From contig NZ_CP074694.1 of the NCBI RefSeq assembly GCF_018398935.1, positions 2,220,001-2,252,000 on the forward strand: a stretch of 32,000 nucleotides of DNA, written 5' to 3'. Shown here one piece after another: positions 1 through 32,000 of this stretch. Below the pieces are notes generated by a model. It had not been told where the DNA came from, did not search any database, and saw only the letters and a list, made by a program, of their open reading frames with translations. This DNA comes from Telmatocola sphagniphila. GTDB taxonomy: Bacteria > Planctomycetota > Planctomycetia > Gemmatales > Gemmataceae. Both the position numbers and the translations under genes were made by a program. Position 1 is the stretch's first letter, and every line of letters begins with the position of its first letter.

Positions 1-435
1 CCAGGCACCTGCCGCAGTGGCTCCCTTCTTCAAGAGTTCGGTCGCCCCTTTTTCCAGCCATTTGGAAACCTCATCCTGCTTGTGCCCCGAATTCAGGACC
101 AGATAGGTCAGCACAATTTTCGTGTCCGGCTTCGGCACGGTCACCCCACTGAAGGAAAGACCGACCTTGAAGGTACCGTCGTTAAGATCTCCCATGTGTT
201 TGACCTTGGCCGGATAGATTTTATCTCCCACTTTTAACGCGAAGGACACATGATCGGTATCGTTGTGGCGTGATCGGGTGCGCAGAATCTCAAAGTTCTC
301 CAGCGTGAAGTCGTAGGTTTTCGCTGCTGGCGGTTTTTCCTTGGGAGGATCGGCTTGAGCGTTCATACCTCCAAAGGCAATACTCACTACCATTGCGGCG
401 ATAAAATTTCTGAAATTCAGTATGCGATTAAACAT
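1..435 (-). CDS. hypothetical exported protein; its C-terminal end (3' of the gene) lies beyond the window edge
   Basis: ATG at 435-433. I checked by hand that the frame stays open to base 1 (145 codons, no stop). The N-terminus MFNRILNFRNFIAAMVVSIAFGGMNAQA resembles a Sec signal peptide. It is absent from the ORF track because there is no stop codon in the window. Confidence 0.6.
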   Translation of the reverse strand, partial: MFNRILNFRNFIAAMVVSIAFGGMNAQADPPKEKPPAAKTYDFTLENFEILRTRSRHNDTDHVSFALKVGDKIYPAKVKHMGDLNDGTFKVGLSFSGVTVPKPDTKIVLTYLVLNSGHKQDEVSKWLEKGATELLKKGATAAGAW

Positions 436-816
436 GGTCAATTTCCTATCGGCAGGAGGTGAAACGGAGCCTTTGCAGCCTGCCGAACTGATGGCGGCTC
501 CGCGTTTTCTTGGAGAAGACTTGGGCTTCCAAATCCCTGTGACTGGTGACCTCTTTGTTCTCCACGCACTCTTCTTTGCTCGAGAAATCCGGTTGTGACC
601 GAAGAAACGAAAAAATTGTTTGGAGCCGGTCGAGGAGAACGCAACAAAAATTGACTGAAAGTGGCCGAGACAGTTTTCTGAATCAAATTGAGCCAGGTGC
701 AGTCACAAATTCCCAGCAAGAAGAATAAGCAGGTGTGGCGAACAGCTTCCGATCAATGGGATTCGAAGGGCATTGTTTACCACGGAACAATCTTTCGGCT
801 TAAAAAGGGGACATCC

Positions 817-1716
817 ATGCTCTTTTCAACGCAATCGGCAAAGCGATTTCTTTTTCTCTCTACATTTTTAAATTTCCTAAGTGTCGCATCGCTCCCAGCC
901 GATGAGCCACGGAACCCTGTGGCTCCAAATGCCAAAACTTACGCTGAAAGCGTTCTCACTTCCCAACCCGTCGGCTACTGGCGACTCAACGAAACACACG
1001 GGTCAATCGCTGGCGACGCAACGAAAAATAAAATTGATGGTCGCTATTTCGATGGAGTCTCCCTGGGCAGATTGGGAGCATTCGCACAGGGAGGTGATAA
1101 AGCCGTAGGCTTCGACGGCAAAACAGGGTACATCGAAATCCCTTCGAACAAAGCCTTCAGTCAACCGACCAGCGGCAAAGGATTTTCCGTTAAGGTCTGG
1201 TTCAAGCCGACTCGACTCGAATTCCCCGGCGAAACCGACGATCCTTATGTTTACTGGATCGGCAAAGGCCAACCGAGCCAATACGAATGGGCCTTGCGCT
1301 TCTATAGTCGCAATTCAAGCCGGCCGAATCGGATCTCCGCTTATGTTTTCAACAAGGAGGGGAAAAAAGGAGCCGGCGCCGAGTTCGAAGATCCCGTTAA
1401 GTTGAATGAATGGATTCATGTGGTCGCCTGCTTTGATCCTGGCAGCAAAGCCAACCCGAAGGCCGGCGTATCAATTTACAAGAATGGCGAGCTTCGAGGC
1501 AGCCCGGCCAGCCAACGGGGGGCACGGTATGCTTCGTTTGACATCACTCCAAGAGCTGGGTCAGCGCCGATTCGACTGGGAACCCGCAATTTCACGAGTT
1601 TTTTCCTGGGCGAATTGGACGAGTTGGCCATTTACCCTAGAGTTTTGACAGACAAGGAAATTCTCGAACATTTCCGAGCGGCCGACGCACTGAAGCCGAA
1701 CCTTTCGAAGAAATGA
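817..1716 (+). CDS. secreted LamG / concanavalin-A-like lectin domain protein (Laminin_G_3-like)
   Basis: This is ORF 688..1716. I prefer the internal ATG at 817 because it starts a signal peptide (MLFSTQSAKRFLFLSTFLNFLSVASLPA). LamG_3-type motifs are present: GYIEIP, WIHVVACFD, VSIYKNGEL and FLGELDELAIYPRVLTDKEI. Confidence 0.8.
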   Translation: MLFSTQSAKRFLFLSTFLNFLSVASLPADEPRNPVAPNAKTYAESVLTSQPVGYWRLNETHGSIAGDATKNKIDGRYFDGVSLGRLGAFAQGGDKAVGFDGKTGYIEIPSNKAFSQPTSGKGFSVKVWFKPTRLEFPGETDDPYVYWIGKGQPSQYEWALRFYSRNSSRPNRISAYVFNKEGKKGAGAEFEDPVKLNEWIHVVACFDPGSKANPKAGVSIYKNGELRGSPASQRGARYASFDITPRAGSAPIRLGTRNFTSFFLGELDELAIYPRVLTDKEILEHFRAADALKPNLSKK

Positions 1717-1985
1717 AACGCAGCAAATACGTCGACAAACTGGTGGATTTCGCGAGTTGACTATCGATCTCAAGCTTGCACTCAAGCCCCAGGAAATGCA
1801 ATGGTCTATCACTGAATTCGAATAGACGGGAGAGAATGGATCCGGGTTCGCCGAAGAGCCCTTGAGAGAGATTCCAAGTCGCAAAATAACTATAAACGCG
1901 GTTAATTCCGCACTCTTTTGAATAATAAGATTCCAGATGCCGCCGGTGCAGGGTAAGCTTAACTTGTACGCAGGAAAGTACGATT

Positions 1986-2405
1986 ATGGCTGACATAGAT
2001 GCTATCCAACTCAAAGTGGAATCGGCGCTCCTGTTCCTCTTACTTCTGCAAGCAATATCGCTTCCTGTGGCCAGCTTATTCGGATATCTTGCCGGACGCA
2101 AAGGGGCTACTCAAACGGTCCGGATTTTGGCGATCTCGCTTTTATTGGGGGCGGCAGTCCCCTGCTATCTCGCCGTAACTCGTTGCACTAACGCACAGCA
2201 TGATATACAAGCACGATTCGAGGGCAAAGTTTCTAGTCCTTTTGTTTCCTCCGAAAGAGCGAACGCCTATGTTGCGGCGGTGACAAACTTTATGACATTT
2301 AGTATTGGGCTCGGAATGATAACGCTGATTATCACTCTCGCAGCGTTCGGAATCGCTCGGTGGCGGTCCCGGGCTTTAAGTTCTAATTTGTTGATTTTGG
2401 AATAA
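1986..2405 (+). CDS. hypothetical integral membrane protein (about 3 TM helices)
   Basis: 139-aa ORF with hydrophobic stretches ALLFLLLLQAISLPVASLFGYLA, ILAISLLLGAAVPCYLAV and FMTFSIGLGMITLIITLAAFGIA. I recognise no family. Confidence 0.5.
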   Translation: MADIDAIQLKVESALLFLLLLQAISLPVASLFGYLAGRKGATQTVRILAISLLLGAAVPCYLAVTRCTNAQHDIQARFEGKVSSPFVSSERANAYVAAVTNFMTFSIGLGMITLIITLAAFGIARWRSRALSSNLLILE

Positions 2406-2419
2406 AGTTCGAAGGAAAA

Positions 2420-2704
2420 TTGAGAGGCTTCCCAGTGAGTGTCATTCTTAAGCTGCGACAGTTGGCTCAGCGCTGTGACTTACTGCTAGGACGATCTGTT
2501 TATAGAGGTACCCTCAGATCAACAGAATTAGAAACTCTTCATTCAGACCTCAGTAAGGCACTTGAAGAGATCTGCACTCCGCAGGGATTTGAAATTAAGA
2601 CAGATAAAAATAGATACGATCAGAAGCAAATCAATCGAGGATCCAAGTTTATTTCCATTCCGAGCGGCATTAACTCTCCTAGTGATAGCGGGCTTAAACG
2701 TTAG
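2420..2704 (+). CDS. hypothetical protein (weak call)
   Basis: 94-aa ORF with a TTG start and no recognisable motif. It ends 2 bp before the left inverted-repeat arm. Confidence 0.25.
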   Translation: MRGFPVSVILKLRQLAQRCDLLLGRSVYRGTLRSTELETLHSDLSKALEEICTPQGFEIKTDKNRYDQKQINRGSKFISIPSGINSPSDSGLKR

Positions 2705-2735
2705 AGAAAAGCGGCCTCCGATTCGAGAGGCCGGC
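2703..2735 (-). terminator. intrinsic terminator of Tyr-rich gene copy A
   Basis: Hairpin GGCCTCCGA/TCG(AG)AGGCC at 2713-2732. On the minus strand it is followed by CUUUUCUCU. It sits immediately after the stop codon at 2740. Confidence 0.65.
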
Positions 2736-2739
2736 GGAT

Positions 2740-3213
2740 TTAGTTTTTCTCGGGGATCTTTTCGGTGGTTGGCAGATCGTCGGGCGGCAGATCCAGAGTA
2801 GTATCGTCGGTGGCTTCCGGGAGTTGGGGCAGCTTGCCCATGGGAGGGAACGCCTTCTCGGGAATCTCTTCGAGGCTGCCCTTGCGATCCGCTTCGGCCA
2901 GCAGGGAGTATTCGCCTTTACCTTCGGTCTTCACCGGGCAGCGGCCCCAGTAGGTTTTGTTGTAAGAGTTGTAGTAATAGTAGTATTTGGGTTTGGAGGG
3001 ATGGTAGATCACGTAGTGGTGCTTGTAGCCGGAGTAGGTCGGGCTGGGCTTGTAGTAATAGGTTCGGTAGTAGTAGGACTTGCTGGAATGCTGTTTCCAG
3101 TTGCCGTAGTACTGCCGGGAGGCGTGAGCATCGCCGGCCGTGGCCGCCGAGAAGACACCGAACATTGAGCTGATCACCAAGACCAAAGAGAGAATTCTGG
3201 CACGGGTACCCAT
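2740..3213 (-). CDS. secreted tyrosine-rich low-complexity protein, copy A
   Basis: This is ORF 2740..3291. I prefer the ATG at 3213, which lies 8 nt after AGGAG and begins the signal peptide MGTRARILSLVLVISSMFGVFSAATAGDAHA. The mature region has 19 Tyr in 58 residues (YYY and YYYYY runs) and an acidic/Pro tail. The protein is identical to copy B. Confidence 0.75.
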   Translation of the reverse strand: MGTRARILSLVLVISSMFGVFSAATAGDAHASRQYYGNWKQHSSKSYYYRTYYYKPSPTYSGYKHHYVIYHPSKPKYYYYYNSYNKTYWGRCPVKTEGKGEYSLLAEADRKGSLEEIPEKAFPPMGKLPQLPEATDDTTLDLPPDDLPTTEKIPEKN

Positions 3214-3635
3214 TTTCGAACTCCTGACAAAAGAAGATTTTTTCGAGTCTGCTGAGATCTCGAAAGGGCCATTTTCGTATGGCTCTGCCACCTTAACGGG
3301 TCTCTGTTCAGAATCTTCTCAAAAACCACTAGATTAAGTTTTGTTTATTAAAATGTGAGAGGCCTCCAGCTCTGGCTGGCAAAGGCGTACAGAGAATCCC
3401 TTAGGTCTCGATCCCTGGGAGGACAAATAGGAGATCTCACGAAATCGCCGAGCCCTTCGATGGCAGAACTCTCTTCCCCAGAACGCGGGCTCCTCCGAGT
3501 GCTACGGCTCCCTCCCAAAGGGCATCGATTCCAAAAAGTTTTTTTTCTGGGGAAGATTTTCGCGGCGTTCCCGTTTCAGAGGACGAGAGGGTGATAAAAA
3601 CCCAAAAACAAAAATCCAATTCAGGAGTGAGTATC

Positions 3636-3932
3636 ATGTTTCGAGTCCTCAAATTGAGCTGTGCGGCGGCCGTCTGCGTTCTGGGCCTGAGTGTGGGCAA
3701 CTCGGCCAAAGCCGACGAATGTGGTTGCGGTTATGTGATGAAGAAGATCACAATCTGCGAACCGGTGGTCTGCTATGAAACCCGCCAGGTTCCCTACCAG
3801 GCCTGCATCACCCAGTACGATCACTGCGGCAAGGCTTACGAAACCCACGTTACCCGATACCGGGAAGTCCAGATAAAGGTCACCAAGGAACGACATGTGA
3901 CCAAGTACGTCAAAGTGCCGACCCACTATTAA
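3636..3932 (+). CDS. small secreted Cys-rich protein, copy A (paralog of 10714..11010)
   Basis: ATG at 3636 lies 7 nt after AGGAG. The signal peptide is MFRVLKLSCAAAVCVLGLSVGNSAKA. The mature part has 7 Cys (CGCG, ICEPVVC, ..). Comparison with the paralog shows 22 synonymous codon differences against 9 conservative replacements, which supports real coding sequence. Confidence 0.8.
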   Translation: MFRVLKLSCAAAVCVLGLSVGNSAKADECGCGYVMKKITICEPVVCYETRQVPYQACITQYDHCGKAYETHVTRYREVQIKVTKERHVTKYVKVPTHY

Positions 3933-3953
3933 TCCTCACGCTCTAAAAAACCC

Positions 3954-4003
3954 AAACGCGAAAGGCCGATGCAACGATGGCATCGGCCTTTCGCGTTTTT
4001 CTG
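3954..4003 (+). terminator. strong intrinsic terminator of Cys-rich gene copy A
   Basis: Perfect 17-bp stem ACGCGAAAGGCCGATGC/GCATCGGCCTTTCGCGT (3956-3972 / 3980-3996), a 7-nt loop, then TTTTT. Confidence 0.85.
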
Positions 4004-4446
4004 TTCCCCAAAGTTTTCCCAAGTCTATCCCCAGAATGATTCATCTCAATGCGGTTCAAGATCGCGTAAATAATCCGTGGATCCAACCAACGCGGAGGCA
4101 TCTATCAAACCGCCGCACTCCTTCTTGAAGACGATTGCCGATCGTGCAGAAGTGTATGCCCGATCCAACTAGTAATCGGATATTAATCCGTTTCTTCGCT
4201 TCCGTAAGCATCCGCAAACGCAAGGCAATTTCGTAGGATTTAGAGAGCGATTTGCCTGGTAAAAGCATCGGCTTTCTAGGAGGTGACCGAGAATCTCCGG
4301 GCGGTCAAATTCAAGGGCTCGCAACTTTTCAATTGTAGATCAGGCAGTTCAATGAATTGCTGGGGCCGTTCGAAATTAGCAGATCAAATAAAGATTTTGA
4401 CAACTGGGCGATCACTTCAAATCAACGTTCCGTATTGTTCACACAC

Positions 4447-5442
4447 TTACGCAGGCTTCATCTTCTGAGCCTCTTTATCCAGCACTGTGGAAACTCGATC
4501 AATGAGTTCATTGAGATTATTTTTCACGGTACTAAATTCTTCGGGCTTGCTTTCAAGACGCACTACCAGATCGTCTAACTTTCGTTCCCAATCGAAGCAG
4601 CGTTTCAAGAGATCGGCCTTCTTGGTCGCACTCATGCTCGCGGGAGGGTTCAATTGAAGCTTCGAGCATCCCATACGCAATTCATTAATGAGAGTCGCCA
4701 GAGCCAGCCGGTCCTCTGCGGGACGCACTAGGGCTTCCCTGAAAGCCGCCGCGGTCCATTGATAAACTCCCGCATCATCCAAGCCGCTAGGAGGTTCTTT
4801 GAGCAATCCCCAGGGAGCTATGGCCACTTCATTTTTCACTTGAGGGACAATCCCCAGACTCTCTCGAAGTTGAGGAATATTCACGAGTGCGATCAGCACT
4901 GCCGCAGCCGTTACAAAAGAAGATAAGGCAGCAAAGCCCCAACGCGAATGAGATTTGGCTCGGCGCGCGATTGGTATCTCGGCTTCCGAAACGAGGATAG
5001 CCTCCGATAGGGGCGACACTACCATTTGCTCGGCCGCTGAGGTCCCACTCTCCATAGGCAGGAAGGACTGGAACTTTTTCCAACTATTATGGGTGCTCGG
5101 ACCGAGATCCATTTCCTTCTGCCAAAGCCGATCCCAATAGGGACCTCCTTCGAGGAACAGGAAATCGACCAGTTCGCGAAGTAAATAGGGATGTCGAAGC
5201 AGCCTTTTCAAATCTTTCTCGTTGAGCACTCCTAGCCCCCGTTTGGCCACCTTGGGCAACGCCTCGGCATAGCTATCCGTCAGCGAATATTTCCTCTCGA
5301 TCGGTTTGTCGGCGTGAGACTTTTCTCGAAGAGCAGTTAATTCTTCGGCCAGTTGGTAGGTTTCCCCCCGCGCAAAAATCTCCTCTAACCAGGGAGCCAG
5401 TTGCGATTCTTCTTCAGGTATAGTCAGACTGATCAATTTCAT
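4447..5442 (-). CDS. single-pass membrane protein translationally coupled to the ECF sigma (putative anti-sigma factor)
   Basis: Its ATG overlaps the sigma stop codon (ATGA at 5439-5442). It has one TM helix, WGFAALSSFVTAAAVLIALVNI, at about residues 168-189. I see no HxxxCxxC zinc anti-sigma motif. Confidence 0.6.
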   Translation of the reverse strand: MKLISLTIPEEESQLAPWLEEIFARGETYQLAEELTALREKSHADKPIERKYSLTDSYAEALPKVAKRGLGVLNEKDLKRLLRHPYLLRELVDFLFLEGGPYWDRLWQKEMDLGPSTHNSWKKFQSFLPMESGTSAAEQMVVSPLSEAILVSEAEIPIARRAKSHSRWGFAALSSFVTAAAVLIALVNIPQLRESLGIVPQVKNEVAIAPWGLLKEPPSGLDDAGVYQWTAAAFREALVRPAEDRLALATLINELRMGCSKLQLNPPASMSATKKADLLKRCFDWERKLDDLVVRLESKPEEFSTVKNNLNELIDRVSTVLDKEAQKMKPA

Positions 5443-6029
5443 GACCGTCCTCCCGTGGGGCGTTCCCCATGTGTGATTCCGCTTTTAGTCTCCATGCAGA
5501 CTTTCAAGCGAGCCTTGATATGGTGCACCATTTTGTAGATAGTCTCCGCCGGTTTGCCGGCTTGCTCGGCGATAACGACCGGCTTTACTCCCTCGCTCCA
5601 CTTGGAGATCACAACTCGCTCGGCCTCCGATAAACCATCCAGGCAATTTTTGAGATTTTCTCCATGTTCCGATACTTCCAGCACAGCGGATTCCGGCGAT
5701 TCCATTTGCTGAATATTTTCGTCCGCTCGAATATGTTTATTTCGCGTCGCATCCTTGCGGATGAGATCGATCGCTTCCCGATAGGCCACTTTTTTCAACC
5801 AAGCCACGTTAATCTTTTCGACGGTTCCCGCCGAGCTCTGCATAAACGCCTTTTGCCAGACTAGTTGCATGATGTCTTCAATCGTTTCTTTTTGCAGTCT
5901 CAGGGATCGAAGATACCAGAAGAGACGGCCATGGTTTTCATCGTGAAACGCCTTGAACGTCTCCTGAGTGCAGGGGCTCAGAAGCGTTCGGCTCGGCGCA
6001 TCGGGGTCGGCGTGGGGGATTGCAGTCAT
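5439..6029 (-). CDS. ECF-type sigma-70 family RNA polymerase sigma factor
   Basis: This is ORF 5439..6089, which opens on TTG; I prefer the ATG at 6029. A region-2-like segment (IMQLVWQKAFMQ ... AWLKKVAYREAIDLIRK) and a region-4 HTH-like segment (LSEAERVVISKWSEGVKPVVIAEQAGKPAETIYKMVHHIKARL) are present. Confidence 0.8.
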   Translation of the reverse strand: MTAIPHADPDAPSRTLLSPCTQETFKAFHDENHGRLFWYLRSLRLQKETIEDIMQLVWQKAFMQSSAGTVEKINVAWLKKVAYREAIDLIRKDATRNKHIRADENIQQMESPESAVLEVSEHGENLKNCLDGLSEAERVVISKWSEGVKPVVIAEQAGKPAETIYKMVHHIKARLKVCMETKSGITHGERPTGGRS

Positions 6030-6146
6030 TCCGTTAAAGATTGACTTATCCCCTTCGCTTGGCAAGGGGTCGCAGTATTTAGACTGCAAAAAAACCAGCC
6101 CAAGGACTTCAACGGATCTGGGATCGATTTCTTCCTAAAAAAGTCG

Positions 6147-6169
6147 AGAATATTTTTATTAAATATTCT
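6147..6169. promoter_or_regulatory. perfect 9-bp inverted repeat AGAATATTT-N5-AAATATTCT in the divergent control region
   Basis: Read directly from the sequence. It lies in the 479-bp AT-rich gap between the sigma start (6029) and the cytochrome-like gene start (6509). It is an operator candidate only. Confidence 0.3.
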
Positions 6170-6316
6170 TTATGTATATTTGCATCGGAATTGAGAAATT
6201 ACTACCTTGGTGAGAACTCGGATTTAGCAGGTAATCTTTGTGTGAAGCTTGTTACATTCCTTCTACTCCTCAGAACGAATCCGCCTAATCCGTTGTTGGG
6301 AAATTCCGGGAGATTA

Positions 6317-6330
6317 CGGAAAATTTTCCG
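6317..6330. promoter_or_regulatory. 14-bp perfect palindrome CGGAAAATTTTCCG
   Basis: Read directly from the sequence. It is flanked by the imperfect repeats GAAATTCCGGGAG / CTCCCGAATTTTC and lies in the same divergent control region. Confidence 0.3.
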
Positions 6331-6508
6331 CTCCCGAATTTTCTTGACGCACATCGCCACATAACCGAAAACGGATAGGGAGATCCGGCCCTTGGTAAGT
6401 CAGATCCTTTTTTCGAACCATTTATCATTACCTGAGGAAGAAATCGGCGCTATTTCCGTTTAAGGGAATAGAAAGCAGAAATCTTGCAATCACATACGGG
6501 GACTAGCG

Positions 6509-8287
6509 ATGAAGGTGTTTCTGATTTTTTCAGGTTTGTTGACCTCGGTCACCCTCGTATCGCCGATTCACGCCGACGAAAAAACCGATCTGGCGGCCCA
6601 GGCCTACGAGGTCATTGCCAAGCACTGCCTCCGCTGCCACAAGGGGCCGGGTTCGGAAGGAGGAATTGCGAATTTCGGCTCGATTGCCGATTTGCAGGCA
6701 CCCCGGGGGAAGAAAGCGGCCCTTATCGTGGCTGGTAAGCCTGAAGAGTCCCGCCTTTACCAGCGTCTGGCGATCGATGGGGATATGCCGCCGGAAGAGG
6801 CGCTGCGAGCCACCGGTAAGCCCACCGAAGAAGAAAAAGCGATTCTGAAAAAATGGATTGAAGCTTCCGCTCCCCCCTTTACAAATTCCGCAAAGCAGCG
6901 AAATTTCATCACTCTGGCTGATGAGCTGACAGCGATTCGCGAAGCACTGCAAAAAGCCGATCGTGAAGACCGGCCTTACCTCCGCTTTTTTACTCTGACC
7001 CATCTTTACAACGACAAGACGATTCCCGATGCCAAATTGAAACTCATTCGAGCTGCCCTCTCGAAAGCCCTCAATAGTCTGAGTCTGAAGCCGACCATTG
7101 TTCTCCCCGTCGCAGTAAATAGTGCGGAAACGGTTTACGCGGTCGATATCCGACGACTCGATTGGGATACACGCCATCTCTGGAACCGGATCCTCGAATA
7201 TTACCCCTACGGCCTACTCTACACCAAGTATCCCGATCCTACGATTCGTCGGCTCGCCGAAGATGTGGAAGACCTATCAAAGGCGCAGATACCGGTTTTA
7301 CGAGCCGACTGGTTTGTCGCCACGGCCCTCCGTCCCCCGTTGTATCACCTCCTTCTGGATATACCGGAGAACGCCCTGAGACTGGAACAGCGTGTGGGCG
7401 TCAATGTTGCCGCCAACTTCGAGAGCGACAAATTGACTCGAGCCGGTTTTTCCCGCTCCGGGGTTTCTGCCCAGAACCGCCTGGTCGAACGGCACGACTC
7501 TAACCAAGGGGTTTACTGGAAGAGTTACGACTTCAAGCCGGAAACAGGGCGAGGTCGGTTGATTCGGTTTCCGCTGGGGCCATTGAATCTGTATCCGAAA
7601 GGGCGTCATCCGTTTGAAAATCAGGCTTTTTCCCACGATGGCGGGGAAATTATCTTCAGCCTTCCCAATAAACTCCATGCCTACATGCTCGTCGACGGTA
7701 AGAACAAGCGGATCGACGAAGGACCGATTTCCGTAGTCGGCGATTCCAAAAAAACGGCCGGAACCTCGGCCATCGTCAATGGAATTTCCTGCATGGCATG
7801 CCATACCAAGGGAATGATCGAACTGAAGGATTACGTTCGGGACAATGCCGCGGTTTTTGGCAGAGCCGATGAGAAAGTCCGGAAGCTCTATCTCGAGCCG
7901 AAAAAGATGGATGAGTTGATCAAGCAGGATCAGGAACAGTACCTTTCCTCGCTGGAAAAAGCGGTGGGCCCGTTCCTGAAGATTGGCCCCGATGCCAACA
8001 AGTCCATTTCGGACCTCTCCGAACCCTGCAGCTATGTGATCATGACCTATCGTTCGTCTTCCGATGCTTATCTCACTCTGGATCGCATCGCGAGCGAACT
8101 TTACCTGAAAAATGGTGAGGAACTGAAGGCAAAAGTCGGAGCCAGGAAGTTCAAGGAATTGGGGCTAGCGTCGATGCTGACACAACCCGACGCAGTGATC
8201 ACCCGGCTCGAATGGGAGGCCGTGGACGGCTACTCTCTGATGCAGGAAATGGGCAAAGAACTGGGTGGTTTACCCATCGGGAAATAA
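6509..8287 (+). CDS. exported protein with an N-terminal planctomycete cytochrome-c-like (PSCyt1-type) domain and a second CxxCH motif
   Basis: Signal peptide MKVFLIFSGLLTSVTLVSPIHA. CLRCH is at 6626-6640 in the context HCLRCHKGPGSEGG...GKPEESRLYQRL...MPP, which is typical of PSCyt1. A second motif, CMACH, is at 7790-7804. Confidence 0.75.
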   Translation: MKVFLIFSGLLTSVTLVSPIHADEKTDLAAQAYEVIAKHCLRCHKGPGSEGGIANFGSIADLQAPRGKKAALIVAGKPEESRLYQRLAIDGDMPPEEALRATGKPTEEEKAILKKWIEASAPPFTNSAKQRNFITLADELTAIREALQKADREDRPYLRFFTLTHLYNDKTIPDAKLKLIRAALSKALNSLSLKPTIVLPVAVNSAETVYAVDIRRLDWDTRHLWNRILEYYPYGLLYTKYPDPTIRRLAEDVEDLSKAQIPVLRADWFVATALRPPLYHLLLDIPENALRLEQRVGVNVAANFESDKLTRAGFSRSGVSAQNRLVERHDSNQGVYWKSYDFKPETGRGRLIRFPLGPLNLYPKGRHPFENQAFSHDGGEIIFSLPNKLHAYMLVDGKNKRIDEGPISVVGDSKKTAGTSAIVNGISCMACHTKGMIELKDYVRDNAAVFGRADEKVRKLYLEPKKMDELIKQDQEQYLSSLEKAVGPFLKIGPDANKSISDLSEPCSYVIMTYRSSSDAYLTLDRIASELYLKNGEELKAKVGARKFKELGLASMLTQPDAVITRLEWEAVDGYSLMQEMGKELGGLPIGK

Positions 8288-8318
8288 TCGAAAATTACCA
8301 TCAACTGGAGATTTAACG

Positions 8319-9434
8319 ATGTATCGTTTGATGATATTACTGCTCGTCGGGCTGCTTCATGCCGCTTCCGTACGAGCAGAAGAAATAAAGACCTTGCAGG
8401 CCATAGCGGCGGAACTGGCCACCGACGTAAAGGCCGTCTTGAACAAAGAAAACCAGCAAGCGGTTCGTATCGGACTGTTCAGCCCGCGCGGCTCGGCCCT
8501 AGGGGACGCGAACGCCGGACTGTCCATCTGTTCCGCTCTTGAAAAAGAACTGGGGACGCTCGCCAATCCCCAGGCGATCTACGAGATCTCGGGCTCTTTC
8601 TTGGCCGTGGAAAATCCGAGAGATCCCAAACTGACGCAGATTTCCGTGAAACCGGAATTAACCAACACCAAGACGGGCGAAACCGTGAAGGTCTTTCTGC
8701 CCAAGGATCTCTACATCGGTGGCAACACCGATATTGCTCGCATTCTGGGAGTCACGGGCAGAGTACCTTCCGAGAAGGAAGGTACTCAGGTGAGCTACGG
8801 CGAACGCAACAAGAATATTCAGGAACTGCACAAGCAGCCGAGAACCTTCGTTCATGGGCCGGACCACTCGCTGATTTCCTCCTGCCCGGAAAGCCTCTAC
8901 GATGTTCAGATTTTGGTCGGCCGCACACCCGGCAAAGTAGCTCCTCGATCGGCAACGCTCGTGGCCGGGAAAGCTTTTGTCGATATCGCGAAGTCCGAGT
9001 TCTATCAGGTTCGCGTAATCAATCGCTCCAACAAGGAAGTCGCCGTCGCCATGGCAATCGACGGCGTGGATGAGTTTACTTTCAGCGATGTTAAAAAACC
9101 GGACGGCCGTCCGAAGTATTCGCACTGGATCATCGAACCCAAAGGTCAACCCAATGCGGAGGTGACTATTAAAGGTTGGCATAAGGATCTGAATACGCTG
9201 CTTTCCTTTGTCGTCACAGATCTGGGCAAAGGTGCCGCGAGCCGGTTTCCGACAAAAACTTTTGGGAAAGTGGGTACTATCTCGCTGGCGTTCTCGACTA
9301 CTTTTGATGCTCAATCCTCGCGCGGCGGAGTCGAGACCGGCTTCGGTCCCCCCATCGAAGTCAAGCAGAAAGAAGTGCATCGGAAGATCGATACAGCTCC
9401 ACACGAATTTCTAACCATCCGATATCAGAGATAG
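8319..9434 (+). CDS. secreted hypothetical protein
   Basis: This is ORF 8265..9434. I prefer the ATG at 8319 (GGAG 8 nt upstream), which starts the signal peptide MYRLMILLLVGLLHAASVRA. It is probably co-transcribed with 6509..8287. I am not confident of any family. Confidence 0.65.
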   Translation: MYRLMILLLVGLLHAASVRAEEIKTLQAIAAELATDVKAVLNKENQQAVRIGLFSPRGSALGDANAGLSICSALEKELGTLANPQAIYEISGSFLAVENPRDPKLTQISVKPELTNTKTGETVKVFLPKDLYIGGNTDIARILGVTGRVPSEKEGTQVSYGERNKNIQELHKQPRTFVHGPDHSLISSCPESLYDVQILVGRTPGKVAPRSATLVAGKAFVDIAKSEFYQVRVINRSNKEVAVAMAIDGVDEFTFSDVKKPDGRPKYSHWIIEPKGQPNAEVTIKGWHKDLNTLLSFVVTDLGKGAASRFPTKTFGKVGTISLAFSTTFDAQSSRGGVETGFGPPIEVKQKEVHRKIDTAPHEFLTIRYQR

Positions 9435-9442
9435 TTTTTCTG

Positions 9443-9468
9443 GCGAGTCGGAAAGTGATTCGACTCGC
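9443..9468 (+). terminator. intergenic hairpin (possible attenuator or weak terminator)
   Basis: Stem GCGAGTCG (9443-9450) / CGACTCGC (9461-9468) with a 10-nt loop. The downstream sequence is pyrimidine-rich but has no clean U-tract. Confidence 0.3.
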
Positions 9469-9527
9469 TATCCGCTCTCTTGTCTGTTACCATTTCATTT
9501 CCAGTTCTAATTTCCCAGAGTCCACAT

Positions 9528-10463
9528 ATGCGTTCCATTCTTTTTTTCTCTGCACTGATAGCCGTCCTGGGGGCTGTCTCCGCCCTCTTTTCTCAGAGTA
9601 CTGCCACCAAGAAGTATGCCGTGCTGGTGGGGATCAACGATTTTCGAGCGAAGGAAACGTTGGTGTTCGACAACGCTGAGCCCAAACCCGGCCAGGAAGT
9701 GGAGTTGGAGATTGCAAACGGCGTGAAGATGAAGTTTTGTTGGATCCCTCCCGGGAAGGCGACGTTGGGTTCGCCGGAGAGTGAGAAAGATCGCTCCGAA
9801 GATGAGAAAGAGCACGAGTATACGAGCCAGGGGTATTGGTTAGCAAAGCATCCGGTGACGCAGGAGGAGTGGACGGCGGTGATGGGAACGACGCCGTTTT
9901 GGTTTCATAAAGAGGGAGATGGCAAGGATAAAGTTCGTGGTTTGGAAACGGGTCGTTTTCCTGCGGAGCAGGTGTCGTGGGATAATGCGCAGGAGTTTAT
10001 CAAGAAGTTGAATGGGAAGTTGGGATCTGGTTCGTTGCAGAAGCTGTTTGGCACGGGGATGAAACTAAGTTTGCCGCATGAGGACGAGTGGGAGTATGCA
10101 TGTCGTGGTGGGTTAGGAAACAAGCGTGTGTATTATTGGGGGGATAGTTTGAATGGGGACAAGGCGAATTGCAATGGGGAATATCCTTATGGGACGGAAG
10201 CCAAAGGTGAGAACTTGAAGCGAACATCGCGAGTAGGCATGTATGAGAGTAAGGCTCCTCATCCTTGGGGATTGTGCGATATGAGTGGTAATGTTTTTCA
10301 GTGGTGCGAGAATAAGTTCGACGCCACGGGCTCGGTCCGGGATGTCCGCGGCGGGAGTTGGATCAGCAACGCCGGGTACTGCCGGTCAGCGTACCGGAAC
10401 GGGGGCGATCCGACGGACCGGTCCAACATCCTGGGCTTCCGCCTCGCAGTTGCAAATCGGTGA
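9528..10463 (+). CDS. exported FGE-sulfatase-fold (SUMF1/EgtB/PvdO family) domain protein, probably non-catalytic
   Basis: ATG at 9528 starts the signal peptide MRSILFFSALIAVLGAVSALFS. FGE-fold motifs are present: MKFCWIPPGKATLGSP, HPVTQEEWTAVMG, WEYACRGG, GNVFQWC and VRGGSWISNAGYCRSAYR...GFRL. It keeps only one of the two catalytic Cys positions of human FGE (MCHRSYC). Confidence 0.85.
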   Translation: MRSILFFSALIAVLGAVSALFSQSTATKKYAVLVGINDFRAKETLVFDNAEPKPGQEVELEIANGVKMKFCWIPPGKATLGSPESEKDRSEDEKEHEYTSQGYWLAKHPVTQEEWTAVMGTTPFWFHKEGDGKDKVRGLETGRFPAEQVSWDNAQEFIKKLNGKLGSGSLQKLFGTGMKLSLPHEDEWEYACRGGLGNKRVYYWGDSLNGDKANCNGEYPYGTEAKGENLKRTSRVGMYESKAPHPWGLCDMSGNVFQWCENKFDATGSVRDVRGGSWISNAGYCRSAYRNGGDPTDRSNILGFRLAVANR

Positions 10464-10640
10464 ACCAGTCGAGTGAGGCTAATCGCGTACAGTGGCCGAG
10501 TACGATGTCTCGAAAAAGATCCTCGCTTGACCCAAGAGATTTGCTAGGCCCAATGTGAACCGTCTTGAGTCAGGTTTTGAGTGCCTAGATTGTTCGAACA
10601 GGATGCTGGAGAACGACCTCGGCTCATTCGGATTTTACTG

Positions 10641-10689
10641 AAATAAAAACGCGAGAAGCCGATGCGACCACTGCATCGGCTTCTCGCGT
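10641..10689 (-). terminator. strong intrinsic terminator of Cys-rich gene copy B
   Basis: 17-bp stem ACGCGAGAAGCCGATGC/GCATCGGCTTCTCGCGT, then a U-tract on the minus strand. Two base pairs differ from copy A and both changes are compensatory. Confidence 0.85.
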
Positions 10690-10713
10690 GTAGGGAAGAT
10701 CGGTCGACTGAAA

Positions 10714-11010
10714 TTAATAGTGAGTCGGCACTTTGATGTACTTTGTCACATGGCGTTCCTTCGTGACCTTCACCTGAATCTCCCGATATCGGGTCACATG
10801 GGTTTCGTAGGCCTTGCCGCAGTGATCGTACTGCGTGATGCAAGCCTGGTAAGGAACCTGACGGGTTTCATAGCAAATCACCGGTTCGCAAACCGTGATC
10901 TTTTTCAGCACGTAACCGCAGCCGCATTCGTCGGCTTTAGCCGAGCTTCCGAAAGACATTCCCAGAACGCAGACGGCCGCCGCACAGCTCAATTTGAGGA
11001 CTCGAAACAT
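10714..11010 (-). CDS. small secreted Cys-rich protein, copy B
   Basis: Mirror image of 3636..3932 with the same RBS and ATG. There are 9 conservative substitutions relative to copy A, and all Cys are conserved. Confidence 0.8.
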   Translation of the reverse strand: MFRVLKLSCAAAVCVLGMSFGSSAKADECGCGYVLKKITVCEPVICYETRQVPYQACITQYDHCGKAYETHVTRYREIQVKVTKERHVTKYIKVPTHY

Positions 11011-11432
11011 GATACTCACTCCTGAATTGGATTTTTGTTTTTGGGTTTTTATCACCCTCTCGTCCTCTGAAACGGGACCGCCGCGAAAATCTTCCCCAGA
11101 AAAAAAACTTTTTGGAATCGATGCCCTTTGGGAGGGAGCCGTAGCACTCGGAGGAGCCCACGTTCTGGGGAAGAGAGTTCTGCCATCGAGTGGCTCGGCG
11201 ATTTCGTGAGATCTCCTATTTGTCCTCCCAGGGATCGAGACCTAAGGGATTCTCTGTACGCCTTTGCCAGCCAGAGCTGGAGGCCTCTCACATTTTAATA
11301 AACAAAACTTAATCTAGTGGTTTTTGAGAAGATTCTGAACAGAGACCCGTTAAGGTGGCAGAGCCATACGAAAATGGCCCTTTCGAGATCTCAGCAGACT
11401 CGAAAAAATCTTCTTTTGTCAGGAGTTCGAAA

Positions 11433-11906
11433 ATGGGTACCCGTGCCAGAATTCTCTCTTTGGTCTTGGTGATCAGCTCAATGTTCGGTGTCTTCTCGGC
11501 GGCCACGGCCGGCGATGCTCACGCCTCCCGGCAGTACTACGGCAACTGGAAACAGCATTCCAGCAAGTCCTACTACTACCGAACCTATTACTACAAGCCC
11601 AGCCCGACCTACTCCGGCTACAAGCACCACTACGTGATCTACCATCCCTCCAAACCCAAATACTACTATTACTACAACTCTTACAACAAAACCTACTGGG
11701 GCCGCTGCCCGGTGAAGACCGAAGGTAAAGGCGAATACTCCCTGCTGGCCGAAGCGGATCGCAAGGGCAGCCTCGAAGAGATTCCCGAGAAGGCGTTCCC
11801 TCCCATGGGCAAGCTGCCCCAACTCCCGGAAGCCACCGACGATACTACTCTGGATCTGCCGCCCGACGATCTGCCAACCACCGAAAAGATCCCCGAGAAA
11901 AACTAA
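11433..11906 (+). CDS. secreted tyrosine-rich low-complexity protein, copy B
   Basis: ATG at 11433 follows AGGAG. The 157-aa product is identical to copy A. Confidence 0.75.
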   Translation: MGTRARILSLVLVISSMFGVFSAATAGDAHASRQYYGNWKQHSSKSYYYRTYYYKPSPTYSGYKHHYVIYHPSKPKYYYYYNSYNKTYWGRCPVKTEGKGEYSLLAEADRKGSLEEIPEKAFPPMGKLPQLPEATDDTTLDLPPDDLPTTEKIPEKN

Positions 11907-11925
11907 ATCCGCTAAAATTAAATCC

Positions 11926-11958
11926 GCCGGCCTCTCGAATCGGAGGCCGCTTTTCGTC
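11926..11958 (+). terminator. intrinsic terminator of Tyr-rich gene copy B
   Basis: Hairpin GGCCTCTCGAATCGGAGGCC at 11929-11948, followed by GCTTTTCGTC. Confidence 0.65.
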
Positions 11959-12010
11959 TACCGCTTCATAGTACACTCATGAGCAAACGGTCCGGTTCGA
12001 GGTAACTTCC

Positions 12011-14182
12011 ATGCGTTGGTTTTTATCCTTTTTATTACTGTCTCTGGCTGGCCCGTTCTTCGCGCAAGAGGGCAAACGATATGCAATCATCGTGGGCATT
12101 AATGAATATCAGCATTCCAAGTTAGGGAAGCTCAATTGTGCTATCAACGATGCTACCGATCTCGGGAAAATTCTCAGCAACGATGGCTATCTCCTGACGC
12201 TGCTCACTAATAACACTGCAATTAAGCCGACCAAAGCGGAAATCGATAGAGCCATCGAGAGCGTCTTGCAGAAGGCCAAGCCCCAGGACACGGTATTAAT
12301 TGCCCTCTCCGGGCATGGTTTGCAATTCGATAAAGAAGCCTACTTCTGCCCGATGGACGCTAAACCATTTCCCGATGAGAGTAGAACTCTCGTCTCTCTG
12401 AATGGCATTTATAATCAATTCGACAAGTCCTTCGCGGGCGTCAAGGTCTTATTCGTGGATGCTTGCAGGGATGACCCAGATCCGGCCCGGAGCGTAAGTA
12501 AAGGAATCGACGCGGATAGTGCTCCGGAACCTCCCAAGGGTGTAATGGCCATGTTTAGTTGCTCGGCCCGGCAACGTTCCTACGAAGATCTGGAACGCAA
12601 GCATGGAGTTTTCTTCCACTATGTGATTGAAGGACTGACCGGCAAAGCGGTTAATGCCGATGGCGAAGTGACCTTCACTCTCCTTAACGATTATGTGGCA
12701 AAGCGGGTCAATCCCCGAGTCTTGGAGTTATACAAAGGGGCCCAACAGATCCCGAACATGGTGGCTCGAACGGTGGGAGCCTCACCGGTTTTAGTGAACG
12801 AGGAGAACAATAAGATTGCCCGGGAACTGCTCGAGCGATCCTCCTATCCGGGAGGGGGTAAAAAATATATCGAGGATCATAAAGATCGCATTTCTGCCTG
12901 GAAAAAGGCAGCGGAAAAAGGTAACCCAGCAGCGATGACGATGGTCGGCACTTTACACAACAATGGCATAGAAGCGACCAAAAGCAACGCTCAAGCCCTG
13001 GTCTGGTATCGCAAAGCAGCCGAACGGGGGGAAAGTAATGCAATATATTTGGTCGGAGTAGCTTATTTACATGGATACGGCGTAGCCAAAGATGAAGTCG
13101 AAGCGGTGAAATGGTTCAAAAAAGCGGCGGATGCTAAGCTTCCAACCGCGATGTGGCAGCTAGGTGAATGCTGTGCCAATGGTCGAGGTGGATTAAGCAA
13201 AGACGATGCAGAAGCCCTCAAATGGTACAAAAAAGCTGCCGAAGCGGGGAACACTCCAAGTATGATCAGGCTAGGAAATATGTGCCGTGATGGAAGTGGA
13301 GGTCTGACCAAGAACGAGACCGAAGCCGTCAACTGGTACAAAAAAGCCGCTGAAGCTGGAAATTCTGCTGCTATGAGCGATCTGGGTTTCATGTATGCCA
13401 ACAGCCGGGGCGGACTTACAAAAAACGATGTCGAAGCGTTTAAATGGTACAAACAAGCCGCCGAAAGGGGTAGCTCTTCGGGGATGAACCATTTGGGTTT
13501 CATGTATCGCGACGGTCGAGGTGGAATGGCAAAGGATGAAGTGGAAGCCGTGAAATGGTTTAAGAAGGCGGCCGAGGCAGGGAACGCCCAAGGTATGCAT
13601 AATCTTGGTAACATGTTTGCCAATGGCCGGGGAGGGTTATCCAAAGACGACGTCGAAGCTGTCAAATGGTACAAAAAAGCGGCCGAGGCCGGAGAGCCTT
13701 TGGCCATGTCCCATCTAGGTTTACTTTTTGAAAAGGGGAATGCCGGATTGACGAAGGACGATGTTGAAGCTGCCAAATGGTACAAAAAAGCGGCCGAACT
13801 AGGAAATGCTGTCGCGATGGAAAGCATTGGTTTCCGGTACGAAATGGGGCGTGGCGGATTGACCAAGGATGATGTCGAAGCTGCCAAATGGTACAAAAAA
13901 GCGGCCGAACTAGGAAATGCTGTCGCGATGTCCAATCTGGGTAACATGTACCGCGATGGACGAGGAAGCTTGCCGAAGGATGACTTAGAGATGATCAAAT
14001 GGTATCGGAAGTCCGCTGAGGCGGCGGATGACGGCGGCATGGCCAACCTGGGCTGGGCCTATCAAAATGGCCGAGGAGTTACTCGAGATCAAACAGAAGC
14101 AATCAAGTGGTATCGAAAAGCGGCCGCTAAGGGGAATGAATTTGCCAAAGACAAACTCAAAGCTCTTGGGAAAAACTCCTAA
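12011..14182 (+). CDS. exported caspase-like peptidase (C14 family) fused to about 12 Sel1 (TPR-like) repeats
   Basis: Signal peptide MRWFLSFLLLSLAGPFFA. The caspase fold starts at KRYAIIVGINEY. The catalytic dyad context is present: LSGHG (His codon 12314-12316) and FVDACRD (Cys codon 12464-12466). This is followed by 37-aa repeats of the form (A/V)xKW(Y/F)KKAAEAGNxxAMxxLGxMYxxGRGGLxKD. Confidence 0.9.
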   Translation: MRWFLSFLLLSLAGPFFAQEGKRYAIIVGINEYQHSKLGKLNCAINDATDLGKILSNDGYLLTLLTNNTAIKPTKAEIDRAIESVLQKAKPQDTVLIALSGHGLQFDKEAYFCPMDAKPFPDESRTLVSLNGIYNQFDKSFAGVKVLFVDACRDDPDPARSVSKGIDADSAPEPPKGVMAMFSCSARQRSYEDLERKHGVFFHYVIEGLTGKAVNADGEVTFTLLNDYVAKRVNPRVLELYKGAQQIPNMVARTVGASPVLVNEENNKIARELLERSSYPGGGKKYIEDHKDRISAWKKAAEKGNPAAMTMVGTLHNNGIEATKSNAQALVWYRKAAERGESNAIYLVGVAYLHGYGVAKDEVEAVKWFKKAADAKLPTAMWQLGECCANGRGGLSKDDAEALKWYKKAAEAGNTPSMIRLGNMCRDGSGGLTKNETEAVNWYKKAAEAGNSAAMSDLGFMYANSRGGLTKNDVEAFKWYKQAAERGSSSGMNHLGFMYRDGRGGMAKDEVEAVKWFKKAAEAGNAQGMHNLGNMFANGRGGLSKDDVEAVKWYKKAAEAGEPLAMSHLGLLFEKGNAGLTKDDVEAAKWYKKAAELGNAVAMESIGFRYEMGRGGLTKDDVEAAKWYKKAAELGNAVAMSNLGNMYRDGRGSLPKDDLEMIKWYRKSAEAADDGGMANLGWAYQNGRGVTRDQTEAIKWYRKAAAKGNEFAKDKLKALGKNS
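13745..13930. repeat. two adjacent, almost identical 111-bp Sel1 repeat units
   Basis: 13766-13819 and 13877-13930 are 54/54 identical. The flanks differ at only a few positions. Both encode ..VEAAKWYKKAAELGNAVAM.. Confidence 0.9.
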
Positions 14183-15290
14183 TTGGCTCTGACAGGAGGA
14201 GCGAAAAGATGAGGAATGCTCGAAGAATATGACTCTTTCTTCCATTTTGCAGAGCCTCGAAGAAGTGAATTGCAATTCCCAGTCAAGTTTCGTCCTTTGT
14301 CCCAATTGTTAGGCAGCAAATTGGGAAGCGGTCCGATCGACGTAATGAAAGGGCTCAGGAGGACGACTGGAAATACTCCCAAGGCCAGATTTTGTGAGAC
14401 AACCGGGTCTGGTGTAGCTGGATAGAGTCACGAGGGTTCTTCGACTTAATCCGAGCCAAAATCCTTTTGAGTATTACAGAGGTTTAGAGGGAATCGTTTT
14501 TCCAGTCGTTGACCACTACTCCTGCATTAATCGCGAGTGACTGCCAATTTTCCCGCCTGGAAACTCTGCCAAACCGGTTAACACATCGGAGAGATTTTGG
14601 AGTTCGAAAAGTGATGCACCCGCACACCACAATTGACACGACCCAAAGTGCCCTACCTCGCTTCGATTCACACAAATCGCCGTAAACTATTGCAAGTAAA
14701 AGATTTGTACCCTGCTCTTCAAAACGACTCTCGCCAACTTTAGAGTAGTTCTCCAAGAAATGTGACGTTCGGAGCGCTTATCACTTTTCAAAGGAATATC
14801 CAATTCTTAACTACTCAACACATCAAAGAGAATTCCTCCGCTTGCCCAAAATCTGCATCTTCCCCGAAATATACACACTATTTCGCGTATTCGCGATTCT
14901 CTACTCCGCGCTCCATTGCGCAGAGAATCTTTCGGGGCTCCGTGTGTAAAGGCCTTGATTTTTTCGAAGTGCTGCTTTTCGATAGCGCGCTTGCTGACTC
15001 TAAATTATTCTACCGAGGAGTTAATACTCGTTGATCGAGGGCGAACAGTGGAAGGAGACAAGTCATAAGTTGTCATATGATTTAACTTTGTGAAATCTGA
15101 AAATGCATAATCCGGATTCAACTACATTGTTTGAGCACAATTGATCCTTAGCTCTGCAATTTTTTTAGAGTTATTTGCATAAGTGCGCTAAAGGGTGCAA
15201 TCTGAATCAAGTGAGTATCGCTGATTCTGCTTCGTATCACTTCAATTAATAATTGAGACTGAATCCGTCGGTGGGCCAATGTGAGTCAGC

Positions 15291-16169
15291 CTATGTCCAC
15301 CGAATCGGCAACTGAAGGCGAATCTCGAAGTACTCCGTTCCATGACCGAATGGACGGCCAATCCAAGCTTCGAAACAAGGATGATCGTCCAGTACGAATC
15401 CGCTTCGAGGCAGCCAAGAACCATAGAGCCATTGCAGCGCCCGAATTTCCAAATCGATTCCGCCACGTATCTCAACCTCTGCGACGATCATCGGCGGGAA
15501 CTTAAATTGTCCCACCTCCCCTCTTGCGGTGAATCCTTCGGCTTCAACTGCAATATGGTAACGACAATCCTCCAAGGGAGTGATCTCGGGATTTTCCCAT
15601 TGATAACCCAACCATTGTCCGTTGCTGTAACCTCGGAGTTCGGCCCAGTTAATCAGTCGATCCGCAGCTTTGACCACCGCATTGCTCTGATAAGGCCTGG
15701 AAACCCGAATGTAAGCGACGGTTCGAGCCGAAAGGTCTCGGATTCGCACCTTGAATTTCTCCGGATTCAAACGAGAGGGAAGTCGCTTCAGCTGACCGTT
15801 CGGCGAATCTTGTTCCACAATCCGATTCAGCTCGTTGCCGCGTGCCGTTCGCCAGCCGCCGATGTCAAAAGCACTGGGTGCCACACCAAAGCGTTGTTTG
15901 AAACTTCTGGTGAAGTCTGAAGACGAAGAAAAACCACACCTCAGGGCAATCGAAGTCAATGACATTACGGGTTTGCGATTCATCAGGCCAAGCGCTTTGT
16001 CTAGACGAAGTCGCTTCACAAAATCGGCGGGCGTTTCACCGACCAGGGCCTGGAAAACTCGGTGGAAATGAAAAGGTGAGATTCGGGCGACGCGTGCGAG
16101 ATCGTTTAGTCGCACGGGCTCCTCGAGATGGGTAACAATATGGTCGATGGCCCGATTGATCCTCTCCAT
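15291..16169 (-). CDS. AraC-family transcriptional regulator with a C-terminal GyrI-like effector-binding domain
   Basis: This is ORF 15291..16214, which opens on TTG; I prefer the ATG at 16169 (MERINRAIDHI). The AraC HTH is visible: LNDLARVARISPFHFHRVFQALVGETPADFVKRLRL ... IALRCGFSSSSDFTRSFKQRFGVAPSAF. The C-terminal half resembles a GyrI-like domain. Confidence 0.85.
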   Translation of the reverse strand: MERINRAIDHIVTHLEEPVRLNDLARVARISPFHFHRVFQALVGETPADFVKRLRLDKALGLMNRKPVMSLTSIALRCGFSSSSDFTRSFKQRFGVAPSAFDIGGWRTARGNELNRIVEQDSPNGQLKRLPSRLNPEKFKVRIRDLSARTVAYIRVSRPYQSNAVVKAADRLINWAELRGYSNGQWLGYQWENPEITPLEDCRYHIAVEAEGFTARGEVGQFKFPPMIVAEVEIRGGIDLEIRALQWLYGSWLPRSGFVLDDHPCFEAWIGRPFGHGTEYFEIRLQLPIRWT

Positions 16170-16302
16170 GTAAGTCGCAGTCGTATTAATTCGGCTTTTC
16201 TCGGAAATTCGCAAGATTTGGAAAGCCCTCCCCTTTACTGCCGTTATGATGTTCGCTTATGGGCCTGCATTAAATGCGGCCGAGTCAAACCTGGAGCCAT
16301 AA

Positions 16303-16788
16303 ATGAATAAAACCATTGTAGGCCTGATGCTTTGTTTTTTCGTCGGTTGCGCCTCCAGGAGCGATCCGAAATCTGGCTCAGGCGATCCTAAGGGAAAAAC
16401 CAGCATGCGTCTCGGAAACTTTTCAGTCAGCCTCGCTGTCAAAGATCTCAAAGCCTCTCGTGAGTTCTATGAAAAATTAGGGTTTAAAGTGGTGGGCGGG
16501 AATGGCCGCCATTTTTCCATTCTTCAAAACGAAAGTGCTACGATTGGCTTATTTCAGGGTATGTTCGACAAAAACATCCTGACCTTCAATCCAGGTTGGG
16601 ATCGCGCTTGTACCACGCTATCCGAGTTCGACGATGTTCGGGATATTCAACGGGTATTCTTGAATAGCGGCCTGGCTTTAACCACAAAGGCCGACGAGTC
16701 GACTTCAGGTCCGGCAAGTTTCACGCTGGTCGATCCGGACGGCAACCAGATCCTCATCGACCAACACGCACCGAGCCCGAGCAAATAG
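16303..16788 (+). CDS. VOC / glyoxalase-bleomycin-resistance family lipoprotein
   Basis: Lipobox-like signal MNKTIVGLMLCFFVGCAS. VOC-like core: FSVSLAVKDLKASREFYEKLGFKVV ... FTLVDPDGNQILIDQH. It is divergent from the AraC regulator. Confidence 0.75.
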   Translation: MNKTIVGLMLCFFVGCASRSDPKSGSGDPKGKTSMRLGNFSVSLAVKDLKASREFYEKLGFKVVGGNGRHFSILQNESATIGLFQGMFDKNILTFNPGWDRACTTLSEFDDVRDIQRVFLNSGLALTTKADESTSGPASFTLVDPDGNQILIDQHAPSPSK

Positions 16789-16989
16789 TGCTCGATTTCA
16801 GTCTGATCGGATCAAGCTTGGCAAATCGTTCCCTATTTCAAAGAACTCGGGTGATTTGCGGCATTTTCTGGCTGATACCGATCGAGAGGAACTTGGAATG
16901 ATTGGTTTGGAATCTGCATCGATTCCGCTTATTATCAACCAGTCTCATTACTGAATCTGAAGCGAGACCTGGAAAGAAAGCGAGTCGAG

Positions 16990-17316
16990 ATGCTGCAGTT
17001 CCTTTACCGAATTCAACCAATTCGGCTCGGAATGCTAACGGAAGGCCCGACAGAATTGGAATCCAAGATCGTGAATGAGCACTTCGAGTATCTTGAAGGG
17101 CTTGTCAATGAGGAGGTAGTCCTCATGGCCGGTCGCACACTCCATGCCGACGAAAGTGCTTTTGGCATCGTCATCTTCGTTGCAGAATCAGACATCCAAG
17201 CGAAAGAAATTGTACATAATGACCCTGCAGTCCTGCGGGGCGTCATGCGAGCCGAGCTCTTTCCCTATCGAATTGCACTTTGGTCAAAGAAGGGTCCGAG
17301 CGATCCGGTAAATTGA
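16990..17316 (+). CDS. YciI-like (YCII-related) family protein
   Basis: 108 aa. MLQFLYRIQP..., HFEYLEGLVNEEVVLMAGR and IVHNDPAVLRGVMRAELFPYRIAL are typical of YciI-fold proteins. Confidence 0.7.
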   Translation: MLQFLYRIQPIRLGMLTEGPTELESKIVNEHFEYLEGLVNEEVVLMAGRTLHADESAFGIVIFVAESDIQAKEIVHNDPAVLRGVMRAELFPYRIALWSKKGPSDPVN

Positions 17317-17326
17317 ACGACTTTAC

Positions 17327-17356
17327 CTCTTGCTTGCAGACGGCAGCAAGCAAGAG
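17327..17356 (+). terminator. hairpin downstream of the YciI-like gene (non-canonical terminator candidate)
   Basis: 11-bp stem CTCTTGCTTGC/GCAAGCAAGAG with an 8-nt loop. There is no clear U-tract. Confidence 0.35.
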
Positions 17357-17574
17357 TCGTGCTGGCGCGACTGGTTTGATAAAAAGTTACTCGGTAACTA
17401 GGCGGACGGCAGCGATTCCTTCCAGCACAGTCCTATCTCCCAAAACCATTTGCCACATCTCCTGACTCTCGAATTCGACTTTCCTGTCCCTCGGAACATG
17501 ACAATGTTAGAAAATAGACTTAGAAAATTGGATTTTTCAGTTTTCCTGACCAAGATCATTTCAAGGAGTTTTTA

Positions 17575-18003
17575 ATGAGCAAGCTATGTCTGTCCTTCCT
17601 CGGCCTCGCCATGTTCCTATTCGCCAGTCCCGTCAAGGCGGCCGACGACAAACAAGCCTCCAGCTATGAAGAGTGTGCGAAGGCATGCAACGACTGTCAA
17701 CGAGTGTGTGACAAGTGCGTGACCCACTGCGTCACCGCTGTGGCCGAGGGGAAGAAAGAACACCTAACGACGCTCAAAGAATGCCTGGACTGTGCAACCT
17801 GCTGCACCGCCTGCGCCCAAATTTGTGCCAGAGGCGGCCCGTTTTGTGCCATCATGTGCGACGGCTGTGCGAAGATCTGCGACCAGTGTGCGACGGCATG
17901 TGAAAAGTTTCCCGACGACAAGCATATGAAGGTCTGTGCGGAAGAGTGCCGGAAATGCCAGAAAGCTTGCGAAGTAATGGCGAAGCAACTCCCGAGTAAG
18001 TAA
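17575..18003 (+). CDS. exported Cys-rich four-helix-bundle-type (DUF326-like) putative copper-binding protein
   Basis: AAGGAG lies 6 nt upstream of the ATG. Signal peptide MSKLCLSFLGLAMFLFASPVKA. The mature ~118 aa hold 22 Cys in repeated CxxxCxxC-type spacing (CAKACNDCQRVCDKCVTHC, CLDCATCCTACAQIC, CAIMCDGCAKICDQCATAC, CAEECRKCQKAC). Confidence 0.75.
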   Translation: MSKLCLSFLGLAMFLFASPVKAADDKQASSYEECAKACNDCQRVCDKCVTHCVTAVAEGKKEHLTTLKECLDCATCCTACAQICARGGPFCAIMCDGCAKICDQCATACEKFPDDKHMKVCAEECRKCQKACEVMAKQLPSK

Positions 18004-18397
18004 ATCTTCTCCCGGTTACATCGCTATAAAAGCCGAGATTAACCCGAAAAGGGAGTGTGTCCCGTTACAACGGGTTGTGCATTCTCGGAAGTGATTGAGT
18101 ATCTGTGTGCGTTGACGAGGAACTCAACGCAGCAGGATTGATTCGATCGAAAAGTTATCCGACTGAAAAAAAATCCGGCATCATCAGTATCACGCACCTC
18201 CGTTTGGCTACAGGATGATGAGAGCTGACAATTCAGAATACCAACCCCATGGGAGGACCACTTCTGCGCGAAATCAATCTCTTTCATAGACACAAATTGC
18301 GGAACCCGACCTCTTAGATTCTGCTTCCGAGTTCCGTTACAAGTCTTCAAGCTTTTTGATGAGACGATTAAAACTGAATCCTCGACCAGAGTATTTG

Positions 18398-21300
18398 TCA
18401 TGTTTTCACGGGTTGCAGCTTGGACAGCAGCTTCATTAGGTCTCCGGGGTCTACGGGCTTGACCAGGTGGTGGTTGAACCCGGCCTCGTGGGTTCGCCTC
18501 CGATCCTCTTCCTGCCCCCATCCGGTTTGGGCAATCATAACCACACCGTTACTACCCGGTAAGTCTCGGATGCGGCGGCAGGCTTCATAACCGTTCAGCT
18601 TCGGCAGCCCGATGTCCAGTACGATCACATCCGGCCTGAACTGGGCCGCCGTCACTACCGCCTGCTCGCCATCGTAGGCAGTGCAAATATCGCCTCCAAA
18701 AAGCTTCAACATTTCAGCCAAGCTGTCCGCACTGTCTCGGTTATCGTCTACGACCAGTATGCGAAGTGAGGTTTTGGGCTCCAGGTTGGGGCCGCCCGGT
18801 TCCGGCACTGGACGCAATTCCTTGACAACGGGCAAGGTCATAACGAACTCCGACCCTTTATCCAATCCATCACTTCTCACTTCAATTTGCCCACCATGCA
18901 TCTCTACCAGTCGCTTAACCAAGGCCAGGCCGATTCCCAGACCACCCTGGGACCGTTCCAGAGCGGTTTTCACCTGAGAGAACATTTCAAAAAGCTGCGG
19001 CTTCTGGTCATGGGCGATCCCAATGCCGCTGTCTCGCACTGACACCGCGACTTGGCCTCCGTGACGCTCAGCTGCGAATATGATCTGACCGTTCCTCTCG
19101 CTATATTTAGCGGCATTATTGAGCAGGTTTGAGAATACCTGTGCCAGTCGAATTTGATCAGCTTCTACTAAGACCCGCTCTGAGGGCAGCACGACTTCCA
19201 GAGAGTGGCTCATTTGCTCAATTAGCGGGCGGCTAGTTTCTAAGGCACTATTCATTATGGTTGTCAGGTCGATCCGCTCCTTGCGGAGTTCGAGTTTACC
19301 CTGATTGATTCGGCTCACATCCATGAGATCATCAACCAATCTGACCATTTGGCTTAACTGCCTCTCCATCATCGAAAGAGTCTTCTTTCCAGTGATGCTT
19401 TCGTGCCCAGATAAACGCAGCAGTTGGAGGCCGTTACGAATTGGAGCCAAAGGGTTGCGAAGTTCGTGCGCCAGGGTCGCCAGGAATTCGTCCTTTCGAC
19501 GATCGGCTTCCTTGAGCCTCGCATAAAGTTGGGAATTCTCGATGGCGATCGATGCTCGAGAAGCCAGATCTTTAGCGACGGTAAAATCATTATCTCCGTA
19601 GTGTCTGTCGAGTTTTGTTAATAAGAAAGTCAAAACTCCCACCGTCTCACCCTGTACTTTTAAAGGCACACCGATGTAAGACTTTGGGCTCAATTCCCGT
19701 AAGAGACGGAGATCATCCTGGTCCTGTGCCGCTTGTTGAAGCATCTCGTCCGTGATGATGCTCTGTATTTCGGCACAACCAGTTCGCAGAATGTTTGCAG
19801 GTCCATTGATGGAAATTCGAGCGACTCGGCGATGAATAGTCCGTACCAAATCTGCCTTTGAGGAATCCGTGTGGGCGACAATCAGTTGTCCATCGGATTT
19901 TGGCTTGTCAGCTATATCAACCACAACACAATCAGCAAATCCTGGTACAGCCAGTTGTGCAACTCGCTGCAGGGTATCCTCATAATCAACCAGTCCCGCG
20001 AGTGTCACACTAGCGTCGGCCAAAAAGCGAGCAGACCACTCCGCAATCTTGCGGTCCGTGATGTCATGGAAGGCAACTACCGCTGCCACAACTTTCTCTC
20101 CTACTCGAATTGGGCTAGCATTTACACGGACTATTACACGAGATCGATCGAACATTACATTTTCGATTTCCTCTCCCACAACCGTTTCTCCGCGCAAAGC
20201 TCGGTCGAGCGGCCATCGTCCGGTTGCGTAGCGACTTCCATCCGTAGCAAAAGCTTCTCGAATGTAGGTATTCCCGTAATCCTCAAGGCGTGTGCCTGGA
20301 TGGTATTCATGTTTTACGATACGGTGGGCTTCCTCATTTGTAAGCCGAATTTCTCCCGTTTCGGCGTCGGCAACAACGATAGCTGCAGGGACTTGTGAAA
20401 GCACAGCTTTAATAAAGGCGTTTTGGGTTTCCAGTTCCTTCAATAGTTCGATTTTAGTTTCTTCCGCCCGGATTCGATCGGTTATATCGAAGAAAACTGT
20501 TGCGAATTGTACGGGTCCGGTTTTGTAGGCGCTGACTTCGAACCATCGTCCCAGGGGTCCGAATTTTGATTGAAAGTGCGCAGCAACGCCTGATGAAACG
20601 ACCTCACCATAGCGTTCAAACCACAAGGGTTCCGAATCGGGAAATAGTTCTCTTACGGTTTTTCCAATTATTTCAGATCGCTTTAGACCAGTATGCCGTT
20701 CGAACGCTGGGTTCACTTCCAAATACCGAAGATCACAGGCTCGCCCAGTTTCGTCGACGATAATTTCATCGATTGCAAATCCTTCGCTCATTGTTTCAAA
20801 CAACAAGCGGAACCGCTCTTCACTCTTCATTAGCGAATTAGTGGCTTCCAGCCGCATTCGCGCCATTTGCAGGTGGGCGGTTACCCGGGCCAAAAGTTCC
20901 CTGGCCCCGAACGGCTTGACTAGATAATCATCGGCGCCGGCCTGCATGCCCTCGACCCGGCTTTCCTCTCCCGCTCGGGCAGAAAGCATGATTATGGGGA
21001 TATTGCAAGTTCGGGAATCGGCCCTCAGTTTCTGAATGAGCCCAAATCCATCCAGTCGGGGCATCATCACGTCAGTCAGGATCAGGTCGGGCCTCCGCTC
21101 TCTTACTACTGAGAGGGCTGCCTCGCCGTCTGCTACGGCCTCAACCCGAAACGTTCCGTTCAATAATCGGAGTATATATTGCCGCATGTCCGCGTTATCG
21201 TCGGCGACGAGCACGCGGGGCCGGACGTCGTCGGAGGCAAAAGCTGCATGAAAATTTGAAAGCGATGCCGTGTCAAAAAAGGAATCAGTGGTTGTTTTGT

Positions 21301-23146
21301 ATTGCTCGTCCGGAAGCCAACGCAACGCCTCTTCGACATAAGGTGAGGCTTGAGAAATCCCCCGAGTTCTGTTCTCGAACTCGATGATTCGGTCGGAGGA
21401 CAGGTGAGACGACCCGAACGGCAAGGAAACAGTGAACGTGGTACCCTTTCCCAATTCGCTCTCGGCACTCACATTTCCACCGTGCAATTTGACCAATTCC
21501 TGCACTAACGCCAGTCCGATGCCGCTCCCTTCGTGCGTCCGTCCCCGAGCGTTCTCAACTCGATGGAATCGCTCGAAAAGCCGGGGAATCTCTTCGGCGG
21601 GAATGCCAATGCCGGTGTCTCGGATCTTTAACTCGGCATGATCCCCCACTCGATGAATATGGATACTAATCGCGCCGTTGAAGGTATATTTAAAGGCATT
21701 GGACAGCAGGTTGAGGACGACTTTCTCCCACATCTCCGGGTCCACAAATACCGGCTCGCCCAACGGTGGACAATCGACCTCCAGACGGAGCCCGGCAAAC
21801 TCGCACGCCGACCGAAACGCGCTGGCTAAGTCGGTGGTTAGCTCGGCCAAGTCTGTTGGTTGGTACGCGGCCCGGACACGTCCGGCTTCGATTCGGGAGA
21901 AGTCCAATAGGGAGTTCACCAATCGAAGCAGCCTCTGACCATTGCGGTTGACGACTTCGAGTTCGTTCCGCACGGTCTCCGGTTTCAAGTCGTCGTTCCC
22001 GCGAGCGAGTAACCCTTCGATCGGGCCGAGCAAGAGAGTCAACGGAGTGCGATACTCGTGGCTCACATTCGAAAAGAATGCGGTCTTGGCCCGATCCAGC
22101 TCAGCGAGCGCCTCGGCCCTCCGCTTCTCCTCCTCATAAGCTCGAGCGCTGGCCACAGCGGCTGCGATGTGACCGGCAAGCAAATGGATGAACCCGCGAT
22201 ATTCTTCATTGAAGGGGAGCCGGGGGCTAATCCCAGCCACCAGGAACCCGGTTGGGGGCTGACCCGGTTTGACGAGCGGCACGACGATCGCGCGATGCGA
22301 AGGTTCCGGCCAAGCTCCCCCAGGGAGTGGACCGAACGATCGAGGCAGATCAACAATCTCCAGGGCTTGGCCTGTTTCGAACGCTCGACGGAGCGGCCAG
22401 CTGGGATCCCAGCCACCCAGATCGATGGTGACGGGACATGCAGAAGCCCCCCGATTCAACCCAGTATTACCGTAAAGGACCGCCTGTTGCCTGTTCTCGT
22501 CCACGAGGTAGATGAGTGCGAATGGTAGGTCGTGCGGGTTACCGTCGAGAATGCGGGCGGCTGTAATGCAAGCGTCCACTTCCGATCCGTCCCGGCCCGC
22601 CTTCCAGGCCGCTAGCTCTCGAAGGGTGCGCAAGCGGCGTTCACCGACCACCCGCGTGGTGGTTTCGAGTACAGCGTTGAATACTCCTTCGACGGCTCCG
22701 CTTTCGCCCCGTATCGGACTGAACGTGTAATCAAAGTAGCATTCCTCGGTGAAGCCATGGCGATGCATCGGCAGAAGTTGGTCCCGGCTACGGGTCGCTT
22801 CGCCTGTCGCCAGAACCCGCTCGAAAAGCGGTTCGATAATGTGCCAGATTTCCGGCCACGCTTCCCGGGCAGGTCGACCCAGAGTCCAAGGATGTTTTTT
22901 ACCAGGAATCGGACTCCAATCGTCGTTGTAAAGAAGTGTAAGATCGCTTCCCCAATAGATGGCAATGGGGAAGCTAGAGTTGAGGCATATACTCAGGGCC
23001 GAGCGCAAGCTTTGCGGCCAACCTATGACAGGTCCCAGAGCGGTCTGCGACCAGTCATAGGACCGGGTTCGTTCCCCCATCTCCCCTCCTCCGGCGAGAA
23101 AGGTGTGGGAGTCATTGCGGTCTGAATCACTCTGCGGATTCAACAC
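18398..23146 (-). CDS. 1582-aa tandem double hybrid sensor histidine kinase (PAS-GAF-HK-REC-PAS-PAS-GAF-HK-REC)
   Basis: H-box 1 is FSNVSHEYRTPL (His363, codon 22058-22060) and H-box 2 is LATLAHELRNPL (His1227, codon 19466-19468). There are two HATPase G-boxes (DTGIGIP..GSGIGLALV and DSGIGIA..GGLGIGLALV). There are two receivers (VLVADDN..LILTDVMMP..KPF and ILVVDDN..VIVLDIGLP..KPV). The start is either GTG 23146 or ATG 23080. Confidence 0.9.
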   Translation of the reverse strand: MLNPQSDSDRNDSHTFLAGGGEMGERTRSYDWSQTALGPVIGWPQSLRSALSICLNSSFPIAIYWGSDLTLLYNDDWSPIPGKKHPWTLGRPAREAWPEIWHIIEPLFERVLATGEATRSRDQLLPMHRHGFTEECYFDYTFSPIRGESGAVEGVFNAVLETTTRVVGERRLRTLRELAAWKAGRDGSEVDACITAARILDGNPHDLPFALIYLVDENRQQAVLYGNTGLNRGASACPVTIDLGGWDPSWPLRRAFETGQALEIVDLPRSFGPLPGGAWPEPSHRAIVVPLVKPGQPPTGFLVAGISPRLPFNEEYRGFIHLLAGHIAAAVASARAYEEEKRRAEALAELDRAKTAFFSNVSHEYRTPLTLLLGPIEGLLARGNDDLKPETVRNELEVVNRNGQRLLRLVNSLLDFSRIEAGRVRAAYQPTDLAELTTDLASAFRSACEFAGLRLEVDCPPLGEPVFVDPEMWEKVVLNLLSNAFKYTFNGAISIHIHRVGDHAELKIRDTGIGIPAEEIPRLFERFHRVENARGRTHEGSGIGLALVQELVKLHGGNVSAESELGKGTTFTVSLPFGSSHLSSDRIIEFENRTRGISQASPYVEEALRWLPDEQYKTTTDSFFDTASLSNFHAAFASDDVRPRVLVADDNADMRQYILRLLNGTFRVEAVADGEAALSVVRERRPDLILTDVMMPRLDGFGLIQKLRADSRTCNIPIIMLSARAGEESRVEGMQAGADDYLVKPFGARELLARVTAHLQMARMRLEATNSLMKSEERFRLLFETMSEGFAIDEIIVDETGRACDLRYLEVNPAFERHTGLKRSEIIGKTVRELFPDSEPLWFERYGEVVSSGVAAHFQSKFGPLGRWFEVSAYKTGPVQFATVFFDITDRIRAEETKIELLKELETQNAFIKAVLSQVPAAIVVADAETGEIRLTNEEAHRIVKHEYHPGTRLEDYGNTYIREAFATDGSRYATGRWPLDRALRGETVVGEEIENVMFDRSRVIVRVNASPIRVGEKVVAAVVAFHDITDRKIAEWSARFLADASVTLAGLVDYEDTLQRVAQLAVPGFADCVVVDIADKPKSDGQLIVAHTDSSKADLVRTIHRRVARISINGPANILRTGCAEIQSIITDEMLQQAAQDQDDLRLLRELSPKSYIGVPLKVQGETVGVLTFLLTKLDRHYGDNDFTVAKDLASRASIAIENSQLYARLKEADRRKDEFLATLAHELRNPLAPIRNGLQLLRLSGHESITGKKTLSMMERQLSQMVRLVDDLMDVSRINQGKLELRKERIDLTTIMNSALETSRPLIEQMSHSLEVVLPSERVLVEADQIRLAQVFSNLLNNAAKYSERNGQIIFAAERHGGQVAVSVRDSGIGIAHDQKPQLFEMFSQVKTALERSQGGLGIGLALVKRLVEMHGGQIEVRSDGLDKGSEFVMTLPVVKELRPVPEPGGPNLEPKTSLRILVVDDNRDSADSLAEMLKLFGGDICTAYDGEQAVVTAAQFRPDVIVLDIGLPKLNGYEACRRIRDLPGSNGVVMIAQTGWGQEEDRRRTHEAGFNHHLVKPVDPGDLMKLLSKLQPVKT

Positions 23147-23909
23147 GTGGCCGTCCTCCTCAATCTGGCTTTCCCTACTTGGGTTGTCAGTGCAAGAGTT
23201 CCGGTCGCTCTAACGGGAGAGCAGTGCTTTGGAGCCTACCCCCGTTGCAAAATCAACTAGATCAATTAGGAAATTATCTTAAGGTTGTTCAATAGATCTG
23301 GCAATAAACTAATTACTTCATACTCAGTCGCAGGTACTCATGCTTTTCTCAGAATGAGTTGTCTGTCTTCGATCAGTTTGTCCTGATTTACTCGGCAAAA
23401 AAGCTGACTAGCCGATCGAGACGTTCGCACAAATCCTGACTGACATTGCACTCATTGCATTTGAGAGGAGCGAAAATTCATTTTCATACTTCTTTTCAGT
23501 ACGATGAGGAATACTCCGACTTCTTTCAATTATTTTTCGAGTCTTCTTTTATCCAATTGACATCGGAAGCTACTCCTCGAATCGAACTCTCAAAAGACCA
23601 TAATTGCAGGTCAAGACCCGGACAACGATCCGTTATTTCTTGTCTTTTGCCATCCCAGACAATTTGGGGGATGACAGGCGTTATTTCACTGGAGGGTTTT
23701 CCAGTAGAAACACTCTGATCACGCAACCGGGCATATTTTTCCGCGAGGAGTTGGAAACTGCTTTTAAAACATTCCTTGGATAGCTTTCCCGCATATCGGC
23801 CTCTCCTTTCGACATTCTTCTTTCCGACGTAAATAGCCTGGGAGATGCGAATGACTCGAACTGTCGTTCCGAGGACGCGACGTAAACCGTATTACTTCCA
23901 AAAGCACGG

Positions 23910-24368
23910 ATGGTTAAAACAAACGCTGGGCTTTACCTGACAGGCTTTTTCCCACACAGACCTAAATCAATTATCCTCGCTCCGACTCATTCGAGTAGCT
24001 ACCATGTCAATCGCTCAATAACGGAATGTGCGAGAGGCAATCGAGCAAGCCGTTTCAGCGATTCAGTCCTCAAGGAGGAGGACACCGCTTTTGCGACGGC
24101 ATTCGAATGCTCTGCTCGAGTGCTAAGTGCCGTTCAACAGAGCGAGATTATTATCATCGACTGGTACGCGGGAAACTGTATCGAAGTTCTTCGAAAGGCA
24201 TTGGACACTAAAGAGCGGGCTGCCTTGGATGAGAACGAGCTTTATTTTTTGAAGGCGAAGCGCTTAAGCTTTGAGCAGAAGGTGACATTCTCCAAAGCGG
24301 TTTACGAGCCGAGCGGGTATTTCGACACTATCGAAATGAGGGAGAGAGGAAGAGAGAAACTCCAATAG
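23910..24368 (+). CDS. hypothetical protein (weak call)
   Basis: 152-aa ORF in an AT-richer, gene-poor stretch. No motif recognised. Confidence 0.3.
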   Translation: MVKTNAGLYLTGFFPHRPKSIILAPTHSSSYHVNRSITECARGNRASRFSDSVLKEEDTAFATAFECSARVLSAVQQSEIIIIDWYAGNCIEVLRKALDTKERAALDENELYFLKAKRLSFEQKVTFSKAVYEPSGYFDTIEMRERGREKLQ

Positions 24369-24523
24369 TCTTTGCTTTCAGTAGATCTGATACTGCTACG
24401 GGAAGCAGGCCGCTGTCTGAACGGGTGATGTAAATCCACTTATTCAGGAAATTCCTGATGCGCAACTCTCCCAACAGTGTTCTTAATTTGTGGAACGCCC
24501 ACGTTCTTTTGGGTGGGTGCTCC

Positions 24524-24724
24524 ATGTCAAATGTCGGACTTGAATATCAGATGCTAGTCGCAGAATATCTGGCTATACCGCTACAACATCGCGGATTGGC
24601 GAACGGAAGAAAGTTACTAAATCGGATGGCGACCGCTTGGGACAAAATGACCGAGTTCGATCAGCAAGAATTTTGGGATTCGCAAGAACTGCAGCTTGGA
24701 TCGCAGGAAACAGTGGAGTGCTAA
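24524..24724 (+). CDS. hypothetical small protein (weak call)
   Basis: Internal ATG of ORF 24458..24724 (MSNVGLEYQMLVAEYL...). No motif recognised. Confidence 0.25.
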   Translation: MSNVGLEYQMLVAEYLAIPLQHRGLANGRKLLNRMATAWDKMTEFDQQEFWDSQELQLGSQETVEC

Positions 24725-25469
24725 ACGCGTGAAAGTTCGACGTCGAGGTTCGAATTCAGATGACGCGGACCGGCGGCGGCTAGGCATGCTCGCTAAGCTT
24801 TCTGAGAGGCGAGTTGAGCAATTTGAAATCACCGGCATTAACTAAAAAGAGCCGTGCTACCTTTCGATAGCCGGCCCTTTTGCCCTTCATTTGACTCGAC
24901 TTTGGCAAAATTGAGTTTAATTGACAGCTCAAAAGATCCGCAATATTTTTCAGATCGAAAATTGACATATTTTGATCATTTCTGGGTCAAACCCGGTGAA
25001 AACGCTTACATTCTCAGCGCCAACAACCACGTTTCGGGACGCCAAGCAGCTAGTAACAAGCAACAAGCCAATGGAACAGTGCAGCGGAGTATAAGAACGG
25101 CTTTAGAGCGCTCCGCCTTCGCCGCCCTCTCCCGAGCTTAAGTGGATTATGGGAGGAAATAGGCTTGATTATCCGCGTTGGTGCGGTCGGTGTGTAGATC
25201 GGGATAACAGCAGAAGTGTGTCGAAACCGCTCGATACGAAATCTTTCAAGCTAACCAAGAACTTCTGCGTTTCCAAAATCAAAGCTTATCAGCCCAACTT
25301 GATTACCAAGAGAACTCATCGCTGCGAATATTGGTAAGGACTTCCCTTCGAATCAAGCATTCTTGGCCCTTGGCCGCTCGACTCAATCGCTTTCGCACTT
25401 TGGTACTTGCTCGGTTCAACTGTCCACTTCAGGCTCTTTTTCAATTTGGCCCGTTACAATTCCTTGATA

Positions 25470-25676
25470 ATGATAGCCAACAAGATTTGCAGTTCCTGTG
25501 GGAAAAGGCTGCCAGCCGCAGACTTCAATAGCTCGACAAAGTCAGCCGACGGGCTGGCGCGATCTTGCCGGGCGTGCATCAATGCCCTTCGGCGCGAGCG
25601 CTACCGAACAGGAGTCAAACACTCACGAAGTCAAGCTCGGTCAACGGTCCTATGGAACCGGCCAGCAGTCATGTGA
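25470..25676 (+). CDS. small zinc-ribbon protein (CxxC...CxxC)
   Basis: ATG at 25470. MIANKICSSCGKRLPAADFNSSTKSADGLARSCRACINALRRERY matches the K-x-C-x-x-C...F...DG...C-x-x-C pattern seen in stand-alone or N-terminal zinc ribbons. Its 3' end overlaps the ankyrin frame. Confidence 0.45.
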   Translation: MIANKICSSCGKRLPAADFNSSTKSADGLARSCRACINALRRERYRTGVKHSRSQARSTVLWNRPAVM

Positions 25677-26305
25677 CCCCGCTGCATGTCGCGTCTGCAT
25701 CCGATTGGAAATCTCATGGACAGGAGCAAATGGCAGTGCAGGTGCAGGCGGCAATGATTCTTGCCGAACATGGTGGCGATTTGAATGCGGTAGCATGTTA
25801 TCGAGGAATCGTCGACGCGACACCACTATTTTGTGCCTGCTGGACTTCTGAAAACCTCGCGCTTGTCCGCTGGCTACTGGGGCACGGAGCCGCAGCCACT
25901 AATCAATGCCTCCCGGCTGCGCTGGGACATCTTCAACGTCACAGGCGAGCGGCATACGACATTGCCGAGAGCCTGCTCGCCTATGGACTGGCCATCGATT
26001 ACATATCTGGCACTGGACGAACACTTCTGCAAGCGTTTGCTCATCAAGGGGTCCATCGGACCGTCGCGTGGTTGATCGCGCACGGCGCAGATGTCAACGC
26101 ACAGAGTTCCAGCGGCCGAACAGCGGTCCATTATGCGGCCGAACGGAACACGGGGCCGAAGACGTTGAAACTGCTCGTTGATGCGGGAGCCGATCTGGTG
26201 GCCCGCGACTCAGCTGGTCGCACGCCCCTGGAGATTGCCAAACTCAACGAAAAACCGCGCCTCGTCGAGTGGATTGCGAGTCGGGTTCGCGTGAAGCGGC
26301 GGTGA
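25652..26305 (+). CDS. ankyrin-repeat protein
   Basis: ANK repeat signatures: TPLHVAS, ATPLFCACWTSENLALVRWLLGHGA, GRTLLQAFAHQGVHRTVAWLIAHGADVNA, GRTAVHYAAERN...LKLLVDAGADL and GRTPLEIA. The frame is open from 25565; I prefer the ATG at 25652. Confidence 0.8.
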   Translation: MEPASSHVTPLHVASASDWKSHGQEQMAVQVQAAMILAEHGGDLNAVACYRGIVDATPLFCACWTSENLALVRWLLGHGAAATNQCLPAALGHLQRHRRAAYDIAESLLAYGLAIDYISGTGRTLLQAFAHQGVHRTVAWLIAHGADVNAQSSSGRTAVHYAAERNTGPKTLKLLVDAGADLVARDSAGRTPLEIAKLNEKPRLVEWIASRVRVKRR

Positions 26306-26375
26306 TTTGCGCACCGAGAGTGATCCTCCCCCCATATTATTTCAAGGCGGGAAGTTCGGAGCACGTTGAATCAGG

Positions 26376-26426
26376 GATAGCCCTAATTTCTGTTCCTGTC
26401 AGACGACCGATCGTGCGGCGAACGTC
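26376..26426. repeat. 51-bp direct repeat, copy A (partner 31496-31546)
   Basis: GATAGCCCTAATTTCTGTTCCTGTCAGACGACCGATCGTGCGGCGAACGTC matches 31496-31546 at 48/51 positions in the same orientation. Confidence 0.9.
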
Positions 26427-26647
26427 GCAGGTCGATTCCAAAGTACAACATCTATCGTTCATTTTTAATTATTGATAACTGAAGACGACACTTCAAGTTT
26501 CCAACTTGGTTGGAGAATCCCTTCTACTCAAAATCAAACTCTTTCAACGATACCACGCACAAAACTCATCTCTTGAAAAGAGTCAAATCCATTTTCAAAA
26601 AAAGTTCACTTACGGGGAGAAGCAAATTTAAAGATATAACAGGTAAA

Positions 26648-27670
26648 CTAATCAAATGTAATCAATGTCTTCGAATCAAGTGTAATCAATGTCTTCGAAA
26701 CGCGGAACCCATTAATGTAGTTCCGCCGAGTCGGTTGATAGATGACACGGCTAGCGGAACGCGCAAGCGATGGTTGACCGCTCCAGGAACCCCCGCGCAG
26801 TACGCGATTGACAGCACTACTGATTTCTAGTACCTTATCTTCTTGATCTTCGACAACTTCTTGAACCGTTGAATAATTCGCATAACGTTCCATGCACCAA
26901 CTAAATAGATTCCCATGCCCGTCAAAGAGGCCGAAATCGTTCGGCTTCTTCTCTCCATAAGGCCAACTCTGCTCGTTCGAATTCTTCTGATACCAACCGT
27001 AATTGTCTAATAACGCCACCGCCTCACCAAAACTGTAACGGCTCTGCGTACCTGCTCGGGTTGCGCATTCGGCTTCCGCTTCACTCGGCAGACGATAACC
27101 CGTCAACGATAAATATTTAGGCTTCAACTTCGTTACCAACCCGGCCGCGTTCGTCTCGTAACACCATTGATCTTGCGGTATTCCTTCCCGCTTCGATAAC
27201 CAATTGCAGTAGGCCGCAGCCTCGTACCAAGCCACCCCATGTATAGGACAATCCGGGGTTGGCGAAACCTTGACGAGGTAAGCGGGCGGAGTATGGCCTG
27301 CATTGAACCGATGAAACTCTTCCAACGTGACATGCCGAGACATGATCGCGAAGGTCCGGCTAATACGAACGCGGTGAGCAAACTCCACCGAAAACTTCAT
27401 CGAATCCGAATCCGTCGAACCCATTGTGAATTCCTGGGGTCCGGGGACGACGACCATCGTCTGGCCCTCGCTTGTTACGTACCAGTTTCTTGCTTGAAGT
27501 TCACGCTTTAGCGTGACTTTCTCGCGTCCCTCCTTATCTGCTGTCCATAACTTCGTCTGCTCCGCGATCCAGTCTTTCTGATTCCACCTTCGTAACGTCC
27601 ACTCCGCCGCCGCGTGCATACCGGCATCGGGATGATCCCGGTAGATCGCTTTCAACTCTTCGATTGAACC
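26648..27670 (-). pseudogene. C-terminal FGE-sulfatase-fold portion of a Ser/Thr kinase gene split by an IS element
   Basis: FGE-fold motifs are present: MVVVPGPQEFTMGS, HGVAWYEAAAYCNWLS, GYRLPSEAEAECATRAG, GNLFSWC and RVLRGGSWSGQPSLARSASR...GFRV. There is no ATG; the track start is a TTG at 27655. The frame joins the kinase frame exactly once the IS and one TA are removed. Confidence 0.8.
26651..26698. repeat. 24-bp tandem duplication at the 3' end of the FGE-fold reading frame
   Basis: ATCAAATGTAATCAATGTCTTCGA followed by ATCAAGTGTAATCAATGTCTTCGA (23/24 identical). On the minus strand this encodes SKTLITLD-SKTLITFD. Confidence 0.9.
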
Positions 27671-27672
27671 TA

Positions 27673-28478
27673 GTGTAGTGCCTCACACAGAAGGTGTTTT
27701 ATCCAAGGTAGCTCTAGCCCGGCGGACTTTCTCCAGAATAGCCTCGGCTTTGGCGGTCCACTGGAATCCCTTTCCTGTGTTATTGTGATGATCGATGTAG
27801 CCTTCAATCCCCTGGATTAATTGCGGCACAAATCGAAATGTGCCTCGACGCAGTCGTTTGTCTGTTAAGTCGCGAAACCAGCGTTCCACCAGATTCATCC
27901 AGGAACTGCTCGTGGGGGTGAAATGCATGTGGAATCGAGGATGCCGGGCGAGCCAACGCTGAACTTTGGGATGCTTGTACGTGGCAGGTTTGTCCACGAT
28001 CAAATGCAAGTCCAAGGCCGGATCGGTGGCAGCATCGATCCGTTTGAGAAACTTGATCCATTCCTGGTGTCGATGTCGTGGCATGCATTCGCCAATTACT
28101 ACGCCTTCCGCCACGTTCAAAGCCGCGAAGAGAGTGGTGGTGCCATGACCCATGTAATCGTGAGTCAGAGTGCCGCAACGGCCGGGCACCCGCCAAACGC
28201 AGCTTCGCTAATCGGGTCCGCCAGCGCCACTGTGGGTTTCGACGTGCCGCACTGCTGAGCAATGTCCTTGTTCCGTACACCTGCGGCCGCCGCGAGTATG
28301 ATCTTCGCCCGCAGGACCAGCTGAGCGGGAGTACTTCGTCCCCGAGACCAAGAAGTCAACGTTTGTCGTTCCTCGTCAGAAAGTAAGATTGGCAGCGCGA
28401 CTTTCATGGGTTTTCTCCTTCTCTATAGAGTAACTACAAAAAGGAGCTAAAAGTAACGCTATTTCTGAGACACTACAC
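27673..28478 (-). mobile_element. internally deleted, non-autonomous IS630 (Tc1/mariner-superfamily) insertion sequence
   Basis: Terminal inverted repeats GTGTAGTGCCTCACA (27673..) and GTGTAGTGTCTCAGA (reverse complement of ..28478). TA flanks both ends (27671-27672 and 28479-28480). Transposase remnants lie inside. At 806 bp it is shorter than the roughly 1.1-1.2 kb I expect for IS630 members. Confidence 0.85.
27683..28407 (-). pseudogene. IS630-family DDE transposase, frameshifted and internally deleted
   Basis: The N-terminal HTH piece (MKVALPILLSDEERQTLTSWSRGRSTPAQLVLRAKIILAAAAGVRNKDIAQQCGTSKPTV) is in one frame. [14 protein letters not shown] is in a second frame. The C-terminal catalytic part ([12 protein letters not shown]...[13 protein letters not shown]...[17 protein letters not shown]) is in a third. 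The stretch of about 100 aa that should carry the first catalytic Asp is missing. Confidence 0.8.
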
Positions 28479-30695
28479 TAGTTCGCCCAAACCATACTCT
28501 CCCAAAATCAAGACCAATGCCCTTTTCGCCGAAATATCCGCTTCTGTTTTGAATTGAGAATGGATTAGATTGAAATCTACCCCATAAGGCTTCAGTCGAT
28601 GGATGATCCAACTCCGAACCGTCGGATCGGGCGAGAATTTTAATAAAGACCATACTTCATTCGCTTTTCCTAAACGAATCAGCGAAATGGCCGCTATCGC
28701 TTGACGACTCGCCAGGCGATCCCGTTCGGCTTCCGGTGTCTTATCATCTGTTTTCTTGGCCAACTCGGCCTGCAAGGCATCGATCGCTTTCGAAGTGTGC
28801 TTGGCCAAGACGGGATAAAGGGTTACAAAGGCCGCTTCGTCTGCATCGAGAATTAGATCGGCCACGAATGTCGGATCGTCTTTGGCGTATTCCGATAGAA
28901 AGTTGACGGCTTGTGTGCGCTGACTTTCCCGCCGTTTGCTATCCCGGTATATAGCGGCCAATGCGGGTTGAAGATCTTTGGCAACGGGGCGGAACGCCTC
29001 CAACCAGGGCGCGAAGTGAAAAGAGTTTTCTGCAACGAGCATCTCCGCAATCTTATGTGCCTCCACCTTTCCGTTGGCTGCCTCCAAGGCGGCGACCCGC
29101 AAATTGTTCGGTATCTTCGGCACAGTGTCCACGTATGGTTTCAACGCTTCCACAAAAACGGAAACTTCGGCGGGAGCCGCTTCGGGCAATCGATCCGCGA
29201 TATACCTTTTCATCGATTCATCCCGAGATAACAATGCGAGCGAAGCATTTAATTTTCGCCTGGGATCCTCGCCGTCTGCCGCTTGTTTCAAGATTGAATC
29301 GGCCCACAAGGGTTTGAGATCGAGTAATAATTTCGGTAGCTCCGAAGTGGGCGATTCCAGCAAACGTTCCGCATAGGCTCGCGCCTGGGTACGAGTATAA
29401 CCGATTATGCTGAGGATAATCCCACTAAACAAGGCTAGCGAGATCATACTCGCGGCGATAACGGAGGTTTTGTTTCGATTCAAAAATTTCTTGAGCCGAT
29501 AGGTGGTGCTAGGAGGACAGGCCATTACCGCTTGCCCTCCTAGATAACGCTGAATATCCATACCGAAACTATTGGCCGTTTCGTAGCGCCGATTGCGGTC
29601 TTTTTCGAGTGACTTCATTGCAATCCAATCGAGATCGCCTCGCATTAACCTCGTCAATTTTGCAGGATCGGTCTTTCGCTGAGCGGAGATACTCGGCAAG
29701 GCGACATCCGTTGAAAGCCTTGTACTGGGTTTCGGCGGTTCCTGTTCGCGGACTATACGCAGCATCTCCAATATCGCCTGTTCTTTAAAGTTCTTGCGGT
29801 TTAACGGCGTGCTACCAGTCAGAAGTTCGTAAAGGAGTACTCCTAACGAGTAGATGTCGCTGCGAGTGTCAATATCTTGGTTGTTTAATTCCGCTTGCTC
29901 AGGAGACATGTATTCAACCGTGCCAATGACGGCACCGAACTCGGTATACATCGTTTTGTCGGTTAGTCGCTGTCCCGTTGCCTTAGCCACTCCAAAGTCG
30001 ATCACCTTAACCACTGGATGGCCGTCGTAGGGAGCCACGAGGACGTTCGATGGTTTGATGTCTCGGTGTATGATCCCTTTTTGATGCGCGTGCTGAATGG
30101 CCTGGCAGACCGCGACAAAAAGTTCCAGGCGTTGTCTGGGTTGCAACCGATGTTCGTCGCAATATTTTGTGATGGAAGTGCCCTTAACCAATTCCATCAC
30201 AAAATAGGGTCGTTGACCGACGATTCCGGCATCGTAGATACGAGCGATATTAGGATGATCCATCAGGGCCAATGCCTGCCGCTCGGCTTCGAAGCGCGCC
30301 ACGACTTTTGCAGAATCCATCCCCGCCTTGACGAGTTTTATGGCGATCATTCGGCGGACCGGTTCCTGCTGCTCTGCCATCCAAACCGTACCCATGCCCC
30401 CTTCGCCTATTTTTTGAAGCAGCTTATAGGGACCAATCAGAGTGCCGGGCTTATCGTCGGGTTCGAATTTCAGAGTGTCGGGATCGATCCATTTGCCAGC
30501 GGGCATGTCGACTGTAGCCTCGAAGCGGGCAACAGGCTGTTCCAGGAAGCTCTTTTCTTGCTGGTGCAGACGCAGCAGTTCTGCGATTTGCTTTCGCAAT
30601 TCGGCATTGTTGCCGCAAGCCCCTTCCAGGTAGGCTTCGCGTTCAGCTTCGGTTTTCTTTTTCAAGGCTGCGGCGAAAATGAGGCTTTCATTCAT
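28473..30695 (-). CDS. transmembrane Ser/Thr protein kinase, C-terminally truncated by the IS insertion (stop codon supplied by the IS end)
   Basis: ATG at 30695 (MNESLIFAAAL..). Hanks kinase motifs are present: GEGGMGTVW, IAIKLVK, HRDIKPSNVLV, DFGVAK and YMSPEQ. TM helix VIAASMISLALFSGIILSIIGY. The last codons, ..GEL-V-stop, run across the TA junction into the IS inverted repeat. Confidence 0.9.
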   Translation of the reverse strand: MNESLIFAAALKKKTEAEREAYLEGACGNNAELRKQIAELLRLHQQEKSFLEQPVARFEATVDMPAGKWIDPDTLKFEPDDKPGTLIGPYKLLQKIGEGGMGTVWMAEQQEPVRRMIAIKLVKAGMDSAKVVARFEAERQALALMDHPNIARIYDAGIVGQRPYFVMELVKGTSITKYCDEHRLQPRQRLELFVAVCQAIQHAHQKGIIHRDIKPSNVLVAPYDGHPVVKVIDFGVAKATGQRLTDKTMYTEFGAVIGTVEYMSPEQAELNNQDIDTRSDIYSLGVLLYELLTGSTPLNRKNFKEQAILEMLRIVREQEPPKPSTRLSTDVALPSISAQRKTDPAKLTRLMRGDLDWIAMKSLEKDRNRRYETANSFGMDIQRYLGGQAVMACPPSTTYRLKKFLNRNKTSVIAASMISLALFSGIILSIIGYTRTQARAYAERLLESPTSELPKLLLDLKPLWADSILKQAADGEDPRRKLNASLALLSRDESMKRYIADRLPEAAPAEVSVFVEALKPYVDTVPKIPNNLRVAALEAANGKVEAHKIAEMLVAENSFHFAPWLEAFRPVAKDLQPALAAIYRDSKRRESQRTQAVNFLSEYAKDDPTFVADLILDADEAAFVTLYPVLAKHTSKAIDALQAELAKKTDDKTPEAERDRLASRQAIAAISLIRLGKANEVWSLLKFSPDPTVRSWIIHRLKPYGVDFNLIHSQFKTEADISAKRALVLILGEYGLGELV

Positions 30696-30789
30696 GGTAG
30701 ACTTCCTTATTCCTGGAGTCGCCAATTCATTTTTTCACTCTAATCCCAATGCGCCAAATCCGGGGAAAACCCCCGGAAGAATTTAGTAA

Positions 30790-31350
30790 TTATTTCGCTT
30801 CGCGCTGCATGTCCCGTTTCAACCACACTTTAGCGTAAGTCCAATCTTCCTCGGCGGTTGATAAAGAGATGCTTAAAATCGCGGCGGCTTCAGCCAAAGT
30901 GCAGCCAGCAAAATAACGCAGTTTTACCAGTTGGGATTTTCGAAACGATTTGGCTTCTAGTCTTTCCAGACTCTCATTCAAAGCGAGTATGTCAATCGCT
31001 TCGACCGGGGCTTTGATCGAAGGTTCGTGTTGCTCAAGTTCCTTCTGTTGAAGTTGGCCGCCTCGCTTCAGGCGACTTTTGCTACGAGCTTTTTCGACGA
31101 GAATCCTCCGCATCGCTTCCGCAGCGGCAGCAAAGAAATGACCGCGTCCTTCAAAGTGCTGGTCGCCGACCAATCTGAGATACGCTTCGTGTACTAAAGC
31201 CGTGGCTTCCAAGGTCTGCCCGGGCGTTTCCAACGCCATTCTTGCAGCCGCGAGTTTCCGAAGTTCTTCGTAAACCAGGGGGAGCAACTCCGCTGCCGCC
31301 TGATTATTTCCACGATGAGCCGCCACCAGTAACTGAGTCAGATCGGACAT
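30790..31350 (-). CDS. ECF sigma factor of the PF07638 / TIGR02999-like type (kinase-associated ECF)
   Basis: MSDLTQLLVAAHRGNNQAAAELLPLVYEELRKLAAARMALETPGQTLEATALVHEAYLRLVG...GHFFAAAAEAMRRILVEKAR...VKLRYFAGCTLAEAAAILSISLSTAEEDWTYAKVWL matches this family's characteristic sequence along its whole length. It lies directly upstream of the kinase. Confidence 0.9.
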   Translation of the reverse strand: MSDLTQLLVAAHRGNNQAAAELLPLVYEELRKLAAARMALETPGQTLEATALVHEAYLRLVGDQHFEGRGHFFAAAAEAMRRILVEKARSKSRLKRGGQLQQKELEQHEPSIKAPVEAIDILALNESLERLEAKSFRKSQLVKLRYFAGCTLAEAAAILSISLSTAEEDWTYAKVWLKRDMQREAK

Positions 31351-31495
31351 GAAGGAATAGTGTATTTCCCTCTCGATAAGCTGCCAATCAGATGCCGGTT
31401 TAAGGTGCTCCGGTCACATAGGCCAGTTGGAGATTTTTCGAATTAAAAAAATCTCCTTCCCCCGGCCACATCTCTCTCCTACCGGGTAATTAACA

Positions 31496-31546
31496 GATAG
31501 CCCTATTTTCTGTCCCCGTCAGACGACCGATCGTGCGGCGAACGTC
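31496..31546. repeat. 51-bp direct repeat, copy B (partner 26376-26426)
   Basis: GATAGCCCTATTTTCTGTCCCCGTCAGACGACCGATCGTGCGGCGAACGTC. It lies between the stop of the 31592 gene and the ECF sigma promoter region. Confidence 0.9.
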
Positions 31547-31591
31547 AGATCGGCGAAGCTCATAGCAACAATTAGGACCTGGCGACCTGCT

Positions 31592-31960
31592 TCATTTGAC
31601 GACTTCCAGCTGGTTCAAATCATCAATGACGATCTCATACTCCACAAGATGTCCGTAAATATTGTCGTCATGTTTGGAAATTGACCCCGTTACCCGGATC
31701 GTTTTCCCTTCGAAGTGCTTCTCGATGTTCTGAATTCCCGCCCGGTTGAATTGCCGAACCGCCTTGGCCGTCAGGACCGCCCCGAAACGCTGCATGATGC
31801 CGTCTATTGGAGCTTTTGAACGAAGCCCGACATCCTCCAGGCCGCGGCCCTTCTCGAACACCGCTTCGTCGCGAGCCTGATTGAACAGTTTCTCGTTCGT
31901 TCTGGTCACTGACTCGACTTGGAATTCGACAGGGGGCTGGCTCTTATTGAATTCCTTCAT
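31592..31960 (-). CDS. hypothetical protein (may extend upstream beyond the window)
   Basis: 122-aa ORF from the ATG at 31960. The same frame stays open to base 32000, so the true start may lie outside the window. No motif recognised. Confidence 0.45.
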   Translation of the reverse strand: MKEFNKSQPPVEFQVESVTRTNEKLFNQARDEAVFEKGRGLEDVGLRSKAPIDGIMQRFGAVLTAKAVRQFNRAGIQNIEKHFEGKTIRVTGSISKHDDNIYGHLVEYEIVIDDLNQLEVVK

Positions 31961-32000
31961 TCTTGTCGGGTCGGAGGCCGCCCGGATGGCATCTTCAGGC

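Follow-up and report, generated by a model that had tools for sequence, protein, structure and literature searches.

Gene content and layout of the locus

The window, which is the whole 32-kb stretch of DNA analyzed, belongs to the bog planctomycete Telmatocola sphagniphila, and the genes considered here carry the tags KIH39_08900-08940. Two inverted arms of 1.3 kb bracket a central block of 6.6 kb, and the whole region spans 9.25 kb. Its genes, terminators, and neighboring features were located as follows.

2706..4000: arm A, in the order Tyr terminator, Tyr gene, spacer, Cys gene, Cys terminator
2712..2733, minus strand: terminator hairpin after Tyr A (hairpin search)
2740..3213, minus strand: Tyr-rich secreted protein, copy A, 157 aa (KIH39_08900 / QVL34006.1)
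3636..3932, plus strand: Cys-rich small secreted protein, copy A, 98 aa (KIH39_08905)
3954..3998, plus strand: terminator after Cys A, 19-bp stem
4447..5442, minus strand: 331-aa single-pass membrane protein, ATGA overlap with the sigma gene
5439..6089, minus strand: ECF sigma factor (KIH39_08915), start TTG 6089 or ATG 6029
6509..8287, plus strand: dihaem c-type cytochrome-like protein, 592 aa (KIH39_08920)
8265..9434, plus strand: p389, a 389-aa secreted protein, likely start ATG 8319
9480..10463, plus strand: exported FGE-sulfatase-fold protein (PF03781, 3e-38)
10645..11955: arm B, reverse complement of arm A (2706..4000)
10649..10689, minus strand: terminator after Cys B, 17-bp stem
10714..11010, minus strand: Cys-rich small secreted protein, copy B, 98 aa (KIH39_08935)
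11433..11906, plus strand: Tyr-rich secreted protein, copy B, 157 aa (KIH39_08940 / QVL34014.1), 100% identical to copy A
11928..11949, plus strand: terminator hairpin after Tyr B (hairpin search)
12011..14182, plus strand: caspase (Peptidase_C14)-Sel1 repeat protein, just beyond arm B

The mirror-image arms described in the original prediction were recovered both by a repeat search of the window and by an alignment of the arms. The repeat search returned a reverse-complement pair of 1200 nt with 97% complementarity (2734-3933 versus 10713-11912) and a further short pair of 42 nt (2706-2747 versus 11914-11955), and the similarity between the arms peters out by about 4000/10645. Each arm holds the predicted divergent pair at the mapped coordinates, with the Tyr-rich gene pointing outward and the Cys-rich gene pointing inward, and the spacer between them measured 422 bp against a predicted length of about 420 bp. 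All four predicted terminator hairpins were also located. However, the 749 bp of perfect identity that had been claimed are not continuous: a 15-bp indel splits them at 2733/11913-11927, and the longest exact run between the arms is 721 bp (2734-3454 = 11192-11912). The additional 15 bp (11913-11927) are carried by arm B and absent from arm A, and this long form was seen in all environmental contigs.

The Tyr-rich family comprised 167 matches of about 155 aa each, none with an informative name, and their alignment showed invariant motifs. The AF2 model of the Tyr-rich protein (pLDDT 85.6) is a small beta fold for which no PDB fold match was found, and the protein had no Pfam match either. Copies A and B of the Cys-rich protein differ at 37 nt and 9 aa. 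They belong to a family of 85-100 aa with 115 cluster representatives and the motif CYETR.VPY..V..YDHCG.PY, and neither a Pfam family nor a PDB entry matched. The duplication would double the dosage of the Tyr-rich protein and supply the Cys-rich protein as two isoforms that differ slightly.

In the central block, KIH39_08915 was identified as an ECF-type sigma factor by TIGR02937 (sigma70-ECF, 49.1 bits with a cutoff of 42.9), while its match to TIGR02989 (8e-18) lay below the family cutoff and that to Sigma70_r2 in Pfam was weak. The coupling of this gene to a membrane protein gene, as predicted, was evident from the stop/start overlap ATGA, and the 331-aa product has one predicted transmembrane segment (residues 168-190). 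Pfam and NCBIfam scans of this product found neither a family match nor an anti-sigma domain, and it is presumed by its position to be an anti-sigma factor. The 592-aa protein contains the two CxxCH motifs expected of a c-type cytochrome-like protein, both of which were invariant in 45 aligned homologs out of 2368, and haem binding is predicted. Its match to PSCyt1 was weak (21.9 bits with a cutoff of 22), and no PDB fold match was found for its AF2 model (pLDDT 88.7). A paralog in the same genome, KIH39_08200, is 91% identical. For p389, neither a family match (Pfam, NCBIfam) nor a PDB match was found. The predicted exported FGE-fold protein was identified by its PF03781 domain.

No invertase or integrase was identified in Pfam and NCBIfam scans that covered every ORF in 1-14500 and the larger ones up to 32000. 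Neither a recombinase, an IS, a tRNA, nor an Rfam family was found near the arms, and no target-site duplication was seen at their outer ends. The nearest transposase-like match was a DDE_3 fragment at 27683-28189, 15.7 kb away, in agreement with the predicted lack of a recombinase or transposase in or beside the arms. A composite transposon or IS pair was rejected, as it had been originally, since the arms encode two secreted proteins without transposase domains.

Promoter motif and candidate ECF regulon

An ECF-type motif, GAAGA-N14-CCGTT, was first noticed on visual inspection of the window and then counted in that same sequence, which has six matches in 32 kb (64 kb of strand) with 0.12 expected. 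Every copy is correctly oriented and lies 20-85 nt upstream of a start codon. The motif-bearing units are both Tyr genes, both Cys genes, the sigma/anti-sigma operon, and the operon of the cytochrome-like protein, and the motif occurs nowhere else in the 32 kb. The candidate consensus is RGAAGAWWYY-N9-YCCGTT, and the individual copies from the motif search are listed below.

3295..3319, minus strand: ECF-type promoter motif, Tyr A, AGAAGATTCT-N9-CCCGTT
3551..3575, plus strand: ECF-type promoter motif, Cys A, GGAAGATTTT-N9-CCCGTT
6111..6135, minus strand: ECF-type promoter motif, sigma/anti-sigma operon, candidate autoregulatory promoter
6436..6460, plus strand: ECF-type promoter motif, dihaem protein/p389/FGE operon
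11071..11095, minus strand: ECF-type promoter motif, Cys B
11327..11351, plus strand: ECF-type promoter motif, Tyr B

Because one motif lies upstream of all six units, the 9.25-kb region reads as one compact ECF regulon, in which all genes appear to answer to the local sigma factor. We infer the pairing of KIH39_08915 with the six promoters from its position and from the logic of autoregulation only, and the promoter common to the sigma operon and five other units is seen at the level of sequence. In such a regulon, the sigma factor, once released by the presumed membrane anti-sigma factor, would activate its own operon and the dihaem/p389/FGE operon, together with the two cassette genes in each of their two copies. 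The original suggestion that two cassette copies are kept beside a regulatory module gains in silico support from the motif shared by the six units.

This arrangement resembles autoregulated ECF modules with promoters of the GGAA-N18-GTT class, such as SigR of Streptomyces and SigH/SigE of Mycobacterium. As in those modules, the sigma factor is translationally coupled to a membrane protein, the same motif precedes its own operon and neighboring targets, and the spacing fits the class. In contrast to them, the partner here has no recognizable anti-sigma domain, the targets are uncharacterized planctomycete-specific secreted proteins, two of them encoded as an inverted duplicate pair, and the module is predicted from sequence.

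Comparison with other loci provided further context for the motif and the gene grouping. The Tyr A promoter motif is kept in a third paralogous locus (L017), which is 71-79% identical and repeats the order Cys - Tyr - caspase-Sel1, and the only upstream blocks conserved there have the motif at their distal end. Among relatives (Fuerstiella and Planctomycetaceae MAGs), the Tyr gene lies in an operon, in direct same-strand linkage with genes for a caspase-domain protein and for homologs of the dihaem protein and p389, and the position of p389 downstream of the dihaem protein is conserved. Nor is the cassette an arbitrary one: other planctomycetes conserve an operon linkage between the Tyr-rich gene and the central genes.

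Two layers of divergence between the arms

The arms are two homologous copies in opposite orientation on one replicon, and their divergence falls into two layers. The outer ~980 bp, which include the Tyr gene, both promoters, and most of the spacer, are almost identical: no differences were found in 721 bp, non-coding spacer included, and only four in the next 231 bp (3455-3685). Farther inward, the arms differ at 37 of 343 positions (10.8%) in the Cys coding sequence and at 23 of 67 positions (34%) in the Cys terminator, where identity decays across 3934-4000. The Cys copies have a dS of 0.53 and a dN of 0.055 (dN/dS 0.10), and their terminator stems differ by paired, compensatory changes. 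The inner layer, made up of the Cys gene and its terminator, has been diverging over a long period, with purifying selection acting on it.

The outgroup paralog KIH39_08655 was compared at the 37 Cys sites: it has the arm B base at 19 of them, the arm A base at 14, and neither base at four. Since it matches each arm at many sites, both Cys lineages have gained changes and the split between A and B is old, and the outer identity is therefore the result of recent gene conversion. The arms have recombined with each other, with the outer part homogenized and the inner part left 11-34% diverged since an ancient split. Repeated gene conversion holds the outer ~980 bp virtually identical, and the 721 bp without differences adjoining a Cys gene with a dS of 0.53 represent concerted evolution. 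Between strains, the arms differ by only 0.2-3%.

A perfect identity of 721 bp is also what a mis-join in the assembly, or a very recent one-step duplication without gene conversion, would give. This reading, already largely refuted, is barely credible given the 11-34% divergence of the inner third, its dN/dS of 0.10, and the compensatory terminator changes; the two layers of divergence rule out a single recent copy as the source of both. Moreover, both copies were annotated by PGAP in a complete genome of 6.59 Mb, and both junctions between an arm and its outer flank were found in independent metagenomes. A collapsed form of the repeat, with branch points at the expected positions, was present in independent read data, those of run SRR14506984: the 995-bp Logan contig L016 terminates precisely at the outer boundary on one side and at the onset of dense divergence on the other.

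Orientation of the central block and comparison with known systems

A homologous crossover within the 721-bp identical stretch could invert the central block. The original prediction had raised flipping of the whole block as one possibility; of this, recombination between the arms is borne out, while the evidence for inversion is suggestive and comes from two short contigs crossing the repeat. In contig L009, an A-type Cys gene is joined to the caspase-side outer flank, with 44 of 75 variable arm sites being A-type, and in L013 an A-type Cys gene with a 100%-identical A-type terminator is joined to the same flank. The window itself has its A-type inner arm at the opposite flank, and the linkage in L009 and L013 suggests an inversion of the central block.

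It is accordingly a possibility, at a little under an even chance, that the 6.6-kb block inverts by RecA-type crossover and that both orientations coexist among strains or within populations. Besides the linkage in these two contigs, the 721-bp exact identity and the evidence for gene conversion favor such inversion, and a conversion tract reaching the very end of the homology would be mechanistically harder to produce than one crossover. However, L009 and L013 are short-read metagenome contigs over a repeat that was probably collapsed in the assembly graph. A third contig, L012, is tied to flank A and also carries an A-type Cys gene, so both arms may be A-type in those strains. The 72 bp inward of the L013 terminator have no significant similarity to either inner flank of the window (89 of 500 shuffles were as good), and the inner flank of L012 is unrelated to both.

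Because these environmental inner flanks match neither inner flank of the window, the history of the locus is more complex than duplication and conversion, and the central block may be strain-specific. An exchange of the central block between strains, with the conserved cassettes of a strain-variable island serving as homology anchors, would explain why the inner flanks differ. Homology stops exactly at the inner ends of the cassettes (the Cys stop codon in L012, the terminator end in L013), whereas environmental contigs retain 97-99% identity in the outer flanks, and the genome has other paralogous parts of the module, namely KIH39_08200 (91% identical) and KIH39_08655. Such an exchange nevertheless appears unlikely, as the environmental inner flanks amount to only 72 and 305 bp, a simple indel beside the terminator would look the same, and an alternative central block was seen in no environmental contig.

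The geometry, a ~6.6-kb segment between inverted, outward-pointing secreted-protein genes, superficially recalls a programmed switch for phase or antigenic variation, in which inversion alters which genes are expressed (the Hin/Fim, shufflon, and sap models). In the sap locus of Campylobacter fetus, Dworkin and Blaser reportedly described RecA-dependent inversion of a promoter-bearing segment of ~6.2 kb between opposed S-layer cassettes, where a single promoter on the invertible segment is said to select the expressed cassette. The two loci are alike in size and geometry, in relying on homologous rather than site-specific recombination, and in having outward-facing secreted-protein genes with common conserved 5' parts. 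Unlike in C. fetus, the promoter of each cassette gene lies here inside the repeat, the Tyr proteins are identical, and no switching would follow. A sap-type invertible promoter segment was rejected, with the outward Tyr motifs (3295-3319 and 11327-11351) placed within the arms and terminators at both ends. Likewise, a site-specific inverton (Hin/Gin/Fim or an Rci shufflon) was rejected, as no recombinase gene was found and the arms measure 1.3 kb in contrast to sites of 10-40 bp.

A programmed switch is thus very improbable: an invertase or recombinase is absent within 15 kb, the arms are 1.3 kb of ordinary homology and not short recombinase sites, and the Tyr proteins of the two arms do not differ. 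Both outward Tyr genes come with a promoter motif and a terminator of their own within the arm, so an inversion would alter no promoter-gene junction and would be transcriptionally silent. Rather than a switch, inversion would be a functionally silent by-product of homology.

An old inverted duplication around one ECF regulon, with its outer part gene-converted and any inversion silent, is the probable explanation of the locus. Recombinational inversion of the block is compatible with this explanation, to which it adds only that the inversion actually occurred. The original prediction implied an undescribed system, but the layout fits known inverted paralogs such as tufA/tufB, and the inversion would not affect transcription. 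In Salmonella and E. coli, the inverted paralogs tufA and tufB undergo concerted evolution by gene conversion as well as recombination-generated inversions (PMC6735719, PMC5485169). In both cases, inverted paralogous copies are kept nearly identical by RecA-type gene conversion with no dedicated recombinase, and the same recombination can invert the intervening DNA, which is suggested here by short contigs and not by experimentally isolated variants. In contrast to tufA/tufB, the intervening segment here spans no more than 6.6 kb, each repeat comprises an entire divergent gene pair together with its promoters and terminators, and homogenization covers only the outer three quarters. Large inverted repeats of plastids similarly exist as flip-flop isomers and undergo copy correction. 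They too are homogenized by gene conversion, and inversion of the enclosed region leaves gene expression unchanged, but they extend over tens of kilobases instead of kilobases, belong to another type of organism and replicon, and are not homogenized only in part as the repeat is here.

As genome architecture, the locus is ordinary, because gene-converted inverted paralogs that possibly invert the DNA between them are well known. It nevertheless offers a clean natural case of a sharp conversion boundary, with 0% divergence beside 11%. An improbable, more far-reaching reading is that of a self-contained, planctomycete-specific envelope module of 9.25 kb under ECF control, comprising the Tyr-rich beta-protein, the small Cys-rich protein, the dihaem protein, p389, and the FGE/caspase proteins, whose central block flips or is exchanged between strains via the duplicated cassettes. 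If true, the inverted duplicates would anchor the recombination by which the regulon varies between strains, and the module might have an extracytoplasmic role, for instance in processing Tyr/Cys-rich wall proteins or cross-linking them oxidatively.

For the planctomycetes, the probable explanation, an old inverted duplication around one ECF regulon, would unite four widespread uncharacterized families in a single module that is conserved and co-regulated, namely the ~155-aa Tyr-rich proteins, the ~590-aa dihaem proteins (>2,000 members), p389, and the caspase-domain partners. It would also add a compact and testable ECF regulon for a phylum in which hardly any have been defined.

Divergence between the inverted arms

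The inverted duplication of the cassette, a two-gene unit encoding a Tyr-rich and a Cys-rich protein, was confirmed by both a repeat search of the window and a base-by-base alignment. The repeat search returned two arms of 1200 nt that were 97% complementary (2734-3933 and 10713-11912), as well as an additional inverted pair at 2706-2747 and 11914-11955. In the alignment, the arms were identical from 2706 to 3454 except for a 15-bp indel (2733/11913-11927), differed by four substitutions from 3455 to 3685 and by 37 substitutions from 3686 to 3933, and fell to noise by about 4000/10645. The originally predicted perfect identity was present, but its length of 749 bp had to be corrected, as the indel leaves a longest exact run of 721 bp (2734-3454, equal to 11192-11912). 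Each arm contained a 422-bp spacer between its two genes, and the arm was closed at both ends by a terminator hairpin. The genes in the arms were as follows, the Tyr A and Tyr B proteins being identical.

2740-3213, minus strand: Tyr A (KIH39_08900), 157-aa Tyr-rich protein, pointing outward
3636-3932, plus strand: Cys A (KIH39_08905), 98-aa Cys-rich protein, pointing inward
10714-11010, minus strand: Cys B (KIH39_08935), 98-aa Cys-rich protein, pointing inward
11433-11906, plus strand: Tyr B (KIH39_08940), 157-aa Tyr-rich protein, pointing outward

An assembly artefact was considered as the origin of the repeat and rejected. Members of the protein clusters assign the window to Telmatocola sphagniphila (Gemmataceae), the genome of which is complete (6,592,641 bp). 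A 995-bp Logan contig from run SRR14506984 (L016) corresponded to 10961-11955, its ends coinciding exactly with the outer boundary of the repeat and the onset of dense divergence. These end points have the look of a two-copy repeat collapsed in a short-read graph, which makes an artefact very unlikely. The indel is located between the Tyr stop codon and the Tyr terminator, where arm A has apparently lost one of the 15-bp units of a tandem duplication (TAAATCCGC followed by TAAAAT) that arm B retains. The long form was found in all environmental contigs, hence only arm A of the type strain has the deletion.

The Cys genes indicated a much older history. Between Cys A and Cys B, 37 of 343 sites differed (dS 0.53, dN 0.055, dN/dS 0.10), and the proteins, separated by nine conservative substitutions, were under purifying selection. 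Their terminators differed at 23 of 67 positions, with paired changes preserving stems of 17-19 bp in both. KIH39_08655, a third paralogous locus of this genome, served as the outgroup. This locus, read from two Logan contigs only (L017:1-2594 and L018; runs SRR14506984/SRR14506983), was 71-79% identical to arm B and its flank, and included a Cys gene, a Tyr remnant of which an internal deletion leaves only the two ends, and a paralog of the caspase-Sel1 gene. Of the 37 differing Cys sites, it shared the arm B base at 19 and the arm A base at 14, and matched neither arm at four. Both lineages have thus changed, which argues for an old split between the arms, about 4-5 times deeper than the divergence of 2-3% between strains. 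Against such an old split, the lack of a single difference across 721 bp, which include both coding and non-coding DNA, demonstrates recent gene conversion between the arms. The low-divergence zone at 3455-3685 looks like an older conversion tract. Taken from these alignments, the arms appear to be an old duplication of which the outer part has been recently homogenised.

The central block and its candidate promoters

In the central block, the ECF sigma gene overlaps the gene of a 331-aa single-pass membrane protein by ATGA and is translationally coupled to it. Divergent from this sigma operon are genes for a 592-aa protein that contains two CxxCH motifs (the dihaem protein), a 389-aa secreted protein (p389), and an FGE-fold protein. 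A comparison of upstream regions identified the motif RGAAGAWWYY-N9-YCCGTT at six places, each pointing to a start codon 20-85 nt away.

3295-3319, minus strand: candidate promoter motif, Tyr A downstream
3551-3575, plus strand: candidate promoter motif, Cys A downstream
6111-6135, minus strand: candidate promoter motif, sigma operon downstream
6436-6460, plus strand: candidate promoter motif, dihaem operon downstream
6509-8287, plus strand: dihaem protein (KIH39_08920)
11071-11095, minus strand: candidate promoter motif, Cys B downstream
11327-11351, plus strand: candidate promoter motif, Tyr B downstream

Across both strands of the 32-kb window, the ten-base form GAAGA-N14-CCGTT occurred at the same six sites only, compared to 0.12 expected, this window having served both to find the motif and to test it. 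Allowing one mismatch added two sites only, compared to 0.94 expected. The third locus kept both motifs, at the distal margin of the only upstream stretches that could be aligned. ECF promoters of the SigR/SigH/SigE class consist of GGAA and GTT separated by 18 nt, and the window motif has this architecture. The copy preceding the sigma operon fits the usual autoregulation of ECF factors. A scan with the sigma-70 consensus found fewer promoter-like sites than in shuffles. From the placement of the motif, we infer that the entire region bracketed by the inverted repeat is probably one ECF regulon, with both cassette copies among its targets. Additionally, a one-mismatch copy (GGAAGTTACC-N9-ACCGTT; 11986-12010, minus strand) lies just before the start codon of the caspase-Sel1 gene (12011-14182). 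It points back to Tyr B in the antisense direction, and may be a chance occurrence or an antisense promoter.

No recombinase or transposase was found near the arms, the closest being a DDE_3 fragment at 27683-28189, and no tRNA or Rfam family was found in the window. A remnant of a caspase gene beyond arm A was looked for and not found. Just past the signal peptide of the FGE protein (9480-10463), the stretch KKYAVLVGINDF at residues ~44-60 is similar to the beginning of the caspase domain in the neighbouring caspase-Sel1 protein, KRYAIIVGINEY, and may be left over from a caspase-FGE fusion or from a recombination event. In the caspase-Sel1 protein, the Sel1 repeats are encoded by 7-8 tandem units of 111 bp that are 60-88% identical (13083-13930). 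Further downstream, a pair of 51-nt direct repeats (26376-26426 and 31496-31546), 94% identical and 5,120 bp apart, brackets the following features.

26648-27655: second FGE-fold gene
27683-28189: DDE_3 transposase fragment
28473-30725: Ser/Thr kinase
30790-31350: PF07638 ECF sigma

Protein families and their conserved partnership

Signal peptides place the Tyr-rich, Cys-rich, dihaem, and p389 proteins outside the cytoplasm. None of the four had a match in Pfam, NCBIfam, PADLOC, or a PDB sequence search, and neither the 592-aa protein nor either of the 98-aa Cys proteins was found by a look-up for exact protein matches. The Tyr family included 167 matches of ~155 aa with the strongly conserved motifs RQYY..W, YR.YYYKP, GYKHHYV, YYYNPY, YWGRCP, YSLL, and DLPPDDLP; in the genome collection, where the source genome did not come up, the best match was 55% identical. 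The dihaem family comprised more than 2,300 matches, in which both CxxCH motifs were invariant. No Pfam model matched the Cys family, for which 115 representatives were counted at 50% identity, and the gene context of a distant homolog was uninformative. Confident AF2 models were obtained for the Tyr (pLDDT 85.6) and dihaem (pLDDT 88.7) proteins, and neither had a Foldseek match in the PDB. Many dihaem homologs (P0134-P0249) are called 'serine/threonine-protein kinase' by JGI, where only the cytochrome-type domains PF07635 and PF13442 are recorded; the label looks like a propagated misannotation.

In metagenome-assembled genomes of Fuerstiella and other Planctomycetaceae, the Tyr gene was found directly upstream, on the same strand, of dihaem and p389 homologs, the former sharing 39-40% identity with the 592-aa protein. 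The order in these operons (L004:6515-14742, L006:270-8372, and L007:10001-17900) was Tyr, a dihaem protein of ~600 aa, a p389 homolog of ~370 aa, a WD40(-PDZ)-caspase protein of 1,140-1,190 aa, and a Q/N/P/Y-rich protein of 230-295 aa whose C-terminal domain contains Cys. No ECF sigma was detected beside them. Another contig, L001, had the order dihaem, p389, Tyr. Equivalent partners are present in the window, where the dihaem protein and p389 occur along with the Tyr gene, and the caspase-Sel1 gene lies just beyond arm B. Judged by this recurrent association, the cassette is no random passenger of the region. The dihaem protein also has a 91%-identical paralog, KIH39_08200 (P0130), ~140 genes away, with 51 substitutions scattered over most of its length. 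This paralog suggests that the genome contains the module a second time.

Block orientation and class of the system

Four informative contigs were available from close relatives, where L014 equals L012 and L015 is a near-identical re-assembly of it. A metagenome scan with the Cys protein found a single locus. L012 carried the outer flank of arm A (window 2187-2705, 97%), the Tyr gene, and a Cys gene resembling that of arm A (A-type), followed inward by 305 bp (L012:1764-2068) that matched neither inner flank and contained no terminator. L009 joined an A-type Cys gene and the Tyr gene to 268 bp of the caspase-Sel1 gene, the outer flank on the arm B side, and was A-type at 44 of the 75 variable sites scored across the arm. 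L013 also linked this caspase flank to an A-type Cys gene, here with a terminator that matches arm A at 100% identity. Hence, the A-type inner arm adjoins the arm A flank in the type strain, and in two environmental assemblies it adjoins the caspase flank, the product expected of a crossover within the identical stretch. However, L009, L012, and L013 are short-read assemblies across a repeat, and every environmental Cys gene was A-type, so that those strains may just have A-type sequence in both arms. Inward of the L013 terminator, the 72 bp available (L013:1-72) showed no significant similarity to the inner flank of arm A or of arm B in the window; their reading as a diverged A-side inner flank was withdrawn, since 89 of 500 shuffles scored equally well. 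On these grounds an inversion of the block in other strains is suggestive only, at somewhat below an even chance. Independent of this question, homology between strains breaks at the cassette's inner boundaries, as homology to the window ended exactly at the Cys stop codon in L012 and exactly at the terminator end in L013.

Inversion by crossover between the arms would be expected from the biology of inverted paralogs, and is here only hinted at. It would leave every gene with its own candidate promoter and terminator and, with the Tyr proteins identical, would alter only which way the block faces in the chromosome. The same features rule out Hin/Fim-type invertons, shufflons, the C. fetus sap design, and an IS composite. 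Of the original prediction, recombination between the arms and the link to a regulon were upheld, flipping is plausible from the short-read contigs, and a new kind of system was not supported: the locus belongs to a known kind, inverted paralogs under concerted evolution. The selective meaning of the duplication is likely the dosage of the Tyr-rich protein together with two maintained isoforms of the Cys-rich protein. In T. sphagniphila, these inverted paralogs are embedded in a compact and testable candidate ECF regulon of planctomycete envelope proteins.

Follow-up and report, generated by a model that had tools for sequence, protein, structure and literature searches.

In the window analyzed here (32,000 nt of Telmatocola sphagniphila, contig NZ_CP074694.1, positions 2,220,001 to 2,252,000), two open reading frames on the minus strand are very probably the halves of one receptor Ser/Thr kinase gene, which directly follows an ECF sigma factor gene of the kinase-linked type and has been cut in two by an 806-bp element of the IS630 family. 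The split is not due to chance, since cTA and TAg flank each of the 13 genomic copies of the element, and since 13 homologous single polypeptides span the junction.

The interrupted gene and its junction

The pieces of the gene and the inserted element are arranged as follows:

28473..30695, minus strand: truncated Ser/Thr kinase ORF, 740 aa (Pkinase, E 1.7e-46); its gene-derived part ends at 28479, and its last codon GTG and stop TAG (28473-28478) are IS-derived
28479..28480: TA target-site duplication, copy 1, within cTA
27673..28478, minus strand: non-autonomous element of the IS630 family, 806 bp long with an internal deletion and oriented like the kinase gene (inverted repeats 28464-28478 and 27673-27687)
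27671..27672: TA target-site duplication, copy 2, within TAg
26648..27670, minus strand: orphan C-terminal piece of 340 codons and a stop, covering the final helices of the solenoid, a linker, and the FGE-fold domain

Read from its ATG at 30695, the kinase ORF ends in GGC GAA C(TA) GTG TAG, where the bracketed TA is the duplicated dinucleotide of the CTAG site that the element entered. The GTG and TAG codons are the first bases of the inverted repeat, confirming that the terminal valine and the stop come from the IS. When positions 27673-28480 (808 nt) were excised in silico, a frame of 3240 nt with a single, terminal stop was restored, encoding 1079 aa and reading GEYGLGEL/GSIEELKAIYRDHPD at the junction. 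The coordinates, the arithmetic, and the frame restoration given in the preliminary description thus all hold. Its wording that the gene was split exactly in frame is right insofar as excision restores the frame, but the 808-nt insertion itself is not a multiple of three.

The orphan piece was also correctly described as being without a proper start: it contains no ATG, and the earliest possible start is a TTG at 27655. Neither a signal peptide nor a transmembrane (TM) helix was found in it. Both gene pieces are free of stops and frameshifts. The insertion looks recent, because the TA duplication is intact, a sister copy of the element is nearly identical, and the gene pieces are undecayed. 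A scan of positions 26300-31700 for promoters and terminators returned 6 (4.8 expected) and 8 (6.6 expected), respectively, which corresponds to the level of shuffled sequence, and the GC composition near the gene gave no foreign-island signal.

The IS630-family element

The element starts with GTGTAGTGTCTCA... and finishes with ...TGAGGCACTACAC. Its terminal inverted repeats read GTGTAGTG(T/C)CTCA at each end, and the arms, including the flanks, span 16 nt and are 94% complementary. Two remnant ORFs were detected inside it:

28165..28407, minus strand: IS remnant ORF 1, 80 aa, HTH (PF13384 HTH_23), frameshifted
27683..28189, minus strand: IS remnant ORF 2, 168 aa, C-terminal part of DDE_3 (PF13358, profile positions 32-145 only)

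Eleven of the genomic copies are full-length, six of them with an intact transposase ORF of 361 aa, and intact copies measure 1168 bp. The transposase of a full-length sibling scored 250 bits against the IS630 family model NF033545 (cut-off 100). The deletion form is present twice; the second copy (808 bp) lies 65 kb away and interrupts no frame of at least 120 aa. The alignment of the two showed a GC indel as the sole difference, with zero substitutions over 806 bp, and the 806-bp copy lacks two bases (GC) that are present in the 808-bp copy, which frameshifts remnant ORF 1. Approximately 360 bp are missing at a deletion junction near 28188. The deleted segment encodes ..LSCDEKSQ.., which holds the first catalytic Asp; the complete DDE triad is absent from the 806-bp copy, and the remaining ORFs are in different frames. 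As judged from these lesions, the element is a defective, non-autonomous IS630 member and is unable to move itself, because the first catalytic Asp is deleted and the remaining frames are broken. It was therefore very probably inserted by a transposase supplied in trans, for which the six intact genomic copies are a possible source, and entered the TA of CTAG by the usual cut-and-paste route of the family.

These properties are those of the IS630 family (IS630 of Shigella sonnei; IS630/Tc1/mariner superfamily), with which the element shares the HTH and DDE_3 domains, short inverted repeats, and a full length of ~1.17 kb. The TA of CTAG was targeted and duplicated in 13/13 copies, in agreement with the published IS630 target (PMC2577343, Table 1). 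The copy in the kinase gene differs in being an internal-deletion derivative, resembling a MITE-type passenger mobilized in trans.

Domains and topology of the restored protein

The preliminary description had proposed an ancestral product of ~1079 aa with a kinase, a TM helix, a helical region, and a C-terminal FGE fold, and Pfam, hydropathy, and structural modeling agree with it. The restored protein consists, in this order, of an N-terminal extension of ~89 aa, a Hanks kinase domain, a single TM helix, a HEAT/ARM-like helical array of ~370 aa, and an FGE-fold domain of predicted non-catalytic type:

29736..30428, minus strand: Hanks-type kinase domain, residues 90-320 (Pfam Pkinase)
29397..29465, minus strand: single TM helix, residues ~411-433 (Kyte-Doolittle)
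28479..29390, minus strand: predicted extracytoplasmic, all-alpha HEAT/ARM-like solenoid, residues 436-739, retained in the truncated product
26699..27463, minus strand: FGE-sulfatase-fold domain, predicted non-catalytic type, residues 809-1063 (PF03781, E 1.7e-36, profile positions 3-253 of 255)
26650..26697: 24-bp tandem duplication, tail ..SKTLITLDSKTLITFD beyond the conserved GFRV end

The kinase domain (PF00069, 159 bits) carries the catalytic motifs GxGxxG (GEGGMG), AIK, HRD (HRDIKPSN), DFG, and SPE in its translation. The TM helix is the only 19-residue window with a Kyte-Doolittle value >1.6 across the 1079 aa, and the basic residues RLKKFLNRNK flank it on the kinase side. The AlphaFold2 model of the solenoid (mean pLDDT 93.3) has about 20 helices, and Foldseek matched it to HEAT/ARM solenoids only, at weak E values of 1e-3 or worse. 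The IS interrupts the loop following the helix KRALVLILGE, between two helices of the array. The truncation removes the last helices and the FGE domain but leaves about 300 aa of the helical array in the kinase product.

In catalytic FGE/SUMF1 proteins, the C-terminal RGGS...C...C region contains a cysteine pair (C336/C341 in the human enzyme). No Cys was found after RGGSW in the orphan domain, where the sequence reads RGGSWSGQPSLARSASRVIYQP. Its best solved relatives are T. denticola TvpA (2Y3C), PorK/GldK, and PvdO (5HHA), with E values of 4e-23 to 1e-9, and no true FGE enzyme was present among the solved-structure matches at E 1e-5 or better. Because the Cys is absent and no true FGE is found among these matches, the domain is predicted to be an FGE fold and not an FGE enzyme. 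Unlike the domain described here, TvpA, PorK/GldK, and PvdO occur in stand-alone or lipoprotein contexts and are not sensor domains of kinases.

Homologs across the junction

In a 14-sequence alignment, the 13 homologous polypeptides cross the junction, with the conserved motifs RRALVLxLGE[YF] on its N-terminal side and PD[AP]G[LM]HAAAEW on its C-terminal side. P0044 (1145 aa), a single polypeptide, shows 39% identity over residues 87-1067 of the restored protein and is colinear over the junction, and relatives of 1056-1096 aa are 37-38% identical across ~1000 residues. Full-length homologs, whose absence would have spoken against a split gene, thus exist. An uninterrupted paralog was also found within the same genome. 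At the restored junction, the loop lacks 6-7 residues relative to most homologs, among which loop length varies; despite this difference, the intact CTAG/TA signature argues against a deletion accompanying the insertion.

In the search for close orthologs and empty sites suggested in the preliminary description, full-length colinear homologs were recovered, but no ortholog above ~50% identity and no empty site were found in 5.8 billion proteins, the GTDB species genomes, and the JGI metagenomes. The best foreign match in a word-indexed protein search had 43% identity, and identities were at most 50% in the genomes of forty relatives (none of the same genus), 45% in GTDB species contigs, and 43% in metagenome contigs. 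An exact 25-mer across the restored junction had 0 matches in the JGI metagenomes. The ancestral uninterrupted state is thus reconstructed rather than observed.

The restored architecture is consistent with previous work on planctomycetal single-TM Ser/Thr kinases, in which SUMF1/FGE ranks third among the partner domains and is located on the periplasmic side (PMC11032199). Domain order and predicted topology are alike, and kinase-FGE homologs include P0014 (1132 aa), P0039 (1047 aa), P0044, and longer relatives of ~1500 aa. In contrast to the copy described here, many of these relatives have an additional module, a STAND NTPase, that separates the kinase from the TM helix, and the present copy is interrupted.

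The upstream sigma factor and its paralogs

30790..31350, minus strand: ECF sigma gene, 186 aa, kinase-associated type (PF07638 Sigma70_ECF, E 2e-54, full length)

The sigma factor scored 188 bits with TIGR02999 (cut-off 126), and the kinase starts 94 nt past the sigma stop. The partnership of the kinase with the ECF sigma, already assumed in the preliminary description, is supported by the presence of seven sigma and kinase modules in the genome and by the ECF43 literature (PMC13147305, PMC7826278). These seven paralogous modules have swapped sensor domains. A second sigma copy at genome positions 2094386-2094943, with ~99% DNA identity and an identical protein, adjoins a paralogous kinase with a TPR sensor, and the signaling pathway is therefore probably partly redundant. 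For the kinase at 2.18 Mb, a quick tblastn search matched the N-terminal part only.

By inspection, region sigma2.2 reads E48-A-T50-A (followed by LVHEAY), where other ECFs have DxxD, with the acidic E48 kept; the corresponding residues are QTTA in the ECF43 consensus and QATE in EcfK (PMC13147305). The sigma factor may equally belong to ECF43 or to the planctomycetal kinase-linked groups ECF59-62 (PMC7826278). The locus resembles the ECF43 pairs EcfP-PknT of Vibrio parahaemolyticus and EcfK-PknS of Xanthomonas citri in the order of a sigma gene followed by a single-TM receptor kinase, in the Thr of sigma2.2 (EATA here), in the extracytoplasmic sensor, and in the kinase N-terminal extension of ~85 aa, a comparable one being reported for PknS (PMC13147305). 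The paralogous kinase of the twin locus also shares TPR repeats with PknS. Unlike these pairs, the present locus has a HEAT-like solenoid and an FGE fold as sensor, and its kinase gene is broken. No sigma gene was found beside the closest full-length homologs (L026-L031), or on the contig of P0044, which is too short to be informative. The sigma link does not travel with the sensor cassette, as no sigma lies beside the nearest full-length homologs.

Alternative readings and possible consequences

Whereas the label "natural domain-deletion allele" in the preliminary description presupposes a function, the neutral reading of the locus is that of a recent IS-disrupted gene. An unlikely rival that deserves consideration accepts the insertion as genuine in the assembly and places its origin in laboratory culture or in a subpopulation, with the natural population or part of the sequenced culture keeping an intact 1079-codon gene. 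The very young appearance of the insertion, with no substitutions relative to the sister copy, an intact duplication, and undecayed pieces, would fit such an origin, as would the six potentially active transposase copies. Nothing directly opposes it; the assembly consists of one closed contig, and the element is present there. An origin in culture would alter only the time and the place of the insertion, and not its nature.

If the disrupted gene is expressed, the cell would make a 740-aa membrane kinase without its distal sensor module, and the FGE piece, which is devoid of an export signal, would, if translated, remain in the cytoplasm as an inert fragment. When its periplasmic domain is removed, PknS autophosphorylates even in the absence of a cue, and these truncations did not complement (PMC13147305). 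By analogy, the 740-aa kinase may autophosphorylate without a cue yet fail to relay the signal. We consider it rather improbable that the IS cut yields a signal-blind but catalytically intact receptor kinase which constitutively (or never) phosphorylates an ECF sigma whose identical twin protein is also served by the TPR-sensor kinase, making the strain a natural sensor-deletion experiment on a circuit of two kinases and one sigma, perhaps favored by selection in culture or able to revert through excision.

Still more doubtful is selection for the truncated kinase as a functional allele, for instance one that is constitutively active on the shared sigma, or a role of the insertion as a reversible on/off switch through precise excision. 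The kinase, the TM helix, and most of the solenoid are intact, the cue-independent activity of truncated PknS and the identical sigma at the second locus would suit a functional allele, and exact loss of the IS with one TA would restore the gene. However, the PknS truncations failed in complementation, selection is not evident in an insertion too young to judge and shared by no relatives, and several other members of this family of paralogous kinases appear truncated as well, suggesting decay within a redundant set. Cut-and-paste excision of IS630/Tc1 elements normally leaves footprints, which counts against a reversible switch.

An insertion between two originally separate genes, encoding a kinase and a stand-alone FGE-fold protein, is effectively refuted, for although stand-alone helical and FGE proteins of 600-1000 aa without a kinase exist among the homologs, the only stop of the kinase frame is IS-derived, neither an ATG nor a signal peptide nor a TM helix is present in the downstream piece, and the frames join exactly with single-polypeptide homology continuous over the junction.

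For annotation, a single gene very probably disrupted by an IS means that the ORFs at 28473-30695 and 26648-27655 belong together and are not a short kinase and a "formylglycine-generating enzyme", and that the 806-bp element is to be recorded as a non-autonomous IS630 derivative. The disruption is of an ordinary kind: IS630 insertions, kinase-linked ECF sigmas, and kinase-FGE architectures have all been described, the last as common in Planctomycetota, and nothing here would surprise a specialist. The disrupted copy illustrates how mobile elements erode or rewire redundant signaling families.

Disruption of a Kinase Gene by an IS630-Family Element

The minus-strand kinase frame that begins at ATG 30695 ends with ...GGT TTG GGC GAA CTA GTG TAG, in which GTGTAG corresponds to the first bases of an inverted repeat whose partner, ...CTACAC, ends at 27673. 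This pair of repeats delimits an element of 806 bp (27673-28478), bordered by cTA and TAg, which correspond to a TA duplication within a CTAG site. The last codon and the premature stop of the kinase ORF are thus contributed by the IS terminal repeat, as the preliminary description had proposed. When the flanks were joined by script without positions 27673-28480 (808 nt), the sequence read ...GGCGAACTAGGTTCAATC..., and the resulting 3240-nt frame contained the terminal stop only, giving a product of 1079 aa in which ..LILGEYGLGEL is directly followed by GSIEELKAIYRDHPDAGMHAAAEW.. at the junction. The downstream piece has no ATG, signal peptide, or TM segment. These data confirm that the IS splits a kinase-FGE gene, that its excision rejoins the frame, and that an orphan FGE fragment without a proper start is left behind; all the previously proposed coordinates and lengths were also correct. 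Both the original observation and its interpretation are therefore supported, and the ORFs at 28473-30695 (740 aa) and 26648-27655 should be read as two parts of one IS-disrupted gene. To this reading, our analysis adds that the element is non-autonomous and that the sigma factor is duplicated, with swapped sensors.

Genomic Copies of the Element

The genome, a single contig of 6.59 Mb, contains eleven full-length relatives of the element (1165-1168 bp), as well as fragments. Each of six 1168-bp copies carries one intact 361-aa ORF encoding an IS630-family transposase (NF033545, 250 bits for a cut-off of 100). The cTA...TAg flanks were found in all 13 complete-ended copies of the genome, matching the TA within CTAG reported as the IS630 target (PMC2577343, Table 1, citing Tenzen and Ohtsubo 1991).

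The copy inside the kinase gene is missing some 360 bp of internal sequence, with a GGT microhomology at the deletion edges. The deletion removes the segment encoding ..LSCDEKSQ.., which contains the first catalytic Asp, and leaves an HTH ORF (80 aa) and a DDE_3 tail (168 aa) that are out of frame with each other. A second deletion copy of 808 bp (C1:2182386-2183193, locus L002), located 65 kb away, differs from the 806-bp copy by one GC dinucleotide and by no substitution. Since this defective element is present twice, at different CTAG sites, it must be non-autonomous and have been mobilised by a transposase acting in trans. The TA duplication is intact, the two copies are nearly identical, and both gene pieces are free of stops and frameshifts, all of which indicates that the kinase gene was interrupted recently. 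The cTA/TAg site of the 808-bp copy is found approximately 1.1 kb upstream of another sigma+kinase module, and no frame of at least 120 aa is interrupted by this copy.

In the 1165-1167-bp copies (e.g., C1:1049092-1050256, 1419406-1420572, and 5487857-5489023), the transposase is divided, near a poly-A run (CGCAAAAAAGC), between one ORF of about 200 aa (140 aa for the 1165-bp copy) and one of 171 aa. Of these shorter copies, only the 1165-bp one was read at the nucleotide level; its run has one A fewer than that of the 1168-bp copies, which have a single 361-aa ORF. This split could reflect simple decay or a slippery site.

Uninterrupted Homologs

Residues 560-860 of the restored protein, spanning the junction, were used as a query and matched 55 foreign proteins, most of which cover the whole region as one polypeptide at 33-43% identity; many contain both Pkinase and FGE-sulfatase domains. 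The best of these homologs belong to Gemmataceae and other Planctomycetota. Full-length, uninterrupted relatives do exist. One of these matches, P0044 (1145 aa), shows 39% identity over residues 87 to 1067 with a gap of only 6 residues at the junction, two related genomes contain open frames (1056 and 1096 aa) with 37-38% identity over about 1000 residues, and a paralog without interruption occurs at 2.07 Mb of the present genome. In an alignment of 14 sequences, the conserved motifs D-[IVL]-[ST]-x-RRALVLxLGE[YF], before the junction, and L..[LM][YF]R..PD[AP]G[LM]HAAAEW.LR.W, after it, line up on either side of a loop of variable length. No ortholog above approximately 50% identity was found among 5.8 billion proteins, the genomes of forty relatives, GTDB species genomes, and JGI metagenomes, and a 25-mer of the restored junction had no match in the JGI metagenomes.

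Among the domains associated with planctomycetal Ser/Thr kinases, the sulfatase-modifying-enzyme domain ranks third in frequency and is mostly periplasmic, in single-TM proteins (PMC11032199). The kinase + FGE-fold architecture is thus already known, and the event described here is a routine IS disruption of it. Among the homologs from other planctomycetes (P0002-P0056), the solenoid + FGE cassette is joined to varied cytoplasmic heads: a kinase alone, a kinase with a STAND NTPase (PF20703/PF13401), a TIR-like domain (PF13676), or none recognised.

Organization of the Restored Protein

The following features were detected in the restored protein:
Residues 90-320, kinase domain (Pfam)
Residues ~411-433, single TM segment flanked by a basic stretch towards the kinase (hydropathy scan)
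Residues 809-1063, FGE-sulfatase domain (Pfam)

Given this single TM segment and its kinase-side basic stretch, the C-terminal ~645 residues are predicted to lie outside the cytoplasm. AlphaFold2, supplied with 20 homologs, modelled residues 436-740 as an array of about 20 helices (mean pLDDT 93.3). Foldseek matches to this model were exclusively HEAT/ARM solenoids (AP-2, SF3B1, beta-catenin, importins, and PP2A-A), and were weak, so that HEAT/ARM tentatively designates the fold class of the modelled array rather than a specific relative. The expected succession of kinase, TM helix, helical region, and C-terminal FGE fold in one product was thus recovered. The IS lies in the loop following the helix KRALVLILGE.

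No cysteine is present past the RGGSW motif in the FGE-fold domain, whose closest solved relatives, TvpA, PorK/GldK, and PvdO, are not FGE enzymes. Judged by its sequence, and by the positions of the catalytic cysteines in FGE, this domain is a binding-type fold and not a formylglycine-generating enzyme. At the extreme 3' end of the FGE frame, a 24-bp tandem duplication with one mismatch (26650-26697) adds the tail SKTLITLDSKTLITFD past the conserved GFRV end.

The Sigma Factor and Related Modules

The gene upstream of the kinase (30790-31350) encodes an ECF sigma factor (PF07638/TIGR02999) with E-A-T50-A in sigma2.2, whereas classical ECFs have DxxD. ECF43 proteins similarly bear a Thr at this motif (QTTA; QATE in EcfK, the sigma partner of the Xanthomonas citri kinase PknS) (PMC13147305). 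ECF43 and the planctomycetal groups ECF59-62 are among the ECF groups associated with kinases (PMC7826278), and are possible candidates for this sigma factor.

Seven sigma+kinase modules are located between 1.84 and 2.28 Mb. Conservation among their kinases (51-79% identity) extends from the N-extension through the kinase domain to the TM part; the extracytoplasmic parts are different. The closest module, at 2.094 Mb (C1:2091124-2094963, 156 kb away), encodes an identical sigma protein, and its 1084-aa kinase frame has TPR repeats as a sensor. DNA identity is about 99% over 31370-30700, a stretch comprising the sigma gene, the spacer, and the initial codons of the kinase; it is lower (70-80%) in the rest of the kinase and does not extend past the TM segment. 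This pattern suggests conversion of the sigma gene between the loci together with modular sensor exchange, and, as the sigma is identical at both loci, it is probably a common target of the two kinases.

A 51-bp direct repeat (94% identical; 26376-26426 and 31496-31546) brackets the sigma-kinase-FGE block; four more copies occur on the same strand at 1.99-2.21 Mb, none next to a sigma gene.

Proposed Consequences of the Insertion

An IS630-type element entered a CTAG that lies within a loop of this array, and the 740-aa product would reside in the membrane, retaining about 300 aa of the solenoid but not the FGE module. X. citri PknS without its periplasmic domain was phosphorylated in vivo in a cue-free manner and did not complement (PMC13147305). 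By analogy with these truncations, the 740-aa product is most likely a signal-blind kinase, with redundancy supplied by the twin locus.

Besides this one, the kinases of three of the seven modules have short open frames (449 aa at 1.836 Mb, 388 aa at 1.981 Mb, and 876 aa, with an odd tail, at 2.180 Mb) and may also be truncated, which would fit the erosion of a redundant kinase family.
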